The notes beneath the pieces were generated by a model. The model had not been told where the DNA came from. It did not search any database and saw only the letters and a list, made by a program, of their open reading frames with translations. The position numbers were made by a program, and so were the translations under genes. Shown one piece after another: positions 1 through 64,000 of a stretch of 64,000 nucleotides of DNA (within the stretch, counting starts at the first letter, position 1; the number at the start of each line of letters is the position of its first letter). The DNA is from a virus. The DNA lies in IMG/VR virus record IMGVR_UViG_3300050192_000013, positions 3,705 to 67,704 of that record. One strand, 5' to 3'.

Positions 1-336
1 CTTATGCGCGGATAACTTGTGCGCAGGTGACTTTGTGGAGTATCGCATTCGTTTCACTAACGGACGCGTGGAATCAGTGGAGTTAATTCCAGAGAGACAA
101 TGGACATGACCGAAGCACAAATCAAATATGAACACCAGAATCATCACATGGCTGAAGGCGCAGAAATGACTCCATCCCAGCTAGTTCAGGACTATGATTT
201 AATCGCGCACGAAGATTTGCGCATCGGCAATATGAGCCGGTCGGCCAGCGGGACAGTCGAAGCGCCAGGGACAAACGTAAAACAGAAGTCTGGACTGAAT
301 AAGTCCATCATGGATGCCGCGTGGGGCCAATTAATA

Positions 337-603
337 GGGAATTATATACATGACTACAGCGAAAAGGACGCTGCTGAATGCAACCGCATGAAGAGAGGGT
401 AGTTACCGAGCAAAAAGAACTGGGCGACAAACTTGTCAAACTGCGCGAGTTCATCGCCTCGAATCCAATCTTTCAGAAACTTCCCCGCGACGAGCAGGAG
501 CGACTGAAAACACAAGAGTTTCACATGTCCATGTACTGGAGGGTGCTTGGCGACAGGATCGGCGAATTCCCGAAGTAGTCCTGTAGTCAAGTATATAATT
601 CCC
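337..603. mobile_element. Non-autonomous IS1595-type cassette (267 bp) carrying one passenger gene
   Basis: TIRs GGGAATTATATACATGACTAC (337-357) and GTAGTCAAGTATATAATTCCC (583-603). Perfect 8-bp TSD AATTAATA at 329-336 and 604-611. No transposase inside. Confidence 0.9.
378..578 (+). CDS. Small phage protein, crAss001_48-like family (passenger of cassette)
   Basis: MQPHEERVVTEQKELGDKLVKLREFI..IFQKLPRDEQERLKTQ..M..Y..VLGDRI matches my recollection of this family pattern. Confidence 0.7.
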   Translation: MQPHEERVVTEQKELGDKLVKLREFIASNPIFQKLPRDEQERLKTQEFHMSMYWRVLGDRIGEFPK

Positions 604-841
604 AATTAATATGGCAGATCATTTATAAGGCTGAGAGCGCCGGTAAGTGGGTCGTGCCAGTCAATCCACGAGGCACGAGTCAAAAGTGTTCGCAGTGCGG
701 CGAAGTTGTCAAAAAGGAATTGTCGGAGCGCAGGCATAAGTGTGCCTGCGGTAGCGACTTGGACCGAGACCACAACGCCGCGATAAACATCCAAAGGCTC
801 GGGATGAGCCTTGCGGGCCTTGCGCCTTCAGAATGTATGAG

Positions 842-862
842 GTAGTTATGTATATAAATCCC
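842..862. repeat. Orphan IS1595-type right TIR overlapping the tnpB stop codon
   Basis: GTAGTTATGTATATAAATCCC has 2 mismatches to the TIR consensus. Its partner is not in the window. Confidence 0.75.
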
Positions 863-881
863 AAAAAACAAAAGGACAATC

Positions 882-1214
882 GTGATTCAAACACCAAACT
901 TTGATCCGAACAATAGAATTGAGGTCTACCTCGCGGCGATTCTGGAAGAGTTACGCGAACATCGCAAGCAGGCTACGGAGATGATGAAGCGCGCGGAGGA
1001 GATATCCGACAAACCTGTGCGCTTCGTCAAGATGGCGAACAAATGCCGGGTCATGGGTACAGATACCGCGCGTCTGGAATATGTCATGGAACACATGTTC
1101 ATCGTCCGCGACGTTGGGCCGCGCGCCACACGCGTCTATACAACCCGTGAGGATATCGACGAGGCGATGGCTGTGGACGCGCCACGGGCCAGCGGTGCGC
1201 CGGGAAAGGGGTAA
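882..1214 (+). CDS. Hypothetical phage protein
   Basis: 110-aa ORF, GTG start preceded by AAGGAC. Confidence 0.6.
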   Translation: MIQTPNFDPNNRIEVYLAAILEELREHRKQATEMMKRAEEISDKPVRFVKMANKCRVMGTDTARLEYVMEHMFIVRDVGPRATRVYTTREDIDEAMAVDAPRASGAPGKG

Positions 1215-1264
1215 GGTAAAGTTGAGTGGCTATTGAGACGGCCTGTGGATACATTCGTGACCCC

Positions 1265-1328
1265 TTGCACACCGGCGTGCGCGGCGGTAGGATATGGGCT
1301 TGCGCGGGATTTTGACGTATGTTAGGAT
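1265..1328 (+). promoter_or_regulatory. Two tandem sigma70-like promoters
   Basis: TTGCAC-17-TAGGAT (1265-1293) and TTGCGC-17-TAGGAT (1300-1328). Confidence 0.55.
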
Positions 1329-1447
1329 TGAAGGGTAGCAACGGAAACGGAGCCGACTGATCCTCGGTTCTAATACGTCCAGTGCCCGGCCAGGAGCTAC
1401 TTCCATCCCTGGTCGGCTCTGGCACCCGAATGGAAGCGGGGCCAAAA

Positions 1448-1696
1448 ATGACCGATCAAGATGAAGGCACACGCCAAGCCGAAGCATTCAATTTAAGCGA
1501 TACCGAATACGAGTTAGAGTGGCTTGCATCGCTACCCGATATAGAACGCGACGTATCGGCCTACTTCTATCGCATATTTTCTCCTTGCTTTGAGTTGATC
1601 CAGGAAGTGCCAGTAAGGACGGAATGCGGAGATACGCTGCGTGTTGATTACGTCGGCAGAGAACACGCTGGAGACCTAAATGGGGGAATTATATAG
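1448..1696 (+). pseudogene. Probable PD-(D/E)XK nuclease-like gene truncated by the TIR at 1684
   Basis: ..FELIQEVPV....LRVDYVG.. motif. The frame runs into the TIR and stops inside it, with no E-x-K motif. Confidence 0.45.
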
Positions 1697-2519
1697 ATGA
1701 CTACACCAAATCAGCAGAATCAGAGGGATAGCCTGTGAAGCGAATCGTCCAGTTTTCCGGCGGACTTTGTTCGTTCTTCGCGGCAAAGCGCGTGGTTGAG
1801 CAGTTCGGAAAAGACGATGTAACCCTGCTCTTCGCGGACACTCTCATCGAGTCTCCGGGACTGTACCGTTTCCGTGATGCCGCTGCTGCGTTTCTCGGCC
1901 TCCCTGTGACCGTGATTGCGGAGGGGCGTACGCCGTGGCAGGTATTCAAGGACTGGGGCGTGAAAGGGTTTTTGGGGAACTCCCGCGTGGACATCTGCTC
2001 TCAAGTTCTCAAGCGCGAATTTTGCCGGGGATGGGTCGCCGGACACTGCTTTATGGAGCCAGTGGTCCTGTATGTCGGAATTTCTTGGGACGAAGGGCGT
2101 ATAGATGAAATTCGCGCCAACTGGCTACCCTGGGCCGTAGAAGCGCCGATGTGCGACCCTCCGTACCTCACCAAGTGCGACATGATTCGGGAAGCTACCG
2201 CGCTAGGCTTGCCGCTGTCAGAGGCATACGCGGACGGATTCTCTCATGACAACTGTGGGGGCGGATGCGTCAAGGCCGGGCAGGCTCATTTTGCGCAACT
2301 CTACAAGATTCGGCCAGCGGTTTATGCGGAGTGGGAGCGCAACGAAGAGGACGTGCGTAAGCATATTGGCCAAGATGTCTCAATCCTCAAAGACAGGAGA
2401 TGTGGACAGACCAAGCCTTTGACGTTGGCGGCGTTCAAGGCACGGATTGAGACAGGCGATTATGACGTTCACGAATTTGGAGGATGCGGATGTGGCGTGT
2501 AGGCAAGTATATAATTCCC
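1684..2519. mobile_element. IS1595-type TIR-bounded cassette carrying a PAPS-reductase-like gene, no TSD
   Basis: Left TIR GGGAATTATATAGATGACTAC (1684-1704), right TIR GTAGGCAAGTATATAATTCCC (2499-2519). Flanks CTAAATGG and GAAGCAAA differ. Confidence 0.75.
1735..2502 (+). CDS. PAPS reductase-like / adenine nucleotide alpha-hydrolase family phage protein
   Basis: N-terminal PP-loop-like FSGGLCS..LLFADT, HDNCGGGCVKAG motif and C-terminal GGCGC. The TAG stop lies inside the TIR. Confidence 0.75.
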   Translation: MKRIVQFSGGLCSFFAAKRVVEQFGKDDVTLLFADTLIESPGLYRFRDAAAAFLGLPVTVIAEGRTPWQVFKDWGVKGFLGNSRVDICSQVLKREFCRGWVAGHCFMEPVVLYVGISWDEGRIDEIRANWLPWAVEAPMCDPPYLTKCDMIREATALGLPLSEAYADGFSHDNCGGGCVKAGQAHFAQLYKIRPAVYAEWERNEEDVRKHIGQDVSILKDRRCGQTKPLTLAAFKARIETGDYDVHEFGGCGCGV

Positions 2520-2570
2520 GAAGCAAACCGTCCGATATTGCTGGATTCCACTCACTGAGCAAGTTTTATT

Positions 2571-2691
2571 TTGACATTTTGCCGCGCCTGTGTCAAGATA
2601 GCGGTGGGGGCGGCACATGCCGCGTGTCGCCGCGCAAGCCGGAACCACTCTCTGAGCAAGTTTGCCTTCCGCGCCGCCCCCTCCTACCGCT
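2571..2691 (+). promoter_or_regulatory. sigma70-like promoter followed by a long leader hairpin upstream of the replication gene
   Basis: TTGACA-17-CAAGAT with extended TG (2571-2599). AGCGGTGGGGGCGGC (2600-2614) pairs with GCCGCCCCCTCCTACCGCT (2673-2691). Confidence 0.45.
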
Positions 2692-2769
2692 TAAAAATAA
2701 ATTCTCTGATTTCCTTGTAGGAAGCCGTGATTCGCGGTATATTTTATTCAGTCGGGAGATACCTGCTCA

Positions 2770-3525
2770 GTGTCTACGATAGATCCAGATGGACTTTTTG
2801 GTGGCGACCGAATGCGGCGATGTTCCAATCTTGCTCAACTTCACTGGCCTAGATTTTTCCTCGCCTCCGATGGTTTCGGAAGGATCGAAATAAACTACGC
2901 ACGCATCCTCGGGAAGGCTTACGCCACGTTTAACCCGATGCCGGGACAGGATGAACTATTCGGGTACATCAAGGAATACGCAGCGAACTACCTGCTATTC
3001 CCGTACCTCTGTGACGGTCAACAATGGGGACAATGGGATACGCGGCCTGAGTGTTTGCCTGTTTATAAGACGGCGGTAGATAAGCGTAGCCCCGCCCCGG
3101 ATGCGCGGGCATTACAGGAATGGAAGCGGGAGTACATCAAGGAATGTAAAAATCTTCCGCAACTGTTCGGAAAACTTTCTGAAGGCTTTCATGCAATCGC
3201 AGATGGCGTTGAAGAAATGGCGGTCGCGCTCCCGGCTGGTTCTTCGATGGTATCGGCGGAATGGAAACAATCCGACGACCTAATCGCTGAGATGTTCCCG
3301 ACTACGGACGGCGCATTTCGGCGAAAGATTATAGAGGCCGCAATTCAGGCATACATCGGAGCTTCGACAAAGAATACAGCCCCGCTAACCGACGAAATTC
3401 TTGGCCGCGCTATTGTTAAATCGACAGCAGAGAAGCAGACCAGCGCGGCGCTATACCTGACAAGACTCCCTAACTTTATCGGAAATCAAGTCAGGAGTTT
3501 TGAGAAGAACAGGAGAAGGGCGTGA
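2770..3525 (+). CDS. Putative phage replication initiator / replisome organiser
   Basis: The N-terminus (..ASDGFGR..LFGYIKEY..LLFPY..DGQQWG..) resembles winged-helix initiator N-domains, and the genomic position fits. Confidence 0.5.
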   Translation: MSTIDPDGLFGGDRMRRCSNLAQLHWPRFFLASDGFGRIEINYARILGKAYATFNPMPGQDELFGYIKEYAANYLLFPYLCDGQQWGQWDTRPECLPVYKTAVDKRSPAPDARALQEWKREYIKECKNLPQLFGKLSEGFHAIADGVEEMAVALPAGSSMVSAEWKQSDDLIAEMFPTTDGAFRRKIIEAAIQAYIGASTKNTAPLTDEILGRAIVKSTAEKQTSAALYLTRLPNFIGNQVRSFEKNRRRA

Positions 3526-3779
3526 CTCCTTGGCGCGGAATTGAGATAAACGGGGAGTTGCGCAACCTGAATGCGTGCATCCGGCGCATTCTGTCCGAAG
3601 GCCCTGCAACATCCCTAGAAATAGCCGATTCTCTCGGGATTACGCGAAGTCAGATCCGCAAGTCAATCACAACCATGCGGGTGAGTGGGTATGTCCAGCC
3701 AGATTGCGCCGGTTATCGCAAGGACAAGATCTACTCTCTTACACCGCGCGGCTTAGCGATGTTCAGGAGACGACCATGA
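3522..3779 (+). CDS. Winged-helix (MarR/ArsR-like) DNA-binding protein
   Basis: GPATSLEIADSLGITRSQIRKSITTMRVSGYV...YSLTPRG. Confidence 0.7.
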   Translation: MTPWRGIEINGELRNLNACIRRILSEGPATSLEIADSLGITRSQIRKSITTMRVSGYVQPDCAGYRKDKIYSLTPRGLAMFRRRP

Positions 3780-4006
3780 GTAATATCTTCGAGGAGTTCG
3801 GAAGTTCTCGCAAGCTTCCAGAAATAGCTGCCGCTGAAGTGGCACTACTGAATGCAATTGCGGAAACTGACCGCCAGCACGAAGGCCCGCACGCGCCATA
3901 CCTCCGCAGCATCGAGCACGGCGTGTTGAACGGCCTTGCGGTGGAGCGCTGGCGCTGCTCGTGCGGGTGGACTGGGCCATATTTCAAGCGGGGATGGTTG
4001 CGATGA
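3776..4006 (+). CDS. Hypothetical protein
   Basis: ATGA overlap with upstream gene, RBS AGGAGA, C-terminal WRCSCGW motif. Confidence 0.55.
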   Translation: MSNIFEEFGSSRKLPEIAAAEVALLNAIAETDRQHEGPHAPYLRSIEHGVLNGLAVERWRCSCGWTGPYFKRGWLR

Positions 4007-4296
4007 CGGAAATTCAAGAGCAAGACGTGCTAGTGCTGGGCCATCCGGAAGACTGTACCGGATTGCGGCAGTTCCTTGTGGAGCGCGAGATATGCGCGTT
4101 TGGTGGTAACGCAATTAAACGCCCAACGCTTATATGGGTAAGCCAAAACATAACCATAGAGTCATGTGGCCATGCGGGATACGTCATGGACGCCGTTTCG
4201 GTTGAGGATGCTATACGGAACGGTATGAAACCGGAACCGGTTGGACATAGGGGACCAGTTGTCGTGTGCGGTAAAATGGGGCGGTTCATCGAATGA
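4003..4296 (+). CDS. Hypothetical protein
   Basis: ATGA-coupled ORF in the operon. Confidence 0.55.
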   Translation: MTEIQEQDVLVLGHPEDCTGLRQFLVEREICAFGGNAIKRPTLIWVSQNITIESCGHAGYVMDAVSVEDAIRNGMKPEPVGHRGPVVVCGKMGRFIE

Positions 4297-4682
4297 AGGC
4301 GAACGAAGTCCGTTGGAGTTGCGATAAGTGCGGGGCCGAAGGTTGGATACCGGAGCCGCGGTTTGGATGTGAAGCATTAGCGGCAGCGCAGACGCAGCAT
4401 ACAGAGCACGCCAAGTGGATACGGATCGGGGAGCGGAGGCCGGTAGTCAAATGACGGATTGTATGGTGGAGTTTCGGCTTAAAAGTGACGTACCGTTGAT
4501 AGGGGATGGTAAATGACACTGTACGATCTATTCACAAGCCACTTCACATGGCGCGCGCTATTCTCGGCCTTTTGGCCGCCCGTGATTGTCGCGGTGTCTG
4601 CCTTCTATGCTGGTTACTGGCGCGGAAGAGTTGTCGAACAGCGCGAAACCCCGAGGCTGATGGATAAATTAAAGGTGCCGAG

Positions 4683-4970
4683 ATGAGTATCCAACTGACC
4701 GTTACAAAGACGCTAACAAAGACGCTGAAAGGCTTTGATGAAATGAGCGACGAACAGATTATCGATTACTACTGCGATGAACCGGCTGATTTCTTCGATG
4801 ACGCGCAGTGGGATATCAAGCGCGACTCTGGGCGCTGTATCTGTCCGAAGGAATGTGATTGTGAGTATCGTGGCGATGGAAGCGGCTTTCGCGGCAACAG
4901 CAAGTACTGTCCAAAACATAATACATATCCAGATCCATTGCCGGAATGCCTGGCCGAGGTCCACGGATGA
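4683..4970 (+). CDS. Hypothetical Cys-rich protein
   Basis: ATGA-coupled, 95 aa, CxC..CxC..C..H. Confidence 0.55.
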   Translation: MSIQLTVTKTLTKTLKGFDEMSDEQIIDYYCDEPADFFDDAQWDIKRDSGRCICPKECDCEYRGDGSGFRGNSKYCPKHNTYPDPLPECLAEVHG

Positions 4971-5251
4971 AAATACCACAACAGCCACTCGAATGGATCT
5001 CAATGAATTGCGACTGCAAAAGTGCGCGGCATACAATCCGCTTTTGCTTCGACCCAGACGATGGAGACCTGTACGTCGATGTGCAGTTAGCGCGATGGCA
5101 CGGATTCTTTAAGCGTTGCTGGATTGCTATGCGATACATCCTAGGCTTAACGGATCGGTGCGGACATTGGGATTGCGCGCTGCTGAGTGACCACGCCAGC
5201 CTAATTATCGAACTGTGCGAACGGTCGATTAGTGCAAGGGCGGAAAAGTGA
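4967..5251 (+). CDS. Hypothetical phage protein
   Basis: ATGA-coupled. CDC...H.IRF..D.DDGDLY..V.L...GFFKR.W.A.RYI.G is a common phage motif. Confidence 0.6.
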   Translation: MKIPQQPLEWISMNCDCKSARHTIRFCFDPDDGDLYVDVQLARWHGFFKRCWIAMRYILGLTDRCGHWDCALLSDHASLIIELCERSISARAEK

Positions 5252-5622
5252 TTAACGTCGCTGAACAACTAAGCAAGATATACGCGCGCATACCAGCGAT
5301 CAACTGTAAGCGCAAGTGCCAAGAGTGTTGTGGTCCCATTATGATGTCGAAGGCCGAATACGCCCAAGCGTTTGGCAACGCGAGGGCATTCGAGATACTA
5401 GAGCCGTACGTCTGCGCGTTCGACCCTATCGCTGGAAGTTGCCCCAAATTGCTAAGGACTGGAGATTGCGGCGTGTACGAGAACCGCCCCGCGATATGTC
5501 GCCTATGGGGAGTGGTCCGCAAGATGGCGTGTCCGTTCGGATGCGAACCGGAGCGATGGTTGAGCGATAAAGAGGCGCGCGTTATCTTGGGGATGGTGGA
5601 CCGGATTGGAAGCGTGAAATAA
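5248..5622 (+). CDS. YkgJ-family Cys-cluster (Fe-S/Zn) protein
   Basis: CKRKCQECCG ... CP.L...G.CGVYENRPAICRLWG. Confidence 0.8.
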   Translation: MINVAEQLSKIYARIPAINCKRKCQECCGPIMMSKAEYAQAFGNARAFEILEPYVCAFDPIAGSCPKLLRTGDCGVYENRPAICRLWGVVRKMACPFGCEPERWLSDKEARVILGMVDRIGSVK

Positions 5623-6141
5623 ATGGAATATGGCATCCTATTTTCCGCGCCGATGGTCCGTGCGATCCTTGCCGGTAGAAAATCCGTCACCCGCCGCATG
5701 TCAAAGCAATGGCTCAAGCGCAAGTGCGGCGACGTGCTCTGGGTGCGCGAGACCTGGGGAATCATCAATGCATGGCCGGATGACGTACAGTACCAGTACA
5801 TCCGCAATGGCGGCCCATGGCGACCGAACGAGATGGCTTATCGCGCAGATGAACCGCAAGGTGATTATTGTTGGCGATCTTCACTCCACATGCCGCGATG
5901 GGCGAGCCGGATTACATTAGAGGTGACCGAAGATGCGCGGGAAGAACAGTTGCAAGACATCACCGAGGAAGAGGCAATGCGTGAAGGTTTCTATCAAGCG
6001 GTGCATGAGTCGGAGCATGGCGTAGGGCAGGACGTAATCGGATGGTTTGCGGGCATGTGGAGATCGTTGCATGACAAGCCGGGCGAATGCTGGGATGACA
6101 ACCCCACTGTGGTCCGCATTCCGGTTCGGAGGATTATATGA
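5623..6141 (+). CDS. ASCH/PUA-like phage protein
   Basis: ILFSAPMVRAILAGRKSVTRR..GDVLWVRETW..W.SSLHMPRWASRITLEVT..R.E.LQDITEEEA..EG. Confidence 0.75.
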   Translation: MEYGILFSAPMVRAILAGRKSVTRRMSKQWLKRKCGDVLWVRETWGIINAWPDDVQYQYIRNGGPWRPNEMAYRADEPQGDYCWRSSLHMPRWASRITLEVTEDAREEQLQDITEEEAMREGFYQAVHESEHGVGQDVIGWFAGMWRSLHDKPGECWDDNPTVVRIPVRRII

Positions 6142-6629
6142 ACAGCCGTCGATTAGAAGTGCTCCGCAGCTTGGCGCAACTAACACGCGAATCCGCGGAG
6201 GCTGAATATCGGCGCGTGCCAACGTTGCGCAACCGTTGCATGGTGGTTGCCTATGCGTTCTGGATAATCGCAGCCGAGCACAAAGTTCAAGCCGTGATAA
6301 CTGGCGGTGAGTATCTAAAGAATCCATTCGACGGTAAACTCCAATTTGGAGACACGGAGAGCATCAAACAGAAGTCGTATCGGCCAATCCACGCGCATCA
6401 CTGCTGGAATGTTTGCGACGGCCTAATCTTGGATCTTACACGAACGCAATTCGGAAAGTTTCCCTCGGTCGAAATCCTACCAGTCACGGACACGCACTAC
6501 CTGCCGGATAAAGTTGACTGGGACGGCGCAACCGCATGGTCCACATTGGAACTTATGGGGCAGTACGCGCAACGCGAGGCTGAGAATATTATAAATCGAG
6601 TGCTGAAGGAAAGGACGAAGGTGGCTTGA
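6138..6629 (+). CDS. Hypothetical protein
   Basis: 163-aa ATGA-coupled ORF. C..H.W..D motifs are reminiscent of a papain-like/transglutaminase fold (weak). Confidence 0.55.
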   Translation: MNSRRLEVLRSLAQLTRESAEAEYRRVPTLRNRCMVVAYAFWIIAAEHKVQAVITGGEYLKNPFDGKLQFGDTESIKQKSYRPIHAHHCWNVCDGLILDLTRTQFGKFPSVEILPVTDTHYLPDKVDWDGATAWSTLELMGQYAQREAENIINRVLKERTKVA

Positions 6630-6630
6630 C

Positions 6631-7635
6631 GTGGGACAAACAACAGGTATCGCCTGGACGGATAGTACGTGGTCGCCCCTCCGCGCGCGCATCCGGCCAG
6701 ACGCGCTAGAAATTGCGGAGCAAAAAGGTTACACGTCGCTCGTGCAAGTTCTGACAGCGCGCAAGCCGAATGGGGATTTAAGGAGTCCTGCCGGTAAGGT
6801 GGGGCCTCACTGCGAGCACGTTTCGCCGGGGTGTGAAAACTGCTACAGCGAGTTTAATGGCAAGCGCTGTCTTCCCGCGAACGGAACCGGCCTACCGTTC
6901 GACCGGCGCTCGCGTGACCTCGTGGAAATCTTCCTTGACGAAAAGATTCTCATGCAGCCGTTACATTGGAGGCGACCGCGTAGAATTTTCGTGAATTCTC
7001 AAACCGATACGTGGCTGGAATCCGTTCCATACGAACTGATAGATAGAATGTTCGGTGTTGCCGCGTTATGCCCGCAGCATAGTTTCCAATTCCTAACTAA
7101 GCGCGCAGCGAGGATGTTTCTATACATGACGGCGCTTCGCCAGGAGGGATGGACGCAAGGATACATCGCCGAACAATACGGACGGCCGGGACGTTTTTTC
7201 CCGACGGAACACGCACTGCCGCTGAATCAATCAGAAAGGATGCGATGGCCGTTGCAGAATGTCTGGCTTGGCATAAGCGCAGAAGACCAACAGCGATGGG
7301 ATGAACGGTCCAAGTGGTTACGGAAGACACCAGCAGCGGTGCGGTTTGTTTCGTATGAACCGGCTCTCGGACCCATTGATTTCGGCGACCTATCCGGCAT
7401 TCATCAAATAATTACAGGAGGAGAAAGTGGACGCGGAGCGCGGCCATCACAACTAGCATGGTATCGTTCAACAATTACCCAGTGCCGGGCTGCGAGCATT
7501 GCGTGTTTTGTGAAGCAGTTTGGCAAGCGCCCGCTCGCTAGATGTCTCCAGTACGCCTGTGAATCCGACCCAGGCCACGGCGCTAACCCGATGGATTGGC
7601 CTAGGGAATATCGCATACAGGAGTTTCCGGCGTGA
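6631..7635 (+). CDS. DUF5131 (phage Gp37/Gp68) family protein
   Basis: TGIAWTDSTW.P...C.HVSPGCENCY...FVNS.TD...FQFLTKR...NVWLGISAEDQ...RFVSYEPALGP...ITGGESG. Confidence 0.85.
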   Translation: MGQTTGIAWTDSTWSPLRARIRPDALEIAEQKGYTSLVQVLTARKPNGDLRSPAGKVGPHCEHVSPGCENCYSEFNGKRCLPANGTGLPFDRRSRDLVEIFLDEKILMQPLHWRRPRRIFVNSQTDTWLESVPYELIDRMFGVAALCPQHSFQFLTKRAARMFLYMTALRQEGWTQGYIAEQYGRPGRFFPTEHALPLNQSERMRWPLQNVWLGISAEDQQRWDERSKWLRKTPAAVRFVSYEPALGPIDFGDLSGIHQIITGGESGRGARPSQLAWYRSTITQCRAASIACFVKQFGKRPLARCLQYACESDPGHGANPMDWPREYRIQEFPA

Positions 7636-8327
7636 TTCCAGAACCACCCACACCAGACTTCGCCGTCGCACCCGTCCGCGTCCTCGTCCAGGACGGCAAG
7701 CCGCTGGTACCCGGCGCGGAGCAGTTGATAGCCGCCAAACAGACCAATCAGCCATTCCCAAACCTCTCACAGCAACGCAAAGGCTTTATCGCTAACTTTC
7801 CGAGCACAACAATAGCGCAGCGGAAGCGAGCGCGGAAGCTCATGCGCCCAGCAGAAAAGCATGACGACCTTGCGCGTCAAGCACTTAGCATAGTCGAAGG
7901 TGGTCAGATCGTGCTCGTGAAACCGGAGGAAGTGTCGGTCGAAGCGTTTCAATCGCGCATCCTTACTTCGCTAAGTCATAGAAAAGATACACGTTCTTGG
8001 AAATTCTCCATGAAATCGCTCGGATGTAACCGCGTGGCGCTGGTTTGCAAGGGGAAATCGGCCAGGAATGGCGCACAAGGCGTTGGGGTATCCGATACTA
8101 CCTCCAGCACCCATCCGATAGCGCCTGAAGCCACCTACGCGCGGGAATCCAGCATTCCTGCGAAGCTCGGCAAGCGCCTGCGCGACCCGAAACCGGATGT
8201 GATTCGCCGTGGGTTGGAAAATCGACGGCAGAAGGCTACGCGGAAGGTGGCGGAACTGGAGATGCGGCTGGAGGCTGAACGCGGGAAGTTGGCGGGGATT
8301 GCGGATTCACTGGGACGGTTAGCGTGA
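7632..8327 (+). CDS. Hypothetical protein
   Basis: 231-aa GTGA-coupled ORF with C-terminal coiled coil. Confidence 0.5.
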   Translation: MIPEPPTPDFAVAPVRVLVQDGKPLVPGAEQLIAAKQTNQPFPNLSQQRKGFIANFPSTTIAQRKRARKLMRPAEKHDDLARQALSIVEGGQIVLVKPEEVSVEAFQSRILTSLSHRKDTRSWKFSMKSLGCNRVALVCKGKSARNGAQGVGVSDTTSSTHPIAPEATYARESSIPAKLGKRLRDPKPDVIRRGLENRRQKATRKVAELEMRLEAERGKLAGIADSLGRLA

Positions 8328-9946
8328 ATTACATTTCCCTATTCAGCGGGATCGACGCCGCATCGGTCGCTTGGATTCCGTTGGGATGGAAGCCACTTCT
8401 GTTCGCGGAGATTGAAAAGTTTCCGTGCGACGTCCTTAAACATCACTATCCAGACGTGCCGAACTTGGGTGATGTAACCGCAGAAGATTTTATTGAACGA
8501 GCGAAAAAGGAACTGAATGGAACAATTGTTGATGTTCTCATCTTCGGAAGCCCGTGCCAAGGATTTTCCGTCGCGGGAAAGCGCCTTGGATTGGATGACC
8601 CGCGCAGCAATCTCGCATTGCACGCCCTTAGAATTTGCCGCGCGCTTGCTCCAACCTGGATCTTATTCGAGAACGTCCCTGGCTTGTTTTCCAGTTGGTC
8701 CGGTGCTCCGCAAAGTCCATCAAGAATGGACGCTGGATTTGCAGACGGGGGAACCGTTGTGCGTGAGTTCATTGAGTCAAGTGACTTCGCCGAGTTCCTT
8801 CGATGGGTTTCGGACATCGGGTATTCTGGCGCATGGACAGTGCTTGACGCTCAATACCGCGACTTGGCGCAACGGCGGGAGCGCGTGTTCTTTGTCGGAT
8901 GTGTTGGAGACTGGGCCGGTCCAGCCGCAGTATTACTTGAGTCGGAGAGCTTGTCTGGGAATATTGCGCCGAGCAGAGAAGCGCGGCAAGGAACTGCCGA
9001 AGGCGCTAATGAATGCGCTAATGCAAGTAGTGAATGGGGGGATGTCGGAAGCCTCTGTGCCAGAGATAGCAAGACAGTCGGAAATCAATTCGTCAACGAA
9101 GGTAAAGTGTTCGCTGCCCCCGAACGATCCATGTGCCTCAACGGGGGGGGTAATAACAGAATAGACGCGGAGTCCGAAACGTTCATCTGCGAAGTCGCGC
9201 CAACTATTGATGCTAGTTATGGACGCCTACAGGGGCAAGACGATCAGCATATCAACAGCGGCGCTGGATTGTTTGTTGCGTTTCAAAATACGGGGCAGGG
9301 ATGGTTCAATGAATCAGATACCGCAGGGACAATCCGTGATTTAAGCGCCGGTGGTGATTCACAGCACTCCAATATTGTAGCCTTTCGTGCCAGCGGACAG
9401 AATGGATTTATCCCCGATGCAATTGCGCCGCCCGATACTACGCAAGTGACCAGCAAAGCGAATCGCAGTAACCCAAAGCAAGGCGACCCGTGTCACACCC
9501 TGGCGAAGGGAGCGGAACCGCCTACAATCGCAATAGGGTTCTACGCCAACGATAGCGGTAACGACGCAGGCCGCGACGTAAGCCCTACGTTACGGTCTAT
9601 GGAACACGGAGGCGGTAATGAACCAGCGGTAGCCTTTCAGTCAAGCCAGAGCGGAATGCGGGAAGTTGAAACTCACGCTACACTTGATGCCAATAACGGA
9701 AGCCGCCGTCACAACGGAGTCGCGCAGGGTATGGCGGTACGAAGGCTTACCCCAAAAGAGTGCGCTAGATTGCAGGGGTTTGGTGATAAATATCTGGATA
9801 TCAAGTATCGCGGGAAACCAGCGGCAGATGGCGTGAAGTATAGGGCTCTCGGTAACTCTATGGCCGTTCCGGTCATCCGCTACATCGGGGAACGGATACA
9901 GATCGTTCATGAATTAAAGAAAGCGGCGTTGGAGCGGCTAGGCTAA
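8324..9946 (+). CDS. DNA (cytosine-5)-methyltransferase with long modular variable region
   Basis: Motif I SLFSGID, IV GSPCQGFS, VI ENVPG, VIII QRRERVF, IX RRLTP.EC.RLQGF, X YRALGNSMAVPV. Confidence 0.95.
   Translation: MNYISLFSGIDAASVAWIPLGWKPLLFAEIEKFPCDVLKHHYPDVPNLGDVTAEDFIERAKKELNGTIVDVLIFGSPCQGFSVAGKRLGLDDPRSNLALHALRICRALAPTWILFENVPGLFSSWSGAPQSPSRMDAGFADGGTVVREFIESSDFAEFLRWVSDIGYSGAWTVLDAQYRDLAQRRERVFFVGCVGDWAGPAAVLLESESLSGNIAPSREARQGTAEGANECANASSEWGDVGSLCARDSKTVGNQFVNEGKVFAAPERSMCLNGGGNNRIDAESETFICEVAPTIDASYGRLQGQDDQHINSGAGLFVAFQNTGQGWFNESDTAGTIRDLSAGGDSQHSNIVAFRASGQNGFIPDAIAPPDTTQVTSKANRSNPKQGDPCHTLAKGAEPPTIAIGFYANDSGNDAGRDVSPTLRSMEHGGGNEPAVAFQSSQSGMREVETHATLDANNGSRRHNGVAQGMAVRRLTPKECARLQGFGDKYLDIKYRGKPAADGVKYRALGNSMAVPVIRYIGERIQIVHELKKAALERLG
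8517..9164 (+). CDS. Overprinted alternative-frame ORF inside the C5-MTase (M.EcoHK31I beta-polypeptide-like)
   Basis: 215-aa +1-frame ORF: QLLMFSSSE.A...SRTS...CLTLN...CSLSDVLETG.V...YYLS..AC.GILRRAEKRGKELP.AL..AL. Confidence 0.6.
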   Translation: MEQLLMFSSSEARAKDFPSRESALDWMTRAAISHCTPLEFAARLLQPGSYSRTSLACFPVGPVLRKVHQEWTLDLQTGEPLCVSSLSQVTSPSSFDGFRTSGILAHGQCLTLNTATWRNGGSACSLSDVLETGPVQPQYYLSRRACLGILRRAEKRGKELPKALMNALMQVVNGGMSEASVPEIARQSEINSSTKVKCSLPPNDPCASTGGVITE

Positions 9947-10345
9947 CCCATCTTTCCGCAGCCGCACCAGATGCCTGAACCACTCCAACTTGAGCGCCTC
10001 CCACTCCGCGCGATTATCCTTACGCCAGCGCTCTGCCGCTACCCTTCTGTCGGCATGAAGCGACGTGGTGCTTCGATGCCCGTACTGACCCACGCATCCT
10101 TGGTCGATATCCGCATCGCAATCGGGACACGGTACAACCGCGCAGGTGACTTCGCCATACTGCCGAGAAATCAACGGCTGGTACCGTAGTACGATATCCG
10201 CGATTTGGTAGGCAGTTAGGGAAGATTCAGCGTCCGTTGGCGGAGGCGGCTCTTTCTTCTGACGGCCCCATGGCTTCTTCTCGGCGCAAGTGTGGTCTTC
10301 GGTCCACGGTTGAAGGCAGGTGGAACAGATGGGATGCGGGGTCAC
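9938..10345 (-). CDS. Hypothetical Zn-finger protein
   Basis: CSTC..H.C and CPDC...GC...LH..R motifs; convergent with the MTase. Confidence 0.55.
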   Translation of the reverse strand: MTPHPICSTCLQPWTEDHTCAEKKPWGRQKKEPPPPTDAESSLTAYQIADIVLRYQPLISRQYGEVTCAVVPCPDCDADIDQGCVGQYGHRSTTSLHADRRVAAERWRKDNRAEWEALKLEWFRHLVRLRKDGLA

Positions 10346-10578
10346 CGAACTAAACCGTGAGTGTGGCAGTCCAGATTCAGCCCCGGCTTTCGCTTCCGCT
10401 GCGTGGTAATCTTCCGGCGCAACGTGCGAATGCGCTTAGCACGTTCCCTACTCCAATCCTGATGCTCCGCATCGTACGAATCATTATCGTACGAATCGCT
10501 TATATTGCGGTATTCCGCAGCCGCAAGGCAGCGCATCAGTAGACCAACTTCACGGTCGGACAGGGCAAGTGTGGTCAT
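10342..10578 (-). CDS. Hypothetical protein
   Basis: Coupled ORF in the leftward operon. Confidence 0.5.
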   Translation of the reverse strand: MTTLALSDREVGLLMRCLAAAEYRNISDSYDNDSYDAEHQDWSRERAKRIRTLRRKITTQRKRKPGLNLDCHTHGLVR

Positions 10579-10766
10579 GGCTTCCCCGCCGAATCGTAGA
10601 ACCGTACCGCGCTCGGCAGCGAGTTGAAGGTCTTGACGGCCCCGGCGATGGTAACGTGGAAAGTGATATCGAACAAATTAAACTGATCCACCGACAGGAC
10701 GGCCTTCAATTCCTTGCGGCCGGATTCGTTAGAAGAGTACGCCAGTTCGATTTCATGCGCGCGCAT
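10575..10766 (-). CDS. Hypothetical protein (MRAHEIEL..)
   Basis: ATGA-coupled to the downstream gene. Confidence 0.5.
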   Translation of the reverse strand: MRAHEIELAYSSNESGRKELKAVLSVDQFNLFDITFHVTIAGAVKTFNSLPSAVRFYDSAGKP

Positions 10767-10808
10767 CAGCGTGCCGGTTATCTGGGGATGCGGGTGACCG
10801 GGGGCCAT

Positions 10809-11030
10809 TTACAAATCCCTCCATCCCCGCTGCATGCGCAGCGCTTCTGGTTGGTCTACCGTTACCGCCGTTCCGTCGATAACCTTTCCCCAACCCTCGA
10901 TTCCGGTCTCGCAATTGCGACCAAGTGGAACCCATCCGTTGTCCAATAGGAATTGCCTGTTGGGATCTGACGTGGCCGCGAATTCAAGCGCTGACATCAT
11001 CGCAGCCAGTACCGATAGTCTTTCGTTCAT
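10809..11030 (-). CDS. Hypothetical protein (MNERLSVL..)
   Basis: The start overlaps the restored stop of the IS-interrupted gene. Confidence 0.55.
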   Translation of the reverse strand: MNERLSVLAAMMSALEFAATSDPNRQFLLDNGWVPLGRNCETGIEGWGKVIDGTAVTVDQPEALRMQRGWRDL

Positions 11031-11118
11031 GGTTTCTGCGCCTCCCCGAAAAGAAAGGGAATTACATACATGACTACCCCTAGCTTTTGGCCGCATCGCG
11101 TTTCTTCTTTCGTATCCG

Positions 11119-11676
11119 TCCATGCAACCCGCGTTTAAGAACTGCCCAGACGGACTCGATTCCATTCGTGTGCGCCGCACCGCGTTTGTACTCGCCCGCC
11201 GAATGGTTCACGGCGTCATGCCGGAAGAAAAGGCCGTCCAGGTCGGAGTAAGCCATGTGCTCATCGGTGTACAGTTGCGAACCGACTTCCACATTGGCGT
11301 GGATCTCACCTTGAATGGTCTGGATGGTCCGATCCTCGATAACCTTCGCTACGGTGCGCCCGCCGCGTTCTCGCAAGCCCATGACGGCGACCTTGCCGAC
11401 TGGCCCGCGTCCCATGCGGAGCTTCTTGGATTCGTGCTTGTTCGCTTCCTTGCCACCCACAAAGCACTCGTCGATTTCGACCGTGCCGCGAAGCTTGTCA
11501 ATCTCATCGTCGGAGCCGCAAGCTTCACGGAGCCGGGACAGCATGAACCATGCCGACTTCTGGGTTACACCAATCTCCTTGGCAAGTTGAAGGCTGCTGA
11601 TTCCCTTACGAGCGGTCACCAGCAGATACATGGCGTAAACCCACTTGTGAAGCGGGATATGCGACCGCTCGAAGAC
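11119..11676 (-). pseudogene. IS1595 (ISXO2-like) DDE transposase core fragment
   Basis: VFERSHIPLHKW..KGISSLQLAKEIGVTQKSAWFM..VEIDE..TDE..VNHS..HTNGIESVWAVLKRG. The Zn ribbon and C-terminus are missing. Confidence 0.9.
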
Positions 11677-11746
11677 GCTTTCGACTTCGGTTTCGGACGG
11701 TAGTTCAGCACCAAGTCCGCTATCTGATCCAGTTCGACCGGGGCCT

Positions 11747-11998
11747 TCATGCGGCCTCCTTGCGGTCCACTCGGGTGTGATGCGGATAAATAAGGCTCCA
11801 TTGCCAGCAACCCGAACCGCGCCCGCCAAGACTGCGCTTGACCCATTGCGGTCTTCGCATGGCACAGCAACCAGGGCACGCCTCAGGCTTGATAGGGGCG
11901 TTACATTCGTATTCCATTATCTCCTGTCGCGTGAAGTTAGCGAAGTCCATCTCTATGATTTTGTGCCCGCTGTAATAACACCTTCGTTGCCCGCCCAT
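11747..11998 (-). CDS. Cys-rich passenger ORF inside IS1595
   Basis: Follows the transposase C-terminal piece with RBS AAGGAGG; coupled to the small IS ORF. Confidence 0.45.
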   Translation of the reverse strand: MGGQRRCYYSGHKIIEMDFANFTRQEIMEYECNAPIKPEACPGCCAMRRPQWVKRSLGGRGSGCWQWSLIYPHHTRVDRKEAA

Positions 11999-12139
11999 TT
12001 ACGCAACCTCCTTGCCGATGAGCCGTTTGTACGTGAGCCGCTTGCCGACAGATGCGGCCACGAAGCTATTAAGCCGCGCTGTGGTGTGGTTGCGGACGTT
12101 ACCTTCGTTCAGTCGGAAGGTGAACTCATCGACGTAGCG
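11999..12139 (-). pseudogene. IS1595 transposase C-terminal fragment
   Basis: RYVDEFTFRLNEGN....RL...V...VGKRLTYKRLI; located upstream of the core fragment. Confidence 0.85.
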
Positions 12140-12393
12140 CGGCGCGGAAACGGGCGAAAAAGGCTGCGCGAAAGGCGAAGGGCTAACGCTATGACTTATC
12201 AGCCTAAAGGTAGTCATGTATATAATTCCCAAAAGAAACAGTGCCCGGTCTTGCATTGGCTTAACCTGATGCGTGCTCCATCCTCCAAATTGGGATTGGT
12301 TCGCCCATCGTATCAACTGATTCGCCTCATCATTTAGCAGCCATTCCAAGTGCGCGATGCGTAGCTTAGCCTGCTTCAACTCTTCCTCTGTAG

Positions 12394-12696
12394 TCATAAT
12401 TCCCGAACCTCTTTGACTGAAAATATTGGAGCAACGTACTCCGACCGGCCAACTTCCGCGCCACGCCGCATCGTATCCATCGAATATTGCCATTCACGAC
12501 CACAAGACAAGCACGTTACGCGACATGGACCAATCGGCTTCCCGTGGCGCGTTGGAGTAAAGGGGAACGTGAGCCTTCGATGGCGACAGGGGAATAGTAT
12601 AGCTAAGAGCCAGTTCATTGCAATCCTTTCTTGAGATTCCGATACTGACATAACAGGCACAGCCGGCGCAACGAAATACCCTTCCATTTCCCGCAC
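12394..12696 (-). CDS. Hypothetical Zn-binding protein
   Basis: LF.CRH...FP.T.......VTCLSCG; start uncertain. Confidence 0.5.
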   Translation of the reverse strand: MREMEGYFVAPAVPVMSVSESQERIAMNWLLAILFPCRHRRLTFPFTPTRHGKPIGPCRVTCLSCGREWQYSMDTMRRGAEVGRSEYVAPIFSVKEVREL

Positions 12697-12948
12697 TTAC
12701 AGCAATGCAGATGAGTGATGGCCTGCAACTTGATGGCGAAGATGCGCCACGCAAGTAACCAACGGCGAGAGCGTTCGGTCACTGCTTCACCTCGAACTTG
12801 GCGATGATAGCGCGCGCCATATCGCGGTCTGCTCGAAGTGCCTCTATCTCATCGAGGCATTCCGTTATGCAGATTTCGTCCTGCGATTTCGGAGCGCCGG
12901 GGTAACGGGCTTTCCAAATCAGCAATCGATCGTCGGTCATGCGCGCCA

Positions 12949-13296
12949 TCAGTGGGCCTCTTCGATTTTAGCGATTAACATCAGACCCGCAGTGACTCCA
13001 CAACTACACTCGTATTCTGCACCCAAAGCATGTGAGCAGGTGTCATGGTGGCCTTTTTGTAGGCAAGCTACCAGCGCCGCCAGGATTGTGGTGCGTTCGG
13101 CGTTGGACTTTTCCGCCCGCGCTCGCTCTGTGGCTACATCTTCGCTCCAAGACAAGAGCAGCCGATTATCTACCAGTTCGGCGTTCCGTAATTCGCCGGA
13201 AAGCGCCAGTATTTCAGTGGTGCATTCCTTAACTACCGAATCAGGTAGCGCGATTTGGTCTAACTTCTGCGCTCGTTCTAGTGTCATTCGTGGCAT
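12949..13296 (-). CDS. Hypothetical protein
   Basis: RBS GGAGG; coiled coil plus H..C...CSCG. Confidence 0.5.
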   Translation of the reverse strand: MPRMTLERAQKLDQIALPDSVVKECTTEILALSGELRNAELVDNRLLLSWSEDVATERARAEKSNAERTTILAALVACLQKGHHDTCSHALGAEYECSCGVTAGLMLIAKIEEAH

Positions 13297-13435
13297 CACG
13301 ACCTCCATGCAATCCAAAACGTGAGCGAAACCACAAGTACCATCCCAGCAGGGTAGAGTATGAGCCATAGCCACTTCCGGCTGCGCTTGCGGAAAACGGG
13401 AAGTCCGTCAAATGGGGTGAGCGAATTGGAATTGT

Positions 13436-13891
13436 TCATGATGATGCCTTCTCTTTTAGCGCGGCGGCGCAGATGCGGACTTGTTCCTCTGTGAGGTATC
13501 CGCCGATACGCCAGAAATGCTTCTCGTCCACAAATGGAGCGTCAATCCATATTCCTTCAGGGAATAATGTCTGAAGCTTCAGCCGCGTGACCTCACGTGC
13601 TTCCTCTTGCCGCTTAGTTTCGTTGTAGGCTTCAGTCTCGCACTCCTGCTTTGCCGTCCACTCCCGAATTTCCTTTCGCGTAGCGCGGGAACCTAATTGG
13701 TCACAACGAAAGCTCGATCCGCCTACTTCATATCCGCTCTTTATCCAGAAACGACGCTCACGTCCGTCATTAACTATCACCCAAGCAGCAGTGAGGCGAG
13801 TTACAGTACAAATGCCCGTGTGCGCCCATTGGCTATTACCGACCCACACGCGATTGCCGGGCTTAAGGTTACTCCGATCATTATCCATCAT
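13436..13891 (-). CDS. Hypothetical protein (SH3/beta-barrel-like N-terminus)
   Basis: LKPGNRVWV.......TVTRLT..WVIV...RF....GYE. Confidence 0.5.
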   Translation of the reverse strand: MMDNDRSNLKPGNRVWVGNSQWAHTGICTVTRLTAAWVIVNDGRERRFWIKSGYEVGGSSFRCDQLGSRATRKEIREWTAKQECETEAYNETKRQEEAREVTRLKLQTLFPEGIWIDAPFVDEKHFWRIGGYLTEEQVRICAAALKEKASS

Positions 13892-14091
13892 CGCACCCCC
13901 AGGTAAATCAGCCGCGCTACCGCAAGTCCGAACGCCGCCCATCCGGCCATCGCCCACCACACGAAGCGCTGATTGCTGCGGGCGAGGCGCGCGTACTTCT
14001 CTTGGAGCGATGCGTGTTCGCGGAATAGTGTTTCGTAACTGGTGCCCATGGCATCAAGCTTCTCCGAGACGTAGGCGCAGAGGTCGTTCAT
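13888..14091 (-). CDS. Small membrane-anchored coiled-coil protein
   Basis: C-terminal hydrophobic segment; ATGA-coupled. Confidence 0.5.
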   Translation of the reverse strand: MNDLCAYVSEKLDAMGTSYETLFREHASLQEKYARLARSNQRFVWWAMAGWAAFGLAVARLIYLGVR

Positions 14092-14360
14092 CGCGCCACC
14101 TCGAAAACGTGGAATATCAGTGTGCCACCGTGAAGTTGGTACGTCCCGAGATAGTCCAAGTGGCTCAGCGGTACTTCTATCTGCTGGTAGGTACCGTACA
14201 CGCGGAATTTGCGCTTTTCGTTTACCGTTTCGGCCTCATTAACCATCGCCCACATCGAAGGCGCATTGCCTTTCGCCTGCACTGCGAGAATCTTCGCGTG
14301 AAGCGGCATGGATAACTCGAACTCATCTGTTGTTTCAAATACGTACCGGAATATCGTCAC
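14088..14360 (-). CDS. Conserved phage hypothetical protein
   Basis: MTIFRY......F.LSMP..AKILAVQ......MWAMV......RKFRVYGT...YLGTYQL.GG.L.FHVFE. Confidence 0.7.
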   Translation of the reverse strand: MTIFRYVFETTDEFELSMPLHAKILAVQAKGNAPSMWAMVNEAETVNEKRKFRVYGTYQQIEVPLSHLDYLGTYQLHGGTLIFHVFEVAR

Positions 14361-14677
14361 TTCGTGTTCTCCTTCGCGGCCAACAGCCGCTTTGTTTCGT
14401 GCCGCGCGAACCGCCGCAGTTCCCGCAGTCGGCGCTTGAAATCAAGATCAGGTTGGCGCATCAACCGGAGTACCGCCTTCCGTGTTTCTTCGCTCGGTAG
14501 CTTACCGCCCGTTCGGCTGGTGTGCGCCATATTCAGTCGCACATCGGCATCGTCCAGCATTCGCCACTGAAACGTATCCATATTCAGCGCTTGCGCTGAC
14601 GTTACGTGCCACGCAACCAGGAGCGCGGCTAGGCGTTCAGCCTTCGCGATGCGGTTGCTGGATTCGTTGGATGTCAT
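14357..14677 (-). CDS. Hypothetical protein
   Basis: ATGA-coupled; PS.ETR..V motif. Confidence 0.5.
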   Translation of the reverse strand: MTSNESSNRIAKAERLAALLVAWHVTSAQALNMDTFQWRMLDDADVRLNMAHTSRTGGKLPSEETRKAVLRLMRQPDLDFKRRLRELRRFARHETKRLLAAKENTK

Positions 14678-16176
14678 GCGGCGACCGCCTTCGCAGTATC
14701 CCGCGCAGCCCATGCGTCGTAGCAGGCTCGGCAGCAGGGTACGTATTGGGGCAGCGCCGTGTTGGCTTCCGCAAGTTCGACCGGAAGGTAGTAAAATTCC
14801 TGCGGTTGGCCGGCGTACGTTACGTTGCCGTAGTTTACTTCCTGGGGGTGAGTGCAAGCGTAGCGCGCTTTGATGAGTTTCTTGGCGGCGGTGCGAGCTA
14901 CCTTCGCGGCCTTCTCCGCTGCTTCGTCCCAAATCGTCACCCGGCTCAACTGCGTCTGCTTGCTGGCCTTGTACTCTTCGTGCGCCTTCACGTTCGCCTT
15001 GACCGTTACCGTCGCGTCTAGCGCGAAGCCAGCGCCATCAGAAGCGAACCATTTTGCTTTGTCGCCGGATGCGGTGCGGAATAAAATCAGCGACGTGCAG
15101 CCCCACTCAGATTCAATCTCGCGGCGCCCGATGACCGTCAGAGTGAAGACTTCGCGCTTGCCGACAGTGCCGAAGTACTCACTGGGATGGTCACGGTCAT
15201 ACTTGCGCGCTACCTCGGCTTCCAAGTGCTTTTGGTACGCTACGATGATGCTGCCAGCCAGTCCGGCGTCGCGCCCCTTGACTGCTTCCTTGTGGCTAAC
15301 TACCCGGACATTCCAAAGGTAGTCCGATCCGCAATCCGCAGGCAATTCCTGCGCCCATGCGATAGCGGCGGTGGCCTGCGCCAAGTCCGCTTCGGTTGGC
15401 TCGTACTGCTCGCGTTTGGCGCTGGTCTGTTTCTGACGGAACTTAGAGTCAAACCACTGCATCGCTTGGTCAACGCTGGCCGTCTTCGGGATGCAGCTAT
15501 CGCGGGATTCCTTCCGGCTGCACCATCCGTCGTTACGAACGCAGCAGGCTACTTGCGCGAGCAGGACCGGCAGGCCAAGGTACGTTTCGCGGCCCGAACC
15601 GCCGCCCATGTCGTCTTCGTACTGGCCAATATCGTCGGCAAGTCCAGCCATGATTTCGGCCCACTGTGCGATACCGCTCGGGTCGGCGCAACGCAGGAAG
15701 TCCGCCAAGCAGTTGCGCCCGACCTGCTTCCACTCGCTGGTCTCGCTCTGGAGTATATATGTATCCTTACGGATGCGCTGCGTGTGGCAGTGCTCGCAGG
15801 CGGTAGTGGCTGTTCGGTACTGGAGCGGCAGCATCGTCTCAAAGCCGGGGACTACGCGGAGAATATTCCCCGCATCTTCGTGTTCAATCGTCGCGCAGAA
15901 GAGCCACCCGTTGATGCGCGGGCAGGTGCCGGTTACGGTGACGAGTACGAAGCGGATCTGGTATTCTAGCCAGCGCTGCGGGTCGTTGCAGATTAGTTTT
16001 TTGCGCGTTACGAACTCCTCGCCGGTCTCCGTGAGCACCAGTGGTTCCATCCCTAGCTTCGCCGCGCGGCGGTTCAGCTTAGTGATGCGCTCGTGGAGTT
16101 TGGGAATGCTCTCTTCCGGGATGCGATACAGCGCGTTTCCTGCGGCGTCCAGGGGGCGAGAGGTTTCGGGAGTCAT
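14674..16176 (-). CDS. Large conserved phage protein with CxHC Zn motif and C-terminal OB-fold-like domain
   Basis: CEHCHTQR.RK.TYI...QVGRNCL.DF; YFGTVGKR....LTV......SEWG. Confidence 0.7.
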   Translation of the reverse strand: MTPETSRPLDAAGNALYRIPEESIPKLHERITKLNRRAAKLGMEPLVLTETGEEFVTRKKLICNDPQRWLEYQIRFVLVTVTGTCPRINGWLFCATIEHEDAGNILRVVPGFETMLPLQYRTATTACEHCHTQRIRKDTYILQSETSEWKQVGRNCLADFLRCADPSGIAQWAEIMAGLADDIGQYEDDMGGGSGRETYLGLPVLLAQVACCVRNDGWCSRKESRDSCIPKTASVDQAMQWFDSKFRQKQTSAKREQYEPTEADLAQATAAIAWAQELPADCGSDYLWNVRVVSHKEAVKGRDAGLAGSIIVAYQKHLEAEVARKYDRDHPSEYFGTVGKREVFTLTVIGRREIESEWGCTSLILFRTASGDKAKWFASDGAGFALDATVTVKANVKAHEEYKASKQTQLSRVTIWDEAAEKAAKVARTAAKKLIKARYACTHPQEVNYGNVTYAGQPQEFYYLPVELAEANTALPQYVPCCRACYDAWAARDTAKAVAA

Positions 16177-16490
16177 TAGTCATCGCTCCCTAGCACAAAA
16201 TTACCATTACGGTCGGTGAAACTCATACCGCCGTGCGAGCATTCGAGGCATGTGCGATAGCGAGGATTACAGGAATCGCCGCAATGCGCGCATACGCCGC
16301 GCCCTTGGCTGCTATAGCCGTTGTTGCTGGATTTGCGAGATGCCCGCGCTGGTGCGTCAACTACTAGTTTGCGGGCCGCCTCTGCTTTGTCGTCCGGGAC
16401 AGCCCAACACTTCTGATCTGGATTCCAGCGGCCCCCGAGCGCCTTGATGGCGTCCTTCACGGGGTAGGTGTTGCCTGTTATCTTTGTCAT
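16176..16490 (-). CDS. DUF5710-like protein with C-terminal Zn ribbon
   Basis: GNTYPVKDAIKALGGRWNPDQKCW; CAHCG...CLEC. Confidence 0.65.
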   Translation of the reverse strand: MTKITGNTYPVKDAIKALGGRWNPDQKCWAVPDDKAEAARKLVVDAPARASRKSSNNGYSSQGRGVCAHCGDSCNPRYRTCLECSHGGMSFTDRNGNFVLGSDD

Positions 16491-16498
16491 ATATTATG

Positions 16499-16527
16499 AT
16501 CCTACGCTCGAAATAAGATATTGTCAA
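16499..16527 (-). promoter_or_regulatory. sigma70 promoter, near-leaderless
   Basis: TTGACA-17-TAGGAT; ATG lies 8 nt after the -10 element, no SD. Confidence 0.7.
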
Positions 16528-16541
16528 TATCTTTGGCATGT

Positions 16542-16727
16542 TTATTTGTCGCGTGTTTTCATATACTTACGGTCAGGACGTTCCAGACATGCCGGAAAGT
16601 GTTGGCGCGATCCGCTGATCGTGATGGGCTCCTGGCACCATGGGCACGGGAACGTCAACTTCGGCGGACGCCCGCCCCAACCTGGATGCCCGACCTGACC
16701 ACCGCGCTTCTTTGGCTTGGGCGTCAC
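16542..16727 (-). CDS. Small basic Zn-finger protein
   Basis: GTGA-coupled; KKRGGQ.GH...CPWC...H...C. Confidence 0.45.
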   Translation of the reverse strand: MTPKPKKRGGQVGHPGWGGRPPKLTFPCPWCQEPITISGSRQHFPACLERPDRKYMKTRDK

Positions 16728-16915
16728 GCCGCTGCCGCCTTCGTCTTCTGTTTCTTCTCGTCCACCATCCGTACAACCTCCACGTCGCACCCACAACCGC
16801 AGATAGCCGCTAATTCCCAAGCGGAGCGCAAATCTTCGCGCGGGTCACCAGGATTCATGCGGAAGCCGCAGATGGGGCGATGGTCGGGGCCGACGATGAC
16901 GGCGTAGCGGGTCAT
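16724..16915 (-). CDS. Hypothetical protein
   Basis: ATGA-coupled ORF. Confidence 0.45.
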   Translation of the reverse strand: MTRYAVIVGPDHRPICGFRMNPGDPREDLRSAWELAAICGCGCDVEVVRMVDEKKQKTKAAAA

Positions 16916-17175
16916 TCGTTTTTACTCCAGACTCCGCAAGCCTTACCCCAGTCCGGCCAAATGGTGCGGCTATTCGTTAGCGCATTTATATTGACTAGGT
17001 TGCTTCGCGAGACGGCGCACTCGGGCAACGACTTAATAAAGTTAGCGGCAACTTGTTCCGTTGGGTAGCTACATCTCCCGGATTTATTCCGTAATGGTCG
17101 GGGTCTGGAGTGATTGCTCATCTGGAACCGTGCCCATTTGCAAGTAGCATAATGATGCGATTCTTCGGTCGGCAT
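16912..17175 (-). CDS. Hypothetical Cys-rich protein
   Basis: RBS AAGAGG; CKWA..GRC..C..W. Confidence 0.5.
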   Translation of the reverse strand: MPTEESHHYATCKWARFQMSNHSRPRPLRNKSGRCSYPTEQVAANFIKSLPECAVSRSNLVNINALTNSRTIWPDWGKACGVWSKNE

Positions 17176-17176
17176 G

Positions 17177-17491
17177 TCACCCTCTTGCCTTACGTGCATC
17201 CTTAAACGCCATTACTTCGTAAATATGGTCGCGAATCTGGCAGACTTCGGTGAGTACTTCGGTCAATCGTTCCTCACGGATACAGTGTTCCTTAATCGCG
17301 CGTTGCTCACTCCGGTCTAGGTAATGGTCGCGCGAGTTTGGCGCTGCATGCCCCATCGCCGTCATAAGCACGCGGAACGCCTGCACCACGCCGTCGATTT
17401 GGCTGCGCAATTCCTCCGCGCTCGTGCCGTTGTAATGGATGGTTGGCACGGATACGGTATGCGCGATTTCACAGAAGGGGCAGTTAGTCAT
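17177..17491 (-). CDS. Hypothetical protein (MTNCPFCEIAH..)
   Basis: RBS GAGGA upstream. Confidence 0.5.
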   Translation of the reverse strand: MTNCPFCEIAHTVSVPTIHYNGTSAEELRSQIDGVVQAFRVLMTAMGHAAPNSRDHYLDRSEQRAIKEHCIREERLTEVLTEVCQIRDHIYEVMAFKDARKARG

Positions 17492-17507
17492 TACTCGACC
17501 ATCCTCG

Positions 17508-17720
17508 TTACGCCACGTCGAAATGCGCCATAACCACCTGTAGTACGTGGTCGTAGTCTCCATCCATCATCTCGGATTGCACTGCATCCCACTGTTCAGG
17601 TTTCCATCCAGCCCTACGTGCGGCCTTGTGGCAGCGCCCCATGATGGAGAATACGTTGCCGTCTTCGTCGATCAGTTTCACGGTCGGCTTCGTGGTTTCG
17701 GTAGTAGTTTTAGTTGCCAT
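17508..17720 (-). CDS. Conserved small phage protein
   Basis: KPTVKLI.EDGN.F.I.GR..KA.RRAGW......M.GDYDH.LQ. Confidence 0.7.
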   Translation of the reverse strand: MATKTTTETTKPTVKLIDEDGNVFSIMGRCHKAARRAGWKPEQWDAVQSEMMDGDYDHVLQVVMAHFDVA

Positions 17721-17725
17721 ACGAT

Positions 17726-17905
17726 TCACCGTGCCATCCTTGCGGTAGCGGCGATAAGGTCGCGATTCAGCCGGTCAACTTCATCGCTCATGGCGTTCAA
17801 CAATATACAGCAGGAGGCCCGATTGGTCTCGGCGGCGCACAGGGCGCGGATGAGGTTCTCTACTTCGGTTGTATCGGCAGGTGCAATGTTCGTTCGAGTT
17901 GCCAT
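17726..17905 (-). CDS. Hypothetical coiled-coil protein
   Basis: Short ORF in the operon. Confidence 0.45.
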   Translation of the reverse strand: MATRTNIAPADTTEVENLIRALCAAETNRASCCILLNAMSDEVDRLNRDLIAATARMAR

Positions 17906-17912
17906 ATGGTTA

Positions 17913-18170
17913 TCACTCGCCGATTGCGACTTCACGGGAAGCGGGCAGTCCCTCGGCGTCCTCGCCCCAGAGTACAACATTGGCTCGTGGCGCATCCTTA
18001 AGGGCCGTCAAAACTTTGTATTCCCCAGACGGCATCGCGAGTTTTACTATGGCAAAGACACCTTGCCGCTTCAGGCCGTCCCTTATTGCTGTGCATTCCG
18101 GCTTGCTGCGGGAAACGTACACCGATATCGCCAGACCTTCGATTGTTTTGGCTGCTGTTTTGGTTGCCAT
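17913..18170 (-). CDS. Hypothetical protein, leaderless
   Basis: ATG lies 6 nt after a TACACT -10 element. Confidence 0.55.
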   Translation of the reverse strand: MATKTAAKTIEGLAISVYVSRSKPECTAIRDGLKRQGVFAIVKLAMPSGEYKVLTALKDAPRANVVLWGEDAEGLPASREVAIGE

Positions 18171-18176
18171 ATGGAA

Positions 18177-18264
18177 AGTGTACGCCACAGCGGGGCGCAT
18201 TGCAAGAGATTTCTAAACTTTATTTTCAAAACTATTGACTTGGAGCTGCGCACCATGCGATTAT
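18177..18264. promoter_or_regulatory. Back-to-back divergent promoters
   Basis: Minus strand: TTGCAA-17-TACACT (18205-18177). Plus strand: TTGACT-18-(TGn)GATTAT (18235-18264). Confidence 0.55.
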
Positions 18265-18272
18265 CGGTTAGG

Positions 18273-18443
18273 ATGAATGCAAAAACGGCATTACAACCAA
18301 AACCCAATACGACGGTGTTCACGCCGCGAGGTCTATGGGTGCGATTCCGCGAGGAAGCTAGACGGCGCGATCTATTCCTATGGAAAGCGCATCGGGAAGC
18401 GCTGGAGTTGTGGCTAAAGCACGGGAAGGGCGGCGCAGTATGA
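18273..18443 (+). CDS. Ribbon-helix-helix (Arc/MetJ-like) DNA-binding protein
   Basis: NTTVFTPRGLWVRFREEARRRDL.LW.....ALELWL fits a beta-alpha-alpha pattern. Confidence 0.6.
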   Translation: MNAKTALQPKPNTTVFTPRGLWVRFREEARRRDLFLWKAHREALELWLKHGKGGAV

Positions 18444-18604
18444 GTACGGCAAAGCAAAACATATGCAAAACTGCTGTTGATGTAGCGCAAAAAGAAGTGG
18501 ACGCCGAACTGGAACGCATGGCAGTTCTTGGTACCAATGTTGAGTCAATGTCCAGAACTGTTCGAGAGCCGCGAAGGGAAATGGCACGCACGAGATTGAA
18601 ATGA
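18440..18604 (+). CDS. Hypothetical protein
   Basis: ATGA-coupled. Confidence 0.4.
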   Translation: MSTAKQNICKTAVDVAQKEVDAELERMAVLGTNVESMSRTVREPRREMARTRLK

Positions 18605-18762
18605 GCGCCAGCACTATATACGCCTACGCCGCGCTTCTATTTGGGTCGGTAGCCAGTTACATGCTACCCTCTTGGGAATCGTTTGCAAAAATGGCGCTAT
18701 TGTCGTTCATGCTGTTTATGATGGCGGTCGTCCTTGCGGTAAAGGAAAACCGGCCTCGATAG
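18601..18762 (+). CDS. Small two-TM membrane protein
   Basis: MSASTIYAYAALLFGSVASYMLPSWESFAKMALLSFMLFMMAVVLAVKENRPR; read manually. Confidence 0.45.
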   Translation: MSASTIYAYAALLFGSVASYMLPSWESFAKMALLSFMLFMMAVVLAVKENRPR

Positions 18763-18959
18763 TGCGCCGTGCCGTGCTGGATCATATGCGCGCGGTGCGG
18801 GACAGGCCACGATAACCGCGGAAACCTAGTTACTGCGGTTATCGCGGCACGCGAGACGTAGCCGGGTTGCCCGCGCGTTGGTGTGTTTTCCGCAGGCGCA
18901 GCGGGCTTTGGTGAGGGGTGGGCGGCCGGCACCTTTGCGCTTGCCGCCCCAAGTGTTAT

Positions 18960-19322
18960 TCATCGATCCACCCTGCCCGCAAACCGCTTGAAATCGGCGG
19001 CTCTTTTGAATCGTGCGTCAGCCTCCATGCGGTCGAGTAACGCGCTTTTGCAGCGCATTCCGTCAAATACTACCGTGTCGCGCATCTCGGGCGACCACAG
19101 AGTCACTTTATGCGCCTCTCGGTCGGTGACCGTGTAGCCCAATTCGGCGAGCGATGCGGTTAAAGCGGCAGCAACGTTATCGAATCTTTCCCGCGCAACC
19201 GCGTAGGTTTCGTCGGGATAACGAATCGTGGACATGGACTCGTGATCCACGAGCGGACTGACGATTGCGCTTAGCGCCCCGATCCGCTGCGTATCTGGCC
19301 GTTTCTGTTTGGCTGTTGCCAT
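18960..19322 (-). CDS. Hypothetical protein
   Basis: RBS AGGAG; upstream CTGACA-17-CATAAT promoter-like sequence. Confidence 0.6.
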   Translation of the reverse strand: MATAKQKRPDTQRIGALSAIVSPLVDHESMSTIRYPDETYAVARERFDNVAAALTASLAELGYTVTDREAHKVTLWSPEMRDTVVFDGMRCKSALLDRMEADARFKRAADFKRFAGRVDR

Positions 19323-19694
19323 TTCTGTATCTCCTATCTTGATTATGTAGCACGCCGCGCAAAATGTCAGCATTGAATTTGTAGCTTTTCTCGCCTCGGG
19401 CGAAGATTTTAGCGAAGGAAGGGCGAAGGTATAATACCGCCCTCGACCCCGGGCCGCCCCCGTCGTCTTCCACTGCACTTGACAATACATTTAAAGCCGT
19501 GCTTAAATTCTAGTCAATGCTTCATCCTGGAAGGTCGGATGCGTCGGGCGGTAGCGGAACCTCCCGCCCGATAGCACTTCATTCTTCCTTTCCCTTCCAA
19601 ATTAAGCAAAACAGCACCCGCTTTTGTAACGCGGCGTAACGCCCCACCGGCACGCGCCGGTTACCCATCAGGGTCCCACAACCCCAATCACGCC

Positions 19695-20036
19695 ATGGCG
19701 AAATCCGTTCGCATCATCGACAGTTCTGGATCAGAATCGCGCATGAAATTGAAGCGCGTTCTCGAACACCATACAGCCGGCAGCGGCGAGTTCCATCGCG
19801 GAACATTCTACTTCCGCCGCGCGTCCGAAGTCTCCCCCATCCTCGCGCAAGCCGGATTGCAAGCGGACCATCGGCCCAGTCTGGCAGACAGGCTTTCCGC
19901 ACTCCCGTGCTGGCCGGATACCGATGGCCGCAGGTACACTGACGGCGTTTCGATTGAGGGCTTTCTACCCTATCCGCAGCCTTCCCTATGCACTGCCGGG
20001 CTGAAGTACGCGGGCATTGCAAACTTCGGAAAGTGA
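19695..20036 (+). CDS. Hypothetical protein
   Basis: 113-aa ORF. Confidence 0.5.
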   Translation: MAKSVRIIDSSGSESRMKLKRVLEHHTAGSGEFHRGTFYFRRASEVSPILAQAGLQADHRPSLADRLSALPCWPDTDGRRYTDGVSIEGFLPYPQPSLCTAGLKYAGIANFGK

Positions 20037-20131
20037 TGGTAAACTGTTTGTTTGTACTATTGATTGGTTCGATTTAAGCCCTACCGATAGTGCTCATGCT
20101 TTGCGCACGAATGGGCAATACGTCTTGGGTT

Positions 20132-20215
20132 GGGCCAGTCGTTCAACTTAGTTACGGCGGCCAGGATACCGGGCTAGAAACCCGGAGATACGGGTTCACG
20201 TCCCGCTTTGGTCCA
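20132..20215 (+). tRNA. Atypical tRNA-like element, nominal anticodon AGA
   Basis: Acceptor GGGCCAG/TTGGTCC; D stem GTTC/GGAT with 19-nt loop; anticodon stem CCGGG/CCCGG with loop CTAGAAA; T arm CGGG-TTCACGT-CCCG; no encoded CCA. Confidence 0.6.
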
Positions 20216-20496
20216 ACCCATCAACTACTTGATTCCCATGTTCCTGATTACATCAACGACGGCTGCGAACGGCGAACGGCTTGTGCGGAATCGCGGGCTA
20301 AATCTGGCGCGAACGGCAGCGGCTCAGCGTAACTTCCAACGGACCAATGTATCGACCAAACTATGCCCTGGCCGACGCGACGGGAGCGCTGGCTGTGGCC
20401 GTAGGATCTCCGCGAATAAGGAACAGTGCGCAGCGTGCCAATCCTAATCAACCCCAGGGGTCGAATCGGCCCCTGTAGTTCCACTCTATAAAAATC

Positions 20497-21798
20497 ATGG
20501 CACTTGAAATCGAAATGTGGCCCACGGACAAACCTGTGGATTATGCGCGTAACGCCCGCAAGATCACAGAGAAGGCTGTCGATAAAGTTGCCGCGTCAAT
20601 CAAGGAATTCGGATTTCGTCAACCCGTGGTCGTGGATAAAGAAGGCGTTATCTGCATCGGGCATGTGCGCCGGCGTTCCGCGAAAAAGTTAGGGCTGGCA
20701 GAGATACCAGTTCACATCGCCTCAGATCTGACTCCTGGTCAGATTAAAGCCTTGAGAATTATGGACAATAGGAGCAGCGACGAAGTGCAGTTCGACTTCG
20801 AGCTACTTGGTCCCGAACTACTCGACTTGAAGCTACTCAACATCGACCTCGCGCTAACGGGATTTGATATGCCGGAGTTGGACCGCATCCTAAACGTGGG
20901 CGGCGCGACCGAGGGCGAGGACGATGTACCCGAGCCGCCCGTTAACCCGGTAACGCGGTTAGGTGACATGTGGCTGCTGGATAGCGCGGCTAAGGGCGCT
21001 AGCGGCGAAACGCTCCAGCATCGCGTGTTGTGCGGCGACAGCACGAAGGCGGAAGATGTCAGCGTGCTGTTGGGCGGCGTGCCTGCGCCGTTCCTGATGT
21101 GCATCGACCAACCATACGGTGATTCGTACGATCCTGAGTGGCGTCTAGACGCTGGCTTGAATAAGCCGTGGCAAACGCGTGCTGAAGGTAAAGTAAAGAA
21201 CGACGACCGTGTGGATTGGTCCGCTGCTTACGCGCTATTCCCTGGCGACGTTATCTACGCGTGGCATGCGGGCATCCACGCAGGGGAAGTGGCCGTTGGC
21301 CTTCATTCGCAAGGGTTTCACATCCGCGCGCAAATCATCTGGGCAAAGCCCAGTTTAGTTATCGGGCGTGGCCATTACCACTGGCAGCATGAGCCTTGCT
21401 GGATGGCTGTCCGTAAAGGAAAAACTACCCATTGGTCGGGCGACCGCAAGCAGTCGACTCTCTGGCAAGTCGAGAATATGCATCGGACGCAAGGCAATGT
21501 GGATGACGGGAAAACGTCACACGCAACTCAAAAACCCGTAGAGTTGTACAGGCGTCCAATCCTAAACCATACCAAAGCGGGCGACGCAGTCGAAGATTGC
21601 TTTCTCGGATCAGGTACGTGCCTCGTGGCTTGCGAGTTGACGGAACGCGTCTGCTACGGATGCGAGATCGAACCAAACTACGTTGATATGGCGGTGATTA
21701 GGTGGCAGAATTTAACGAAGCGCACCGCCGTGTTGCACGGGGATGGGCGTACTTTCGCTGAGGTGGAATGCGAGAGGGCGCAAAAGGCTGCCGCGTGA
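20497..21798 (+). CDS. ParB/Srx N-terminal domain fused to N6-adenine/N4-cytosine DNA methyltransferase
   Basis: YARNARK..V..VA.SI.EFGF.QPVVVD..GH.R; HRVLCGDST; variant DQPY; H.TQKPVEL; DCFLGSGT. Confidence 0.88.
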   Translation: MALEIEMWPTDKPVDYARNARKITEKAVDKVAASIKEFGFRQPVVVDKEGVICIGHVRRRSAKKLGLAEIPVHIASDLTPGQIKALRIMDNRSSDEVQFDFELLGPELLDLKLLNIDLALTGFDMPELDRILNVGGATEGEDDVPEPPVNPVTRLGDMWLLDSAAKGASGETLQHRVLCGDSTKAEDVSVLLGGVPAPFLMCIDQPYGDSYDPEWRLDAGLNKPWQTRAEGKVKNDDRVDWSAAYALFPGDVIYAWHAGIHAGEVAVGLHSQGFHIRAQIIWAKPSLVIGRGHYHWQHEPCWMAVRKGKTTHWSGDRKQSTLWQVENMHRTQGNVDDGKTSHATQKPVELYRRPILNHTKAGDAVEDCFLGSGTCLVACELTERVCYGCEIEPNYVDMAVIRWQNLTKRTAVLHGDGRTFAEVECERAQKAAA

Positions 21799-22433
21799 AA
21801 GCGCCCTACGCCGTCATGTGCGGGGATGCGCGCGACCTGCCAACAGTGCGCCGCCTGATGGATGGCGAGAAGGCGCAGGTCGTCATCACTAGTCCGCCAT
21901 ACGCTGCGCAGCGTGAGTACGATAAATCCAGCGGCTTCGAGCCGATTCAGCCAGACAAGTACATCGAGTGGTATAAGGCGGTCGCGGAGAACATCGCAAC
22001 AGTCCTCGCGCCAGATGGCAGTTACTTCCTGAACATAAAGGAGCACGCGCAGGACGGCCAGCGCCACTTGTACGTGAAGAAGTTGGTCATCGCGCACGTT
22101 GAGCAGTGGGGTTGGCGCTTCGTGGATGAGTTCTGCTGGCGGAATACGGCGAACGGTGACCCCGGTGACCTAATCTTCGACCCCTTTGGAGGGTCTGCGT
22201 CAACTCTAGTGGCGGCGCTGCTCACTGGCAGGCGTGGCCGGATGACGGAACTGTCGCCAACGTATTGCGACGTCGCTGTATCGAGACTCCTCAAACAAGA
22301 CGCTAAACTCTCCGCGCGTCTCGCCAACGGCGGCGCATCATTCGACGAGGCGCGCGTAGGTCGCATGATGGAGCAGGAAGACGCCATCAAGGAAGACGTG
22401 ATGGAACGGTTGGAAGCGCGTGCCGCGCAATAA
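21795..22433 (+). pseudogene. Second beta-class DNA methyltransferase, apparently internally deleted
   Basis: CGDARD..TSPPY..RFVDEFCWRNTANG joins directly to DPGDLIFDPFGGSAST. The intervening region with the H.A.FP motif is absent. Confidence 0.65.
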
Positions 22434-22462
22434 AAGAAAGCCGCCAGCTTTCGCCAGCGGCT
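22432..22462 (-). terminator. Probable intrinsic terminator for the leftward DUF3489 transcript
   Basis: AGCCGC/GCGGCT stem followed by TTCTTTT on the minus strand. Confidence 0.45.
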
Positions 22463-22476
22463 CGTGGACGCGAGCG

Positions 22477-23145
22477 TTACGCCGCGATGAAATACCGCCG
22501 AGGTTCCTTGGACTCCTTATCCTTGGTGGTCTCGATGTGCAACCCTAGCTTCTTGCCGAGTGTCGCCGAAATGAAAGCTCGTGTGGTATGCGGCTGCCAA
22601 TCTGTCTTGGCTTGGATTTCCGGCACGCTGGCACCGTTTTTCCGTTTGAGAAGGTTAATGACCAACTCCATCTTGCTGCCGACGCGGGGCGTGTGCTCCG
22701 TAGGCGTGTCCACGCGTGGGGGATGCGTGGGCTTGCGTGGGGCCTTCGCTTCCTTTGGCGCTTTCTTGGCGCGTGCAGCCTTGGGCGTGGGTATGGACTC
22801 AGTATCCGTCTTGACCGGCTCCGGCGCAACGTCGGGCAGCGTGGGCGCGGCGTTGGCTGTTTCTTCGACTTCCGCGGTCGGGTTACCCAGCCGGCGGATA
22901 GCGTTCCAGAGCCGGGCGATTGCGGTCACCCGGTTCTCAAACTTCTTGACCGGCTTCAGATTCAGCGGCGGTCCGCCAGCCATGTCGTTCCAGATATCCA
23001 CGAAGCGGGTTAGCGACCAGTCTTTGCTGGTCGATTCGAATTGCTTGGCGTTGGTGAATACGGCCAGGCCGGTGATATCCTGGACGTTGGGATCGAAGCT
23101 TTCAAAGGCTTCGACTGCGTTGCTGTCGTCGATCACGAAGTACAT
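22477..23145 (-). CDS. DUF3489 domain protein
   Basis: GSKMELVINLLKR.NGASV.EI...TDWQPHTTRAFISATLGKKLGL. Confidence 0.85.
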   Translation of the reverse strand: MYFVIDDSNAVEAFESFDPNVQDITGLAVFTNAKQFESTSKDWSLTRFVDIWNDMAGGPPLNLKPVKKFENRVTAIARLWNAIRRLGNPTAEVEETANAAPTLPDVAPEPVKTDTESIPTPKAARAKKAPKEAKAPRKPTHPPRVDTPTEHTPRVGSKMELVINLLKRKNGASVPEIQAKTDWQPHTTRAFISATLGKKLGLHIETTKDKESKEPRRYFIAA

Positions 23146-23154
23146 GGTTTCTCC

Positions 23155-23421
23155 TTATTGCTTCTGGTTCGTTACTTGGTCGCGGGCGGCTTCGTATGTC
23201 ATCCCGCCAGCGCGAAGGTTGCGAATTTGCGTGAGCCGGTCAACCGGTAGCACTTCCCGCCGCAGGCGTTGGGCGCTCCTTATGCGCACGTCGCGCTTGG
23301 TGGCGACGTTGATGGCATTCCAGCCGCCGTATACGGACTCGCCAGTAATACGGACGTTGGCCAGCCTGCCGCTGACCTTGGCTTCGTAAGTGGTTCCGAT
23401 CTTGACTTCGGCTTTCTTCAT
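23155..23421 (-). CDS. Conserved phage hypothetical protein
   Basis: [17 protein letters not shown]....VRI..E...[17 protein letters not shown]. Confidence 0.7.
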
Positions 23422-23431
23422 GGCTGTATCC

Positions 23432-23761
23432 TTAGAATCTGCTGGCCATCTTGCTTCGGATCTCGTTGTACCGGCGCATGCCAGCGACTCGGCTGGCGAA
23501 GGATCGCGTCGTGCGTTTGCCGCTATGCCATTCGGACCCGTCACCCAAGCGGCGTGTCTCTGCTGCTGCCTTTGCCGCCGCGCTGCGCTGCACCTTCCGC
23601 TCCGCCCGCCGTTCTGCTTCCCGCGCGGCATACATGGCGTTCAACTCAGCGAAGCAGTGGGCGCAAAACCAGTCGTTCCCAGTGCTCGGGTCGCCGCCGC
23701 AGGCGGGGCAAACGCCAGGGACTCGGGATTCGCTAAATTGGATGGCTTGCTCGTGCGTCAA
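23432..23761 (-). CDS. Hypothetical Zn-ribbon protein
   Basis: CPACG...CAHC; RBS AAGGAGAA. Confidence 0.55.
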
Positions 23762-23900
23762 TTGTCCTTCTCCTTACATGATCAACTTACCTTCGATCCG
23801 TTTGATGCGCAAGATAAATCTGCTGCTACTTCGCCTCACTTTCGCTTATTTCTTCAGCGCGCTGCGATTCGGCGCGTCCATGCACGTTTCGGTCCACTAA

Positions 23901-24329
23901 ATGGGACGCCCCGCATACAAACCGACAGATAAGCAACGTGCGGAAGTGATCCTGCGCGTAACGCGCGGGGAGACGCATCAGCAGATATCGGAATCGCTGA
24001 ACATCGACAAGCACACCCTGCACAAGTACTTTAAGCCGGAGTTGGTCGATGCAGGTAGGCGGCTGAATCAGTTAATCGGTGGTACGCTGGCGGCCAAGGC
24101 ATTATCTGGCGATGTGACGTCTTGTATTTTCTGGCTTAAGTGCAAGGCTGGCTTCCGCGAGAAGGGCAGCGAATACTCACAGCAGCAGGGCGGGCGTGTC
24201 ACATACGGTTGGTCTGACGATGTGGACGCTGCCGCTACCCAACAGGCGAAGACCAAGCCATCCAAGCCGACGGAACAGCAGCAGACCGAACCGGTCGTGG
24301 ATGCGCCAGTAGGGATGCGACCAAACTGA
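23901..24329 (+). CDS. terS: Terminase small subunit (HTH type)
   Basis: MGRPAYKPT..QR..V....G....QI...L.ID..TL.KYF..EL....A..GDV...IFWLK..AG; directly upstream of terL. Confidence 0.75.
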   Translation: MGRPAYKPTDKQRAEVILRVTRGETHQQISESLNIDKHTLHKYFKPELVDAGRRLNQLIGGTLAAKALSGDVTSCIFWLKCKAGFREKGSEYSQQQGGRVTYGWSDDVDAAATQQAKTKPSKPTEQQQTEPVVDAPVGMRPN

Positions 24330-24330
24330 T

Positions 24331-25743
24331 ATGCGACCCGGTACAGAGTCAGACAACCTCGCGACGAATCCAGCGGTCATCAGCAACGCGCTAGGGACGT
24401 TTCGTCGCATCAAATATAATCCGCTCCCATCGCAGAATCGGTTTCATGGTTCACTCGCGAAGTTTCGCGGATTTTCTGGATCGATCGGTAGCGGCAAATC
24501 TGCTGCGTTAGTGCAGGAGTCAATCAAACTCGCGCTGTGTAACGCCGGCCTGCTTGGCGTAGTTCTGGCACCTACGTTCCCGGTCCTGCGCGATAGCACA
24601 GAGCGTTCGTTCTTCGATGTGCTCGAACGTAACGAGATCCCGTACGAACACCAGAAGTCAGAAAACCTCGTAACGCTAACGGAGCCTGGAAGTGAAATCC
24701 TCTTTCGCTCCGCAAATGAGTTTGAGCGCCTGCGCGGCACCAACATCGCGTGGTTTGCGTTTGATGAGTTGACTTATTGCGAGAAGGAATCCTGGCTGCG
24801 AATGATGGGCCGCTTACGCCATCCACTCGCATCCAAACTGTCCGGCATAGCTGCATGGACGCCTAATGGATTTGATTGGGTCTATGACATGTTCGTTGGG
24901 CCGAACAAGGGTGACGACTACGAAGCAATCTTGGCTACTCCGCGTGAGAACACTTACTTACCGTCTGATTTCTACGACACCCTCGCTCGTACTTACGACA
25001 CCCAATTCGCCGCGCAGGAAATCGAAGGCCAGTACCTCAATATCTTCGCGGGCCGCTGCTATCACGCATTCGACCGCGAAATACACCTGAAAAACTCCAT
25101 TTCCTACGGCTTTGACACAGGCTATCCGCTCTGCTGGTCGATGGACTTCAACATCAACCCAATGGCGTCGGTGCTGCTTCAGTTTATCGACAACACAACA
25201 CCAGCCGACCGATACGCGGGAATCAAGGTACAACGCGCGCATGTGATTGACGAGATCTGGATTCAGAACGCGACGACATTGCAGGCGTGCGAGGAGTTCG
25301 GCAACCGCACGCGCAAGATAGCGGAGTCGCTGCACGGCGGCTTGCAAGTGTACGTCTACGGCGATGCTTCAGGTGGCGCGCGGCAGACAGCGGGTAGCGG
25401 CGCTCCTTCCGATTGGCAGACCGTGCGCGAGTGGTTCAGCCGGCATCCCGAGTACAAGGTTAGTTTCAAATACAAGAAGGCGAACCCGTTTCAGAAAGAC
25501 CGCGTGGCGGCGGTTAACGGCGCACTACGGTCATCCACTGGCCTCATCAACATGTTCATCGATGCGAAGTGTAAGCATTTGATTGAGGACTTCGAGAAGG
25601 TGTCATGGAAGCCGGGTACGGCGATGATCGATAAGGATACGGACAAGATGCTTTCACATATCTCGGACGCGTGCGGGTACGCGCTGGAGGCAGAGATGGG
25701 CTTGCGCACGGCGGGCGGTTACAGCGCGCGTCAGTTGATATAA
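24331..25743 (+). CDS. terL: Terminase large subunit
   Basis: Walker A GSIGSGKS, RLRGTNIAWFAFDE (Walker B), nuclease SMDFN.NP, YGDASG, H..DA.GY. Confidence 0.95.
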   Translation: MRPGTESDNLATNPAVISNALGTFRRIKYNPLPSQNRFHGSLAKFRGFSGSIGSGKSAALVQESIKLALCNAGLLGVVLAPTFPVLRDSTERSFFDVLERNEIPYEHQKSENLVTLTEPGSEILFRSANEFERLRGTNIAWFAFDELTYCEKESWLRMMGRLRHPLASKLSGIAAWTPNGFDWVYDMFVGPNKGDDYEAILATPRENTYLPSDFYDTLARTYDTQFAAQEIEGQYLNIFAGRCYHAFDREIHLKNSISYGFDTGYPLCWSMDFNINPMASVLLQFIDNTTPADRYAGIKVQRAHVIDEIWIQNATTLQACEEFGNRTRKIAESLHGGLQVYVYGDASGGARQTAGSGAPSDWQTVREWFSRHPEYKVSFKYKKANPFQKDRVAAVNGALRSSTGLINMFIDAKCKHLIEDFEKVSWKPGTAMIDKDTDKMLSHISDACGYALEAEMGLRTAGGYSARQLI

Positions 25744-25833
25744 TCGGAGTTATGAGCGACATTCCTGCACGGCTGGCTTGAAACCGGCCCGCTTTACTGG
25801 AATATTCAAAAACGACGGACGCTTATTGTAAAA

Positions 25834-26115
25834 ATGATCATTCGCATTGACCCGCCGATTCCCCTGACCACGCCGCGAGGTCCGGCCTACGCCCATTTCT
25901 TGATCGACTACGGAACAGAGCACGACTTGCTTTGGCAAGTCTTCGTTAAGGAGACGGGCGAATCGTGGTGCATTCCAAATCGCGACGTGCGGCTTGATGC
26001 GAACTGGAGTTTAGGCGTTCGCACGGAGCAGAAGCATACAGCAGTGCCGGTCTGGTATCCGAAAGAATGTACCGCGTTTACGTGGAAAGACGCGGCGGTA
26101 GAAACGATTCACTGA
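25834..26115 (+). CDS. Conserved phage hypothetical protein
   Basis: I.R.DPPIPL.TPRG.A.AHFLIDYG.EHDL.W.VF..ETGE.W...N.DVR. Confidence 0.7.
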   Translation: MIIRIDPPIPLTTPRGPAYAHFLIDYGTEHDLLWQVFVKETGESWCIPNRDVRLDANWSLGVRTEQKHTAVPVWYPKECTAFTWKDAAVETIH

Positions 26116-26124
26116 GGTAATCCT

Positions 26125-26463
26125 ATGGCAGCATACAATGCAACGGTAACCTTCGGCGCGACCGTCACAAGCGTAGAAACCGCGCTCGGCATACCTGCTA
26201 ACGAATTTCTACGGCGCCTGATTATCGAGCCACTCCGCGCCAACACGCATGCCGGCTGGGTCGGATTCATCGCACCTAACGCGGCGGCGCTAACCACGTC
26301 TGGCGTGAATAAGGTGCAGGAGTTGGGCATTCCGCAGGCAGGTTCACCCCTTGACCGATTTATAGATGTGGCATCCGGCTCGGATCACAACATAGACGAA
26401 GGCGTGTACGCTGTCGCTGGAACCACGGGCGAAGGTTGCACGATTTCGGCGTTGACTATATAG
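26125..26463 (+). CDS. Hypothetical (possibly virion) protein
   Basis: RBS GAGG; lies between terL and portal. Confidence 0.55.
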   Translation: MAAYNATVTFGATVTSVETALGIPANEFLRRLIIEPLRANTHAGWVGFIAPNAAALTTSGVNKVQELGIPQAGSPLDRFIDVASGSDHNIDEGVYAVAGTTGEGCTISALTI

Positions 26464-26572
26464 CGATCACGGTCGAACGCCAAGTAATGTGCCAGCGTTA
26501 CTGGTCCTTCACGCTCAGCCCAAGCACGCATCGCTGGCCGGATGTAGTTATCCCGGGTTTTTCCGTTAACAC

Positions 26573-28237
26573 ATGGCCGCACCCGCGTTAGTTCAGGCAT
26601 CCACGTATCAAGTCCCAAGCCGCAAGGATGATAGCATCCGTGTGCCAGTGACGAAGCTCGACGTGCAGAGCGCGGAGCATATGCTCTACGCGGATGCATG
26701 GACTTCCATTGACCTGATCCAGGCGTCCGGCGTGCGGATGAAAAATCAGGCCGAGCGATTCCTTATCAAGCGGCCCAAGGAATTGTTCGACGTTTACCAG
26801 GAACGCATCCGGCGTTTCACTCACGAGCCGATACTTGGCGTAGCGATTGGCTGGTACATCTCGGCCATGTTCCGCAAAGACCCGACTATTCAGCAACCGA
26901 AAGGCGGCGGGACGGCAAGCGGCACTTGGTATGATGCGTTCCTTCAAAACTGCGACGGTGCGAATACGACGTTCATCGACGTGTGGCGCGAAATATTCAA
27001 GCAGTTGTGCTTGAATCGCACCTGCTACGTATTGGTGGACCTGCCTAACAGTGGCGATATCGGCAACCCCGGCGTAATTCCCATCAGCCGCGCGGACGAG
27101 CAGGCGCAAGGACTCGACAGGCCGCTGCTCACCGTTTACGATGCGCGGCAAGTGATTAACTTTAGCGCAGATAGTCGCGGGAATCTGCAATGGATCGTAA
27201 TAAAGACGGAGCGCAAAGACCAGGAATTTCTTGGTGAGACGAAAGACGTAACGACGTGGTATTACTTCGACCGCCAGGAATACCGCGTGTATGAGCGTAA
27301 AGCTACGCACGGCACGACGTTGGACCAAACTTATGTAATCTACAACAGCAGCGGTGACCGCATCGATAACAACTCTCCGATGGCCACGTTAATCGACCGT
27401 GGTCCGCATTCGCTGTCGAAGTTCAATCGCGTTCCCGTGCGGCGCATCGAAGTGCCCGACGCTCTGTGGTTAGGCAACCGTGCGTACATGCAGATGATGA
27501 CGCACATCAACAAAGAGAACGAGTACGACTGGGCGTTGACGATGAGTTGCCTCGCGCAACTGCTGGTTATCGGGCAGCAGGATCTTACCAACCTCACAAT
27601 CACAGAGGCCGGCTTCCTGCATTTGCCGGATGCCGCCGCGCATATCGAGTGGCTAGAGCCAAAAGGCACGTCATTCGAGGCGATGCAAAAGCGCATCGAC
27701 AACTTGCGGCAGGAAATCTTCCGCGTGCTGTATCTGCAAGCGCAGGGCAAGGATTCCAGCGCGACAGCAGCGGGTGCCTCCGGTTACTCGAAAGAAGTAG
27801 ACATGATTCCGGCGTCCGATGCACTAAACGGATTCGGCAAGGTCGTGCGCCAAGGGATGCAGAACGTGCTTGATGATGTATCGATGGCGCGCGATGGCAT
27901 CAGTACGCTCAAGTGGGACGTGAACGGCTTCCGGTTCGAGGTCAAGCCTGCAACGATTTCAATTGCGCTGTGCGATGAATATCTCTCGCTGCAAATTCCC
28001 TCGGTAACTGCCGAAAAGGAAGTTCAGAAGCGAACCGTGCGCGACGTTCTGGACGGCTACAACCAAGACGTGATCGATAAGGCGTGCAAAGAAGTGGATG
28101 CGGCTCCATCGCAGCAAGAGCTAAAGGATCAACAGGCGCAAACGCAGGCTTCGATGTACCAACAGGCTTTCGATAAGGCCGACAATCGGGCTACGGCGAA
28201 GGATGAGCTTGGGCAGTTGAGTACGGCGAGTATTTGA
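26573..28237 (+). CDS. Portal protein
   Basis: 554 aa, position after terminase, E....Y..R..R N-terminal motif, SG.SK..D motif (DUF4055-like). Confidence 0.8.
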   Translation: MAAPALVQASTYQVPSRKDDSIRVPVTKLDVQSAEHMLYADAWTSIDLIQASGVRMKNQAERFLIKRPKELFDVYQERIRRFTHEPILGVAIGWYISAMFRKDPTIQQPKGGGTASGTWYDAFLQNCDGANTTFIDVWREIFKQLCLNRTCYVLVDLPNSGDIGNPGVIPISRADEQAQGLDRPLLTVYDARQVINFSADSRGNLQWIVIKTERKDQEFLGETKDVTTWYYFDRQEYRVYERKATHGTTLDQTYVIYNSSGDRIDNNSPMATLIDRGPHSLSKFNRVPVRRIEVPDALWLGNRAYMQMMTHINKENEYDWALTMSCLAQLLVIGQQDLTNLTITEAGFLHLPDAAAHIEWLEPKGTSFEAMQKRIDNLRQEIFRVLYLQAQGKDSSATAAGASGYSKEVDMIPASDALNGFGKVVRQGMQNVLDDVSMARDGISTLKWDVNGFRFEVKPATISIALCDEYLSLQIPSVTAEKEVQKRTVRDVLDGYNQDVIDKACKEVDAAPSQQELKDQQAQTQASMYQQAFDKADNRATAKDELGQLSTASI

Positions 28238-28262
28238 CGCGCATCCGCGAATGTGGTAACAT
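28234..28262 (+). promoter_or_regulatory. sigma70 promoter driving a leaderless transcript
   Basis: TTGACG-17-(TGn)TAACAT; ATG lies 7 nt downstream. Confidence 0.65.
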
Positions 28263-28269
28263 GTAGGCT

Positions 28270-28569
28270 ATGGCAAATCGAGCAGTATCAATCCTTGACC
28301 CAATGAATCCCGAGCCGACAACTCCGGCTGCTATCGCCGCAGAACAGGCCGAATTAGCTGAACGGCAGAAGAAACTCGCGGACCAGTTGGCAGCAGGCAA
28401 GGATGCGGAGTTCGGGAAACTCACAAAGTCGGTCGCCGAGTTCAACCGCATCTTCAACGAGTCTTACATGCTTCAATTGGAAAAGGCTGCGCGCAAGTGT
28501 TCGCTGTGCCACCAGCCGGGGCATCGCGCCAAGGCGTGTCCGACGAAGGCGCAAGGCGGCGCGGAGTGA
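28270..28569 (+). CDS. Coiled-coil protein with C-terminal CCHC zinc knuckle
   Basis: CSLCHQPGHRAKAC = CX2CX4HX4C. Confidence 0.7.
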   Translation: MANRAVSILDPMNPEPTTPAAIAAEQAELAERQKKLADQLAAGKDAEFGKLTKSVAEFNRIFNESYMLQLEKAARKCSLCHQPGHRAKACPTKAQGGAE

Positions 28570-28841
28570 CGAAGACGCTTTCTAGCGACGGCTATACACG
28601 CGAAGGCTACAAAGGGGTGCTGTGGGCTTGCGATCAAGCGTTAGCCATGCGCGATGGTTACAATGTCCACCTAAGTAACGTCACGGCTTGTATCAGGTGG
28701 GCCAGTCGCGAATACACCCAAGCGAAACTAGCGCGGCACTTGGGTTTCTCCACATCCTACGTGAACGACGTGGTGAAGGGCAAGCGCGCGATTACGGAGG
28801 CATTCGTGCAGCGGGTGATTGAGCGCGGGGAGATGAAATAA
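28566..28841 (+). CDS. XRE-family HTH protein
   Basis: TQAKLARHLGFSTSYVNDVVKGKR.IT. Confidence 0.7.
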   Translation: MTKTLSSDGYTREGYKGVLWACDQALAMRDGYNVHLSNVTACIRWASREYTQAKLARHLGFSTSYVNDVVKGKRAITEAFVQRVIERGEMK

Positions 28842-29107
28842 TGGCCGGAGATGGAATGATGATTAGTTTTGAAACCGCTGCGAATGCTCCGTCAATCAGC
28901 ACAACTGTCGTCGGACCTCCGGTTCCTATTGGCGTCACGACGGCATTGCGCCGCGCTGGCCTGCTTCGTGATGATGAGCGCGTGCAGGGCATCTCGCGGT
29001 TCCCGAACGACGACACGATTCACATAACGGTTGAAGGGGAGCCGGTTCCAATGGGAGAATGTGCGACCTGCCATGAACGATGGGCCGCGTGCGTATGCGA
29101 TTGGTGA
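28841..29107 (+). CDS. Hypothetical protein
   Basis: Coupled ORF. Confidence 0.5.
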   Translation: MAGDGMMISFETAANAPSISTTVVGPPVPIGVTTALRRAGLLRDDERVQGISRFPNDDTIHITVEGEPVPMGECATCHERWAACVCDW

Positions 29108-29110
29108 ACA

Positions 29111-29422
29111 ATGTTCAAAATAGTCAGAGTCCAATTAACGCCGCAAGGAACACTCGAAAAGCTAACCACGCCAATAGCCGTCGTGTCGTGCGATGAACGC
29201 GACTGCGGCGCATACATATCGCTCCAGTTCCCGTTCGCCAATGCGCGCGAAGGCCACGTCCAACTACTTCCTGCGCTGGCGCAGAACGGATGGCTGATTG
29301 ACCTCGACATGCATCGATGCCCAGGCCACGCGAAAGAATTATTGGCCGCGCAGAATCTTGTGCAGATCGCCAAATCCATGCCGCACGTTATCGACGTGAA
29401 TCCAGACAGAAAGGTCCAGTAA
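29111..29422 (+). CDS. Hypothetical Zn-binding protein
   Basis: V.CD...C....GW......H.CP.H. Confidence 0.5.
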   Translation: MFKIVRVQLTPQGTLEKLTTPIAVVSCDERDCGAYISLQFPFANAREGHVQLLPALAQNGWLIDLDMHRCPGHAKELLAAQNLVQIAKSMPHVIDVNPDRKVQ

Positions 29423-29589
29423 TGGCAACCGTGGAAATGTATTGCTTACTTGACGCGAACGGATGCACAAAGCCAGCGCCGGGATACGAACATTTGATCG
29501 GCAACCCTCCTGAGTACCGGTTGGTAATCGGGAGCAACGGCCTGCCGGTGTACACGGAAATAATGGATGACAATGGGGGCGGTGATTAG
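29422..29589 (+). CDS. Hypothetical small protein
   Basis: TAATG-coupled start, RBS AAGG. Confidence 0.4.
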   Translation: MATVEMYCLLDANGCTKPAPGYEHLIGNPPEYRLVIGSNGLPVYTEIMDDNGGGD

Positions 29590-31791
29590 GTGGCAGCCAT
29601 TGGGGGCGCTCCGCTGATTACGACGTTCAAGACGACTACCACAGGAGAACTGGTCGCCGCGTTTCTCGTCGAAGTCGCCAAACATAAGCCGCAGGACGAC
29701 AACGCGCTGCGATGCTACGAATGGGCTTACCTATTAGACCCTACGTCGGGCGTGGCAGTAAATGCCATGGGCCGGTGCCTTCTGCTGCAAGGTCAACATA
29801 GCGAGGCAGTGAGTGTATTTGGTGTCGCGTGCTTATTGCTGCCGAAATCACCGGAGCCGTTGGTTAATCTGGCTGCTGCGGCTATCGCGCTGGGCGATTA
29901 CGGCGCTGCTGAGCGGGCTTGTTCTATCGCGGTTAAGCTGAACAAGCAATTCCCCGCTGCATACTCGCATTGGGCTGCTGCGCTAGAACGCCAAGAAAAG
30001 TGGGATGCGGCTGAGGACATCATATGCACTGGATTGCTTGCATGCCCAGACGACCACGATCTGCTGTACGCGCAGTCGATGTACCTACTGAAGTCCGCCA
30101 GCACGCCAGCGGAATGGAAACGCGCGTGGGAAGGTTACGAACATCGCCCCGCGCATGTGCAGTTAGTTGAACGACTCGACAACATTCAGGAATGGAAAGG
30201 TGAATCGCTGGTAGGCCACAACCTACTGGTGTGCGCAGAACAGGGACTGGGCGACCAAATCATGTTCTCGCGGTACATCACGGATTTATTGAAAACAGCC
30301 GAAACTGTGCATGTGCATGTCAGGCCGGAACTGGCGCGCTTATTTGTGAATACGTTCGGATGGGGCGATTTCGTAAGGCTGCCCGGTGCTCACATCACCA
30401 CAACCGAATCCGAACTACCCGCCGATATCGACCGCTGGGTAGCAATGGGAAGCCTGCCTTCGCGATTTCCATACGTTACCGGTCGTCCAAATCCTCGTTA
30501 TTTGGCTGGCGAGCGTAAGCCCGTGAACGATGGCACGTATCGCGTCGGCCTGTGCTGGAAGGGCAACCCGGCGCACTATCAAAATCCGATGCGGTCGATG
30601 AGCTTCGATGCGTACCGTCCATTGCTTGACATTCCAGGATGTCAGTTCTTCTCGCTGCAACAGGACGACACTGAATCCGGCTTGCCTAATCTGTGCGCAG
30701 ATGCGGTGGACATGCAAGCCACAGCGGACGCCATCGACACGCTGGATTTGGTAATCACGGTGGATACGGCCATCGTGCATCTGACTGGCGCATTAGGAAT
30801 ACGGACTTGGCTCATACATCCGACTACGTATAAGGACTGGCGATGGAATCACGGATGGTACGCCAGCGTTTCGCATAACACGCCTACCGATCTGCGCAGC
30901 AAAGTGTCGCAATATTTTTACACACTCAACGAACCATCCGTCGAAGTGGTAAAGCGCGCGCTGTACGATAACTACGAAGTACCGCTTGCAATCGAAGACA
31001 ACTCCGATGTGCCGATATTCTTCATTTCCGATTGCCGTTACGGTCGCATGAAGTACTATCCGACCGACAAATGGCTAGGCCGAAGTCTCCAGACGTATGG
31101 CGAGTGGAGCGAATCCGAGGTTGACCTATTCCGTGCGCTGGTGAAACCCGGTAACCACGTGGCGGATATCGGCGCGAACATCGGTAGCCATACTATCGCA
31201 CTAAGTGCCATTGTTGGGGCGGAAGGCATGGTCCACGCGTTTGAGCCGTTCCCGGCAACCTACAAGGCGCTGCTCGACAACATAACGTCGTGCTTGGCGC
31301 TTGGCGACGTGCTGCTAGACGTCCGCAACTGCGCGTTGGGTGAACGTGAGGAAATCATTCGCTGCGGCAAGCCAGACCCGCGCAACCCCGGTGGTTACGA
31401 ATTGAAGGAAGGCGACGAAGCGGATATTCAGGTGCGCCGGTTGGACGACCTGGATATCGAGCGGCTGGACTTCGCTAAGATCGACGTTGAGGGATTCGAG
31501 ATGCAAGTGCTCAACGGCGGCGAGGAAACCATCGCGCGGTGTCGCCCAATTCTATACGTGGAGGCAGACAGGCCAGGAGCGTATTCCGCTATCTCGCATT
31601 GGATGATGGAGCACGGTTACCGCGTGCATTTGCACAAGCCGCCGCTGTTTAATCCCCAGAACTTCAACGGGTATCCCACTAACATCTGGGGTAATATCGT
31701 TAGCCTGATGCTGTTGGGGATTCCGTGCGAGAAGTTCCCCGAGGTAGATGGGATCAAGAATTTGGAACGGGTACGGCTAAAGAAGATATGA
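29590..31791 (+). CDS. TPR + GT9-like glycosyltransferase + FkbM-family methyltransferase fusion
   Basis: TPR repeats; W.G..L.G..LLV.AEQGLGDQIMFSRY; VGLCWKGNP.H...R; LDLVITVDTAIVHL.GALG; DIGANIG.H..V.AFEP; DF.KIDVEGFE..VL.G. Confidence 0.88.
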   Translation: MAAIGGAPLITTFKTTTTGELVAAFLVEVAKHKPQDDNALRCYEWAYLLDPTSGVAVNAMGRCLLLQGQHSEAVSVFGVACLLLPKSPEPLVNLAAAAIALGDYGAAERACSIAVKLNKQFPAAYSHWAAALERQEKWDAAEDIICTGLLACPDDHDLLYAQSMYLLKSASTPAEWKRAWEGYEHRPAHVQLVERLDNIQEWKGESLVGHNLLVCAEQGLGDQIMFSRYITDLLKTAETVHVHVRPELARLFVNTFGWGDFVRLPGAHITTTESELPADIDRWVAMGSLPSRFPYVTGRPNPRYLAGERKPVNDGTYRVGLCWKGNPAHYQNPMRSMSFDAYRPLLDIPGCQFFSLQQDDTESGLPNLCADAVDMQATADAIDTLDLVITVDTAIVHLTGALGIRTWLIHPTTYKDWRWNHGWYASVSHNTPTDLRSKVSQYFYTLNEPSVEVVKRALYDNYEVPLAIEDNSDVPIFFISDCRYGRMKYYPTDKWLGRSLQTYGEWSESEVDLFRALVKPGNHVADIGANIGSHTIALSAIVGAEGMVHAFEPFPATYKALLDNITSCLALGDVLLDVRNCALGEREEIIRCGKPDPRNPGGYELKEGDEADIQVRRLDDLDIERLDFAKIDVEGFEMQVLNGGEETIARCRPILYVEADRPGAYSAISHWMMEHGYRVHLHKPPLFNPQNFNGYPTNIWGNIVSLMLLGIPCEKFPEVDGIKNLERVRLKKI

Positions 31792-32042
31792 TGCGGCGTT
31801 TTGAGCTAAGCGATGGCGCATACGTGGAGTTGCGATGCAATGGAAGGCGTGCAGAAGTAGCATCGTTTATCAAAGATTCGCGAATGCTAAAGTATCACAA
31901 GATTAAACACCGTCGCGGCGCGTGGGCTCCGATGCGTAGCATCCCAATACTACTGGAACTTCGCGGCTCGAATGAATGGACCGAAGCGTTATTCTGGCTG
32001 GCGATGCACGAACGGGTACGGCTGAAGAAGGTAGGGATATGA
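31788..32042 (+). CDS. Hypothetical protein
   Basis: ATGA-coupled; shares a 3' repeat with the upstream gene. Confidence 0.45.
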   Translation: MMRRFELSDGAYVELRCNGRRAEVASFIKDSRMLKYHKIKHRRGAWAPMRSIPILLELRGSNEWTEALFWLAMHERVRLKKVGI

Positions 32043-32536
32043 GTTTCGGTTTTGAGAATATCGACGGAAAGTCGGTGCCATGGGGATACTCCAGCGTTCG
32101 CGACTGGTTCGACTCGGTAATTATGTCATTCCCCGCGCCATGGAAAGTCGCCCCACTCGAAGGTAAGTACTACGGCACTACGATACTTGACGCCAGGAAC
32201 TTTGAGATACTAAGCTTCTGGAACTCTGTTGGAGAGCCATCTCGTAGGGAGAAGGAAGACTTCACTAAAGGCTGGACGCCGGAAGCGTGGGCTGAATATT
32301 GTTGCGATTCTCACTGGGAATCAGCGGCTACGTTGAGCGTAGCTGAAGCGGTTGTGGCATTGCGGAATGTATCAGAAAGGAGTTGGATTGTTGCAGAAGG
32401 CGGCGAACTAGCGCAAATCATCTTCATGTACGGACACTGGGAAACGCCAATACTTAAGGACGTCCAATGCGGCGGCCCCGGAAAGCGCGCAATAGAACCT
32501 CAAGATAAGGATATGCGAAGGATGATGGGGATATGA
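32039..32536 (+). CDS. Hypothetical protein
   Basis: ATGA-coupled. Confidence 0.55.
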   Translation: MSFGFENIDGKSVPWGYSSVRDWFDSVIMSFPAPWKVAPLEGKYYGTTILDARNFEILSFWNSVGEPSRREKEDFTKGWTPEAWAEYCCDSHWESAATLSVAEAVVALRNVSERSWIVAEGGELAQIIFMYGHWETPILKDVQCGGPGKRAIEPQDKDMRRMMGI

Positions 32537-32787
32537 CGCAACGCGAAGGAAGAAAGCAACGAACAGTTAGGCGGATCGGCGCTGGACTGCCAGATGGTGA
32601 TCGACGTAACAAAGCGAATTACGCTACTGGCAAGATGAAGCGTGCGGGTGTTTACGCGACGTCCCATTCGTTGCCGGTCGTCCCAATCGTCGGTATTTGG
32701 CCGGAAAACCGATATGAATTTAACAAGAAATTCCCGTTGGTGTCACTAGATGCGTCGGCACTAACCGATCAAAATGAGCGACAGTAA
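32533..32787 (+). CDS. Hypothetical protein
   Basis: ATGA-coupled. Confidence 0.45.
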   Translation: MTQREGRKQRTVRRIGAGLPDGDRRNKANYATGKMKRAGVYATSHSLPVVPIVGIWPENRYEFNKKFPLVSLDASALTDQNERQ

Positions 32788-33089
32788 TGGCTAAAGTCTT
32801 GCCGCGCAAGAAGGCGGTCACTTTCGCGCGGGCTGACGTTAATCCGCGTAATTCCTATTACCCGCGATTGATGCTTGGAGACATCGTGCGGCTCAACTCT
32901 GGCGGCCCAAATATGAGGGTAGAGTTCCAGAACTCATTGCGAGACAAGTCTGGAAACTTCCACTACGCCACTTGCTCTTGGAATACTACTCAAGACTGGG
33001 ATGCGCAACTTGGCGGAGGCGCGTATTGCGCAACTTTCGATGAACGAATGCTAACGTTGGTGGATGGAAAGATAGCAAAATCGCTTTAG
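32787..33089 (+). CDS. YodC/DUF2158-like protein
   Basis: GDIVRLNSGGPNM.V.......C.W......F...L. Confidence 0.6.
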   Translation: MAKVLPRKKAVTFARADVNPRNSYYPRLMLGDIVRLNSGGPNMRVEFQNSLRDKSGNFHYATCSWNTTQDWDAQLGGGAYCATFDERMLTLVDGKIAKSL

Positions 33090-33156
33090 CGTCATTCGAT
33101 GCCATGGCGCGATACCGTGAGGAACCTGTGCCGTATCTGGAAGCCAAGGAGTCCGT

Positions 33157-33393
33157 ATGATTCGCGGAATGGCCTACCGCGCGACGATGCGCATCGCGCA
33201 CCATTTCAATTGGCACTACGCGCCTCCAGTGCATCCAGAAGGTGATACGGTGCTGTGGTGTAAGTGGTGCGGATTACGACAGAAGACGGCGAGTGCGCCG
33301 GTGAACAGCATCCACATACGCGCGCTCGTGACGTCACTCCGAAAAGAATTAGGCTCAGCCTACATAAAAGGAGCATCCAATGAGTCGCTTTGA
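33157..33393 (+). CDS. Hypothetical protein
   Basis: RBS AAGGAG; H.F..H...C..CG.R. Confidence 0.55.
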   Translation: MIRGMAYRATMRIAHHFNWHYAPPVHPEGDTVLWCKWCGLRQKTASAPVNSIHIRALVTSLRKELGSAYIKGASNESL

Positions 33394-33736
33394 TCCTGAA
33401 TGGAAATTACTCCCGCACTATGCGCGCTTGTACGTTGACAAACACACAGGAATCGTACTCGGCTCTATCGATACTGGCGATGTGTTTTACGCGGCAGGCG
33501 AAGTGTCGCCGGATGCCATTTGGTATAGCCAGATCGATGATGTCGTAGCGGGCAAGACGATGAAGTCCCGCCACGTTGGCGAAGACTCGGCAACCGATAC
33601 AGTGGAACGATTTGTGCGGATGGCAGAGAATGGGACGCCTAACTGGTATGAATTTTACAGAGCCAAGGCCTGCGAATCTCGCCAGTTTGTACCGTGCGAT
33701 GCGTCGGCACTGGCTAACGAAAAGGAGCGACAGTAA
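33380..33736 (+). CDS. Hypothetical protein
   Basis: RBS AAGGAG. Confidence 0.5.
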   Translation: MSRFDPEWKLLPHYARLYVDKHTGIVLGSIDTGDVFYAAGEVSPDAIWYSQIDDVVAGKTMKSRHVGEDSATDTVERFVRMAENGTPNWYEFYRAKACESRQFVPCDASALANEKERQ

Positions 33737-34203
33737 TGGCAAACGCAACGACAATCGACAACCTAATCACAGCAGCACAGATGGAAGCATCGCTGGCTGG
33801 TCAGTACTCGCTCGACATGACCGTCTTGAAGTATCAGGACGTGAAATGGGTCGGCAAATTCATTAAGGGCATGTACAAAGACGCCGAATGCTGGCTGCGC
33901 GGCGACATTATGGAGCGCCTGTGCCAACTGGGCGCCAGCGTCAAGTATCAGGCAGACGCAGTGGTCTACAACGACACCGTTACCGCTGTGTTCGATCTTG
34001 CCATCGGCAACGAGACGGCGGTCGCGGAATTTGCGGAGAAGGCCGGAGAAGCAGCGATGAACGAAGGCGACCGGCATACAGCACATCTATTCGATCATCT
34101 CCAGAAGCGCACAGACCGTCACGTCGGCGAACTGAAGGCGCAACGCGCGCTTGTCTCCAAGTTAGACGAAGCGAATTACATCGGCTCGCGTCTCGCGGAC
34201 TAA
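33736..34203 (+). CDS. Bacterioferritin/ferritin-like four-helix-bundle protein
   Basis: E..L..QY, I.ER...LG, N-E, GDR.T..LF..L....D.H...L..Q..LV..L.E.NYI.SRL; length and spacing match Bfr by eye. Confidence 0.7.
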   Translation: MANATTIDNLITAAQMEASLAGQYSLDMTVLKYQDVKWVGKFIKGMYKDAECWLRGDIMERLCQLGASVKYQADAVVYNDTVTAVFDLAIGNETAVAEFAEKAGEAAMNEGDRHTAHLFDHLQKRTDRHVGELKAQRALVSKLDEANYIGSRLAD

Positions 34204-34212
34204 GGTAACGAA

Positions 34213-34608
34213 ATGACGCGATTTGAAGAACTAGCCAAGCAGATTGAAACCAATGCGGGAACGGGCACGCCAATGCCAGCGTATCGCTGCCACAAGGAAG
34301 TATGGGCGCTGAAAATCAAGGAGATTCAACGCGAGACACTTCCGGTCTGGAAAGGCGCTACGTGCAGGGGGAGCTTCGCGCTTGGAAGTGCTTGTGGACA
34401 TTGCGAACGCTGTAAGTGGGAACTAGTGCACGGGCCAAAAATGGGCACAATCGTCGTACCGGAAGGCCACTTCGGACCCATCGCGGTTACTGCGGAGTTC
34501 ATAGAAAAGCATCAGCCGCATGTTGGCGGCTATCTCGTCTTCTATAAAGACGGCTACAAGTCGTTCTCGCCCGCCGAAGCATTCGAGGACGGCTACACCA
34601 GAATCTAG
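34213..34608 (+). CDS. Conserved phage hypothetical protein
   Basis: MP.Y.CHKEVWALKI....KH.P.VGGY.V.YKDGYKSFSPAEAFEDGYT. Confidence 0.7.
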   Translation: MTRFEELAKQIETNAGTGTPMPAYRCHKEVWALKIKEIQRETLPVWKGATCRGSFALGSACGHCERCKWELVHGPKMGTIVVPEGHFGPIAVTAEFIEKHQPHVGGYLVFYKDGYKSFSPAEAFEDGYTRI

Positions 34609-34705
34609 TAGTATCGCAAAGAATACCGCAAGTTTACTTTGCAATGTTTTCGTAGTACCAATCAAACGGGCCGCGCCGTCTCGCGGGAGAATCACAAAGG
34701 ACAGT

Positions 34706-35506
34706 ATGGATAAACAGGGACAAGCCGCCGCTGCGGGCGCTTCCGATACAAACAACGCAGGAGCAGGTACGGGTACGGCAGATGCGCCGCCAGCATGGTT
34801 CGCGGCAGCACTGGCGACAGCACTCAACGATACGAGTAGCAAACTGGAGCAGTCGATGGACAAGAAAATCAACGCCATCGATAAACGGTTGAAGGCATTC
34901 TCGAAAACGCCGGAGGCGCAAGCGGACGCTACCAACGGAACGGCTGCCGCCGCCGAAGGTGCGGACGCCGCGCACGCGGGCGAAGCGGCGAACGGGGCGA
35001 CCAACGGAACTGCCGCTGCTGGCGATAGCGACCCGAAGGCAAACGCCGCAGTCCTTCGCTTACAGCGTGAACTTTCAGCAGTGATGAGTAAAGTGACCGT
35101 GCTGGAGCAGGACAAGGAAACGCTGAAGAAAGACGGCATGGCGAAGGATCGAGCCATAGCGCTGAAGGATGCGATGGAAGGCGTTCCGTGGTTCAACGAC
35201 ACTACGCGGGATATCGTGTTCAAGACTCAACTGCCAGAGATGAAGCAGGACGACCGAGGCGCGTACTTCTTCGAGACCACGGACGGCAAGCCGTTCTTCG
35301 CTAAGGATTGGATTGAGAAGATCGCCACAGAAAATCCCAACTGGCTCAAGGCGGAAGGTCGGCGTGGCTCCGGCGCTACCAACGGCAATATCCTATGGCA
35401 AAAGGGCGGAACGAACCTGGGGGATATCACGCAAGAAAACGTCAAAGACAGAGGTAAGCGAGACGCAATCGCCGCCGATATCGTTTCGGTCTTGACAAAC
35501 AGATAG
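34706..35506 (+). CDS. Capsid scaffolding protein
   Basis: Ala-rich/coiled-coil, ends NPNWLKAEGRRGSGA; directly upstream of the MCP. Confidence 0.7.
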   Translation: MDKQGQAAAAGASDTNNAGAGTGTADAPPAWFAAALATALNDTSSKLEQSMDKKINAIDKRLKAFSKTPEAQADATNGTAAAAEGADAAHAGEAANGATNGTAAAGDSDPKANAAVLRLQRELSAVMSKVTVLEQDKETLKKDGMAKDRAIALKDAMEGVPWFNDTTRDIVFKTQLPEMKQDDRGAYFFETTDGKPFFAKDWIEKIATENPNWLKAEGRRGSGATNGNILWQKGGTNLGDITQENVKDRGKRDAIAADIVSVLTNR

Positions 35507-35521
35507 AAGTGTGCGTACTAT
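35492..35521 (+). promoter_or_regulatory. sigma70-like promoter upstream of major capsid gene
   Basis: TTGACA-18-TACTAT. Confidence 0.5.
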
Positions 35522-35641
35522 TTACTTAAGCCTGCCGTGGGGTTAATCACGGGGTATTTCCTGCAAAAGTAGTCCAACGGCCCAGCGTTTCTCTGGGGGG
35601 TCGGCAAAAACCACAAAATCAGATTCTCTTAGGAGACTTGC

Positions 35642-36583
35642 ATGCTAACTTCGCAAAACGTCGCGGAAGCGATTGTTAAGCTGGTAGCCGCCGAAGCCCT
35701 TGCTCCGATTGTGGGTAACTTAGTCCTCGGTGGACTGGTTAACCGCGATTACGAACGCACGCTGGCCCAGGCCGGGGATACCGTTAACATCGCCATTCCG
35801 CCTATTATGGCGGCAAACGTCATTGGTGAGGGCGGCACGGTTACCAACCAGCAGCCAAATCTTGGCAACGCCCAGATCGTGCTTAACACGCACGTTGAAT
35901 CGACCTTCTCGATTCCCGACGTAACCAAGGCCATCGCCGTACCAGACTTGCTGCAAACGTATGTCCAACCGGCGATTATCGCGATTGCCGAGAAGATCGA
36001 AACGGACATCCTTTCGCTGTACTCCAACTTCACGGCCAACACCCCAGTCGGCTCCGCATCGTCCATCACCGAATCGTTTATCGACTCGGCTGAGACGGCC
36101 CTGTTCACCGCTAAGGTTCCAACGAACCAACCAAAGTTCCTACTGGTGAGCGCCGGTACCTTTTCCGCGATGCGCCAGATTTCGCGCTTCACCGAATTCC
36201 AGACGATGGGTTTTGCGGCCGGCGGTCCTGGCGGAACGAACGGTATCGAGACCGCTAACATGGCCGGCGCTGGTCCGATGGGCGCAAACGGGAAAATCAA
36301 GGACTTCCTTGTATTCCGTTCGCAGTTTGTGCAGAAGCCTTCGACCACGACCTACAACATTGCGTTCGCCCGCGACGCCATCGGCTTGGCGATTCGCTCT
36401 CTCGCGCAGCCGATTCCCGGCACTGGCGCGGTCGCAGCGTATACCGAAATGGGTAACTTCGGGCTTCGCATCATCATGAGCTACGCGCCCAATTCGCTCG
36501 CGCAACAGTTCACCGTCGATTGCCTGTATGGTGTTGCGGTCATTCGTAACAACTTCGGCATCCAAGTTCAGAGCAATAACTAA
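35642..36583 (+). CDS. Major capsid protein (HK97 fold, P22-coat-like)
   Basis: LVNRDYE..LA..GDTVNI.IP; A..AIAEKIE.DI; NIAF.RDAI.LA.R.L; D.LYGV.VIR. Confidence 0.88.
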   Translation: MLTSQNVAEAIVKLVAAEALAPIVGNLVLGGLVNRDYERTLAQAGDTVNIAIPPIMAANVIGEGGTVTNQQPNLGNAQIVLNTHVESTFSIPDVTKAIAVPDLLQTYVQPAIIAIAEKIETDILSLYSNFTANTPVGSASSITESFIDSAETALFTAKVPTNQPKFLLVSAGTFSAMRQISRFTEFQTMGFAAGGPGGTNGIETANMAGAGPMGANGKIKDFLVFRSQFVQKPSTTTYNIAFARDAIGLAIRSLAQPIPGTGAVAAYTEMGNFGLRIIMSYAPNSLAQQFTVDCLYGVAVIRNNFGIQVQSNN

Positions 36584-36614
36584 TCGCAACCGGGAGAAAT
36601 AGGAAAAAACAACC

Positions 36615-37085
36615 ATGGCAATTCTACAGATGGAAGAAACAGTTAACCCGGCGACGATGACAAAGAACCAAGCATACTGGTTCGCTATCAAACAGAAGAC
36701 CACGGAACTGAAGAAGTTCGCGTGGGATTCCGCCACGGACGAAGAGCGAAAAGAGAATCGCGTTAACGACGCGGTTTTCATCACATCCGAAGAGCTAACG
36801 GATCGCGGCATTACGGCGGGCAGTGTGTGTGACATGTCGTGTCACGACGCGGCCAAGCGTATCGTCGAAAAGACGCATCGGCAATCGACGCCGGAAGAAA
36901 TCGCTGGCTTCAAGCGCGCCCAACATGAGCGCGGTCGGCGGTTGCGCGAAGACGACCAGCGGATCGCGGAAGCGGCCGGCAAGGTCAGTTACACGCAGTT
37001 CGCGCCAGAGACTATCGCGGTTCTGGCAGGCCTTGCCCAGCCCGGCAAGGGCAGGACGCAACAGGCACAAGGAGGCAATAACTAA
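36615..37085 (+). CDS. Hypothetical head-module protein
   Basis: RBS GGAGA/AGGA; the TH RLAT.EE-type motif is shared with 37547-38230. Confidence 0.6.
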   Translation: MAILQMEETVNPATMTKNQAYWFAIKQKTTELKKFAWDSATDEERKENRVNDAVFITSEELTDRGITAGSVCDMSCHDAAKRIVEKTHRQSTPEEIAGFKRAQHERGRRLREDDQRIAEAAGKVSYTQFAPETIAVLAGLAQPGKGRTQQAQGGNN

Positions 37086-37471
37086 TGGCCGTACCGACCG
37101 ATATCACGACTGGCGTACAGACCGTAACCGCAACAGGTGCGGTCGCGCCAACTACGGGACTGGCGATTTCCGGGTATACCGGAGATGTGACGCTGTGTCT
37201 CGAAGTAACCAACCTCTCGCAGGTATCGGGCACTGCATCCGCCCGTATCCAGTTCGAGGATTCGACCAATGGCTTTACCGCCGCTACCGCCCTGTGGGTC
37301 TTCGACGTGCCGACCGGGACAACCTATCAGGCATCCACTCGCGTATCGAAGCGCAAGTACGAACTACCGAACAACCAGTTCGGCGTATCGAGCGCAGTGA
37401 TTCGCGTCAACGTTACCGCGCTGGCCGGCACTACGCCCAGCCTGTCGCTGCACGCTTGGCTCGAATCGTAA
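37085..37471 (+). CDS. Putative capsid decoration/beta-rich virion protein
   Basis: Thr/Ala/Val-rich; RBS AGGAGG. Confidence 0.55.
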   Translation: MAVPTDITTGVQTVTATGAVAPTTGLAISGYTGDVTLCLEVTNLSQVSGTASARIQFEDSTNGFTAATALWVFDVPTGTTYQASTRVSKRKYELPNNQFGVSSAVIRVNVTALAGTTPSLSLHAWLES

Positions 37472-37546
37472 CAAGCGCTGCGTGATTTCGGGCCGCGTTT
37501 ATTAGCGCGGCCCAGTGCTTCCAGATATTGACCAAGGAGAATCACT

Positions 37547-38230
37547 GTGGAAACCATCGAAACAAGGACCGACGAACAGCCAGTCAAGACAGTAACTACC
37601 CGCCACGAATCAGCGGTTGAATTCCTACTGCGATGGGTGCGCGACAAGCAAGCCGACAATCAGTGGGCCGATCAGGCGCAACATCACCTGAACGGCATTT
37701 TCGACGTGCGCTCGAAAGCGGTTGCCGAAGACTATCACGGAAAATTCGGCGCAGAGGGCGTCTATGTCGCCTCACTTCCGCGCCAGGGACAGTCCGGCCC
37801 AGGTGGCAAGGTAACGATGGCGACCCACGAAGCCGCCGCTCATATGGTGGTCGAAGGTTCGCACCGACTCGCGACCGGCGAAGAGGTTGAAGTAGCCAAG
37901 CGAGAGCGGGATATCAACAGAGATGCACTTGCCGCCGAGTTGAAGGAATCCTTCAAAGGCACGCCGGATAACCCCGGAGTCGTTGGCGACGTGTTCATCG
38001 CCACGCTACAGGCCACGCCAATGCAAGTGTCTGCCGTAGGTCCGGACGAAGCCGCCGCCAAGATCTCGGCCGGAACGCATCGCCGCGCTACTGGTGCGGA
38101 AACGGAAGCGTTCAAACTCGGCAAGCTGGACGCTCCACCGACGCCGTTCCTGTTTAAGTCCACACCTACACCGCCGAAGCCACCCGCGCCACCTGTCCCG
38201 TTGGTACCGCCTGCGCCGCCGCAGAGGTAA
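37547..38230 (+). CDS. Hypothetical head-module protein with Pro-rich tail
   Basis: RBS AAGGAGA; two H R.ATG.E repeats. Confidence 0.55.
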   Translation: METIETRTDEQPVKTVTTRHESAVEFLLRWVRDKQADNQWADQAQHHLNGIFDVRSKAVAEDYHGKFGAEGVYVASLPRQGQSGPGGKVTMATHEAAAHMVVEGSHRLATGEEVEVAKRERDINRDALAAELKESFKGTPDNPGVVGDVFIATLQATPMQVSAVGPDEAAAKISAGTHRRATGAETEAFKLGKLDAPPTPFLFKSTPTPPKPPAPPVPLVPPAPPQR

Positions 38231-38242
38231 GGAGATAACTTC

Positions 38243-38449
38243 ATGGCCGCATCCGTCAGTGGGTCGAAGACTTGCAGCACCACGCTATCGCCAAGCCTAA
38301 CGGCAAGCACTCTTACTACGTTGCTGGCTGTCGCGCCAGAGAACATGACACTAAAGCAAGTGCATCAGCTTAACGATGCGCTTTTACGCGTGAAGGGCGG
38401 GGGCGAGATGTTGGACGGCATTACTACCGTTGGGTCGCTGCTCTCTTAG
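38243..38449 (+). CDS. Hypothetical protein
   Basis: RBS AAGGAGA. Confidence 0.45.
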   Translation: MAASVSGSKTCSTTLSPSLTASTLTTLLAVAPENMTLKQVHQLNDALLRVKGGGEMLDGITTVGSLLS

Positions 38450-38922
38450 AACGCGCGTTTAAAGCGTTCCTTCGCCTTATTGAGAAGTTGCATCGATTCG
38501 GTATCGCCTCCGTGGTCCGGGTGATACCGCAACGCGGCAGCGCGAAAACCAGCTTGAAAGATGGCGTTAATAATATCCTCCGGACTGTCCGATTTGTTAA
38601 AGCAGGGTGCATTGTCCGGAATAGGCATAGTGCTAGGCGGAGCCCGTTTTTCAAGTTTGGAAATCTTCGACAGTGCATCAGATAGGTGCTGGCTCAAAAA
38701 GGCTACTTGGCTTACGGCACCAGCGAACTCGCGTTGCACTTCTGCGACCTTGGCGCGAAGTCGAACAATAGCATCGTCCTTCACTGCGATCTGCGCCGCG
38801 TGTATCCGCAGCCCCTCGGCAACGCCAGCAGCGCGCGTTTCCCTGAGCAGCAGATCCATCGCGTTTGCGTTAGGCGCGTTGTTCATCTGGAACAGAAACG
38901 GGCTTCCGATGCTTTCAGCCAT
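38446..38922 (-). CDS. Coiled-coil protein with C-terminal J-domain (DnaJ-like)
   Basis: GFRAAALRYHPDHGGDTESMQLLNKAKE (HPD motif); extended -10 TGaTATTAT lies 6 nt before the ATG. Confidence 0.75.
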   Translation of the reverse strand: MAESIGSPFLFQMNNAPNANAMDLLLRETRAAGVAEGLRIHAAQIAVKDDAIVRLRAKVAEVQREFAGAVSQVAFLSQHLSDALSKISKLEKRAPPSTMPIPDNAPCFNKSDSPEDIINAIFQAGFRAAALRYHPDHGGDTESMQLLNKAKERFKRAF

Positions 38923-38936
38923 GGCTTTATAATATC

Positions 38937-39965
38937 ATGCTGTTTAACGATTACGACCCGGTATGCGGCTTAGACCTTCAGGTGATCGACCCTGAAGTAT
39001 TAGCCGTGGCTGCGGTCGAAAACATCGTAGTAGATGGTCCCGCATCCATTACCCGCGAGACCGTTGAATCGTGCGGCCACGACATCATGGCGCGATTCCA
39101 GAACTTCAGCGGATACTTGCTTTCTCCGGGAGTGAACCTTAACCATCAAGCAGCCGTAATGAACATTCTCACGACGGCCATTTCGCGTCCGCGCATGAGG
39201 TTAAATCAGGTGGTTGTGATGGAGCCAGATCCATCGCTGTGCATGATGCATCGGTGGGTTAAGTTCCGCGTCCTGAAAGAGATTTATGCGGCAGCGTTTC
39301 GCCGCTTCAATAAATCAGCGGATCGCTATCAGGCGAAACGGGATGCATGGGACGAAGAGGCTACGAAATGCTGGCGTCGGATTGAATCTCAAGGCGTGAG
39401 TGTTGTCCTGATTCCGCTTCCGGTTCCAGGTGCCGTACGTGAGTTCAATGTCGGCACGTTCACGCAGTCGAATGTGAGTATGGGCGGAAGTGGCTCTGCC
39501 GATCCAGGTGCCCAGCAGTATATCGTTGCGATTACATGGACAGGTTCGCAACCATACGGGCAAGGCTACCAGAACCCATTGACGAAGAACAACAGCGAGA
39601 GCGGATGGTCCGCAATCATTTCCGTCAACAGCACAGTCGGGCAAGTCATCTCCGTAAGCATCGCCAATCTCACCCCGCCGAACAACGCCAGCTTCCCTGC
39701 TATTGGAACGGCTGCTGGCCTCTACACTGTAATGTCGGCCACTGGGTGGAATATCTACGTGGGACAATCTCCGGTAGGACTAGGTGCTGCGCCAACCGGG
39801 CAGCCGAGTATCAACACGCTGTGGTTGCAGAATTCCACGCCGATTCCGATTGCTACTACAAGTTTTACCCTACCGAATGCGCCGATTGGGAATACGTATC
39901 CGTTGCAGCCCGGACAAACTCCCGATTATAGTTTTGCGTGTATGAATGTCCTCCAGCGGGCGTAG
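38937..39965 (+). CDS. Putative head-tail adaptor/virion protein
   Basis: Position; helical N-domain ending D.Y..K...W plus beta-rich C-domain. Confidence 0.5.
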   Translation: MLFNDYDPVCGLDLQVIDPEVLAVAAVENIVVDGPASITRETVESCGHDIMARFQNFSGYLLSPGVNLNHQAAVMNILTTAISRPRMRLNQVVVMEPDPSLCMMHRWVKFRVLKEIYAAAFRRFNKSADRYQAKRDAWDEEATKCWRRIESQGVSVVLIPLPVPGAVREFNVGTFTQSNVSMGGSGSADPGAQQYIVAITWTGSQPYGQGYQNPLTKNNSESGWSAIISVNSTVGQVISVSIANLTPPNNASFPAIGTAAGLYTVMSATGWNIYVGQSPVGLGAAPTGQPSINTLWLQNSTPIPIATTSFTLPNAPIGNTYPLQPGQTPDYSFACMNVLQRA

Positions 39966-39977
39966 AAGGAGTTATGA

Positions 39978-40682
39978 ATGCGTAAAACAATCGCTCTACT
40001 ATTCGCGCTTGCCGCGTGTTTGGCAGCACAAGAAACGGTAGACCACAGGAATGCGCAGCAAACGTTTCCAGTGCGCGTTAGCCAGGCAACTCCAGGCACA
40101 TGCACGCAGTATGAGTGGTACATCAACGCTACGACTGGCCTTACATATCCATGCATCGCTCCGAACGTTTGGGGTAACCCATTTGGTGCAAGTAATGTCG
40201 TCACTCAACTGACCGCCCCAACGTCCTCGATCAGCACAGCAGAGACAGCGATCCTAGCCTACAGCGTTCCAGCCAACGCGCTTAACGTCGGGACGACCTA
40301 CGGAATCCACTTCAGCGCCACTGTGAACGATGCCTCGACGCCATCCGGCACGCTGACCTATAACGTTCGGTTTGGAACCACGACTCCGCCGTCAGGCAAC
40401 ATCGTGGCCACGCTACCGATCACGCTAAGTACGACCGTATCGAGCCTGAGCGCCACGCTTGGCGTCGATTGCTACGTGACCGTGATAACTACCGGCTCCA
40501 GCGGCACCGCCGGCGGGTGGTGCAACGGCTACGGCGCTGGCGGCGGATACTCCAACGTCACGACTTCCAACGTCACGATAGACACCACGCAGATTCAAAA
40601 CCTTCAAGTAACTGGCGTTCTTAGTGCTGGTGGTCCAACGACGACCGTGTACGCTGGGTACGCGGCGCTAGTGAAGCAATAA
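39978..40682 (+). CDS. Signal-peptide-bearing beta-rich protein
   Basis: MRKTIALLFALAACLAA/QE; P.TCT..EWYI.....YPC.A.N.W motif. Confidence 0.6.
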   Translation: MRKTIALLFALAACLAAQETVDHRNAQQTFPVRVSQATPGTCTQYEWYINATTGLTYPCIAPNVWGNPFGASNVVTQLTAPTSSISTAETAILAYSVPANALNVGTTYGIHFSATVNDASTPSGTLTYNVRFGTTTPPSGNIVATLPITLSTTVSSLSATLGVDCYVTVITTGSSGTAGGWCNGYGAGGGYSNVTTSNVTIDTTQIQNLQVTGVLSAGGPTTTVYAGYAALVKQ

Positions 40683-40687
40683 CCCGA

Positions 40688-41530
40688 ATGCCGCTAGACG
40701 AAATCAACGGGCGATACGGCAAGTACTTGGACTCCATGACGCTTGCGTTCCAGAATCATCTTAAGGACATCATCGCCAAAGCGCAGGCGAAGGTAATCAG
40801 TAAACTCCAGCGAGACCTCAAGATAACGGATGGCGTCCTCGATTCAGTCCCGAGTAACCTGCGGCTCTTGCGGCAGTTCGACGATATCTTCGCGCAGGCG
40901 ATGGACGACGCTGGCTATCAGCAGTTAATCGAGGCGTTCGTCTCGCGATTCCCCGGTCAACTGCGATTCATGCAGGAGATTATCTCAGATCTAAATGACT
41001 CCATCAAGCGTAAGTTGATTCCAGAGAAGGTAACGGCGGCGACTAGGGATATCCTCAATAGCTTCCAGGTGAACGCAACGCAAGTATTGGAATCACTAGT
41101 CACGCGAGCCGCGCAAATCACGATGAACCGCACGCTATTCGCCGTGGCGGGGATGGAGTTTGGCGACCTCGTATCGCACATCGCAAAGACGTTTGACCGC
41201 TCGCTAGCGGAAAGCGTCGGATTAGCGGAAACCTCATCGTCCATGTTCCTTAGGATTGCAATGAATGGGCAGTTTGATGCCGCGCAAAAGGGGCAGAATG
41301 AACCGCTGCGTTTTGAGTATAGCGGGCCGCGCGATCTGCTAAACCGCGAGTTCTGCCGAAAGATGCTTGATAAGACACGTGCTGGGGAATCATGGACGAA
41401 AGAGGAAATCGAAAAGATGGATAATGACCAGGGATTGCCAGTATTTACTTGCGCGGGTGGATTCAGATGTCGCCACCAATTCATTCTGGCCGTAGCGGCG
41501 CTGCAATCGTCCGAACAACAGGCCGCGTAA
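40688..41530 (+). CDS. Minor head / head morphogenesis protein (SPP1 gp7-like)
   Basis: C-terminal YSGP.D..NR.FC...L ... GGFRCRHQF. Confidence 0.7.
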   Translation: MPLDEINGRYGKYLDSMTLAFQNHLKDIIAKAQAKVISKLQRDLKITDGVLDSVPSNLRLLRQFDDIFAQAMDDAGYQQLIEAFVSRFPGQLRFMQEIISDLNDSIKRKLIPEKVTAATRDILNSFQVNATQVLESLVTRAAQITMNRTLFAVAGMEFGDLVSHIAKTFDRSLAESVGLAETSSSMFLRIAMNGQFDAAQKGQNEPLRFEYSGPRDLLNREFCRKMLDKTRAGESWTKEEIEKMDNDQGLPVFTCAGGFRCRHQFILAVAALQSSEQQAA

Positions 41531-41743
41531 ATGCCATTAACTGTCTATCCCAACCACCGCGTACGGCGCGTCTCAATCGCGGACATCCGCGAAGCGCTGC
41601 AAGCGCTACAAGATCTGGACGTGGACGTGGACGACATTCCGCTGGACAAGACTGTTCGCGAGTTAATCGTCATGGCGAACACCGCGACGCGTGAGGCGCA
41701 ATTCGGCGTGCACGTGAATCTACGGGAACTTCTCAATGGCTGA
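41531..41743 (+). CDS. Hypothetical protein
   Basis: Coupled ORF. Confidence 0.45.
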   Translation: MPLTVYPNHRVRRVSIADIREALQALQDLDVDVDDIPLDKTVRELIVMANTATREAQFGVHVNLRELLNG

Positions 41744-42500
41744 CGCAACGTTTACCGGCACTGGTGGTCAATCTGCATCCGCTGTCGTACGTCGGCTAAT
41801 CGTTGCGGCGCAGCCTACCGCTGGCGATTGCCTCCTGGCCGGCCAGATTGGCAGGTCGCAAATCCGCAGGCGCACGCTGGCAGGAGAAAGCGCAGATGGT
41901 GGCAGTTTTGCTCCGTACTCCGAAAAAGGGCCCTATTACCTCTACGTGAATAGAGATGCGGTGGGCACGCGCGGCGCTGCTGCGCTTAAAGCCCGCGCTA
42001 CGGCGTCCAAGGGGCGCTGGAACGCGTTGAAGCTAGGGAAGCAGGCTAATAGCCTATCCGGCGCATCAATCGCGCGTGGGGCTATTTACGGCGCTTCCCG
42101 TACTCCACTGGGCATCAAGTTTGCTTCTTATGCAGCAGCCAAGGCAGCGCACGGTGGCGACACGGTCAACCTGTACGGTATGGAACAACACAGCCACCTT
42201 TTAGATGGAATTATCGTCAAGGCCGGAAGCGCCACGTCGGACCCCACGCATGAAATGGCAGATATGGGATTCTCGATGAACGAGGCTTCGATGCTGAATG
42301 CGGTCACTGCGTATAACGAGCCATGTGCTGAGTTTATGATCGGAGTATACGACGAGCGTGCCGCGCGTGGCCGCGGCCACAACGAAGGTACGCGCACCCT
42401 ACCACGTCGCCATTGGCTTGGTCTGAATGACGTGGATATGCTGATTATGAAGGGGACGATAGTAAAGCGCCAGCAAGCGCGGATTATGGGTCGAACATGA
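41736..42500 (+). CDS. Neck/virion morphogenesis protein (Mu gpG-like)
   Basis: G..FAPYS; HNEGT..LPRRHWLGL. Confidence 0.65.
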   Translation: MADATFTGTGGQSASAVVRRLIVAAQPTAGDCLLAGQIGRSQIRRRTLAGESADGGSFAPYSEKGPYYLYVNRDAVGTRGAAALKARATASKGRWNALKLGKQANSLSGASIARGAIYGASRTPLGIKFASYAAAKAAHGGDTVNLYGMEQHSHLLDGIIVKAGSATSDPTHEMADMGFSMNEASMLNAVTAYNEPCAEFMIGVYDERAARGRGHNEGTRTLPRRHWLGLNDVDMLIMKGTIVKRQQARIMGRT

Positions 42501-42810
42501 CCGCCGTCGAATCCACCACCGAACTAATGGAGCGCGAATTACTCGCGGCAGGATGGAAACGTCGCCGCGCTACGCTTTGGGAGTCGCCGTGGGGTGGGTG
42601 GTACTTCGGTCCATACGGCGCATGGAAGGTAATGAGGCAAGTTGGTTAATATGTATCGCTGTCCGCATTGCCACGGCCAACTTCAGCAACTAGGTACCGC
42701 GAGTAACGGCGCGTGGACTCCAGAGAATATTTGGCGCTGTCAAGAATGCAAATACGGCGCTAATCGATTCGAGATTCATGATGGTGCTCCAGTGAAGGCA
42801 GACGTATAAA

Positions 42811-43401
42811 ATGCCAAAGATTGGGTTCGTGGTTCGCACAGACATAGGTCTTCGCCTCGCTGGCGTCCAAGCGGCAGGAAATGGTTTCAACGGCAACTTC
42901 ATTGCTGCGATGTCCACTTACGGACTCGACCCTAGTATTATCGGTTGGCCGTCTGCTGGCATCGATTTTCCAACGAGCGCGATAGATGTTCCTCCAGCGA
43001 AACCGTACAACTTCTTCTATGGCGACGTAAACCCTGATCTGATGGAAGAGTCCACCGCGTTCACGTACCCAATGATGAGTGTGGACGTGGCTACCAGTTC
43101 ACACGCGCCGGGAAGCCAGTCCTACGTAAAGGGCGCTACTTTCGCCGGTCCAGTAGTTGCCGTGATTCGGTTTCATCTGTCGTGGAAGTCTGAAGATGTA
43201 CCGCGAAACTTGGCCGCATGGGGTGATGCTGTCGAGGATGCGATGTTCGGGACGATAACCAATCCGAATTACCAAGACTGGACATTAAATAATGTGTTTG
43301 GAGGCCCACTCATGCTAACGCGAGGGCCGATTACGGGCGACGGCGAAGGACTGCGGCGCAGTTACTTGTTTCAGGGAACGTGGAACATGGTGGTAGCGTA
43401 A
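42811..43401 (+). CDS. Putative tail terminator/completion protein
   Basis: Position before tail tube; YP.MSV.V motif. Confidence 0.55.
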   Translation: MPKIGFVVRTDIGLRLAGVQAAGNGFNGNFIAAMSTYGLDPSIIGWPSAGIDFPTSAIDVPPAKPYNFFYGDVNPDLMEESTAFTYPMMSVDVATSSHAPGSQSYVKGATFAGPVVAVIRFHLSWKSEDVPRNLAAWGDAVEDAMFGTITNPNYQDWTLNNVFGGPLMLTRGPITGDGEGLRRSYLFQGTWNMVVA

Positions 43402-43414
43402 AAGGAGAATCACA

Positions 43415-43720
43415 ATGGCACTGTATCGACAAATAGGCGGCGAGTTTCAAATCCTCGACACGCAAATCCAAGGCGACCGCGTAGGGCAGACATTCGATAT
43501 CGACCCAGCGATAGCGGAAAAGGCCATCATCGAAGGCGCTTCCATGTTGCCGGAAGAGACCGCCTCGCAAATCATCACAGAGGAAGACTGGAAGCAGCAC
43601 GACACTGCGGCGAAGTTGGCGAGAGCCAAGCCAGACTTCCAGGACAAGTTGCGCGCGGCGCGAGTCGCGCACTACGAATACAGAAACGGCTTAATCGCCG
43701 CGATTAACAAAGGAGAATAA
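43415..43720 (+). CDS. Hypothetical protein
   Basis: RBS AAGGAGA. Confidence 0.55.
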   Translation: MALYRQIGGEFQILDTQIQGDRVGQTFDIDPAIAEKAIIEGASMLPEETASQIITEEDWKQHDTAAKLARAKPDFQDKLRAARVAHYEYRNGLIAAINKGE

Positions 43721-43724
43721 GCCC

Positions 43725-44813
43725 ATGCCGAATTTCAACACTCCGCGCACAGAACGACTCTTCGCCCAAATCCAATCTGGCGGTCTTGGCATCGTCAACA
43801 ACACCGCTGGCGCTTGGACTTCTACTGGAGCGCAATTGCTCCGCGTCAACGACGGCAGTTCGTCGCTCATGGCGAATATCCCGCTCACTCCGCAGGATTG
43901 GAAGACCGGCACACGGTCGAACCTGCCGGGTATTTTGGGGCGCAAGTCCGGTTCTTGGTCGCTGAATAACATTCCAATCGCCCCCGCTGGTACTGCCGGT
44001 ACCGTGCCAGACGTAGACGCGCTATTGCAGAGCGTGTTTTGGCAGGCGGCAACGGTCAGCGCGGGGATAAGTGCGACGTATACATTCTCAGACAGCACGC
44101 CGATACCGATTACGCTGCTGAAGTTCGCGCATAACGTCCCCACGCTAACCGAAAAGATTATCGTTGGCGCGAACTGCGAACAGGCGACGTTTACGTTCAA
44201 CCAGAATACTTTTGAGGGCTCGTTCTCCGGTACGGCATTCTACGAACTGGATAACGACAACTTTTCCAACGAAGACACGATTGGGCAGGCAGGTCTAACC
44301 GCATTCCCGACCGAACCTGGAAGTCCTTCGATTCATGGAGCGATCATCCCTGGCTTCCTTGGACAAGTAGCCTACGCAACCGGGACCACTGTTCCAACCT
44401 TCGGAACGAATCCGCTGAATCCTACCACTGCGCCGATTATCGGCATGAGCACCACCATACGAACCGGCAACCTGCTCTATAACGACGGCATTTACTTCGG
44501 CTATCCGATTCTGCAAGGCGGCGGCGCTCGCATGATCGACGTGGCGACGGACTTCATGGATACCGACGCGGCGGCTTTGATTGCGTTGAAAAACATGGCG
44601 AAGACCAAGACAGTGGTAAATCTTGGTATTCAAATCAGCAGCACGGCAGCGGGCGCGGCTGGCTATACCGTAACATTCTACTTCATGCAGGTACAGTTGA
44701 ATATCCCGGAAATGAAGGACGACACCGCGCGTATCCGCACATCGTTTGCCGCATCCCCGGCGCACGCCACGACAGTTAGCGCTACTAACGATTGCAGTGT
44801 CGTTTTCTCGTAA
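43725..44813 (+). CDS. Major tail tube protein
   Basis: 362-aa beta-rich protein upstream of chaperone and TMP; no sheath gene nearby. Confidence 0.75.
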   Translation: MPNFNTPRTERLFAQIQSGGLGIVNNTAGAWTSTGAQLLRVNDGSSSLMANIPLTPQDWKTGTRSNLPGILGRKSGSWSLNNIPIAPAGTAGTVPDVDALLQSVFWQAATVSAGISATYTFSDSTPIPITLLKFAHNVPTLTEKIIVGANCEQATFTFNQNTFEGSFSGTAFYELDNDNFSNEDTIGQAGLTAFPTEPGSPSIHGAIIPGFLGQVAYATGTTVPTFGTNPLNPTTAPIIGMSTTIRTGNLLYNDGIYFGYPILQGGGARMIDVATDFMDTDAAALIALKNMAKTKTVVNLGIQISSTAAGAAGYTVTFYFMQVQLNIPEMKDDTARIRTSFAASPAHATTVSATNDCSVVFS

Positions 44814-44820
44814 AGACTTT

Positions 44821-45471
44821 ATGAACTATCGCACAACAGTTACAGTACAATCCAAGATCGCTCCAGATATAGCGTACGTCATCCGCAGGTTATCCGCTCC
44901 CGCTCGATTCGATATCGAGATGGAGAACCTTTCCATCTTGCAGCGGCAGCAGGAATGCCGCGCAATGTATCCTCCAGTGACCAGCGAGGAAACTAAACTG
45001 TATTCGCAGTTGAATCTGGCGAATCAGGCAATGAAGCGAATTTCGCCTGACGACACAGAGGCGGTTGACAGGTTGGTAGTTGAGGTTGGAGAGATCCAAC
45101 GGGCGCTTGGTGCGGTAGTGCCGCAAGATGTAGCCAAGGCTCGCGCACCGCTCGACGTAGAGCTACAGCGATTGGTCAACAAAGAAAAGCCTGCGTACGT
45201 CAGAGCCGCGCTGATCTCCGTATCAGGTTTGGAATTTGACGGTGCTCCGGTAACACCTGAATCGTTCCTGAAAAGCGCTCCCAGCGAATTGTTCGATGAG
45301 GTGTACGGATTCATTATGGAGCACGCTTCGCTGACACAGGAAGAAGCAAAAAACTCGCTGTCGCTTACCAATTCGGTAGAAGTGCCTCGGCAAGCGACCT
45401 CCAGTACCGTTGGCACTGCGGAAACTGTAGAGCCGAAGCCCTCCACATCAGTCATGAGCGCAACTGTCTGA
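44821..45471 (+). CDS. Tail assembly chaperone (G)
   Basis: Between tube and TMP; ends ..EEAKNS.. at the slippery site. Confidence 0.75.
   Translation: MNYRTTVTVQSKIAPDIAYVIRRLSAPARFDIEMENLSILQRQQECRAMYPPVTSEETKLYSQLNLANQAMKRISPDDTEAVDRLVVEVGEIQRALGAVVPQDVAKARAPLDVELQRLVNKEKPAYVRAALISVSGLEFDGAPVTPESFLKSAPSELFDEVYGFIMEHASLTQEEAKNSLSLTNSVEVPRQATSSTVGTAETVEPKPSTSVMSATV
45348..45354 (+). promoter_or_regulatory. -1 programmed ribosomal frameshift heptamer A AAA AAC producing chaperone GT
   Basis: X XXY YYZ in the correct phase. The -1 frame is open without stops from here to 45818. Confidence 0.8.
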
Positions 45472-45488
45472 AGTATTTCGCGCGAGAC

Positions 45489-45818
45489 GTGGAACCTCAA
45501 AAGGGCGAGCGGTGGATTCCAATACACACCACGCAAACCGTGTCGCGTGTTTCCGGTTCGCGACTGCGCTACGTGGATCTTCCGTACTACATCAACGAAT
45601 TAGAAATCAACGAATGCCCGATGTCGTACATCACAGAGAAATCGCGCAGGCTCGTGAATATCGTAATGGGTATGAATAAGAGTCACGACCAAATCGGCGC
45701 AATTGTGAACTTGGATGAGACGCCAGGATTAATTGTGGATGCGGCGCGCGAGATTCACCGGCAGGGAATACTCATCGAGAATGCCCGCATAGAAGCGGAG
45801 ACGGCGGCGGCAAGGTAA
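45489..45818 (+). CDS. Tail assembly chaperone T segment (frameshift extension)
   Basis: Continuous with the -1 frame from 45348; CP.SYIT motif. Confidence 0.7.
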   Translation: MEPQKGERWIPIHTTQTVSRVSGSRLRYVDLPYYINELEINECPMSYITEKSRRLVNIVMGMNKSHDQIGAIVNLDETPGLIVDAAREIHRQGILIENARIEAETAAAR

Positions 45819-45819
45819 C

Positions 45820-48800
45820 ATGGGCGACTTCGGACCATTAGAGTTAAAAATACCGGTTTCCGTTCCTGGCATGGCTGAGTTTGAGAAACTCGGCACCACC
45901 ACGGATTCTCAGACGGATAGGACCAAGCGTCTATCTGCCGCGCTGCAGGACTACCTCGCCAAGCAACAGAACGTTATCTCCGCACAGAAGACCTACGCCG
46001 AGCAACAGGCAAAGACGGCAGAGTTAACAGAGAAGTACTGGGACCAACAGACAGCCGCTATGCGCCGGATGAACACAGCGCATGAAGCCGCCATTAAGGA
46101 ACAGGCAAAACGCGAAGAGGATCTAGCCAAGAAACGCGAGTCTGCCAATCAGGCGCAGGCTGATTCGATCCAGAGATGGATTACTAACCCGATGGCTGCT
46201 GCTGGCGACGCGGCCAAGAACTTCGCCCTCCGTTTCGGCGAGGCGGGCATACAGGCCGTTGGGGCCGTGGTTGGCGTTGCTGCGCTTGGAGCGGCAATCT
46301 TCAAGTTGACGAGTGAGGTATCCCAATACGCCAGGGAACAATCCAACTTAGCGGCCAGTACCGGCATGAGCGTCGGTGAAGTGCAAAAATTTTCGCGCAT
46401 GGCGGAAATCGCCGGTGTTCCCGTCACTGGGCTGATGCGTGCCGTGCGGCAAATGTCGCAGGCGATGGCCGATGGAGGAGAAGAGGGAAAGAAGCAACAA
46501 AAAGCACTACGCGAACTAGGGGTCGATTATCAGAAGTTCGGCGATGACGTAGGGTCGCTATTTGAGGAGACCGCGCGCAAACTGCAAGCGATGCCGCAGG
46601 GCGGCGAAAAGAACTGGATCGCGCAAGTTCTGGGATTTGGCGGACGTGGGGGCGCTGGCTCGATAATGCCAGTAATCAACCAGTTCTCGGACCTAGAACA
46701 AAAAATCCATGGCGTAATGACCGACGCCGATATCCAGCGAGCCACGTTGTACGCGCAGAAAGTTAGCGAGCTAGGACAGTGGGTTGACCAGTTAAAGCAA
46801 AAACTGGCAATGCCATTTATTCTGGATATCACGTTCCGCGATGGGCCTGCGTTAGGTTTATTGCGTAAGTTGGGGTTCGGATATCCAACAAGTAACGTCC
46901 CGACCAACGATCCCCATGCGATTGGATATGCTGGGAGTGGCGCAAAATCAGCAGGCGGATACCCTGATTATTTGGTTACGGATAGCGCAGCCAATGACAC
47001 TATTGAAATCCCTGTAACGAAAAGCAATGCTGATTTGCGCGCTGCCGCGTTGGCCGCATCGGCGACAGCAACGCAGGCACGCATCAAGCAGTTGCTTGCA
47101 ACGGAAGCGCAGCGCGGTGGCCGGGATAGCCAGATCGGACAACTCCAGGCGCATCTTTCGACCATACCCTCATATGAATCATTAAGTGCGGATGCTGTGC
47201 GCCGGGACGTAAGCAAGGATGTGCAAGACAGACAGCAGACCGAGGCTAAGATTCGTGGCATTCAGGCGGCTGTAAAGGCCGAAGAGAAATTGGCGGAAGC
47301 CCGTAAGCAAGCCACTGCGTGGACCGAACGTGCTAAAGAGGCCGAAGACAAGGCCGGGAACCGCACACCGCTTGAGCGCCGGATGGGAGAGTATACCGCA
47401 ATAGAAGACCAACGCAAAGCGCGGATGGCAGAACTTCAGAAAACATTTCCGGGTGGTGTCCCTGCTGATTTACAGCAGAGCGCCACGAACGCGGCGTTGA
47501 TGGAACAGGCCGGAAGCATCAAAAAATACAACGAAGCAATCGCAAAGGCGACCGATGAAATAAATAAACTGTACAGCAAGATGCAGTTCGATGTCACGGA
47601 GGAAGCCAAGCAGGGGCTAACTAAAAACCTGAAAGACTTCTCCATCGACCATCCATTGATAAGCCGCATGCTTGAAGACGCTACTCCGACTGCTCCGTAC
47701 ATTCCCGGAATGGATACCCAGGATCGTATTAAGCGGTTACAGATAGCCAGCGGCGCGCAGTTGAAATTCGCCCAAATGCGAACAGCTACCGAAGGTGGCA
47801 GAATCGGCCTGTCGCAGTCGATGGATGACGAGGAAGCCAAGAAGGTATACGACCTTCAGAAGCAATACAACGATACCGTACTTGAAGGCCAGAATCGACA
47901 ACGCGCAAACGAGAAAGCGCTGGAGGAGTTACAGGACCGCCGTTACTCGAACGCCATCAAGTATGAAGAGCAGATGGCGGATTTGCGGCTCAAGCAGGAG
48001 CAGGAATTTGCCAGCAAGGGCGTTGAACTATTTCACGCACTGACAACAGGTCACGGTGCATCGTTCGTTCGTGGGCAGGCCGTCCACATGGGCGATACTG
48101 TGATGAGCAACTTCCTACAGCAATATATTGCCCCCACCGCGTTAAAGATGATTCCGCAAGCGGGCGAAGGATTCCTTGGTAATCTACTTAAAGGCACGCC
48201 GTTCGCGATGGGTAGGGATGACCCGGCGATGGCGGCTAAGGACAACGCGGAGAAGATAAAGGAAAACAGCGACAAGACGGCGTTCAATACTAGCTCGATG
48301 GACCAATTGAACGCCCAAATCGCCACGATGGTTAGCCTGTTCGGCGGTACTCCGTCCAACGTGCCGACCGATGCAAGCGCCAATTTAAGCCCGCTCAGCA
48401 CGGCGCTAGGCGGTCCCGCGACGCTGGCCGGAGCCGTCATAGGGACGCTAGGACTAGGGAGCGCGGGTCTCGGCGGCACAGCGGGCGCGCTAGGGGCCAC
48501 AGCGTCGAATCTGACGGGTGGGCCAACCAGCATGATTGGCTCGATACTGAAGTCGGTGGGACTGGGCGGTTCTCCGTCCACTGGCGCGTCCGGTTCTTCC
48601 GCGCTTAGCGCCATCGCAGGATTGTTCGTCGGTGGCCCGTCCGGTACGGTCCAAGCCGGCGCACAGGCGCAGACGGACGCCATAATCAACGGCATCGTGA
48701 CAAATCCGCTTGGGTCGCCCGTAGCAATGCCGGGGATGCCTGATCTGTCCAGCAGTCCATACGGGCTGTCGTGGCCCGGAACAGACATCGATGGGGGCTG

Positions 48801-49644
48801 GGGCGCACAGGCGCTGCCGGGGATGCCTGACATATCCGGCAGCAGCCCATGGAATGCAAATAACATGGGGCCGGCATCATCTCCTAGTGGCGTTGCAGCA
48901 GCCGCTGGACTTACCGCATCGGCGTCTAGCGGTATGTCAAAAACATCCGGGGAATTCGCTAGCGGCGTAAAGGACCCAATTGGCGTGCTGTTTGGCCAGG
49001 GCGGTACCTACTCGCCCAATACCGCGCAGACAGCTGGCGCGATTGTAGGATTAGCTGGTGCTGGATTCGGCGCGTTCAAGGGTATCTCAGAAATGACCAA
49101 AGGCGGCGCGCAGAACATCGCGGGGGGACTCGGGACCACACTGATGTCCGTAGCGCCGTTGACCGGTCCAGCGGCGCCTTTCGTGATGGCCGCCGGCCTG
49201 CTATCCGACGTTGTATCGGCGGCCTTCGGTGACCCGCGCGCTAATCGCGCCAAGGATATTTCTAAAAAGTTGCAATATTCGCAATTTATGGCCCCCGAAG
49301 CGCTCAACGTCACAATGGACACGTCCGGTAATTACGCGGACTACAGCAGCAGCGGACAGGCGCGCGGATCGGACCTCAGCCCGTGGCCTATCGTGCAGCA
49401 GCCATATTATGATCCGTCTCACAGTACGTGGGTGCCCGGTAGAATCATTTCGCAGTTTGGCGGACCTTCCGGTATTACTTCCTCGCCAGCGCCTACCGTG
49501 AATATCGCGGCGTTGGATTCGCAGAGCTTCCACGATGCCATGACGCGCAATTCGGATATGCTCGAAGACGTCATGACGCACGTGGCGAGCAAGGCCAGCG
49601 GGCCGTTCCTAGGGACGCTAAGGAATCAGTTGGGGAGCGCTTAA
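45820..49644 (+). CDS. Tape measure protein
   Basis: 1274 aa, Ala/Gly/Gln-rich helical sequence, follows the chaperones. Confidence 0.92.
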   Translation: MGDFGPLELKIPVSVPGMAEFEKLGTTTDSQTDRTKRLSAALQDYLAKQQNVISAQKTYAEQQAKTAELTEKYWDQQTAAMRRMNTAHEAAIKEQAKREEDLAKKRESANQAQADSIQRWITNPMAAAGDAAKNFALRFGEAGIQAVGAVVGVAALGAAIFKLTSEVSQYAREQSNLAASTGMSVGEVQKFSRMAEIAGVPVTGLMRAVRQMSQAMADGGEEGKKQQKALRELGVDYQKFGDDVGSLFEETARKLQAMPQGGEKNWIAQVLGFGGRGGAGSIMPVINQFSDLEQKIHGVMTDADIQRATLYAQKVSELGQWVDQLKQKLAMPFILDITFRDGPALGLLRKLGFGYPTSNVPTNDPHAIGYAGSGAKSAGGYPDYLVTDSAANDTIEIPVTKSNADLRAAALAASATATQARIKQLLATEAQRGGRDSQIGQLQAHLSTIPSYESLSADAVRRDVSKDVQDRQQTEAKIRGIQAAVKAEEKLAEARKQATAWTERAKEAEDKAGNRTPLERRMGEYTAIEDQRKARMAELQKTFPGGVPADLQQSATNAALMEQAGSIKKYNEAIAKATDEINKLYSKMQFDVTEEAKQGLTKNLKDFSIDHPLISRMLEDATPTAPYIPGMDTQDRIKRLQIASGAQLKFAQMRTATEGGRIGLSQSMDDEEAKKVYDLQKQYNDTVLEGQNRQRANEKALEELQDRRYSNAIKYEEQMADLRLKQEQEFASKGVELFHALTTGHGASFVRGQAVHMGDTVMSNFLQQYIAPTALKMIPQAGEGFLGNLLKGTPFAMGRDDPAMAAKDNAEKIKENSDKTAFNTSSMDQLNAQIATMVSLFGGTPSNVPTDASANLSPLSTALGGPATLAGAVIGTLGLGSAGLGGTAGALGATASNLTGGPTSMIGSILKSVGLGGSPSTGASGSSALSAIAGLFVGGPSGTVQAGAQAQTDAIINGIVTNPLGSPVAMPGMPDLSSSPYGLSWPGTDIDGGWGAQALPGMPDISGSSPWNANNMGPASSPSGVAAAAGLTASASSGMSKTSGEFASGVKDPIGVLFGQGGTYSPNTAQTAGAIVGLAGAGFGAFKGISEMTKGGAQNIAGGLGTTLMSVAPLTGPAAPFVMAAGLLSDVVSAAFGDPRANRAKDISKKLQYSQFMAPEALNVTMDTSGNYADYSSSGQARGSDLSPWPIVQQPYYDPSHSTWVPGRIISQFGGPSGITSSPAPTVNIAALDSQSFHDAMTRNSDMLEDVMTHVASKASGPFLGTLRNQLGSA

Positions 49645-49865
49645 CGCAATGAACGTATTAAAGCGGCGTACTTTCTGCGCAACATTCGCAAACGCGCCAC
49701 ATCATCAGCGTCCCATCCGTGAAGCGCAGCTACCTCGCGTAGGGCGCTCCCCTATCCGCAGACGATAGCGTAAATCCAGGCATCGTATGGGTCGATGGAC
49801 CAGTCACGCGGAGAGAAAACAATAACGGAATGAATGCTCTCTAATGGTTCAGTTTCTACCGGCAT
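49641..49865 (-). pseudogene. Small phage gene with one in-frame TAG (49752-49754)
   Basis: MPVETEPLESIHSVIVFSPRDWSIDPYDAWIYAIVCG*GSALREVAALHGWDADDVARLRMLRRKYAALIRSLR; read manually. Confidence 0.55.
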
Positions 49866-49869
49866 ATAG

Positions 49870-50277
49870 TCAGTACGTAGCCGCAGGCATCGGCAACTTA
49901 ACCGTCTTCGTTACGACCACCTGCCCCATGGCCGCTGTGACCGCGATGCTTTTGATGACCACATTCGGCGCATCGGATACCATCCAAGGCATCAGTGAGA
50001 CGCGGTTGCCATCCACTACCGCGCTATACGGTATCGACTGCGTAGCGGTTCCGGCGTGACCGTTCAGCGAAAACGATACGGTTGCCGTGTACGAATCGAC
50101 TATCACGTCCTGGCTGGACGAGAAGAGAACCAAGACGCCAGCGGTTCCAGTGCAGAATATTCCGCCTTGGAATTGCGAAAGAGGCGGCGTGCAGCCGACC
50201 GGGAAGAATTGAAAGTTGACCTCGGCAGCGAATGCCGGGGCGATTAACAGCAGCGTGGAAAGCAGTAAACGTTTCAT
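49870..50277 (-). CDS. Secreted hypothetical protein
   Basis: MKRLLLSTLLLIAPAFA/AE signal peptide; RBS AAGGAG. Confidence 0.65.
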   Translation of the reverse strand: MKRLLLSTLLLIAPAFAAEVNFQFFPVGCTPPLSQFQGGIFCTGTAGVLVLFSSSQDVIVDSYTATVSFSLNGHAGTATQSIPYSAVVDGNRVSLMPWMVSDAPNVVIKSIAVTAAMGQVVVTKTVKLPMPAATY

Positions 50278-50372
50278 TGTGTTGCTCCTTTGATTTTAGA
50301 TGTTGATGCATTCGGTGGTGTGCTTCTGTAAGCGGCTGATAGGGATCTTGCGCTTGCACTTCGGACACTTTC

Positions 50373-50519
50373 CTATCCATTGTCCTGCGTTTTGCATTCG
50401 CAGTTCTCTACGGTTTTGCCGCAGCCGCCATCACAAAGTTCATCGCCTACATCGCCGCAATCGATACAGGTCTCGTCATGCGATTCCTTGTCACAGGTCA
50501 AACAGTAAAATCGTGGCAT
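50373..50519 (-). CDS. Small Cys-rich Zn-finger protein
   Basis: CLTC..C.DC..C..GC...NCEC; RBS AAGGAG. Confidence 0.55.
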   Translation of the reverse strand: MPRFYCLTCDKESHDETCIDCGDVGDELCDGGCGKTVENCECKTQDNG

Positions 50520-50841
50520 TGTCGTTTCTCCTTTTGAGTTTAGAATGTTGAGCCTCACGTTCTCAACTGGTGCGCGCTCCAGCTGCAAACCGTGCGCGCC
50601 GCGCTCCGCAACTGCGGAGGGCATGACTGCCGAGACAGTCAGCGGAGATCAGTTTCCACTTCTTGGATCGTCGCCGGTCAAGGCCGCAAAGGTCAGAACT
50701 TGCGGACCTTTCGGCCATTATGGCGGGCCTTTTGCTTCTGGTGGGTGCGGCGAATGAATTTGTATTGCGCAAGGAACCCCGATCAGAATCTCAGTGTTGA
50801 TTGTCATCTTTTCCTCCTACCCCTGTATCGCTGGGGGAGCG

Positions 50842-51081
50842 TTAGTTCCATCCCTCCGGCGAGTAATCGCCGTACTTATCCATTGCTTGCCTGATTCGCT
50901 CCTCCGCGCCCGCGTCCTCGTCGCGGAGGACGAACGTCGGCAGAACGAGCCGACTACTGCCCAGACACGGGCATTCGCCCGTCACATGCGGGTCGCTATC
51001 AGCACAGATATGGCCGTCATGGTGGAGCGTAGCGGAGGCAAATCGCCCACGCAAGATGTTCAGTGCTTGTTCGTTAGTCAT
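50842..51081 (-). CDS. Hypothetical protein (cassette gene)
   Basis: Start follows the repeat-embedded GAGG SD. Confidence 0.6.
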   Translation of the reverse strand: MTNEQALNILRGRFASATLHHDGHICADSDPHVTGECPCLGSSRLVLPTFVLRDEDAGAEERIRQAMDKYGDYSPEGWN

Positions 51082-51145
51082 CTCTTTTTCCTCGTACCCC
51101 TGTATCGCTGGGGGAGCGGACGGCTTCGGCTCGTCGGGCCTGGAC

Positions 51146-51394
51146 TTACGCGGACCAGGAACAGAAACCGTTACTCGTGCCAGTGACGGAGTAGCCACTC
51201 TTGCGGAGTGCATCCACGGCAGCCTGGGCTACCTCCTCCACGTCGTCGATGTCGTCTTGAGAGCGGCAGCCCACCATTTGGCTTGTTCGCGCATGGTGAT
51301 ATCTGGCGATGGCGTTGACCTCTCGCGGGGTTTCTGCGATTATCATGGCCGTGCCCACTCCGGGAGCTACTCCGTTGATGTGTACGTTTATCAT
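51146..51394 (-). CDS. Hypothetical protein (cassette gene)
   Basis: Start follows the repeat-embedded GAGG SD. Confidence 0.6.
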   Translation of the reverse strand: MINVHINGVAPGVGTAMIIAETPREVNAIARYHHARTSQMVGCRSQDDIDDVEEVAQAAVDALRKSGYSVTGTSNGFCSWSA

Positions 51395-51534
51395 TTGCTT
51401 CCCTCGTACCCCTGTATCGCTGGGGGAGCGTTAGCTCCATCCCTCCGGCGAGTAATCGCCGTACCTATCTGTACGTGCGTGGCTGTAGTTTTCATTTTCT
51501 TCTTTTCTCCTGCCCGTTTGCAGCGGGTAATTAC

Positions 51535-51563
51535 AATATCGCACGGTTGTGATCGTAACGCAA
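51535..51563 (-). promoter_or_regulatory. sigma70-like promoter for the leftward cassette island
   Basis: TTGCGT-17-(TGn)GATATT. Confidence 0.45.
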
Positions 51564-51627
51564 GAGGCGGAATGAAGATAGTAGCGAAACTTTAGCAAAA
51601 CGTGATGATTACAAAAGGAATAAAGTT

Positions 51628-51870
51628 ATGGGAACGGTAATGGAAATGCCGAAGAAGACGTACGTCGCAAAATTGCACGAGGCGCAATGGGGACCCTGCA
51701 TCCTTAAAGTGGCTGGAACTTTGGACGGATTCATCGACCTTGCTATGCCGGGCCGTACATATCCGCTAAGCCTGAGTGAAGCGCGCGCTTTAATCGCTGC
51801 GCTGAGCGGAACCATTGCCGACGTGGAAGCCAACTGCATGTACGACCGCGACAGCCTTCTGGTGAAATAA
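51628..51870 (+). CDS. Hypothetical protein
   Basis: 80-aa ORF, RBS AAGGA. Confidence 0.5.
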   Translation: MGTVMEMPKKTYVAKLHEAQWGPCILKVAGTLDGFIDLAMPGRTYPLSLSEARALIAALSGTIADVEANCMYDRDSLLVK

Positions 51871-51871
51871 A

Positions 51872-52852
51872 TTGGCGGGAATCCTACCGCTGGTCCGGGG
51901 CACGGCAACCGCTTTATATCCCCTCACGCGCAACGTTTTATACAACTCTGGCGTGAATATAGCTTGGGCTGCGTCCGAGCAGCGGTACCGCAAAATCCCG
52001 CCGCTGACAACGCTTCAGTTCGTCTATAACAATCTCACGAAGGCCGACAAAAACACCCTAACGACGTTCTTTGAGACGCAGAAGGGAATGTTCGACCCGT
52101 CCTGGTTCCTCGTGCTCGGGCTGGCTGATACGGGAACGATAAGCGCAGCATCGCACAACCTGACCATCGCGCATCGCAAGTTTCTGGGGTCTCTGGTCGT
52201 CGGCCAATCGGTTTACGTTGCTGGTGCTGGCGTGGCTGGCGCGCCACTTATCACCACCATCAGCGGTTTCACGTCGCCCACGCAGGTCACGTTGACGGCG
52301 GCGGCTTCAATCGCGGCGAGCGGGGCCGACACGCGCTGGGGCACGTACTACGGCAACATGACACTGACGGCGGATACATTCGAGGCGGTCGAGACGTTAA
52401 GCACTACGTACACCGTAAAGTTCAACGCACGGCAGACGCAGAATATGGGCGTGGCGACCCCGAGTATTGGAGCGGACTACCCGACGCTCGCGAATGGCTT
52501 GACTGCACAACGGCCATACACGCAGGCGCGAAGATTCTACACAATGATTGCGGATCAGGCATCCGGTCCAAGGTATGCGTTCGAGTACTATGATGCCGGC
52601 TTCGCCAACTTCCCGACGGGCGCATTGAGCGCATGGCAAATTCAGTATGGGGCGCTTGCAGATAATGATCTAGCGACTATTGAGAATTTCTTTCGCGGCT
52701 GCTGTGGGCGGTACGGTAGCTTTACCTTTATTGATCCAGATGACAGCGTATCGTATCCGAACTGCCGATTCGACCAAGACCAGTTAACTATTCAGATGGC
52801 GCAATATAATCTCAGCCAGGTAAGCCTGCGTGTGATTCAAACGAACGGCTAG
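51872..52852 (+). CDS. Distal tail protein (two DUF2460-like repeats with inserted beta domain)
   Basis: Two Q.P..W...Y..L...D...L..FF....G.Y..F.F.DP-type halves. Confidence 0.65.
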   Translation: MAGILPLVRGTATALYPLTRNVLYNSGVNIAWAASEQRYRKIPPLTTLQFVYNNLTKADKNTLTTFFETQKGMFDPSWFLVLGLADTGTISAASHNLTIAHRKFLGSLVVGQSVYVAGAGVAGAPLITTISGFTSPTQVTLTAAASIAASGADTRWGTYYGNMTLTADTFEAVETLSTTYTVKFNARQTQNMGVATPSIGADYPTLANGLTAQRPYTQARRFYTMIADQASGPRYAFEYYDAGFANFPTGALSAWQIQYGALADNDLATIENFFRGCCGRYGSFTFIDPDDSVSYPNCRFDQDQLTIQMAQYNLSQVSLRVIQTNG

Positions 52853-52855
52853 CCA

Positions 52856-55800
52856 ATGGCACTAACTACCGTCGCCGCGTCGAAAGAGCAATCGCCGTTA
52901 GGTTATCAGCCGCTCTGTCTTGTGACGCTCACGTCCCAGGACAACACGACGATATACCTGTGTTCGTACCCGTTAAACACGGGCGAGGGCGGATACGTTT
53001 ACGAAGGCAATAGTTACTTGGCGCGCGTCACGGCGTACAGTATCGCGGCAACACAGAGCCGCAGTGAACTTGGTATAGACAGAATCCCAAGCGTTACGCT
53101 TAAATTGGCTGATCCCGATTTCTACCTGTGGAACAACTTTGAGTTGAACTCCACGCGGGGATTCTGCGGCGCGCAACTTGTACTGATACTGATCCTAAAA
53201 GACATCAATCCAGCAGACGGCACGTTTCAGTATTCAAGCGACTCCGTACAGAAATTCGTAGGGATATGCGACTCCCCGAACCGCGAGATGGACGGCGTAA
53301 CGCTCACGCTTACGGCAACCTCGAATCACAACATGGGGAAGGTCTACCTTCCCAATTGGAGCGTCCAACAGCGATGCTCGAATGTGTTCCCAGCGACCGC
53401 CGCTCAGCGGTTGTCTGGAGCCACGGACCCGTCGAGCCAGTATTACTTCTGCGGCTACTCGCCAGACGTGACGGGAACAGACCCGGATATCGGCGGCTCC
53501 GCAGCGCGCGGCAACGAGATCGCCGGAAGCCCGTACACCGTGTGTGATTACACAAAGGCTTCCTGCGTGGCGCGTGGGATGTACACGGAAGACTCTTCCA
53601 GCCGCCAGACGGGGCGATTCTCTGGTATTCAGTGGAACCCAACCACACGCGAGGCGCGGAGTAAGTCTTACGTCACAGGCAAAAATGTAACCGTTTTCGA
53701 CGCGGCTAACGACTCCATCTTCACGTCTCGATTCCCGATGCTCTACGGGACGCAATGGGTGACTTACCCGATTAACGCGAATGAGTTAGGAGATGGCAAT
53801 AGCACTCGCGGGGAAACGGTAATATGCCAAGGCGCGATTCTTAATTACGGTGTCCAGAACGTTGTGCTAAACGGGATTATCCTGCCACAGAATCTTGGGG
53901 CTGGAAGTACCGATCCGCTTGAGCGATGGAACTACATAAACAACGAATGCGGCTCGCGCAACGGGACGGCCACGGGGGACGTTCCGTGGAACGGGCAAGG
54001 CGACCCATACGGAAATCTAGCCTGCATTGAGTGGGTAGTCTACCGTGAATTGCTGGATAGTAGCCAACTGCCCACGTTCCAGATTCTCGCAAGTGGTCCT
54101 CGTGTGTGGACCTATCAGACAATCGCCACATACAATAACGGACTTGTAACGCTTACTGGCGAGAACTTCTACGTACAGGGTGCGGGAAGTTTTATCGTCA
54201 TCATCGCTGGTAACTCCCTCTCTGCCGCAAACGGAGTATGGACAGCGACGACTTTCGCGGGCGGCCCTCCAGGGACGGTCACGCTAACCGGCGCTCCTTC
54301 CGGTACTGGCACGGGAGGCTTCATCTGTGCACAGTTGAAGACCAGTAATCCGGTGTGGATTCTAGCAGACGTAATGAAGAAGGCAAACTGGGCCGCGACT
54401 GAGTTCGACTGGAATAGTTGGTACCTCGCGGCGCTCACCTGCGACATACAGATCTCTTATTTGGATTTAACTGGCGCGACAGCAACGCACGCGGCTTATA
54501 ATTGCGGCTTCGTCATTCAGCAGCGGCGCACCGCGGCGGAAATCGTCAATATGCTTCTGCGCAGCTTCAATGCGCAGTTAGTCTACAACGCGCAGACTGG
54601 GTTACTCCAGTTAATCGTCCGGCAATCCGTAGCGGACCAGCAGCAGACAGCGATAACTGGATCAAACTACAATACGGCTGTAGGTTCGATTCACGCGGAC
54701 GGCACTTCCGGTAATGGCTATTGGGCTTACCTGTTCGATGAGACGACTATCTATCGTCCCGCGAATGATGGCCCTCCCACGTTCCGGTTATATACCCTAC
54801 CGAACGTCCAACGTCCCAACTGTATTATTGTTGCGTTCCAGGATGAAGACAATTCCTACGTTCAAGACTCTCTACGTTTGCTTGACGAAGAGGCCATGGC
54901 GCGTATCGGTGGCCCAAGCGGAACGCAGATCGAGAACGACGAGCAACTTCAGCAAATCGGCATTACAAACTTCGACCAAGCGGTACGAGTGTCGAACGTC
55001 TACATGGCCGAGCAGAACTACGGCAATCCGTACTCGCAACCGCGAGGGACGATTTATGTGGAGTTCGAGACTACGGTTCGGGGCGAGCACTTAACCAGTG
55101 GAGCAATCTTCGGGCTGAATCTCATCAACCCAGCGATATCGATGCAGAGTTTTCGAGTACTCAGCATCACGCCTACGGGGGACTATGAGCGCGTTCGCAT
55201 CGTCGCCTCGTGGCATAACGACATCTGGTATACGTGGCTATTTGGACAAGCCCCAGCGCCATTCTACAGTCAGTTGAGCCAGGGCATCCCAGCGCGGCTT
55301 CCGTTCCCGTGGCAACCATACGGAACACAGGATCTATCAACCGGAGCGACCGACTATGGCATGGGCATCGCCGTGTTGTATACACCCAACGCGGACGGTA
55401 CGGCGCTGGCGCAAATTCAGATATACGGTTGCGGCCCAGTCAATCAATTCTCGCCCGGCCTAAACCCGCCGTTATGCGACATGCAGGGCCTGTCAGCCAA
55501 TACGGGAGGCTCACTCCTAAATGGGCAGGCCGTGTATATGTTTCTGTGCGGCGTGGACTCTGCCGGACTACTGACCGCGTTGTCGCAGGCATGCACCGCT
55601 GTAATGCCAGGAACCTACGACGGGGTTACCGGAGCAAACACGGCGACCATTCCGGAGTTGTACTGGCCGACCGGCATAGTATCCTACATTCTGTTTGGCG
55701 GAAGAAGCCAGAACAGCCTCGCTGCGCAACAGACTGGAGCGGTTGTAGGTACGACGAATCCATCTAGCCTGACCATAACATCCTTGGTTAATGGAAATTA

Positions 55801-56890
55801 CGGACCACCGGACCAACTTGCAACCCAGATCGTGTTCAAGTGGAAGCGCGCCATTCACGCTGGCGATTGGGGCGCGGCCTGTTCCGCCGTAGCGCATGTT
55901 AGTACCGGAGTGGGAAGCATTACTTTCGCGGGACACAGCTTCGGACCTACCAGCGTCTTCCTGGTACTGCTGGGCAACCCAAAAGGGATTACTACTCAGG
56001 TTCCACTAGTAACGTTCGCCGTGGCCGGCACTGCCGGGGCTACTTTGACGGTCACTCCAGATCCTACCGCAATTGGCGTAGTTGCTGGTTCGGTATTCGC
56101 TCAAGTTAGTATCGGCCATCTCGATTCCACATCAACGATTATATCGAACGCGAACTTCGTGAACACCTTTTCGGCTGGTGGCTTGACGTCTGGAGCGGAA
56201 GTCGGAAATGTCGTTATGATTACTTCCGCACTAGGCAACCCACTCGGATTGCAGGGAACGATCATAGCCAATACATCGACAACTATAACGCTGTCATCCC
56301 CGCTTCCACTCCCCGGATTATCCGAGGTTCTGTTCGTCGTTCTGGAGCCAGCATGGCAGGCAACGTATGGCGTGCCGTACACCGCCAGCAAACCGGAAGT
56401 GTCCCCTGCGCCGTTAATCGCCACGATGGATGCGACGAACTACGAAGGCGAGACCGTATTTGTTCAGGCGTTTACATCCGACTCTCAAGAGGACTTAGCA
56501 ATCGCGGCGTTTTCGCCGTACCGGTTCCTGTACTTGTGGGGAGATCAGGGTACGGGTTCGTGGGGGGCTAAAGTTCTTACATACACTTCCACTATCACGC
56601 CAGATTACACTAATGGAGCAACTCAGTACGTCGAGCTAACTGGCAATGTTCACTTTAACGCGATAATCAATCCCCCATCGGGCGCTGGTCAGCCGTTCGA
56701 CTTATTCGTAGTGCAGGATTCTGTCGGCAATCATACCGTCACGTTCGACGCCAGCTATGGACCGTTTGGAGGATTCGGAATTGTCCCTGGCAATCCAGGT
56801 CTTCTACCTAATGCCCAAACCCGGTACCAGTTCTCCCAATTCACCACTCCGGGGGAATGGATTTTGAAGAATGCAGCGAGTACTTTATGA
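52856..56890 (+). CDS. Tail tip / host-specificity (gpJ-like) protein
   Basis: 1344 aa; RC...FP..A, CDYTK..C..RG, P.LYGT.W, NPVWIL.D motifs; follows Dit. Confidence 0.8.
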   Translation: MALTTVAASKEQSPLGYQPLCLVTLTSQDNTTIYLCSYPLNTGEGGYVYEGNSYLARVTAYSIAATQSRSELGIDRIPSVTLKLADPDFYLWNNFELNSTRGFCGAQLVLILILKDINPADGTFQYSSDSVQKFVGICDSPNREMDGVTLTLTATSNHNMGKVYLPNWSVQQRCSNVFPATAAQRLSGATDPSSQYYFCGYSPDVTGTDPDIGGSAARGNEIAGSPYTVCDYTKASCVARGMYTEDSSSRQTGRFSGIQWNPTTREARSKSYVTGKNVTVFDAANDSIFTSRFPMLYGTQWVTYPINANELGDGNSTRGETVICQGAILNYGVQNVVLNGIILPQNLGAGSTDPLERWNYINNECGSRNGTATGDVPWNGQGDPYGNLACIEWVVYRELLDSSQLPTFQILASGPRVWTYQTIATYNNGLVTLTGENFYVQGAGSFIVIIAGNSLSAANGVWTATTFAGGPPGTVTLTGAPSGTGTGGFICAQLKTSNPVWILADVMKKANWAATEFDWNSWYLAALTCDIQISYLDLTGATATHAAYNCGFVIQQRRTAAEIVNMLLRSFNAQLVYNAQTGLLQLIVRQSVADQQQTAITGSNYNTAVGSIHADGTSGNGYWAYLFDETTIYRPANDGPPTFRLYTLPNVQRPNCIIVAFQDEDNSYVQDSLRLLDEEAMARIGGPSGTQIENDEQLQQIGITNFDQAVRVSNVYMAEQNYGNPYSQPRGTIYVEFETTVRGEHLTSGAIFGLNLINPAISMQSFRVLSITPTGDYERVRIVASWHNDIWYTWLFGQAPAPFYSQLSQGIPARLPFPWQPYGTQDLSTGATDYGMGIAVLYTPNADGTALAQIQIYGCGPVNQFSPGLNPPLCDMQGLSANTGGSLLNGQAVYMFLCGVDSAGLLTALSQACTAVMPGTYDGVTGANTATIPELYWPTGIVSYILFGGRSQNSLAAQQTGAVVGTTNPSSLTITSLVNGNYGPPDQLATQIVFKWKRAIHAGDWGAACSAVAHVSTGVGSITFAGHSFGPTSVFLVLLGNPKGITTQVPLVTFAVAGTAGATLTVTPDPTAIGVVAGSVFAQVSIGHLDSTSTIISNANFVNTFSAGGLTSGAEVGNVVMITSALGNPLGLQGTIIANTSTTITLSSPLPLPGLSEVLFVVLEPAWQATYGVPYTASKPEVSPAPLIATMDATNYEGETVFVQAFTSDSQEDLAIAAFSPYRFLYLWGDQGTGSWGAKVLTYTSTITPDYTNGATQYVELTGNVHFNAIINPPSGAGQPFDLFVVQDSVGNHTVTFDASYGPFGGFGIVPGNPGLLPNAQTRYQFSQFTTPGEWILKNAASTL

Positions 56891-58173
56891 CGAACCGAAT
56901 ACTGAGACTGGCGCTTTTGAGTTTGGCGGCTTGCGGTTTGGCTATGCCCCAAAGCACCCAGGGCTTTAACCAGATAGACCTAAACCCACTCTCTGGCAAT
57001 CCCGGCGTGATATACATCTACGATCCCAGCGCCTTCAACACCCTCACCGGAGAACTCACAGCCAGTCTTCTCGCAGGCATGGACATTACGGTTGGATCGT
57101 ATAAGAATGGAGCCACATGGTTTCCCACCAGCACATCCGCCGCTGAGTTAATAGTCCAGACAACCGGGTTCAATTTCTACCTAAACGGCAGTCTGGACCC
57201 AGTGACTCCCACGCCTTTCACCCCTACTCTTGCGGCTTTCATAGGACCCACACTAAGCACTTTCACCGGCGGCATAACTACCACCGAGTTTCACCTCCAA
57301 ACCACCCCAGCCTATTCCCTCCTAACTTACGGCGGAAGCCCCACGTTGATGAACATCAACACAGACGGGTCTATCCTCCTTGGGCCGGGGCCGACATCTA
57401 CATCTCCAGGACTGTACTTCAAAAACAGCGTCAGTGATATCTGGCAGATCCAAGCTACAAACACCGGAACTCAATCGCTTCTTACGTTGAATCAAATCGT
57501 GGCGCTTAATCCAGAGTTCGACATTGCCAGTCCGATCACCGTAGGCATTCTCGGAAAGTTGCTCGTGCCCGTAGAGGAAGACATTGGGACAGGCACGGAG
57601 CAATGGGATGTCACCACGTCAACGATTAGTGCCGGATTCGGTTGCCCTGTGGGGACGTGCGATGTTCTGCTCTTGACCTCCAATATAGGTGCTACTTCTC
57701 CAACGCTGGAAGTAACTGGTGGCTTATACCTTAACGGCGGCCAGATGGCCGTTACTGGCGCTGGGTTTATCGGCGGAAATCTGAGCGTAGGCGGAACTAC
57801 CGTATTATTTAGTGGCGCTCCGTTCGTTAGTGGTGGGGCGATGTGTCTGGACACTTCCGGATTTCTAGTCGTTGGTACATGTGACCTTGCCAGTACTATC
57901 GTATCCAATACCTTCTCCGCATTGCAGACATTCTCTGCTGGTATAGATATCACAGGAGGCGGAATTACCGGAGTTGTTGGGTCTTCCGATTTCTCTGGGG
58001 CCATGACAATTCATAACACTCTAACCGTCACAAGCGGCTCGCTTGTACTTGGAGCCGGAACGCACCTTGTGTACTCCTGCACAACCGCTGGCGCTGTGCT
58101 ACCAGCTGGGTCACTGACGCTCGTAGCGGCGGCTTGCGGAAGCGCGACCGCCGCGCCCATGAACTTCCCGTAA
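56887..58173 (+). CDS. Fibre-like Gly/Thr-rich protein with N-terminal signal peptide
   Basis: MTNRILRLALLSLAACGLAMP/QS; beta-rich repeats such as NLSVGGT, TLTVTSG. Confidence 0.65.
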   Translation: MTNRILRLALLSLAACGLAMPQSTQGFNQIDLNPLSGNPGVIYIYDPSAFNTLTGELTASLLAGMDITVGSYKNGATWFPTSTSAAELIVQTTGFNFYLNGSLDPVTPTPFTPTLAAFIGPTLSTFTGGITTTEFHLQTTPAYSLLTYGGSPTLMNINTDGSILLGPGPTSTSPGLYFKNSVSDIWQIQATNTGTQSLLTLNQIVALNPEFDIASPITVGILGKLLVPVEEDIGTGTEQWDVTTSTISAGFGCPVGTCDVLLLTSNIGATSPTLEVTGGLYLNGGQMAVTGAGFIGGNLSVGGTTVLFSGAPFVSGGAMCLDTSGFLVVGTCDLASTIVSNTFSALQTFSAGIDITGGGITGVVGSSDFSGAMTIHNTLTVTSGSLVLGAGTHLVYSCTTAGAVLPAGSLTLVAAACGSATAAPMNFP

Positions 58174-58192
58174 CAAACAGCCAAAGGAAACC

Positions 58193-60142
58193 ATGCGACA
58201 ACTGCTAGTCATATTATCCCTGTGCGCCGGAGTGGCCTTCGCGCAGCCGACACCACCAACGCAGACAACCGTTAGCGATACCGTGTTCTTTAGCTACGGG
58301 TCTCCAGCGAAAGGTGCGAATTGCGTCATGTCCATAACTGGACCGGACAACGGGCCGACAAGCATCAGCACAACTACGGTATTTCCCTCCACAGTGACGG
58401 TGGTGATACGTGCCGGTGTTGCGCTGTTTGCGATTACGCCAAATTATAATAGTTCGACATACAGCGCGGCGGTCACCTGCCAACCTCCGTTTCAATCTCA
58501 GTTCACGATGTATCTCTCGATTCCGGTGTCTGGCTCTCCGGTGACATTCTCGCAGATTATTGTCCCCAATCCTTTCGTTCCGGTCACGACAATCAACGTC
58601 TCGCAAATCATAGCGAGTGGATTCTCCAATGGACAGGTAATCTGCTGGTCTTCTACGGCTAACTCATTTGGCCCGTGCGTTCCTACAGCAAATACGCTAT
58701 TCAGCGGCATCCTACCTGGAACAAATACCGGCGCGCTGGTGGTTGGAACGAATGGCTCGTTTACCTTCTCTGGCGCTGGGATAATCAACGCGAATGAGGT
58801 GAACGGCGTACTGCTTAGTGGGTTAGCGACTGGCCTCTTGCTCAACACTTCCGGCGTGCTTACTGCGGCGGTCGATTGTACGAATTACGTCTCGCCTACA
58901 TGCCTCGCCAGCGGCGCGCTCCCGATATCAGTCACCACCATCGCGGGAAGCAGCAACGTCACAGTGAATGGCTCTATCGCGGCTGGCACGATTGGCACAC
59001 CCGGTTCGTTACACCTATCGGACGCGAGCGGGTTAGACGGTGGATTTATACAGCCATCCGTTGGCGCTGGCGTGCTATGGACGCTACCGACAGTGGAAGT
59101 GGCGAACTCCGCGTTGGAGACTAATCCATCCACGCATCAACTGTCATTCATTCCCGTCTTGAATCTCGGCTCCGTTGGACCGCAAACGATCTATAACCCA
59201 ACCGGATCGTTTTACACCACGACCATATGGCAGGAATCGTCATCTCAGGCCGGTGCGACTTGCGGGCTTTCGCCAGTTGGGTGCCAAGCCGAGATCCTAT
59301 TGCAGGACAATGCCGGTTCACCCGTCATGTACGCTGGCGCGAGTTCCGGTATGGCGCTCGGGAATGGTACCGTCTGGGATTGGTTCTACAGCAGCCCGAA
59401 TATCGCGCTATCGTCTGCCGTACAACTGCGCTGGAATAGCGCCGACACCGTACTTGGTTCTGGCGCTGGTTCTGCCGATGTGGCGCTAGGTCGCGAATCT
59501 GCTGGCGTCCTGGAAGTGCAGAATGGCGGCGCGGGGAGAGGGACACTGGATATAGGCGCGTTGCAGATTGGTGGGGCCGCGATTGCCTATGGTAATATCG
59601 CTGGGTTCCCTTCGGTGTCTGAGTTGGTCCTTAACGGCTCAAGCAGCGGAACTTGTCCAATCACGGTTTCCGCAACTGGCGGAAATGCGACCATCTGCGG
59701 GAACTTCACGGTAGCGGCCAATGGAGCGGTCGGGTTGGGCGCTGGAAGTACAGGTCCAATCTCGAATTATTCGGGTGAAGGCGTGGGACAGATTGGCACA
59801 GCCAATGCGACAACGTACTATTTGTGGCCGGGCGGCACATCGCCGACGTTAGCATCATCCACGGGGCATCCTGGAATTCCAGTTCCAGCAACCTGCACGG
59901 CGCGCAATCTCTACGTGGAGGCGTCCGCTGGTCCGACTAGCGCTGGTGGAACCGTTACCCTCTACCACAACGCCACCGCGGCTGCGTTGACCTGCACGCT
60001 GCCTTCTGGTTCCAGTGTGAACTGTTCGGACACAACGCACACCGTCGCGTTTACTGCCGGAGCGTTGTGGTCTATCGGCGTACTGACCACCCAAGCCACG
60101 GACACCACAACTAACGTAACAGCGAGCTTTCAATGTCAGTAA
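58193..60142 (+). CDS. Fibre/adhesin-like protein with N-terminal signal peptide
   Basis: MRQLLVILSLCAGVAFA/QP; C-terminal LTCTL....CSDTTHTV motif. Confidence 0.65.
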   Translation: MRQLLVILSLCAGVAFAQPTPPTQTTVSDTVFFSYGSPAKGANCVMSITGPDNGPTSISTTTVFPSTVTVVIRAGVALFAITPNYNSSTYSAAVTCQPPFQSQFTMYLSIPVSGSPVTFSQIIVPNPFVPVTTINVSQIIASGFSNGQVICWSSTANSFGPCVPTANTLFSGILPGTNTGALVVGTNGSFTFSGAGIINANEVNGVLLSGLATGLLLNTSGVLTAAVDCTNYVSPTCLASGALPISVTTIAGSSNVTVNGSIAAGTIGTPGSLHLSDASGLDGGFIQPSVGAGVLWTLPTVEVANSALETNPSTHQLSFIPVLNLGSVGPQTIYNPTGSFYTTTIWQESSSQAGATCGLSPVGCQAEILLQDNAGSPVMYAGASSGMALGNGTVWDWFYSSPNIALSSAVQLRWNSADTVLGSGAGSADVALGRESAGVLEVQNGGAGRGTLDIGALQIGGAAIAYGNIAGFPSVSELVLNGSSSGTCPITVSATGGNATICGNFTVAANGAVGLGAGSTGPISNYSGEGVGQIGTANATTYYLWPGGTSPTLASSTGHPGIPVPATCTARNLYVEASAGPTSAGGTVTLYHNATAAALTCTLPSGSSVNCSDTTHTVAFTAGALWSIGVLTTQATDTTTNVTASFQCQ

Positions 60143-61986
60143 AATCTATCATTTTCGCCTTATTGTCACTCCCGTTGTTCGGACAGATTGTCGTGACGCC
60201 GCTTGCGCTGCCGACCGAGCCAATCAATAACTATTATAGTTTCTCGGAAAAGCCCGGAACGGTGAATACGTTCGCTGCGACTGGCGGAACTGGCCCATAC
60301 ACGTTTGCGGTGACAAGCGGGTCTTTGCCTACAGGGTTGACGCTGGTATCCAGCGGGAGCATGACTGGAACGCCTACAATAGTCGGCACATCAACTTTCA
60401 CCGTCACGGCGACCGACTCACTTAGCGCCACAGGGGCGCAGGCGTATACACTCCAGACTATCGCTACGGAAAATGGCTGCACTCTCTGGGGATGGGCTTG
60501 CGATGGGGTAGATACTGGCGTATCCGCTACAATCCTACCTTCTCTTGGCGACACGCTGCACGATGTAGGCGCGGCGCTGAAGGTTATCGACGCAACGAGT
60601 GCTGTAGTGGTGCAGCCGCGTATTCCGCTGTCGGGACAAATTATCCCGGCTAACTCTTCGTTCATCGGCGCAAATCCCGGCATCACTGCGGCGGCGGTAG
60701 TTCCGTTCATGGACATGATGGCCACGCCCCCGCCGAATGGTCCAGGCATGACCACGCAGTCGCTATTCCCATGGCCCGCCGCGTTTGCTTGCGACTCTTC
60801 GTATGCACCACTTTGGGGCGGTACGTACCCTTGCGACTGCCCTGGCGGAGTTACGTTATCTTACGACTCAAATCCTCCCCCAGGAACCAATTACACGGCA
60901 AACCCGCACTGCTACTCGCTCTATTACGTTTACGACAACGCGGTGTCCCACGCAGTCGCCAAAGGCTATACGCTGCGCTTTGCGCTTCCGCCGAATGGCG
61001 TGACCGTTAATCAATACGTCCCGGCCCCTCCGACTTCACTCTGCAATCTTACCACCGGGAGCGTAACGATAGCCGCATATACGGCGTGCATGTTGCCTCT
61101 TTTAGAAGCGATGACATATAGGTACGGTCCAGTCGTCCCTACTTACTGGATTCAGGTTTACCTTGAGCCATACGGCTTCATGCAACTCATCAACCCGTCG
61201 AATCCGTTCTCTGTCACCGATGCGGCGCAATACATCGTGGCGGCAAGCACGGCAGTTCATGCGATTCGACCGGGACCGACGACTAAGGTATTTGCGACGG
61301 CACTTGGGACTTCGCGCGTGACGACGTTTCCCGGCAGCACGGATATCTGTTACTGGTACGATTGGTCTGGCGGTGCGGCAGCGGGGAAGACGCCGCCACC
61401 GGATTGCAGCGCGGCGGTAACGAACACGTATCAATTTGTCGATGGCCTCGCTATTGATTGGTTCTCTGGGCAGTGCGAACAGGCGACGCCGGGGACTCCT
61501 GGCGGTACGGGATACAACTATTCCGATCAGGCAATTTGGTTCCGTGGCAATTTCTTAAGCGCAAACTCGAATCCATACGGCAAGCCGGTGATTGTCGGCC
61601 AAACGACGCCGCCTTGGTGGTGTCCGCCTACTGGAAGATCCGACGATCCGCACTCAATCCAAGGACCGTTATGGAGTTTCTGGACCTCATCTGGGCTAAA
61701 CGCCGCATGGCAGACAACTATGGCGCGCGCATGGTCACGCATGGGAATCACCGAGGCCGCGTACTTCTGCGATCTGCCGCTGTTCTTCCAGGAGTCGATG
61801 CCGAATATCATAATCAACAACTGCAACACAGCGGTGTCGATCCAGAACGCCATCGCGAGCGGACTATCGCTGAATCAGAACGCGGTCAACTGGGGATATC
61901 TAAATACCCACGGCGCAAACGCGGCGCTTCAGGGAAAGGCCAGCATTTCAGGGTGCGGCGGCATCGGCGCGACCTGTAACCATTAG
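60133..61986 (+). CDS. Signal-peptide protein with putative Ig (He_PIG) domain and GH clan-A-like barrel
   Basis: MSVKSIIFALLSLPLFG/QI; ATGGTGPYTFAVTSGSLPTGLTL..SG.MTGTPT..GT.TFTVTATDS; LEP / IDWF / KPVIVGQ motifs. Confidence 0.65.
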   Translation: MSVKSIIFALLSLPLFGQIVVTPLALPTEPINNYYSFSEKPGTVNTFAATGGTGPYTFAVTSGSLPTGLTLVSSGSMTGTPTIVGTSTFTVTATDSLSATGAQAYTLQTIATENGCTLWGWACDGVDTGVSATILPSLGDTLHDVGAALKVIDATSAVVVQPRIPLSGQIIPANSSFIGANPGITAAAVVPFMDMMATPPPNGPGMTTQSLFPWPAAFACDSSYAPLWGGTYPCDCPGGVTLSYDSNPPPGTNYTANPHCYSLYYVYDNAVSHAVAKGYTLRFALPPNGVTVNQYVPAPPTSLCNLTTGSVTIAAYTACMLPLLEAMTYRYGPVVPTYWIQVYLEPYGFMQLINPSNPFSVTDAAQYIVAASTAVHAIRPGPTTKVFATALGTSRVTTFPGSTDICYWYDWSGGAAAGKTPPPDCSAAVTNTYQFVDGLAIDWFSGQCEQATPGTPGGTGYNYSDQAIWFRGNFLSANSNPYGKPVIVGQTTPPWWCPPTGRSDDPHSIQGPLWSFWTSSGLNAAWQTTMARAWSRMGITEAAYFCDLPLFFQESMPNIIINNCNTAVSIQNAIASGLSLNQNAVNWGYLNTHGANAALQGKASISGCGGIGATCNH

Positions 61987-61990
61987 GGGC

Positions 61991-62019
61991 TTGACAGAAT
62001 TGGCGGAAGGTTATAAACT
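61991..62019 (+). promoter_or_regulatory. sigma70 promoter
   Basis: TTGACA-17-TAAACT. Confidence 0.65.
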
Positions 62020-62031
62020 AATTATAAAATC

Positions 62032-62178
62032 ATGGAAGAGACCATCAAAACAGTCCAACTGAAACCGGACGTTCACAAAAAGCTAAAGGCGCACATCAAG
62101 CGCGAGGGTGGTCATATCTCCAGCATGGTTGACCGGCTAGTGCGCGAAGGGTTGGCGATGCGGAAGGTGAAGACTTGA
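62032..62178 (+). CDS. Ribbon-helix-helix DNA-binding protein
   Basis: MEETIKTVQLKPDVHKKLKAHIKREGGHISSMVDRLVREGL; read manually. Confidence 0.65.
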   Translation: MEETIKTVQLKPDVHKKLKAHIKREGGHISSMVDRLVREGLAMRKVKT

Positions 62179-62591
62179 AAATAGACTCGCACGGGCGCAA
62201 CGTAACGTTCACGATAGCACTAACGCTGAGCATGATGTTCTTGGTTCCGATGGTCTTGGTTCTACTCGCAGATACACCCAACGATCCCAAGCCAACCATG
62301 CGTCTCGCCGCTCCAATTCAAGGCGACACTGCGCGCAAATTGGCAATCCTGCGATTCCATATGGTGGACGCCAAGGATCGCAAGGCCGCGATGGTGCAGC
62401 AAGCGGAGCAGCAAGGCGACGAAGAAATCAAGGCTACGGCTAACGAGTACCTAAAGGGTATTCGTGAAGCGCAGGCAGCCGAAGGCGTTGCAGGAGACTG
62501 CAAGCCAAGTAGTGATTTGACCTGGATCAAAAATGACGGGACGCCGTGCATGGTGGCCGTCAAGGAAAAACAAAAAGGAGCAGCGAAATAG
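62175..62591 (+). CDS. Membrane-anchored/secreted coiled-coil protein
   Basis: N-terminal hydrophobic helix then coiled coil. Confidence 0.55.
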   Translation: MKIDSHGRNVTFTIALTLSMMFLVPMVLVLLADTPNDPKPTMRLAAPIQGDTARKLAILRFHMVDAKDRKAAMVQQAEQQGDEEIKATANEYLKGIREAQAAEGVAGDCKPSSDLTWIKNDGTPCMVAVKEKQKGAAK

Positions 62592-62593
62592 TT

Positions 62594-63079
62594 ATGCCGA
62601 ATCCGTTTCAGTTTTATCCCAAGTTGGCGACCGTGCTGGCCGACAATCCGCTGTGGGCTGTCGATGCCTTGGTGTATCAGGCAGGCCCAGCCGATTTCCC
62701 CGACGGTAAGTACATTCAGGTCGTGGACGTGTCGAGCGATGCCGTGACTGCCGAGTACGCCAATGAGTTGCTGGCGATCTTCAAGGCGCTCGGGTATAAG
62801 GGCGCAAATTCCCTGACCACGAAGCAGGGCGAAACAATCGAGTACGCTATTATTCCAAATCCACAGAAGCCTACGGACGACAGGGATTTGTACGCCTTCG
62901 TGGAGCCGGGACCTGGATTCGCTTATGATGGGCTGCTCTCTGAGTACTTCGCCGGCCAGAGCGAATACAACGATGTTAACGGCGGCGGTGTCGGTTCGCC
63001 GGGTGCGTGGACGCTACCCAAGGGGTCTCCGGAGCCGGTGTGGGTTCCGTCAGTTTACACGCCGCCCGTTGCGGCGTAA
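62594..63079 (+). CDS. Hypothetical protein
   Basis: RBS AAGGAG. Confidence 0.6.
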   Translation: MPNPFQFYPKLATVLADNPLWAVDALVYQAGPADFPDGKYIQVVDVSSDAVTAEYANELLAIFKALGYKGANSLTTKQGETIEYAIIPNPQKPTDDRDLYAFVEPGPGFAYDGLLSEYFAGQSEYNDVNGGGVGSPGAWTLPKGSPEPVWVPSVYTPPVAA

Positions 63080-63241
63080 CAAGTTTGGGCCGGTGCGGGT
63101 AATGCCGCCCTCCTTCGACGGGAGAGACCAAACCGACCCAATTCAAGGTTCTGGGTGAGAGCGGATACCGAGGTAGCGCTACGGGCTCCGACTCAATACG
63201 GTGAAGAACCCGGACATCACCCAGATTCAATTTTGCCCGGA

Positions 63242-63274
63242 TTCGCCGCCCGTGAAGGTGGCGTGGATTGAAAC
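63242..63274 (+). CRISPR. Solitary CRISPR-repeat-like unit (type I-C-like); not an array
   Basis: TT-CGCCGCC-CGTGAA-GGTGGCG-TGGATTGAAAC: 7-bp stem plus the canonical 11-nt I-C 3' handle. Single copy, no cas genes in the window. Confidence 0.7.
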
Positions 63275-63287
63275 AAGGAGAAACTCA

Positions 63288-63860
63288 ATGACGACGACAT
63301 TCCCGATTTTCACGCTGGATTACACGCGCCTCACGAAGCAGATGGCGGCAGTGCTGATGGTGCTGATTATGGCCTGCATGGTGGCCTGTTCGACCGCCCA
63401 GGTTGTGACGGATCTGGAGTTGGCGACAACCATTATCGACGACGCAGGCACCATCGCGGCAGGGCTTGGATTCATCCCCGCTCCGATAGCCACAATCCTC
63501 ACCGATGCGGCGCTCTGCATTCAGTCCGGGCTCGTCCCGGCACTACAAGCGGGCGGCAAGATCGGAACGGTGATCGGGACCGCACTGCACGCCTGTTACG
63601 TGGCAGTCCAAACCACCATCCCAACAGGCACGGATGCGACGTTGGCCGCGAAGGTGGATGCGGAGGTTGTGCAAATCACCAAACTGCTCGGTGAATACGG
63701 TATTACGATTCCTCCCGCTACTCCGGCACCCACAGCGAGCGCGATGGTAGCGCGGGCGCAGGCGATGACCGTCATTATGCCGAAGTTGAGGGCCGTGGAT
63801 AGGGAGAAGTTGGCTGCGCTGGCCGCGCACGTGTTTAAGCCGCTGCCGCCGGTGCGATAG
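63288..63860 (+). CDS. Putative lipoprotein
   Basis: Basic-hydrophobic N-region ending MVAC/S; RBS AAGGAG immediately follows the repeat. Confidence 0.6.
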   Translation: MTTTFPIFTLDYTRLTKQMAAVLMVLIMACMVACSTAQVVTDLELATTIIDDAGTIAAGLGFIPAPIATILTDAALCIQSGLVPALQAGGKIGTVIGTALHACYVAVQTTIPTGTDATLAAKVDAEVVQITKLLGEYGITIPPATPAPTASAMVARAQAMTVIMPKLRAVDREKLAALAAHVFKPLPPVR

Positions 63861-63911
63861 GTTCTTTGTGCTGGCGTCTGCGTGGATAGACACGCTAAAA
63901 CAGGAGCAGTC

Positions 63912-64000
63912 ATGAACGAACACGAATACTTTGGGTTGGTGGACGTTAACGGCAAGCTGATGGACCACGGGTTGCGCGGGGTGCCGGACCTTTTCCCCAC
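63912..64000 (+). CDS. Hypothetical protein, truncated by window end
   Basis: RBS AGGAG; MNEHEYFGLVDVNGKLMDHGLRG.. Confidence 0.4.
   Translation, partial: MNEHEYFGLVDVNGKLMDHGLRGVPDLFP

Follow-up and report, generated by a model that had tools for sequence, protein, structure and literature searches.

Background

Phage genomes are mosaic, and to our knowledge few mechanisms account for the movement of single accessory genes between them. Among small mobile elements, MITEs are non-coding and multi-copy. The IS1595 family reportedly includes "transporter IS" that carry passenger genes, a term attributed to Siguier, Gagnevin and Chandler in 2009. The ISNwi1 subgroup, which we take to have ends of the form ggnnatTAT, an 8-bp duplication, a length of 1080-1200 bp and passenger-carrying variants, would accommodate both GGGAATTAT and the 1174-bp element described below.

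Members of the IS1595 family usually generate 8-bp duplications, have ends starting with GG and encode a zinc finger together with a DDE_Tnp_IS1595 domain (PMC8101967). A mobile insertion cassette (MIC) is an IS derivative that lacks a transposase but responds to a cognate one (PMC3129680); the type MIC, going by the citation in that source (De Palmenaer et al. 2004), is the Bacillus cereus cassette MIC231 of IS231. The mycobacteriophage elements MPME1 and MPME2 measure approximately 440 bp, and their insertions leave 6 bp of unexplained sequence on one side and produce no duplication (PMC3029335). IS200/IS605 elements have hairpin ends, lack inverted repeats, insert 3' of a short TAM and make no duplication; the 2026 review that gives these traits lists prokaryotic TnpB with the DDE transposases of ISL2, IS630 and IS1031, not of IS1595 (PMC13565253).

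A probable mobile insertion cassette in a peat-soil phage

We identified a unit of 267 bp (337-603), with two inverted-repeat ends around one small phage gene, in a peat-soil phage window (the whole stretch analyzed, 64,000 nt of IMG/VR record IMGVR_UViG_3300050192_000013). This unit is very probably a non-autonomous derivative of the IS1595 family, that is, a MIC moved in trans. It is classed as a derivative and not as an IS because its only real open reading frame (ORF) is a 66-aa crAss001_48 gene and it encodes no zinc-ribbon and DDE transposase of its own. From the IS1595 family it has the 8-bp duplication and ends shared with elements encoding DDE_Tnp_IS1595. The traits of a MIC are present as IS inverted repeats around a gene unrelated to transposition, the absence of a transposase, flanking direct repeats, and mobility as a unit, the filled and empty alleles differing by exactly the unit plus one duplicate copy.

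Like the IS1595 transporter IS, the unit has ends starting with GG(G), an 8-bp duplication and a passenger gene inside its ends, and its full-length relatives encode a zinc ribbon and DDE_Tnp_IS1595; unlike them, it carries no transposase itself. With MIC231, as far as that element is described in the source given above, it shares IS-type inverted repeats bracketing a non-transposition gene, the lack of a transposase, a target duplication, and presumed movement in trans by a cognate transposase. MIC231, however, belongs to IS4/IS231, whereas the present unit belongs to IS1595, sits on a phage replicon, is much the smaller at 267 bp with a single 66-aa gene, and has ends common to dozens of cassettes whose passengers all differ. 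MPME1 and MPME2 (PMC3029335) are similarly ultra-small, with inverted repeats, one small ORF, and presence or absence between near-identical phage genomes, but their ORF is the element's own, whereas the unit encloses an ordinary gene of phages between the ends of a known IS family. The unit resembles MITEs in its small size, terminal inverted repeats (TIRs), target duplication, and lack of autonomy; assignment to the usual MITEs was rejected, as three-quarters of the unit is coding and it was found only once. Assignment to IS200/IS605 was likewise rejected on account of the 21-bp inverted repeats and the 8-bp duplication.

The kind of element is already known, and the family around it seems undescribed in the literature searched. 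Apparently undescribed features include phage-borne carriage, dozens of single-gene passengers flush with the ends, empty mini-elements, a 21-mer that is identical from one phylum to the next, and the repeated occurrence of tnpB among the passengers.

Structure of the 267-bp unit

The features of the unit and its borders, with the evidence for each, are as follows.

329..336, no strand: left copy of the 8-bp target-site duplication AATTAATA (letters read and direct-repeat search; a single copy in the empty-site contigs)
337..359, plus strand: left TIR, with a 21-bp core at 337-357 and pairing to 359 (inverted-repeat search, motif scan)
364..368, plus strand: putative ribosome-binding site AAGGA, 9 nt upstream of the passenger ATG (letters read, inference)
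378..578, plus strand: passenger gene, 66 aa, crAss001_48 family, function unknown (ORF list, Pfam, PHROG)
581..603, minus strand: right TIR, with a core at 583-603 and 1 mismatch to the left end (inverted-repeat search, motif scan)
604..611, no strand: right copy of the 8-bp target-site duplication AATTAATA (letters read and direct-repeat search)

The left end of the unit (337-357) is the 21-mer GGGAATTATATACATGACTAC, identical to the ends of transposase-bearing elements, and 583-603 is its reverse complement with one mismatch, so that the TIRs measure 21 bp in their core and up to 23 bp with full pairing. The duplication is perfect on both sides, with a prior of approximately 1.5e-5 for an 8/8 match of the flanks. 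The passenger stops only 4 nt before the right end of the unit, and its ORF, for which Pfam gave a significant match, takes up 75% of the unit: the 66-aa product matches PF21825 (crAss001_48) with an E value of 8e-17 over profile positions 2-59 of 61, as well as PHROG 774 (function unknown) with an E value of 5e-14. An opposite-strand ORF of 83 aa within the unit was without support, leaving 378-578 as the sole credible ORF, and a consensus scan of the unit gave no promoter above the shuffled background. The closest homologues of the passenger, 77% identical in locus L168 and 53% or lower elsewhere, are found in phage genomes without such TIRs, and judged by these relatives the passenger is an ordinary phage gene.

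The first-pass annotation had described this TIR-gene-TIR arrangement with its flanking duplication, and every part of it was recovered. It had also looked to copies of the unit at other loci with different duplications, and these did not turn up. No further copy of the 267-bp cassette was identified in the 68.5-kb genome or among 160 fetched loci, a protein-seeded scan of IMG/VR for a second copy returned only TIR-less homologues of at most 77% identity, and the inner junctions of the cassette, searched for twice as exact patterns in metagenome contigs, gave no match.

The interrupted tnpB and its filled and empty alleles

The unit lies within a remnant of tnpB, for which three features were annotated.

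100..336, plus strand: upstream piece of a 5'-truncated tnpB relic, from the RuvC-II region to ...DAAWGQLI (alignment to intact TnpBs)
612..845, plus strand: downstream piece of the relic, from WQIIYKAESAG... to the stop (Pfam Cas12f1-like_TNB, E 3e-21, and alignment)
842..862, minus strand: solo TIR with 2 mismatches, abutting the tnpB stop, taken as the right end of a sibling tnpB cassette whose left part is lost (motif scan; intact TIR-tnpB-TIR units with duplications occur elsewhere, in L072 and L190)

When the unit and one duplicate were removed in silico, positions 100-336 joined to 612-842 gave a continuous in-frame ...DAAWGQLIWQIIYKAESAG.... The restored junction aligns without gaps to ...DAAWGILIWQLTYKAEKAG... 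in the nearest intact TnpBs (L050 and L051), which are 70-72% identical to the relic over its C-terminal piece and have no insert.

We aligned public Logan contigs from runs X1 to X4 to positions 1-1300 of the window. The empty site was identified in a 680-nt contig of X2 and a 547-nt contig of X3, which come from different samples and studies, both of them peat metagenomes. Both contigs join position 326 to 602, skipping 275 bp, that is, the 267-bp unit and one 8-bp copy, and over 462-680 nt of flank they differ from the filled allele by 1 mismatch (X2) and 0 mismatches (X3). Ten letters at the joint are ambiguous, as expected from CC followed by AATTAATA. The filled junctions are both covered in X1, possibly the source sample, by one contig spanning 191-603 and another spanning 574-1300, and the left one is present in a diverged X4 contig (180-439, 9 mismatches) from a permafrost study. 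An exact-pattern search for the empty site in IMG/VR gave no match, the empty allele being known from the Logan contigs only.

Because two peat metagenomes carry the exact empty site with 0-1 flank mismatches, the insertion is real, recent, and polymorphic. Both alleles occur in nature, and the junctions are not an assembly artefact. Misassembly, which the first-pass annotation had named as the outcome that would overturn its reading, is contradicted at contig level by X1 over both junctions and by X4, from another study, over the left one. Repeats do interrupt short-read assemblies, and the TIRs are indeed where Logan unitigs stop, but a chimera formed at a repeated 21-mer would give neither a perfect 8-bp duplication nor restoration of the frame, and we regard this explanation as having almost no probability. 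The claim that the TIR-gene-TIR unit had transposed as a whole with its 66-aa passenger held up on the duplication, the restored frame, and the empty-site contigs. Excision of the unit and one duplicate does restore DAAWGQLI-WQIIYKAESAG in frame, as the gap-free alignment to intact TnpBs shows, and the uninterrupted tnpB allele foreseen by that annotation exists in the X2 and X3 contigs that skip exactly 275 bp, with the qualification that this tnpB was already truncated at its 5' end.

The polymorphism, which is read from contigs and not from raw reads, is by itself compatible with gain and with precise loss alike. Under precise loss, an older insertion would have been removed by slippage or recombination between the 8-10-bp direct repeats, in which case the unit would still be transposon-derived without having been recently active. 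An empty site that keeps exactly one repeat copy is predicted by loss as much as by gain, and the phage contig carries no active transposase. Against this, the flanks of the filled and empty alleles differ by 0-1 bases, a near-identity that points to a young event, and TIRs one base apart around an intact ORF with a full-length Pfam match likewise speak for a young insertion. With these near-identical ends, the intact ORF, and intact TnpB relatives without the insert, gain is favored, and precise loss appears unlikely.

The upstream phage gene ends at position 109, and approximately 230 N-terminal residues of TnpB are missing. The empty-site contig of X3 matches positions 1-326 without a mismatch and shows the same truncated 5' boundary; therefore, tnpB was already reduced to its last ~156 aa before the cassette arrived. 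The target of the unit is a dead tnpB, itself what remains of the right side of a further cassette in this family. An origin of the ends from an IS605-type element was considered and rejected, as repeats of this kind are absent from the nearest TnpB loci (L050-L053) and IS605 makes neither TIRs nor a duplication.

A wider family of cassettes sharing the ends

An exact-pattern scan for the 21-mer returned 41 viral loci in IMG/VR and 38 loci in bacterial MAGs, the latter from phyla including Acidobacteriota, Pseudomonadota, Chloroflexota, Planctomycetota, Verrucomicrobiota, Thermodesulfobacteriota, and Spirochaetota. By pairing plus- and minus-oriented copies of the 21-mer, we counted 34 distinct insertions of 46-4592 bp, all with perfect 8-bp duplications of different targets. 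These duplications are 79% A+T against a background of 43% A+T, a sign of target preference.

Intact transposases of 302-318 aa are the products of the long units, with matches to PF12762 (DDE_Tnp_IS1595, E 3e-44) and PF12760 (zinc ribbon, E 2e-9). Transposase units are bounded by the 21-mer with 0-3 mismatches in L030, L045, L141, L160, L161, L163, and L165, the two Pfam domains being matched on L030 and L045. Intact transposases are also present in peat Acidobacteriota MAGs, for example, in L165 (73% identity).

The short cassettes each carry a different passenger and show no interior similarity to one another. Their passengers include an N6/N4 DNA methylase (L041), a C5 DNA methylase (L043), a PAPS reductase (L033), an ASCH protein (L037), DUF3307 (L013), a marginal DUF6527 (L016, 23.4 bits vs the Pfam cut-off of 23.6), PHROG 12600 (L046), and several orphan ORFs. 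The smallest unit, at 46 bp (L020:1669-1714), has two ends back to back within a perfect 8-bp duplication, AAGCGCTT.

These features bear on a further explanation, in which the repeats are regulatory or recombination modules of phages, similar to the T4-type promoter-stem-loop cassettes, and the gene was swapped by homologous or site-specific recombination. The ends do contain a TATAAT-like sequence, and the boundaries of the cassettes are flush with gene boundaries. Recombination between repeats, however, makes no 8-bp duplications of unrelated targets, and 34 different ones were found; moreover, the repeats are inverted and not direct, and the same ends bound transposase genes. We consider recombination modules very improbable, and the ends are read here as those of IS1595-type elements.

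The exact 21-bp end (L130-L167) was observed in MAGs of at least 8 phyla, and the associated transposases diverge to 43% identity. Full-length units with extra genes occur in MAG contigs, ranging from 1837 bp (L141) to 4592 bp (L147). "Empty" elements of 46-56 bp, made of two TIRs 4-9 nt apart, were observed in L020 and in X3 and X4 contigs (joint 359->581). One 308-bp cassette with one and the same duplication is present both in an IMG/VR phage contig (L012:3889-4196) and in a Candidatus Sulfotelmatobacter (Acidobacteriota) contig (L155:2504-2811), a possible hint to the host of this group of peat phages.

Other ends of the family in the window

With up to 3 mismatches allowed, the window contains 7 copies of the 21-mer, whereas 100 shuffles gave an expectation of 0.00, and chance does not account for this. 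The ends pair as 337/603, 1684/2519, and 11057/12230, in addition to the solo end at 842-862. Two more elements were annotated from these pairs.

1684..2519, plus strand: second cassette of 836 bp, consisting of a TIR, a 255-aa PAPS-reductase-like gene, and a TIR (motif scan; PHROG 424, E 4.5e-38)
11049..12238, minus strand: IS1595-family element at 11057-12230, 1174 bp, with its perfect 8-bp duplication AAAAGAAA (motif scan; Pfam PF12762, E 9e-33)

The 255-aa gene (1735-2502) gave no Pfam match at an E value of 0.01 and is assigned by its match to PHROG 424. The TIRs of this cassette are good and its flanks are unmatched (ctaaatgg vs gaagcaaa); an ORF at 1382-1696 enters the left TIR and does not resume. 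This arrangement suggests an adjacent deletion or recombination between cassettes.

The 1174-bp element has intact ends and a scrambled transposase without the zinc ribbon. No intact transposase was identified in the 68.5-kb record, which is estimated to be 59% complete, and the scrambled gene is its sole copy. The transposase is circularly permuted, with residues 260-305 (12157-12020) preceding residues 68-254 (11679-11119), and its two breakpoints coincide in the protein and lie beside conserved subterminal repeats of approximately 60 nt. Nested insertion, auto-integration, and a tandem dimer were each considered and rejected, as none of them puts the inner sides of the TIRs beside residues 254 and 260. 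No simple transposition or deletion model fits the arrangement; a TIR-like site within the intact transposase gene at the breakpoint is weak (10/21 by eye).

tnpB as a recurrent passenger

Intact tnpB genes were identified between the same kind of ends. The unit at 2068-3245 of L072 (1178 bp) consists of a TIR, an intact 370-aa TnpB (PF01385 and PF07282), and a second TIR, with the duplication AAACACAA, and its tnpB stop lies within the right TIR, as in the window. A scan with this TnpB returned more TIR-bracketed tnpB genes, in L176/L177 (at another site), L183, L188, L189, L190, L191, and L193. The duplication is perfect in L190:1263-2660 (AATTAAAT) and 7/8 in L193:1268-2609. The intact tnpB is the main or only cargo of these IS1595-type TIR units, and L072, L190, and others contain no transposase. 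In a maximum-likelihood tree of 22 TnpBs, the TIR-bearing proteins account for 6 of 8 tips in one supported clade and for 2-3 of 6 in a second.

In the elements other than IS605 for which TnpB has been described (PMC13565253), as in the window, where the target tnpB sits between DDE-type inverted repeats, the gene is not between IS605 hairpin ends; the difference is that the ends here are IS1595-type and that tnpB units occur without any transposase. A text search of the literature for TnpB with IS1595 returned nothing relevant.

In some tnpB units, the left end is followed directly by a strong promoter-like site of the TTGACA-17-CATAAT type and by a small ORF resembling a zinc ribbon. The 191-bp unit L021:2814-3004, whose duplication is perfect, has only the first ~60 codons of tnpB, starting 6 nt inside the TIR, and resembles a tnpB cassette shortened by deletion.

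Proposed mechanism

Mobilization in trans is the best-supported account of the locus, within which the source of the transposase, the route (cut-and-paste or copy-out), and the expression of the passenger are what we infer. An IS1595-type DDE transposase with a zinc ribbon and a DDE_Tnp_IS1595 domain would bind both ends of the unit. Because the only transposase copy in the record is scrambled and the record is an estimated 59% complete, this enzyme would be supplied by a full-length relative in the host chromosome, by a co-infecting phage, or by the missing part of this phage. The unit would have been inserted at an AT-rich 8-bp staggered cut, whose repair would yield the AATTAATA duplication, and the insertion target would have been the already dead tnpB remnant left over from a sibling cassette. 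The passenger has no room for a promoter of its own and is likely expressed by read-through from the upstream phage genes, to judge from the co-orientation of all its neighbors and the lack of a promoter-like site above background.

Implications for gene exchange among phages

The locus provides a clean natural before-and-after pair for the move of a single gene, for which the responsible enzyme family can be identified. The family comprises at least 34 independent insertions with different passengers, several of them typical anti-defense or host-takeover genes. If it is general, a transposase of hosts or of other phages would be an agent of gene exchange between phages. New accessory genes could be sought by way of the ends because the content between them would be under selection to be carried. 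With the tnpB cassettes, prokaryotic TnpB would have a third kind of vehicle, one with DDE-type ends and no resident transposase.

A broader reading is offered tentatively, and we hold it to be less probable than not. According to it, IS1595-type ends would form a gene-shuttling platform of phages and not mere decayed ISs: pairs of identical ends, including the empty minis of 46-56 bp, would acquire single accessory genes flush with the ORF boundaries and move among phages and hosts of many phyla. In this scheme, tnpB might be a stable partner, with the TIR replacing the right end of IS605 and the flank beyond the TIR tip supplying the guide.

Nested and recombinant family members

Two further loci contain more than one pair of ends. 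In L011, an inner unit (7127-7602) lies within a TIR of an outer one (7107-8583), with CTTGAATA inside the outer TIR, and the outer unit splits a distant IS1595-type transposase near residue 248. The 2593-bp unit at L045:4688-7280, with the duplication CTTCTTTG, has a second left end at 5206, ahead of which the opening 12 codons of the transposase are repeated; this points to recombination among members of the family.

Follow-up and report, generated by a model that had tools for sequence, protein, structure and literature searches.

The DNA analysed here, referred to below as the window, is a stretch of 64,000 nt corresponding to positions 3,705-67,704 of IMGVR_UViG_3300050192_000013, a 68.5-kb record of a tailed phage from peat soil. 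A 21-nt end sequence matches the window exactly seven times with 0-2 mismatches, at 337+, 583-, 842-, 1684+, 2499-, 11057+ and 12210-, which bears out the seven near-identical ends claimed in the preliminary description of this DNA. In 100 dinucleotide shuffles there were 0 matches and 0 are expected by chance, and no further copy of the end was found in the whole 68.5-kb record, even at 5 mismatches. All seven copies start with GGG, and they make up three bounded elements (E1, E2 and E3) and one solo end. The features are listed below by window position and, where applicable, strand.

130-845, + strand: tnpB truncated at its 5' end and interrupted by E1, with only the C-terminal third left (Pfam Cas12f1-like_TNB, E 2e-21)
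329-336: left target duplication of E1, 8 bp, AATTAATA, identical to 604-611
337-603: E1 element, one-gene cassette of 267 nt, ends 337+ and 583-
337-357, + strand: left terminal inverted repeat of E1, consensus copy, 0 mismatches
378-578, + strand: E1 cargo, 66-aa crAss001_48-family gene (Pfam PF21825, E 8e-17; phrog_774)
583-603, - strand: right terminal inverted repeat of E1, 1 mismatch
604-611: right target duplication of E1, AATTAATA, identical to 329-336
842-862, - strand: solo right end assigned to a tnpB cassette, containing the tnpB stop TAG (843-845), 2 mismatches
1684-2519: E2 element, one-gene cassette, ends 1684+ and 2499-
1684-1704, + strand: left end of E2, cutting short the upstream ORF 1382-1696
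1735-2502, + strand: E2 cargo, 255-aa PAPS-reductase-like gene (phrog_424, E 4.5e-38)
2499-2519, - strand: right end of E2 (end match)
11049-11056: left target duplication of E3, 8 bp, AAAAGAAA, identical to 12231-12238
11057-12230: E3 element, scrambled IS1595 transposase remnant, ends 11057+ and 12210-
11057-11077, + strand: first end of E3, 1 mismatch
11119-11679, - strand: IS1595 transposase core, corresponding to residues 68-254 of a relative of 307 aa (84% identical to the L058 transposase by tblastn; PF12762, E 9e-33; NF033547)
12020-12157, - strand: C-terminal tail of the transposase, residues 260-305, lying out of place upstream of the core (tblastn)
12210-12230, - strand: other end of E3, consensus copy, 0 mismatches
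12231-12238: right target duplication of E3, AAAAGAAA, identical to 11049-11056

A Shine-Dalgarno sequence of its own precedes the E1 cargo gene by about 10 nt, and the homology of this gene to end-less phage genes is confined to the region from about -20 through the stop codon. An E1-free allele, of the kind that the preliminary description had suggested looking for, was found in runs from two other peat/permafrost samples, X2 and X3. A 680-nt contig of run X2 matches positions 109-326 (0 mismatches) and 602-1063 (1 mismatch) and omits exactly 275 nt (267 + 8), and a contig of run X3 contains the same joint. This exact empty site in two other samples, together with the exact target duplication, indicates that E1 moved as a whole unit. 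Excision of E1 in silico restores the tnpB reading frame.

This tnpB had been regarded as a passenger between paired ends, but it possesses one end only (842-862), and E1 interrupts it. A second end to pair with this one was not detected in the whole record, even at 5 mismatches, and the ORFs upstream of the truncated gene are unrelated to tnpB. The tnpB cassettes L031 and L091/L216 terminate in this end variant too, L031 and L091 being full-length cassettes of the same tnpB type, and to judge by these sequences the window tnpB is what remains of an end-tnpB-end cassette. Most tnpB cassettes lack a target duplication, and the close relatives of the L091 TnpB are bounded by ends in 12 of 12 cases. 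A search of the tnpB cassettes with Rfam 15 at the gathering threshold yielded a tRNA only and no omega-RNA family. RNAalifold on seven tnpB cassettes gave two hairpins with compensatory changes inside the 3' end of tnpB, where coding constraints confound the signal.

In E2, the GTG start of the cargo overlaps the stop of a 13-codon leader, which in turn starts at the ATG in the left end. The passenger stop codons lie in or next to the ends, as had been claimed: the TAG codons of tnpB and of the E2 cargo (2500-2502) are inside an end, and the stop of the E1 cargo (576-578) is located 4 nt before one. The E2 cargo has no Pfam match at E<=0.01, and a single-protein scan of viral contigs revealed no relatives of it, either end-less or cassette-borne. 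E2 has no target duplication (flanks CTAAATGG vs GAAGCAAA); like the tnpB cassettes that lack one, it bears no clean signature of transposition. Run X3 contains one contig of E2 with a different left flank, and no joint of an E2 or E3 empty site was seen in the contigs of four runs. A search of IMG/VR with the adjacent methyltransferase (540 aa) revealed no close relative of the phage, the best match being 48% identical.

Whereas the crAss001_48 gene of E1 and the PAPS-reductase-like gene of E2 are confirmed as passengers, the 11057/12210 pair contains a scrambled IS1595 transposase remnant and not, as previously thought, tnpB. The perfect 8-bp target duplications described for two pairs are exact at E1 and E3. 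Compared with L058 by blastn, E3 shows a permuted order, and its transposase remnant lacks the zinc ribbon. On the evidence of these alignments, E3 is a scrambled, transposase-dead IS copy. The window was correctly described as having no intact transposase, this IS1595 remnant being all that it holds, and none is present in the 68.5-kb record, which is estimated to be 59% complete.

The same ends were found at 84 IMG/VR loci and 99 genome loci, including MAGs of many phyla, from which 83 non-redundant end pairs in IMG/VR phage contigs and MAGs were obtained. Exact 8-bp duplications (81% A+T compared with a background of 43%) flank 53 of the 83 pairs; a full IS1595 transposase is encoded in 19 of the 83 elements and about 57 of the 83 show no trace of one. 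Pairs elsewhere might, as had been considered, always enclose transposase remnants, but 35 of the 48 viral pairs are cassettes of 200-1450 bp in which tblastn detects no trace of a transposase, and these hold many different genes, so that alternative passengers, which had also been considered, do occur. Partial transposase is retained in six viral pairs. Elements without a transposase prevail over full ones in phage contigs by 37 to 5, or about 7 to 1, and MAG elements of up to 5.5 kb contain passenger genes beside the transposase. MITE-like units with these ends, 46-191 bp long, were also observed. No description of such one-gene phage cassettes was found in the searchable literature.

The search for an intact cognate transposase, likewise proposed earlier, was successful, as other phage contigs and MAGs, among them peat Acidobacteriota MAGs (e.g. 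L127), encode such transposases flanked by these ends. The full transposases (e.g. L058, L072 and L127) comprise 304-334 aa with Zn_ribbon_IS1595 and DDE_Tnp_IS1595 domains (NF033547); that of L058 matches PF12762 at 3e-44, PF12760 at 2e-9 and NF033547 at 8.5e-59. Among cultured phages, no member of this transposase lineage was found in INPHARED, where the best match is 38% identical. The IS1595 family is characterised by a DDE_Tnp_IS1595 catalytic domain with an N-terminal Zn_Tnp_IS1595 zinc ribbon and by an 8-bp target site duplication (PMC8101967). The elements described here resemble the family in the domains of the full copies, in the 8-bp duplications (E1, E3 and the 53 pairs mentioned) and in ends that start with GG. 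The terminal inverted repeats are 21-22 nt long, and the consensus derived from a wider set of 128 ends is GGGAATTATATACWTGACTACC; they represent the ends of a single lineage within the IS1595 family, which consists of DDE insertion sequences. The listed end of the ISNwi1 group, 'ggnnatTAT', fits GGGAATTAT, and the elements probably belong to this group.

The cassettes are extremely compact, with a common layout of end, 0-35 nt, one ORF, 0-10 nt and end. A single ORF spans at least 70% of the element in 44 of 51 cassettes; the ORF starts at the ATG of the end in 15 cases and stops at its TAG in 16. The start of L047, for example, is the ATG of the end, and its MTTIRELE aligns with MPTLRELE of the homologue L028. 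Cargo genes encode Dam, N6/N4, C5 and EcoRI-type methylases, PAPS reductase, ASCH, DUF3307, DUF1643 and TnpB, and the proteins have Pfam/PHROG matches to families that recur as diverged homologues. No strict rule was found for left and right end variants relative to the cargo; the GATG variant favours the 5' side of the cargo (10 vs 1). In all 8 cases that were clear, the cargo has the same orientation as both flanks, other ORF-based calls of orientation or disruption being noisy in GC-rich genomes. Relatives of the E1 cargo are without ends in 17 of 18 cases. Two cassette-borne crAss001_48 genes are 44-47% identical to each other, each has end-less kin at 75-79% identity, and 0 of 200 bootstrap trees joined the two. 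Because each of them nests among end-less phage homologues, gene capture on independent occasions is supported, the direction (capture versus loss) being parsimony-based. Several cargo families recur in cassettes, deeply diverged and with shared junctions (e.g. L066 and L084), and capture would therefore be rare relative to long residence.

E1, E2 and like units are very likely mobile insertion cassettes of the IS1595 family with occasional capture of phage genes, as IS-type ends surround the crAss001_48 gene of E1 and the PAPS-reductase-like gene of E2 with no trace of a transposase. Mobilisation probably takes place in trans: in the infected cell, the host chromosome, a prophage or a co-infecting phage would be the source of an IS1595 transposase that binds the ends and integrates the cassette at an AT-rich 8-bp target, which is duplicated in the process. 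Depending on the side, the inner part of the end provides an ATG or a TAG, and many cargo genes take these as their start or stop. Now and then, an ordinary phage gene may be taken up as new cargo, with the breakpoints at ORF boundaries; the resulting cassettes would then be maintained and diverge as units. The capture route suggested, with low confidence, is aberrant gap repair or template switching with subsequent streamlining.

If the pairs were instead decay products of full IS that arose by internal deletion, they would carry nothing and their ORFs would be debris or chance frames. E3 fits this description exactly, being a decayed and scrambled IS, six viral pairs retain partial transposase and MITE-like units of 46-191 bp occur; nevertheless, the cargoes of E1 and E2 have matches in curated families that have nothing to do with transposition, 35 viral cassettes are without tblastn trace of a transposase, and the cargo falls into Pfam/PHROG families that recur as diverged homologues, so that this reading is already largely refuted and extremely improbable. 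Exact 8-bp duplications in 53 of 83 pairs, an E1 empty site that is precise to the end plus 8 bp, autonomous copies with an IS1595 transposase between the same ends and the presence of these ends in MAGs of many phyla make it very hard to believe that the ends are phage regulatory or recombination motifs (promoter-like TATAAT, or PeSL-like signals of T4-type phages) spread by homologous recombination, although the end does contain TATAAT, TTGAC-like and ATG/TAG motifs, all 8 clear cases show cargo co-oriented with both flanks, and E2 and most tnpB cassettes are without duplications.

It is also quite unlikely that the cassettes are long-lived hitchhikers which never captured phage genes, the end-less homologues being former cassette genes that lost their ends through domestication. 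L066/L084, L028/L047, L069/L087 and TnpB would agree with such a history: despite deep divergence, all of these families are carried in cassettes, and some share identical start-in-end junctions. So would the 12 of 12 end-bounded close relatives of the L091 TnpB. However, no end accompanies 17 of the 18 crAss001_48 relatives, the two members found in cassettes fall into different end-less subgroups, and many independent, traceless end losses would be needed. Returning to mobile insertion cassettes, a more speculative and rather doubtful proposal is that the ends do not serve for transposase binding alone but that their inner 9 nt (CATGACTAC / GTAGTCATG) act as a portable start/stop adaptor. 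ORF boundaries would be the sites of capture, given the resemblance of native stop-start junctions (TAAGTCATG, TAGCCATG) to the inner end. In one sub-lineage the cargo is TnpB, with conserved 3' hairpins adjoining the end, so that the end or the flank beyond it could be the source of its guide RNA. If true, a single captured ORF would be expressed at any insertion site in a phage operon, an RNA-guided nuclease would be tied to a DDE transposon in prokaryotes (cf. Fanzor in eukaryotes), and the cassettes would be a phage-specialised, DDE-transposon counterpart of integron cassettes.

Mobile insertion cassettes and transporter IS are used here as defined in PMC3129680. The IS1595 family includes passenger-carrying transporter IS (Siguier, Gagnevin and Chandler, 2009, as cited in PMC3129680 and PMC8101967), which the MAG elements with passengers beside the transposase resemble; in contrast, the dominant form in phage contigs has no transposase and exactly one ORF, and the window holds only derivatives. 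As in IS231-MIC231, a mobile insertion cassette of Bacillus cereus (De Palmenaer et al., 2004, as cited in PMC3129680), IS ends flank passenger genes with no transposase and movement by the cognate IS is presumed, but the cassettes described here belong to another IS family, reside in phages and are one-ORF, codon-tight units whose ends supply start and stop codons. MPME1 and MPME2 of mycobacteriophages (~440 bp) are also small inverted-repeat units with one small ORF that are present or absent among near-identical phages; they differ in having a single invariant sequence, an unexplained addition of 6 bp at one end rather than a duplication, no tie to a known transposase and no cargo variety (PMC3029335). 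Integron gene cassettes are a functional analogy only: they are likewise compact, mostly promoter-less single-ORF units exchanged among genomes, but depend on a tyrosine recombinase, attC/attI and one array, whereas here DDE-type ends, 8-bp duplications and scattered AT-rich sites are found.

Phage mosaicism is usually attributed to recombination. The cassettes would provide a sequence-defined vehicle by which single accessory genes pass between phages as well as between phages and bacteria of many phyla. The shuttled genes are often DNA-modification genes, probably with an anti-restriction role, and the tnpB cassettes are natural examples of TnpB riding a DDE transposon. The conserved 21-nt end offers a search handle for cargo in viromes, including many proteins without known function, and cargo of unassigned function is likely to be under selection in the conflict between phage and host.

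The window forms bases 3705-67704 of a 68,528-bp IMG/VR record from a peat metagenome. The record belongs to a tailed phage, with genes for several DNA methyltransferases as well as for the large terminase, the portal and the tape measure protein. All seven near-identical ends named in the preliminary description were recovered as a 21-nt motif with 0-2 mismatches, at 337, 1684 and 11057 on the plus strand and at 583, 842, 2499 and 12210 on the minus strand. The motif did not occur in 100 shuffled controls, and the remainder of the record holds no extra copy, even when 5 mismatches are allowed. The ends delimit the following features:

337-603, E1, 267 bp, flanked on each side by AATTAATA; one 66-aa crAss001_48-family gene
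Remnant of tnpB, split by E1, with its stop codon TAG within the solo end 842-862; C-terminal third of the gene only
1684-2519, E2, 836 bp, without a target duplication; one 255-aa gene
11057-12230, E3, 1174 bp, flanked on both sides by AAAAGAAA; IS1595 transposase remnant, core on the minus strand

The ends were said to bracket accessory genes of the phage, which applies to E1, whose cargo matches PF21825 (E 8e-17), and to E2, whose protein matches phrog_424, a PAPS reductase (E 4.5e-38); the third pair, E3, encloses transposase debris and not tnpB. Two large DNA methyltransferase genes, one of them fused to a ParB-like domain, lie outside any cassette (8324-9946 and 20497-21798), so that DNA-modification genes are abundant both inside and outside the cassettes.

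The ends are real, mobile ends of the IS1595 type. E1 is inserted in the tnpB remnant, and its removal in silico together with one duplicate repairs the tnpB frame. When contigs of four public metagenome runs were aligned to positions 1-13000, a 680-nt contig of X2, another peat sample, matched 109-326 perfectly and 602-1063 with a single mismatch, skipping exactly the 275 nt of E1 plus one duplicate, and the identical joint was present in a contig of the permafrost run X3; these contigs represent the exact empty site of E1. Other contigs match the window from 337 or from 1684 onward with different flanks, which suggests that E1-like and E2-like cassettes occur at other sites. In a contig of run X5 the two ends of E1 are only 9 nt apart (joint 359 to 581), a minimal, MITE-like form. 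Such minimal elements, with 4-9 nt between two ends (46-55 bp), were seen in this joint and at 1669-1714 of the locus L038, where a perfect 8-bp duplication flanks the element.

A degenerate search for the ends retrieved 84 loci from IMG/VR and 99 from genome contigs of bacteria and archaea; these 99 come nearly all from MAGs and cover many phyla and taxa, among them Acidobacteriota, Chloroflexota, Latescibacterota, Spirochaetota, Thermodesulfobacteriota and Paracoccaceae. Together with the window, and with up to 4 mismatches allowed, they yielded 83 non-redundant plus/minus pairs, between 46 and 5564 bp in length, 53 of which have perfect 8-bp duplications, with an A+T content of 81% as opposed to 43% in the surrounding DNA. 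Cognate transposases exist, and the cargo is diverse and transposase-free: a full IS1595 transposase (304-334 aa, 44-75% identity to that of the locus L058) is present in 19 of the 83 pairs and in the MAG copies often precedes one to four passenger genes (N6/N4 and EcoRI-type methylases, for example), whereas the pairs on phage contigs comprise 35 transposase-free cassettes (200-1450 bp) and two mini-elements versus five full and six partial copies. A 308-bp cassette is shared, along with its duplication (read from opposite strands), by an IMG/VR contig (L022:3889-4196) and a contig from a Candidatus Sulfotelmatobacter MAG (L167:2504-2811), which hints that the peat phages carrying these cassettes may have Acidobacteriota hosts or be prophages there.

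The cassettes fit their genes tightly. A single ORF takes up 70% or more of the length in 44 of the 51 elements of 200-1450 bp; 15 of these ORFs start at the ATG in positions 14-16 of the end, and 16 finish with the TAG at the inside margin of the opposite end, most of the remainder stopping within about 10 nt of that end. In some cassettes the ATG of the end appears to be the real start, because the product of L047 begins MTTIRELE and matches the MPTLRELE of the homologous L028, where a separate start is located 18 nt farther inside. The identified cargo includes crAss001_48, Dam, N6/N4 and C5 methylases, PAPS reductases, ASCH, DUF3307, DUF1643, zinc-ribbon mini-proteins and full-length TnpB, and many further cargo proteins belong to no family. 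In E2, the right end contains the cargo stop TAG, and a leader ORF of 13 codons begins at the ATG of the left end and overlaps the GTG start of the cargo. E2 cuts off an ORF at 1382-1696 (104 aa, no Pfam or PHROG match), which terminates within the left end; since no continuation was found beyond E2, the site of the element is probably a junction left by deletion or recombination.

TnpB recurs as the sole cargo of these cassettes (window 612-862, L031, L216-L227). It fills L031 (1178 bp, duplication ATATTTTT), L091 and L040, and MAG cassettes hold more distant TnpBs. In IMG/VR the L091 TnpB has 12 close relatives, and every one lies between such ends; they amount to about six distinct elements, most without a duplication. 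The ORF upstream of the tnpB remnant in the window is unrelated to it. As the solo end 842-862 shares its variant (…CATAACTAC) and the stop-in-end layout with L031 and L091, we interpret it as the right-hand end of a tnpB cassette whose left part was deleted. A classical IS605 right end does not fit into these cassettes, because the tnpB stop lies inside the end or at most about 45 nt from it and the last 60 nt of the gene, just before the end, contain two predicted hairpins with compensatory changes; no Rfam family matched the tnpB cassettes. Compared with L224:2640-2675, L225:2070-2130 has an extra 22-bp solo end inside another cassette, flanked by the 8-bp duplication AATCTATA, which seems to be what remains of a cassette once inserted there and then lost, apparently by deletion between GGGA microhomologies.

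It had been stated that the window lacks an intact transposase, and we agree, since the transposase sequence in E3 (PF12762, 9e-33; NF033547) is a permuted remnant with no zinc ribbon. Numbered after the intact 307-aa transposase of L058, E3 retains residues 68-254 at 11679-11119 on the minus strand, residues 260-305 (12157-12020) are displaced upstream of this core, and residues 1-67 are absent. With its permuted interior and perfect ends, E3 shows that the ends can persist through a rebuilding of the interior, and the permutation would fit aberrant repair synthesis.

The system is of a known kind, combining mobile insertion cassettes and transporter IS of the IS1595 family (these terms, MITEs and solo inverted repeats are defined in PMC3129680). 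In contrast to the known examples, the elements here are phage-dominated, one-ORF and codon-tight, some with TnpB cargo, a form that is undescribed as far as our literature searches reach.

As for the origin of the cargo, 17 of 18 relatives of the E1 gene in metagenome contigs have no ends nearby, and the nearest full-length end-less relatives are 79, 77 and 72% identical. DNA homology between these end-less relatives and E1 is confined to a stretch that begins some 20 nt ahead of the ATG, Shine-Dalgarno sequence included, and finishes at the stop codon. The only other cassette-borne relative, in L205, is 44-47% identical to the E1 cargo, and has end-less kin of 75% and 66% identity. Because the two cargo genes were grouped in none of 200 bootstrap trees and each is nearer to end-less kin, the simplest reading is that an ordinary phage gene was captured twice independently. 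In L205 the native stop region is replaced and the TAG in the end now serves as stop; the native junctions of its relatives, where the stop is followed after 2-4 nt by the next ATG, are similar to the inner end GTAGTCATG, a hint that microhomology may take part in capture. Several cargo families are deeply diverged and always cassette-borne, sometimes with a common junction (L066/L084), so that capture looks rare and residence in the cassettes long.

Follow-up and report, generated by a model that had tools for sequence, protein, structure and literature searches.

The assembly of tailed phages is taught as entirely cytoplasmic; to our knowledge, tails and fibres are assembled in the cytoplasm in all studied tailed phages, and we know of no tailed-phage fibre that carries a signal peptide. 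The locus described here raises the question of why fibre-type proteins should bear export signals at all. It lies in a 64,000-nucleotide stretch of viral DNA (the window; positions 3,705 to 67,704 of IMG/VR record IMGVR_UViG_3300050192_000013), and the source is an uncultured peat-soil phage of Acidobacteria. Three consecutive large genes after the tail-tip gene (P1, P2 and P3) and one gene in the head-tail block (P4) begin with n-h-c N-termini on supported starts, confirming the segments that the original prediction had read there as signal peptides (Table 1). Because these signals belong to fibre-type proteins encoded at the tail-fibre position, the paradox of exported fibre-like proteins is real, and our literature search found no published account of export signals on phage fibre genes.

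Table 1. Features discussed in the text, in window coordinates. A slash in the N-terminus column marks the point at which the uncharged run ends.
Feature	Coordinates	Strand	Length (aa)	N-terminus	Mature Cys	Parts and remarks
P4, head-tail operon	39978..40682	+	234	MRKTIALLFALAACLAA/QE	4	strong Shine-Dalgarno; predicted signal, residues 1-17
Tail tip / host-specificity-like protein	52856..56890	+	1344			no signal peptide; weak PF26209 match in relative
P1, G/S/T-rich, fibre-like	56887..58173	+	428	MTNRILRLALLSLAACGLAMP/QS	6	signal-like residues 1-19/21 (56887-56949)
P2, fibre	58193..60142	+	649	MRQLLVILSLCAGVAFA/QP	14	predicted signal, residues 1-17 (58193-58243); conserved N-domain, residues 18-270; shaft; C1q/TNF-like knob, ~515-649 (59735-60139)
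P3	60133..61986	+	617	MSVKSIIFALLSLPLFG/QI	16	predicted signal, residues 1-17; He_PIG Ig domain, residues 20-108
Promoter-like TTGACA-17-TAAACT	61991..62019	+				best of region; consensus match only; right after P3 stop

Signals were called by heuristics of our own (an n+h rule and the end of the uncharged run) together with conservation among homologues. The form taken as typical of Sec/signal peptidase I was an n-region of positive charge, an h-region of 7-15 hydrophobic residues and a c-region whose -3 and -1 residues are small; by these heuristics P2, P3 and P4 have this form. Across the whole 68.5-kb record, the loose n+h rule was passed by 8 of 100 greedy ORFs, which beyond P1-P4 are two spurious short ORFs, a transmembrane anchor (62175) and a small minus-strand gene (49870-50277); among the eleven ORFs of at least 400 aa, three passed, and these are P1, P2 and P3, consecutive after the tip. 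Shine-Dalgarno sequences (AAGGAG/AAGGA) lie ahead of P4 and P2, the ATG of P1 shares ATGA with the stop of the tip gene, and P3 starts 10 nt inside the 3' end of P2. No Shine-Dalgarno-like motif was found at the later in-frame starts of P1-P4, which counts against true starts downstream of the hydrophobic segments. The uncharged run stops at Gln in all four proteins, and the mature Cys counts are even throughout. The mature Gln that had been proposed for all four stands for P2, P3 and P4, where small residues fit at -3/-1 by our heuristic (AFA/Q, LFG/Q and LAA/Q, respectively), and is not supported for P1, where Pro at -1 of Gln violates the -3/-1 rule and the canonical site is GLA/MPQ. This Pro counts against the export reading given below.

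Signal conservation was followed in P1 and P2. In the relative L001, the P1 signal is of unrelated sequence, still n-h-c in form, with no Cys and with a canonical cleavage site (LFA/QTQGF), and the mature protein has the same Q(S)TQGF start; the P2 signals of the two phages differ by conservative changes only. An exhaustive HMMER scan gave 241 P2 relatives, and of the 77 with at least 300 aa, to which the signal count was limited, 51 have an n+h N-terminus, the run ending at Gln in 33 of the 51. Since the property is kept through sequence turnover, matches the host style (see below) and is widespread in homologues, the prediction that the P1-P4 N-termini behave as real, selected Sec/signal-peptidase-I signals is supported. 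The original prediction had also read a lipobox into two of the signals. The LAAC strings are present, and the lipobox reading is not supported: a signal-peptidase-II lipoprotein would show a conserved lipobox whose +1 Cys never varies, and none was found, the L-S-L-C of the P2 signal is not a lipobox, and the LAAC of P4 is retained only in L113, an IMG/VR relative whose P4 is 97% identical and has the same signal, and is uninformative. As the signal of the P1 relative does without Cys and the lipobox is not conserved, the LAAC strings are probably incidental, judging from the sequences; that of P4 may be a genuine lipobox.

P2 is, on the modeled fold, a true fibre with a fibre-tip knob. Its C-terminus is predicted to fold as a C1q/TNF-like knob (pLDDT 88) with four near-invariant Cys, matching the Bdellovibrio Bd2439 fibre, BclA/F-ENA, the tail fibres of phage 7-7-1 and many other phage and giant-virus fibres, so that P2 unites a distal tail-module position with a fibre-tip fold. 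A C-terminal domain of the Por_Secre_tail type (T9SS cargo) had no match in Pfam/NCBIfam, the C1q-like knob being there instead, and hhalign detected no relation of P1 or P4 to the knob profile. The P2 N-domain matched no known virion-attachment family. It recurs across phages with different head modules, and in the available flanks of P2-family phages no homologues of the Dit, tip or tape measure of the window were found; on these two grounds, its spread fits a host-structure anchor at least as well as a tail anchor. The contexts of the P2 homologues are phage or phage-derived, with runs of large signal-bearing genes (two each in L005 and L008, and seven in the part of L006 ahead of the lysozyme gene). 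Giant signal-bearing genes are not confined to tail modules: they follow the lysis genes in L001 and precede terminase or portal in L007 and L005. Word-based homologue searches with whole P2 and with the C-terminal 500 aa of P3 gave nothing, as did a search with the back-translated TCNDTTHTV pattern; GenBank phages held no match for the 45-64 kb stretch, P2, P0237 or an L006 neighbour, and no solved tailspike anchor came up when the PDB was searched by sequence with the P0158 and P0194 N-termini. A likeness between the N-domain of P2 and the N-terminus of lambda Stf (PF08400) was looked for, without a match.

Surface proteins of Acidobacteriota and other bacteria have Ig domains that share 40-70% identity with the He_PIG Ig domain of P3, and the suggestion of captured host adhesins is partly supported for P3. 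The remainder of P3 is a Cys-rich domain of 500 aa (16 Cys) and of unknown family, whose language-model and Atlas neighbours are Acidobacteriota He_PIG proteins plus clan GH-A glycoside hydrolases. AlphaFold without an alignment gave a pLDDT of 32 for residues 105-617, and the glycoside hydrolase therefore stays a lead, with the domain a candidate for glycan activity. In an unrelated phage contig (L005), a signal-bearing P3 homologue, 38% identical, follows the P2-like gene, and the P2+P3 pair moves between phage backbones as a cassette. P4 matched no known family.

The junctions from the tip gene through P3 are overlaps or a 19-nt gap, and terminator-like sites occur at none of them. The sole strong (10/12) promoter-like site lies 3' of P3, with 9/12 consensus matches scattered throughout the region; as a consensus match, it delimits on the 3' side the tail operon holding P1-P3, which come last in that operon and have no space for promoters of their own. 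P1 is mosaic at both ends (N-terminal ~125 aa, C-terminal ~65 aa), with six closely paired mature Cys, and the N-terminal part was swapped between relatives as a single block with the C-terminal ~110 aa of the tip protein (compared with L001). Our search of IMG/VR found no relatives of the tip protein and P1. The gene position after the tip, the mosaic modules at both termini and the trimer-type C1q/TNF jelly-roll tip are shared with the side tail fibres and fibre-tip knobs of tailed phages (lambda Stf, T5 pb1, the fibres of Agrobacterium phage 7-7-1 and the C1q-like knobs on collagen-repeat phage fibres); the known fibres differ in having no signal peptide, in joining tails in the cytoplasm and in their PF08400 and other attachment families, which are unmatched in P2. 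Lambda Lom and Cor and T5 Llp are known cases of phage proteins that are exported and whose genes neighbour those of tail fibres. Porphyromonas phages have signal-peptide genes that obey the Gln rule of their host (Matrishin et al. 2023, PMC10367356). P1-P4, with their predicted use of the host Sec pathway, resemble all of these, and the Porphyromonas genes also in following the Gln rule of the host, whereas the known examples are small accessory proteins or of unknown function, are read as envelope modifiers and are often separately regulated, and P1-P3 are fibre-type proteins of 430-650 aa within a tail operon. P1-P3 (products of 428-649 aa) are not moron-like in the sense of lom, cor or llp, because they are closely joined to the tip gene and have no promoter or terminator of their own.

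The host link comes from a contig with a P2-family gene (L007), whose CoaX is 72-81% identical to those of Terriglobia/Acidobacteriaceae genomes. In two Terriglobia genomes, 31 of 67 signal-like N-termini (46%) end at Gln, versus 4 of 66 at control positions. A signal-peptidase-I cut exposing Gln is the substance of the Bacteroidetes Q-rule, which is stated to be exclusive to that group (Bochtler et al. 2018, PMC5837995; Szczesniak et al. 2023, PMC10653852). Gln follows the uncharged run in P1-P4 and in the 33 of 51 signal-bearing P2-family members counted above, and such a cut is predicted for P2, P3, P4 and most of the P2 family; the host here, unlike that of the Q-rule, belongs to Terriglobia rather than to Bacteroidota with a periplasmic glutaminyl cyclase, and the type I glutaminyl cyclase (PF05096) is present in one of five sampled Terriglobia genomes. 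Because nearly half of the Terriglobia signal peptides end at Gln, the exclusivity of the Q-rule is open to question and a proper census is deserved.

Export-type signals on genes following a tail protein also occur in a cultured Acidobacteria phage. In Tunturi 1 (PP887698), a podovirus, gp12, gp13, gp14, gp16 and gp17 bear signals that end A/Q in three cases and A/N-A in gp14 and gp16. The five genes lie between the tail protein and the lysis genes and occupy ~12.4 kb of the 63-kb genome, and gp14 and gp17 are labeled by homology 'tail spike protein' and 'virion structural protein'. No sequence homology of gp12-gp17 to P1-P4 was detected, and the Tunturi 1 paper makes no mention of signal peptides (Demina et al. 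2025, PMC11924767). As this cultured pair (Tunturi 1 on Tunturiibacter) has the same feature, the question is directly testable. In the siphovirus Tunturi 4, whose host belongs to the same genus, the tail genes carry no signals.

We suggest that P1-P4 probably mature outside the cytoplasm, and on sequence grounds we consider their export and cleavage likely. The signals would be Sec-type, signal-peptidase-I signals of the Terriglobia-host style, cut just before Gln, on proteins expressed late from structural operons; the proteins would cross the inner membrane, be trimmed and fold in the periplasm, where the paired Cys would form disulfides. P2 (N-domain, shaft, knob), the fibre-like P1 and P3 (Ig plus a probable glycan-active domain) would make up a peripheral host-recognition set, which the cytoplasm-built tail would gain only once holin and endolysin merge the compartments at lysis. 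This joining would be the last assembly step, comparable to the established in vitro addition of P22 tailspikes or of lambda and T4 fibres to particles. We hold the whole chain, from Sec export and Gln cleavage through periplasmic folding to virion joining at lysis, tentatively, as a reading with appreciably less than an even chance; that P1-P4 join virions at lysis is speculative and, taken singly, doubtful. Against this explanation stand the cytoplasmic assembly of all studied tailed phages, the signal-free tail genes of Tunturi 4, the giant genes outside tail modules and the P2 N-domain, which is shared across different head modules and matched no known attachment family. The wider proposition, that soil Acidobacteria phages, siphoviruses and podoviruses together, use two-compartment assembly with Sec-routed, Gln-trimmed, periplasm-oxidised recognition proteins that join at lysis, seems to us rather unlikely.

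Alternatively, P1-P4 may be exported and never become virion parts, acting as late phage-encoded surface or matrix factors, an explanation that is possible and also falls well short of even odds. P2 would be a C1q-like adhesin shown on, or released from, the infected cell, and P3 a glycan-active enzyme, with receptor masking or destruction, exopolysaccharide loosening for progeny release, or gluing of nearby host cells to the infected one as proposed joint roles. The export signals themselves argue for it, as do the N-domain common to phages with different head modules, the P2+P3 cassette in another backbone (L005), the giant genes outside tail modules and the precedents of lambda lom and cor and T5 llp. 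In lambda, J is the sole receptor-binding protein; the tip protein here, which has a variable C-terminal domain of its own, could likewise be the only one, in which case P1-P3 would not be needed for the virion. A further argument is architecture: the mosaic adhesive trimer (MAT) fibres of Bdellovibrio bacteriovorus are surface-located, with a conserved domain right behind the signal peptide (Caulton et al. 2024, PMC10769870), and their order of Sec signal, conserved beta-rich N-domain, shaft and swappable C-terminal tip equals that of P2. Of all PDB matches to the P2 knob, the Bd2439 tip ranks with the best, at a modest TM of ~0.5. MAT genes are, however, chromosomal genes of a predator, displayed on the predator surface, whereas P1-P3 close a phage tail operon, and the N-domains have no detected sequence relation to that of P2. 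A role off the virion must also accommodate the tight coupling of P1-P3 to the tip gene with no separate promoter or terminator, the high cost (5.1 kb for P1-P3, and ~12.4 kb in Tunturi 1), the reach of Sec to the periplasm only, with no evident outer-membrane route, and the two Tunturi 1 annotations as tail spike and virion structural protein.

We consider it improbable that the segments are signal-like and unused for the functional pool, the fibres joining tails in the cytoplasm because export works poorly or is switched off in late infection, or with the N-terminus serving as a transient membrane tether or virion contact, removed or not by another route. The tailed-phage rule of cytoplasmic assembly, the position and coupling of P1-P3 in the tail operon, the exchange of the C-terminal part of the tip protein together with the N-terminal part of P1, and the non-canonical Pro of P1 would all agree with this. 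However, the host-specific A/Q ending retained over a large family is hard to explain without signal peptidase I and the periplasm, the Cys are conserved and even-numbered, and the signal sequence turns over while the n-h-c form stays. Wrong starts or chance hydrophobic N-termini, which the heuristic calling, an upstream in-frame ATG of P1 (56857) and its internal Met at residue 20 might suggest, are already largely refuted and scarcely credible, given Shine-Dalgarno sequences that accompany the chosen starts but no later ones, the agreeing gene calls of the relative, the conservation across dozens of homologues and the restriction to three consecutive genes among the eleven large ORFs.

Host-matched, conserved signals on fibre-type proteins imply either a new late assembly step or a class of exported adhesins and enzymes. 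The former, if true, would let phages plug in disulfide-rich extracellular modules from host surface proteins by two-compartment assembly; the latter would be a sizeable phage-encoded set acting on the host envelope or the soil matrix. Whichever holds, there are consequences for host-range prediction, annotation and the engineering of receptor-binding proteins. Signal-bearing genes of the P1-P3 kind are routinely annotated as tail fibres.

An ORF scan of the whole virus record (68,528 bases, of which the window is 3705-67704) bore out the export-type N-termini claimed for three consecutive large genes after the tail tip gene (P1, P2 and P3) and for a small gene in the head-tail block (P4): all four begin with a basic n-region, followed by an uncharged hydrophobic run and a small-residue c-region ending at Gln. 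AAGGAG/AAGGA motifs mark the starts of P4 and P2, the ATG of P1 overlaps the TGA of the tip gene (ATGA), P2 follows after a 19-nt gap, and P3 overlaps P2 by 10 nt. The concern that the true starts lie downstream of the hydrophobic runs found no support, as none of the in-frame starts there carries a ribosome-binding motif, and we judge the chosen starts to be sound from these features. Under a loose n+h rule, 8 of the 100 ORFs in the record are positive, including two spurious ones, a lysis-region membrane anchor and a small minus-strand gene; among ORFs of at least 400 aa the positives (3/11) are exactly the trio after the tip gene. The original prediction of Gln mature starts stands in part: the uncharged runs of all four end at Gln, but P1 has Pro at -1 and a canonical cut two residues earlier. 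The LAAC "lipobox" of P1 is absent from its nearest relative, and we do not retain it.

Features of the late region, in window coordinates
Feature	Position	Length	Remark
Large terminase	24331		T4-type
Portal	26573
Major head protein	35642		P22-coat-like
ORF	38446-38922 (-)	158 aa	J-domain-like motif
P4	39978-40682	234 aa	signal-like N-terminus
Tape measure	45820-49644
Minus-strand gene	49870-50277 (-)	135 aa	signal peptide
Distal tail protein	51872		DUF2460
Tip protein	52856-56890	1344 aa
P1	56887-58173	428 aa	signal-like N-terminus
P2	58193-60142	649 aa	signal-like N-terminus
P3	60133-61986	617 aa	signal-like N-terminus
Lysis-region candidates	62175-63860		also genome 68085-68348

The gene layout suggests a long-tailed phage (DUF2460/J-like) with a GTA/lambda-like tip; no tRNA genes were found, and none of the GenBank phages searched is similar to the window. 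The junctions of P1-P3 contain no terminator-like site, and the P3 stop is closely followed by the region's best promoter-like site. Because the three genes are thus coupled to the tail operon, they are not moron-like inserts. Located between the tape measure and distal tail genes, the 135-aa minus-strand gene starts with a textbook signal peptide (MKRLLLSTLLLIAPAFA/AE) and is kept in the relative L001 (409-816); its opposite orientation gives it, in contrast to P1-P3, the look of a classic exported moron.

Conservation of the signals among homologues, a check proposed with the original prediction, was found at two levels. In L001, a 101.8-kb metagenome contig, P3 is identical, P2 is 98% similar with only conservative changes in its signal, and the mosaic P1 has a signal of different sequence, MKRLFIALLAVPLFA, that keeps the n-h-c form and precedes the same QTQGF motif at the mature start. 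An exhaustive HMMER scan gave 241 P2 relatives; an n+h N-terminus is present in 51 of the 77 with a length of 300 aa or more, and the uncharged run ends at Gln in 33 of these 51. Four P2 homologues that we looked up all lie in phage or phage-derived surroundings beside more signal-bearing large genes: L006 has seven ahead of a lysozyme gene, among them genes for a GDSL esterase and for a PKD protein of 1251 aa, L008 has two, and L005 has two directly before a lambda-type portal. The latter pair (225-3753; compare 58193-61986 in the window) consists of a P2-like gene and, directly after it, a signal-bearing P3 homologue (38% identical, lacking the He_PIG domain), beside a different head module (lambda-type portal, S49 protease, Phage_cap_E). 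Since L005 holds both genes side by side in another backbone, P2 and P3 look like a mobile two-gene cassette moving between phage backbones. L001 also encodes two more signal-bearing giants beyond its lysis-region genes (15835-18480, 881 aa, signal ending GLG/QT; 18508-20673, 721 aa, LAA/QT). They lie past the end of the 68.5-kb record, so that either this record could be incomplete or L001 could be the larger of the two.

One P2-family gene, that of L007, sits on a bacterial contig of 152 kb; the pantothenate kinase encoded there shares 72-81% identity with Terriglobia/Acidobacteriaceae genomes. In 400 kb from each of two Terriglobia genomes (L092-L111 of G001; L116-L135 of G004), we scored the first polar residue after signal-like hydrophobic runs, with other positions in the same proteins as controls. 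Gln was found in 15/31 and 16/36, against 3/30 and 1/36 at the controls; pooled, ~46% (31/67) against 6% in a small, heuristically defined sample. From this preference, we infer that the Gln ending of the phage signals copies the Terriglobia host habit. The habit resembles the Bacteroidetes Q-rule, a signal peptidase I cut exposing Gln, and would place a Q-rule-like preference in Acidobacteriota despite its description as exclusive to Bacteroidetes (PMC5837995, PMC10653852). Phage genes obeying a host Q-rule are the subject of one report, on Porphyromonas phages, where they are unknown genes thought to be envelope modifiers (PMC10367356). A type I glutaminyl cyclase was found in only one of five Terriglobia genomes, so pyroglutamate formation at these ends is no more than possible.

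Among the Tunturi phages, the first isolates on Acidobacteriota (PMC11924767), the podovirus Tunturi 1 (PP887698, 10371-23028) carries signal peptides on gp12 (1190 aa), gp13 (675 aa), gp14 (919 aa), gp16 (149 aa) and gp17 (1184 aa), between a tail protein and the endolysin. Their coding sequence (~4,100 aa, ~12.4 kb) makes up nearly a fifth of the 63-kb lytic genome. The predicted cut exposes Gln in gp12, gp13 and gp17 but Asn-Ala in gp14 and gp16, and by homology gp14 is annotated "tail spike protein" and gp17 "virion structural protein". None of the five has detectable homology to P1-P4. The Tunturi paper makes no mention of signal peptides (PMC11924767), and our literature search found no paper describing them on tail fibres of tailed phages. 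The siphovirus Tunturi 4 has no signal on any tail gene.

P2 is modular, with a ~250-aa N-domain right after the signal, common to one gene each in L001, L005, L006, L007 and L008, then a shaft and a C-terminal domain of ~125 aa that occupies the extreme end of many proteins of differing length. The latter is a predicted jelly roll (pLDDT 88, 40-sequence alignment) with four nearly invariant cysteines in its family, matching the C1q/TNF-type trimeric knobs of the Bdellovibrio Bd2439 fibre tip, BclA and F-ENA tips and C1q, as well as tail fibres of phage 7-7-1 and many phage and giant-virus fibres with collagen repeats. A Terriglobia 1478-aa open frame (G001:C2:550187-551066, L089-L091) has two tandem P2-type C1q-like knobs. 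P3 has, directly after the signal, a He_PIG Ig domain related to surface proteins from Acidobacteriota and from other bacteria, and then a 500-aa Cys-rich domain with its sole homologue found in L005; Atlas neighbours suggest, as a lead only, a clan GH-A glycosidase. P1 and P4 gave no family matches. Outside the signals, the cysteine counts of P1, P2, P3 and P4 are 6, 14, 16 and 4; every count is even and most of the cysteines are closely paired, which would fit oxidative folding without proving it.

Export of P1-P4 is probable and the parsimonious reading, because the signal is host-specific, conserved as a property and present on so many relatives. Tentatively, and at well under even confidence, the exported fibre-type proteins would join the virion by late addition to particles at lysis, which is chemically plausible because particles of P22, lambda and T4 can take up tailspikes or fibres in vitro. 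The fibre architecture, the operon position and coupling of P1-P3, the cost (about 5 kb in the window phage) and the labelling of Tunturi 1 proteins as virion parts by homology favor virion use, as do mosaic ends: relative to L001, the last ~110 aa of the tip and the first ~125 aa of P1, with the signal, are swapped as a single block, and the last ~65 aa of P1 are also swapped, while the remainder is 91-98% identical, as is usual in fibre-gene mosaics. The tip/P1 swap would fit P1 docking on the tip end, but also a simple exchange of contiguous sequence around the receptor-binding end that the tip itself has. Against virion use stand this variable end of the tip itself, cytoplasmic assembly, to our knowledge the universal route of tailed phages, the signal-free Tunturi 4 tail, signal-bearing giants also outside tail modules, and a P2 N-domain common to phages with differing head modules. 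That the proteins are exported as non-virion surface or matrix factors is almost as likely as joining at lysis, likewise at well under even confidence; the P2 N-domain is reminiscent of the exported Bdellovibrio MAT fibres and their invariant surface anchor (PMC10769870). The remaining probability goes to mixtures, such as P2 being part of the virion and P3 and P4 not. Cytoplasmic use of proteins with signal-like N-termini would agree with the usual assembly route and is improbable. An artefact is very improbable with n-h-c segments on supported starts.

No endolysin was recognised within the window; in L001, a 121-aa ORF (15273-15638) is M15-peptidase-like by eye only. Downstream of P3, the lysis-region candidates comprise a 138-aa protein with a TM anchor, a protein of 190-219 aa that resembles a lipoprotein, and a small, Cys-rich ORF that is also lipoprotein-like and recalls an o-spanin. 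The 158-aa minus-strand ORF breaks the head-tail operon just upstream of a 342-aa gene and P4, and ends in a J-domain-like HPD motif (YHPDHGGD) spotted by eye.

What the first reader, a model, noticed from the sequence alone, without database searches (positions are those of the whole stretch)
63242..63310. Solitary type I-C-like CRISPR repeat fused to a ribosome-binding site: candidate RNA anti-CRISPR or Cas5d-processed switch
The 33-mer has the I-C architecture (2 nt, 7-bp stem, loop, TGGATTGAAAC). It is intergenic, single-copy, and there are no cas genes in the window. Phage solitary repeat units can act as RNA anti-CRISPRs (Racr; established). Here the would-be spacer is AAGGAGAAACTCAATG.., the SD and start of the lipoprotein gene. 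Host Cas5d cleavage at the stem base would therefore both yield a crRNA mimic and reshape that mRNA, possibly coupling gene expression to the presence of host CRISPR (inference).
Basis: partly seen in the sequence, partly recalled or inferred. Interest (0 to 1): 0.75.

Follow-up and report, generated by a model that had tools for sequence, protein, structure and literature searches.

The report
Lone CRISPR repeat decoy in phage
A peat-soil phage carries one copy of a type I-C CRISPR repeat inside an operon, placed directly against the ribosome-binding site of a small lipoprotein-like gene; it is most likely an RNA decoy against the host's CRISPR proteins, a trick already described for other phages.

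Summary
At 63242-63274 (+) there is a single 33-nt unit with the full type I-C repeat anatomy: a 2-nt overhang, a 7-bp stem, a loop and the 11-nt tail TGGATTGAAAC. It is 27-29/33 identical to the repeats of real I-C arrays (Cas5d and Cas1c next to them) in Bryobacterales/Acidobacteriota genomes. Every difference lies in the 5' overhang, the loop or one G:C-to-G:U stem change. These include the two parts (overhang, loop) where Cas5c tolerated changes. The window is part of a 68.5-kb IMG/VR phage record with no I-C cas genes and no second repeat. The SD AAGGAG starts one base after the repeat, and the ATG at 63288 opens a 190-aa ORFan lipoprotein-like gene.

The unit plus SD is unchanged in nine related metagenome contigs, although both flanks carry a 75-nt deletion, substitutions and different upstream genes. 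RNA-library contigs from three peat studies span it.

Best reading: a new member of the known solitary-repeat-unit / RNA anti-CRISPR (Racr) class, of which RacrIC1 is a validated type I-C example.

The proposed Cas5d-dependent expression switch is possible but untested. Repeat-to-SD abutment recurs in other lone I-C repeats ahead of unrelated genes, and tight gene packing may explain it. The scan has noted similar lone I-C repeats on other DNA.

The parts
61991..62019 (+). Promoter-like site (TTGACA, 17 nt, TAAACT), the only sigma-70-like site on the + strand upstream of the unit; probable start of the accessory operon
   Evidence: 10 of 12 consensus matches; inference that it drives the operon
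62032..62178 (+). 48-aa ribbon-helix-helix-like ORF, first gene of the operon
   Evidence: weak Pfam Omega_Repress match, E=0.003, below cut-off
62175..62591 (+). 138-aa ORFan with an N-terminal hydrophobic segment
   Evidence: no family
62594..63079 (+). 161-aa ORFan directly upstream of the intergenic region; replaced by an unrelated 153/174-aa gene in other contigs
63061..63077 (+). Hairpin CGCCGC-CCGTT-GCGGCG at the mosaic breakpoint; its first 10 nt equal the first 10 nt of the repeat's stem-loop
   Evidence: a third upstream context joins at 63071 (table 7)
63162..63236 (+). 75-nt dispensable segment, deleted in variants L150/L151 between CGGAT direct repeats; contains the GTG 63201 that gene callers use as start
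63242..63274 (+). Solitary type I-C repeat unit (SRU): stem arms 63244-63250 and 63257-63263, predicted Cas5c cut after 63263, 11-nt handle 63264-63274
   Evidence: cut site and handle by analogy with PMC8524198
63275..63280 (+). Shine-Dalgarno AAGGAG, starting one base after the repeat and 7 nt before the ATG
   Evidence: identical in all nine related contigs
63288..63860 (+). 190-aa ORFan gene with a signal-peptide/lipobox-like N-terminus (LIMAC at residues 26-30)
   Evidence: Of 17 substitutions against L146, 11 fall on third codon positions. No family or solved relative. Nearest language-model look-alikes are viral and Acidobacteriota hypotheticals

Best explanation
The 33-nt unit is a solitary repeat unit derived from, and still mimicking, the type I-C CRISPR repeat of the phage's probable Acidobacteriota (Bryobacterales-like) hosts.

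Proposed mechanism (all steps inferred): it is transcribed in the sense direction as part of a phage accessory operon. The host Cas5c (Cas5d) recognises the stem base and the U-G-G plus handle, and probably cuts after 63263. The resulting RNAs tie up Cas5c, and the Cas7/Cas8c that assemble on the handle, in complexes that carry no useful guide. This lowers the pool available for real crRNAs, which is how an RNA anti-CRISPR (Racr) such as RacrIC1 works.

Shown here: the anatomy, the kinship with real I-C repeats, solitariness, orientation, conservation, and presence in RNA libraries. Inferred: the identity of the host, binding and cleavage by Cas5c, and inhibition of interference.
For: (1) The unit is 27-29/33 identical to repeats of arrays of 15-58 copies in Bryobacterales, Solibacteraceae and other Acidobacteriota MAGs. 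Cas1c scores 520 bits against a cut-off of 385, with Cas4, Cas2 and Cas3 alongside, and Cas5d lies 3-8 kb away.
(2) All differences fall at nt 1, at loop positions 12/14/15, and at one G:C-to-G:U change (nt 18). The cut-site base, the U-G-G and the whole 11-nt 3' overhang are identical. Published mutagenesis found that Cas5c reads the stem base, the U22-G23-G24 and the 3' overhang, but not the loop or the 5' overhang (PMC8524198).
(3) It is a single copy, intergenic, on the same strand as all neighbouring genes, on a viral record without I-C cas genes.
(4) The 51-nt block of unit plus SD has 0 changes in nine contigs. In L150/L151 a 75-nt deletion ends 5 nt upstream of the unit, a hairpin upstream is replaced, and 10 of the first 51 coding bases differ.
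(5) The module occurs behind at least three different upstream genes.
(6) RNA-library contigs from three peat studies span the unit.
(7) Precedent: 2,103 viral SRUs are described, and RacrIC1 is a validated I-C Racr co-transcribed with a protein gene (PMC10651486).
Against: The host is not identified. None of 187 spacers from the related arrays hits the phage, and no array repeat lies within 3 mismatches in 301 Bryobacterales genomes.

No promoter-like site lies within 250 bp upstream; the nearest is 1.25 kb away. The Racr paper used a nearby promoter as a selection criterion.

No recognisable acr gene is nearby, because all neighbours are ORFans.

The stem is weaker than the host's (-12.6 against -18.1 kcal/mol), and in 130-340-nt contexts it has only 1-15% predicted pairing probability.

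The related contigs are close relatives (up to 4% divergence in the gene), so conservation has limited power.

An actively translated mRNA directly downstream of the handle is not the obvious design for a protein sponge.
Confidence: 0.55

Rival explanations
1. Cas5c-dependent expression switch. Cutting after 63263 would leave an mRNA whose whole 5' leader is the 11-nt handle followed at once by the SD. Cas5c stays on the handle and Cas7 would bind the next 6-nt steps, which are the SD and the ATG. The lipoprotein would then be silenced, or its 5'-OH mRNA stabilised, only in cells with active I-C proteins.
For: The SD starts one base after the handle. Cas5c is reported to remain at the 5' handle (PMC8524198). 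Among nine other phage SRUs followed by an SD-led gene within 80 nt, two (L063, L066) also have the SD at offset 0. About five further independent lone I-C repeats abutting AAGGAG plus a start codon exist in metagenomes.
Against: There are no data on processing or translation. The downstream genes in the other cases are unrelated: membrane proteins, a Tat-signal enzyme, small basic proteins. Several SRUs simply fill a stop-to-SD gap, as expected in tightly packed phage operons. The metagenome scan selected for AAGGAG, so it cannot give an unbiased rate, and at least one hit (L159, upstream of rpsE) looks like chance.
Confidence: 0.15
2. Neutral leftover: a piece of a host array, or of a decayed viral mini-array, picked up by recombination and carried along with the lipoprotein module without any function.
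For: The module is mosaic and mobile among phage variants. The upstream hairpin at 63061-63077 shares 10 nt with the unit and could be a decayed partner. The stem is weakened. Lone perfect repeats also sit in Bryobacterales chromosomes (L005, L012).
Against: Every change avoids the positions Cas5c reads. The unit is untouched while both immediate flanks vary, and a deletion stops 5 nt short of it. It is in the sense orientation. Phage genomes tend to lose useless DNA (general knowledge).
Confidence: 0.17
3. Guide-bearing regulatory mimic (Cracr / viral crlRNA). The handle plus the following bases would act as a short guide that directs host Cascade to repress cas genes or a CRISPR-guarding toxin.
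For: Viral crlRNAs against I-C systems are reported (bioRxiv 10.1101/2024.10.29.618823). The first 24 nt after the unit are invariant in all contigs.
Against: No TTC PAM plus seed match was found in the roughly 90 kb of Acidobacteriota cas-locus and array flanks that I hold. There is no second, even degenerate, repeat downstream. The invariant bases are already explained by the SD, the start codon and coding constraint, and beyond them the changes are mainly at third codon positions.
Confidence: 0.06
4. Chance look-alike or ordinary intercistronic hairpin unrelated to CRISPR.
For: Rfam gives only a sub-threshold match: CRISPR-DR9, 21.6 bits against a gathering score of 45, E=0.031.
Against: A 33-mer with 28-29 matches to abundant array repeats, including 15 consecutive 3' bases and 10 consecutive 5' bases, is far beyond chance. 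No shuffle gave a match.
Confidence: 0.02

Closest known systems
RacrIC1 and viral solitary repeat units (RNA anti-CRISPRs; Camara-Wilpert et al. 2023, PMC10651486)
   Same: A single type I-C repeat look-alike on a viral genome, intergenic, with no partner repeat, in the sense orientation inside a protein-coding operon and probably co-transcribed with it.
   Different: RacrIC1 sits 11 nt downstream of a known acrIC5 homologue. Here the neighbours are ORFans, the unit lies 162 nt after the previous gene, and it touches the SD of the next one. No nearby promoter is predicted. The host lineage (Acidobacteriota of peat) is inferred, not known. No functional test exists.
Type I-C CRISPR array repeats of Bryobacterales, Solibacteraceae and other Acidobacteriota MAGs (loci L003, L010, L011, L015, L016)
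   Same: The same 33-nt length, the same first 10 nt of the stem region, the same last 15 nt including the handle; 27-29/33 identical overall.
   Different: Single copy, a different first base and loop, one G:U in a stem that is one pair shorter (-12.6 against -18.1 kcal/mol), no spacers and no cas genes.
Viral crlRNAs / Cracr and host CreA/CreR mini-arrays (bioRxiv 10.1101/2024.10.29.618823)
   Same: A repeat-like unit on a phage that could load host Cas proteins.
   Different: Those RNAs are defined by a spacer-like part with at least 9 PAM-proximal matches to a cas or toxin promoter. No such target and no second repeat were found here.
Engineered Cas6/Csy4 cleavage sites placed before an RBS to insulate gene expression
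   Same: A CRISPR repeat hairpin directly upstream of an RBS, so that cleavage defines the 5' end of the mRNA.
   Different: That is a synthetic device. Csy4 stays on the upstream hairpin, whereas Cas5c stays on the downstream handle next to the SD.

Membership tests
Type I-C CRISPR repeat (sequence and fold) | 2-nt 5' overhang, 7-bp stem, short loop, 11-nt 3' overhang (PMC8524198) | tested here: met
   fold ..(((((((......)))))))...........; the loop is 6 nt rather than 5, with one G:U pair.
Type I-C CRISPR repeat (sequence and fold) | U-G-G directly after the cut site and a conserved handle ending ATTGAAAC | tested here: met
   positions 23-33 are TGGATTGAAAC, identical to all the array repeats compared.
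Type I-C CRISPR repeat (sequence and fold) | Close identity to repeats of arrays that adjoin I-C cas genes | tested here: met
   27-29/33; Cas1c above cut-off; Cas5d above cut-off in 3 of 4 genomes, 3-8 kb from the arrays.
Type I-C CRISPR repeat (sequence and fold) | Match to a curated Rfam CRISPR-DR model at gathering score | tested here: not met
   best is CRISPR-DR9, 21.6 bits against 45; nothing in the window reaches a gathering score. I did not check whether Rfam holds a model for this repeat type.
Solitary repeat unit / Racr candidate (criteria of PMC10651486) | On a virus or plasmid, intergenic, matches a known repeat, no other (partial) repeat nearby | tested here: met
   IMG/VR record, single copy, real gene start at 63288; the downstream TGGATT motif is not conserved.
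Solitary repeat unit / Racr candidate (criteria of PMC10651486) | Host carries CRISPR-Cas of the same subtype | tested here: inconclusive
   The host is unknown. The nearest repeats are in Acidobacteriota with I-C loci, but there is no spacer match. Weak leads only: peat habitat, Acidobacteriota look-alikes of the lipoprotein, and an IS1595 core 68-79% identical to Bryobacterales copies.
Solitary repeat unit / Racr candidate (criteria of PMC10651486) | Promoter within 250 bp upstream (used there to choose candidates) | tested here: not met
   no sigma-70-like site between 63080 and 63242; the nearest is at 61991-62019. Co-transcription with the operon, as for RacrIC1, remains possible.
Solitary repeat unit / Racr candidate (criteria of PMC10651486) | acr gene within about 1 kb | tested here: inconclusive
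   the neighbours match no family or solved structure. No dedicated Acr library was available.
Solitary repeat unit / Racr candidate (criteria of PMC10651486) | Bound or processed by the Cas endoribonuclease, and inhibits interference | not testable with these tools
   RNA-library contigs span the unit, but contigs cannot show RNA ends.
Cracr / viral crlRNA | Spacer-like part with at least 9 PAM-proximal matches to a cas or toxin promoter | tested here: not met
   no TTC plus seed match in the held cas-locus flanks. The search was limited to genomes that may not be the host.
Viral mini-CRISPR array | At least two repeats flanking a spacer | tested here: not met
   one copy in 68.5 kb and in each related contig.

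The most novel reading that the evidence does not exclude
Lone type I-C repeats placed flush against a Shine-Dalgarno sequence form a recurrent phage device. Host Cas5c would cut the operon RNA and stay on the 11-nt handle, and Cas7 would then coat the SD and start codon. The downstream gene would be expressed only in hosts, or at times, without active I-C proteins, so the phage would sense host CRISPR at the level of translation. This window, L063 and L066 among viral contigs, and about five independent metagenome lineages all show the flush arrangement.
Probability: 0.12. Interest if true: 0.7.

Novelty: new member of a known kind. Interest (0 to 1): 0.38.

Why it matters
If it acts as a Racr, it extends RNA anti-CRISPRs to phages of Acidobacteria. 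This is a dominant but poorly cultured soil and peat phylum for which I know of no described anti-CRISPR (own knowledge, not searched). It also gives a host lead (I-C-bearing Bryobacterales-like bacteria) for a roughly 100-kb phage that 14 listed peat and permafrost DNA runs hold. The flush repeat-SD arrangement is a cheap, testable hypothesis about whether phage mRNAs can be made responsive to host Cas proteins. On present evidence it is a variation in placement, not a new mechanism.

Tried and rejected
- Exact unit in viral contigs and in metagenome contigs: no hit.
- Relatives of the two flanking proteins in viral contigs: none.
- Homologues of the lipoprotein among 5.8 billion proteins: only its own 90% cluster, so no deep comparison or covariation test of the stem was possible.
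- Spacers of the related arrays against the phage: only chance-level matches of 12-15 nt.
- Unit within 3 mismatches in 301 Bryobacterales genomes: none.
- First 20 kb of the window against 101 Bryobacterales genomes: only an IS1595 transposase core at 68-79% identity, which does not assign a host.
- Search of the roughly 100-kb ENA contigs behind L146/L147: these records are not held.
- Supplements of the Racr paper searched for this unit: not found in the files held.
- Degenerate second repeat at 63316 (TGGATTACAC): rejected, because it is not conserved.
- The 219-aa reading from GTG 63201, which would make the unit coding: rejected.
- Promoter inside the 209-nt gap: none found by scan or by eye.
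- Fold of 63200-63330: no better than shuffles, z = 0.21.
- Pfam, PHROGs, PDB sequence and Atlas searches of all neighbouring ORFs: no function. One gene about 2 kb downstream in related contigs is an endolysin (Peptidase_M15_4 / phrog_1768).
- Depth of the RNA contigs over the unit is higher than over its neighbours. It is one figure per contig and sums across variants, so I draw nothing from it. Parts of the stretch without RNA contigs likewise mean nothing.
- Contexts of the lone repeats in L005 and L012: ordinary chromosomal genes, uninformative.

Full report
**What is there**

The window is bases 3705-67704 of a 68,528-bp linear IMG/VR virus record, estimated 59% complete. Almost all long ORFs are on the + strand. 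Two large tail-fibre-position genes (58193-60142 and 60133-61986) are followed by a promoter-like site at 61991-62019. After that comes a run of small genes:
- a 48-aa ribbon-helix-helix-like ORF;
- a 138-aa ORFan with a hydrophobic N-terminus;
- a 161-aa ORFan ending at 63079;
- a 208-nt gap;
- a 190-aa ORFan starting at ATG 63288.

The 33-mer sits at 63242-63274, at the very end of the gap. AAGGAG follows at 63275-63280 and the ATG 7 nt later.

**Is the unit real?**

It is unique in the window and in the record, and no shuffle gave a match within three mismatches. Folded alone it gives a 2-nt overhang, a 7-bp stem with one G:U, a 6-nt loop and an 11-nt tail.

A scan of one genome per prokaryotic species for the same stem and tail found 18 stretches. 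These include arrays of 58, 23, 18 and 24 copies in Bryobacterales and Solibacteraceae MAGs.
- Beside the largest array lie Cas3, Cas4, Cas1c (TIGR03640, 520 bits against a cut-off of 385) and Cas2.
- Cas5d (TIGR01876) lies 3-8 kb from the arrays in all four genomes checked, above the cut-off in three.

So these are true type I-C arrays. The phage unit is 29/33 identical to the repeat of an Acidobacteriota MAG and 28/33 to the commonest Bryobacterales repeats. The mismatches fall only at nt 1, at loop positions 12/14/15, and at nt 18, where a G:C pair becomes G:U.

Published work on Cas5c describes the I-C repeat as 2 nt + 7-bp stem + loop + 11 nt. [quoted passage not shown] Recognition depends on the stem base, the U-G-G after the cut and the 3' overhang, and not on the loop or the 5' overhang (PMC8524198). 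Four of the five differences therefore lie where that work found tolerance (5' overhang and loop), and the fifth keeps a stem pair as G:U. Rfam gives only a sub-threshold match to CRISPR-DR9.

**Coding or not?**

Public gene calls often start the downstream gene at GTG 63201 (219 aa), which would make the unit coding. In contigs L150/L151 a 75-nt deletion (63162-63236, between CGGAT direct repeats) removes that GTG while the gene persists, and callers there give 190 aa. Substitutions between variants fall mostly on third codon positions of the 190-aa frame. The unit is therefore intergenic and the SD/ATG assignment is sound.

**Relatives**

The lipoprotein-like protein has no homologue beyond its own 90% cluster of 16 near-identical sequences. 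I fetched nine contigs that carry it. Two have the window's architecture, on contigs of about 100 kb. Six place the same module behind a DNA polymerase A gene and an unrelated 153/174-aa gene. L140, a 3-kb piece, matches the window.

Identity to the window in the second group begins at about 63060, at a hairpin (63061-63077) whose first 10 nt equal those of the unit's stem-loop. RNA-library contigs reveal a third upstream context joining at 63071.

Across all nine contigs the 51 nt from 63237 to 63287 are unchanged. In L150/L151, by contrast, the segment just upstream is deleted, a further hairpin is replaced, and 10 of the first 51 coding bases differ. This is modest evidence of constraint, because overall divergence is only about 4% and part of the block (SD, spacing) is constrained anyway. 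The motif TGGATTACAC at 63316 is not conserved, so there is no decayed second repeat.

**Expression**

Fourteen listed peat and permafrost DNA runs and six metatranscriptome runs hold a large share of the 2-kb stretch. In three RNA studies, contigs span the unit with no or few differences (X15 63063-63306; X17 63060-63331). The sequence is thus present in RNA libraries in uncut form. Contigs cannot show RNA ends, and DNA carry-over cannot be excluded, so this is weak support for transcription and says nothing about processing.

**Mechanism**

The closest known thing is the viral solitary repeat unit acting as an RNA anti-CRISPR. The Racr study lists 2,103 viral SRUs. It validated RacrIC1, a type I-C unit that lies 11 nt downstream of an acrIC5 homologue and is co-transcribed with it (PMC10651486). 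I consider that reading the most likely here (about 0.55).

Points against it:
- the host is unidentified;
- no promoter is predicted nearby;
- no acr gene is recognisable nearby;
- the stem is weaker and, by thermodynamic prediction, is out-competed in longer contexts.

**The RBS coupling**

Cas5c, unlike Cas6f, stays with the 5' handle. The Cas-bound product would therefore be the downstream mRNA, whose first bases after the handle are the SD. I infer that occlusion of translation is more plausible than activation.

I looked for recurrence in two samples.
- Viral contigs: of 95 single matches to the 14-nt repeat end in IMG/VR, 29 have a proper stem. Nine of these have an SD-led ORF within 80 nt, four of them within 25 nt. 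In two (L063, L066) the SD starts at offset 0, as here, and several units exactly fill a stop-to-SD gap.
- Metagenome contigs: a scan for the repeat end fused to AAGGAG was cut off at 120 stretches. Of these matches, 95 lie in arrays, 26 are solitary and 12 have a stem. About five look like independent good cases, ahead of unrelated genes, and at least one looks like chance.

The arrangement therefore recurs. But the samples are small, the second one was selected for the motif, and tight packing of phage genes predicts much of it. I give a selected switch about 0.12-0.15.

**Other rivals**

- Guide-bearing crlRNA (Cracr): no PAM-plus-seed target in the cas-locus flanks I hold and no second repeat.
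- Neutral leftover: possible, but it fits poorly with where the changes fall and with the untouched island between variable flanks.
- Phage-borne CRISPR system: no cas5d, cas7c or cas8c in the record. The Cas5d model did find its targets in the bacterial genomes.

**Verdict**

The element is a new member of the known SRU/Racr kind, from an under-studied host phylum. The switch idea remains an open, testable hypothesis. Earlier notes of this scan on other genomes reached a similar view of lone I-C repeats upstream of start codons. I treated them as leads only.

Noticed in passing
window 63061-63077 (also L139, L141, L148-L151): A hairpin (CGCCGC-CCGTT-GCGGCG) marks the exact point where contigs with different upstream genes become identical to the window. 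Its first 10 nt equal the first 10 nt of the repeat unit's stem-loop. RNA contigs show a third upstream context that joins inside it, at 63071. It could be a decayed partner repeat, a 3' end hairpin, or a recombination hotspot.
   Followed up: partly
L005:4026-4058 (-) and L012:2995-3027 (+): Single consensus-type I-C repeats (L012 identical to the L011-type array repeat; L005 a loop variant) stand alone in long Bryobacterales MAG contigs, with no array in the 8-kb loci. They lie among ordinary chromosomal genes (malic enzyme, lactonase, DUF72). In L012 the repeat follows a stop codon by a few bases and is followed by a T-run.
   Followed up: partly
L066:2202, L087 (-) 2181, L138 (-) 3147, L063 (-) 5932: In several IMG/VR contigs a lone I-C repeat exactly fills the gap between the stop codon of one gene and the SD of the next, in the sense orientation.
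   Followed up: partly
L003:48-4077 with L145 (same contig, about 3 kb upstream): In this Bryobacterales I-C locus cas3 lies directly upstream of cas4-cas1-cas2, and cas5d lies about 3 kb upstream of cas3. This suggests the order cas5-cas8-cas7-cas3-cas4-cas1-cas2 rather than the usual cas3-first order. Here Cas5d scores below its cut-off (56 bits).
   Followed up: no
window 61991-62178: A near-consensus promoter-like site is followed by a 48-aa ribbon-helix-helix-like gene at the head of the small-gene cluster after the tail-fibre genes. This layout is reminiscent of a self-regulated accessory (anti-defence or moron) operon.
   Followed up: no
window 11347-11679: The IS1595-type transposase core in the phage is 68-79% identical at DNA level to copies in 6 of 101 Bryobacterales genomes searched. 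This is a weak host lead only.
   Followed up: partly
L159:5782-5799 (-): A repeat-end look-alike with a 6-bp stem sits directly upstream of a ribosomal protein S5 gene in a metagenome contig. It is probably chance, and it shows that scans for repeat end plus SD pick up false positives.
   Followed up: no
L146:12118-12483 and homologous genes in L148, L150, L151: A Peptidase_M15_4 / phrog_1768 endolysin gene lies about 2 kb downstream of the lipoprotein gene in related contigs, with several 41-62-aa ORFs around it. The lipoprotein-like gene may therefore border the lysis region.
   Followed up: no
window 62000-64000: Fourteen listed peat and permafrost DNA runs and six metatranscriptome runs, all from different coded studies, hold 43-97% of this stretch's sampled words. 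The phage seems widespread in northern peat.
   Followed up: partly
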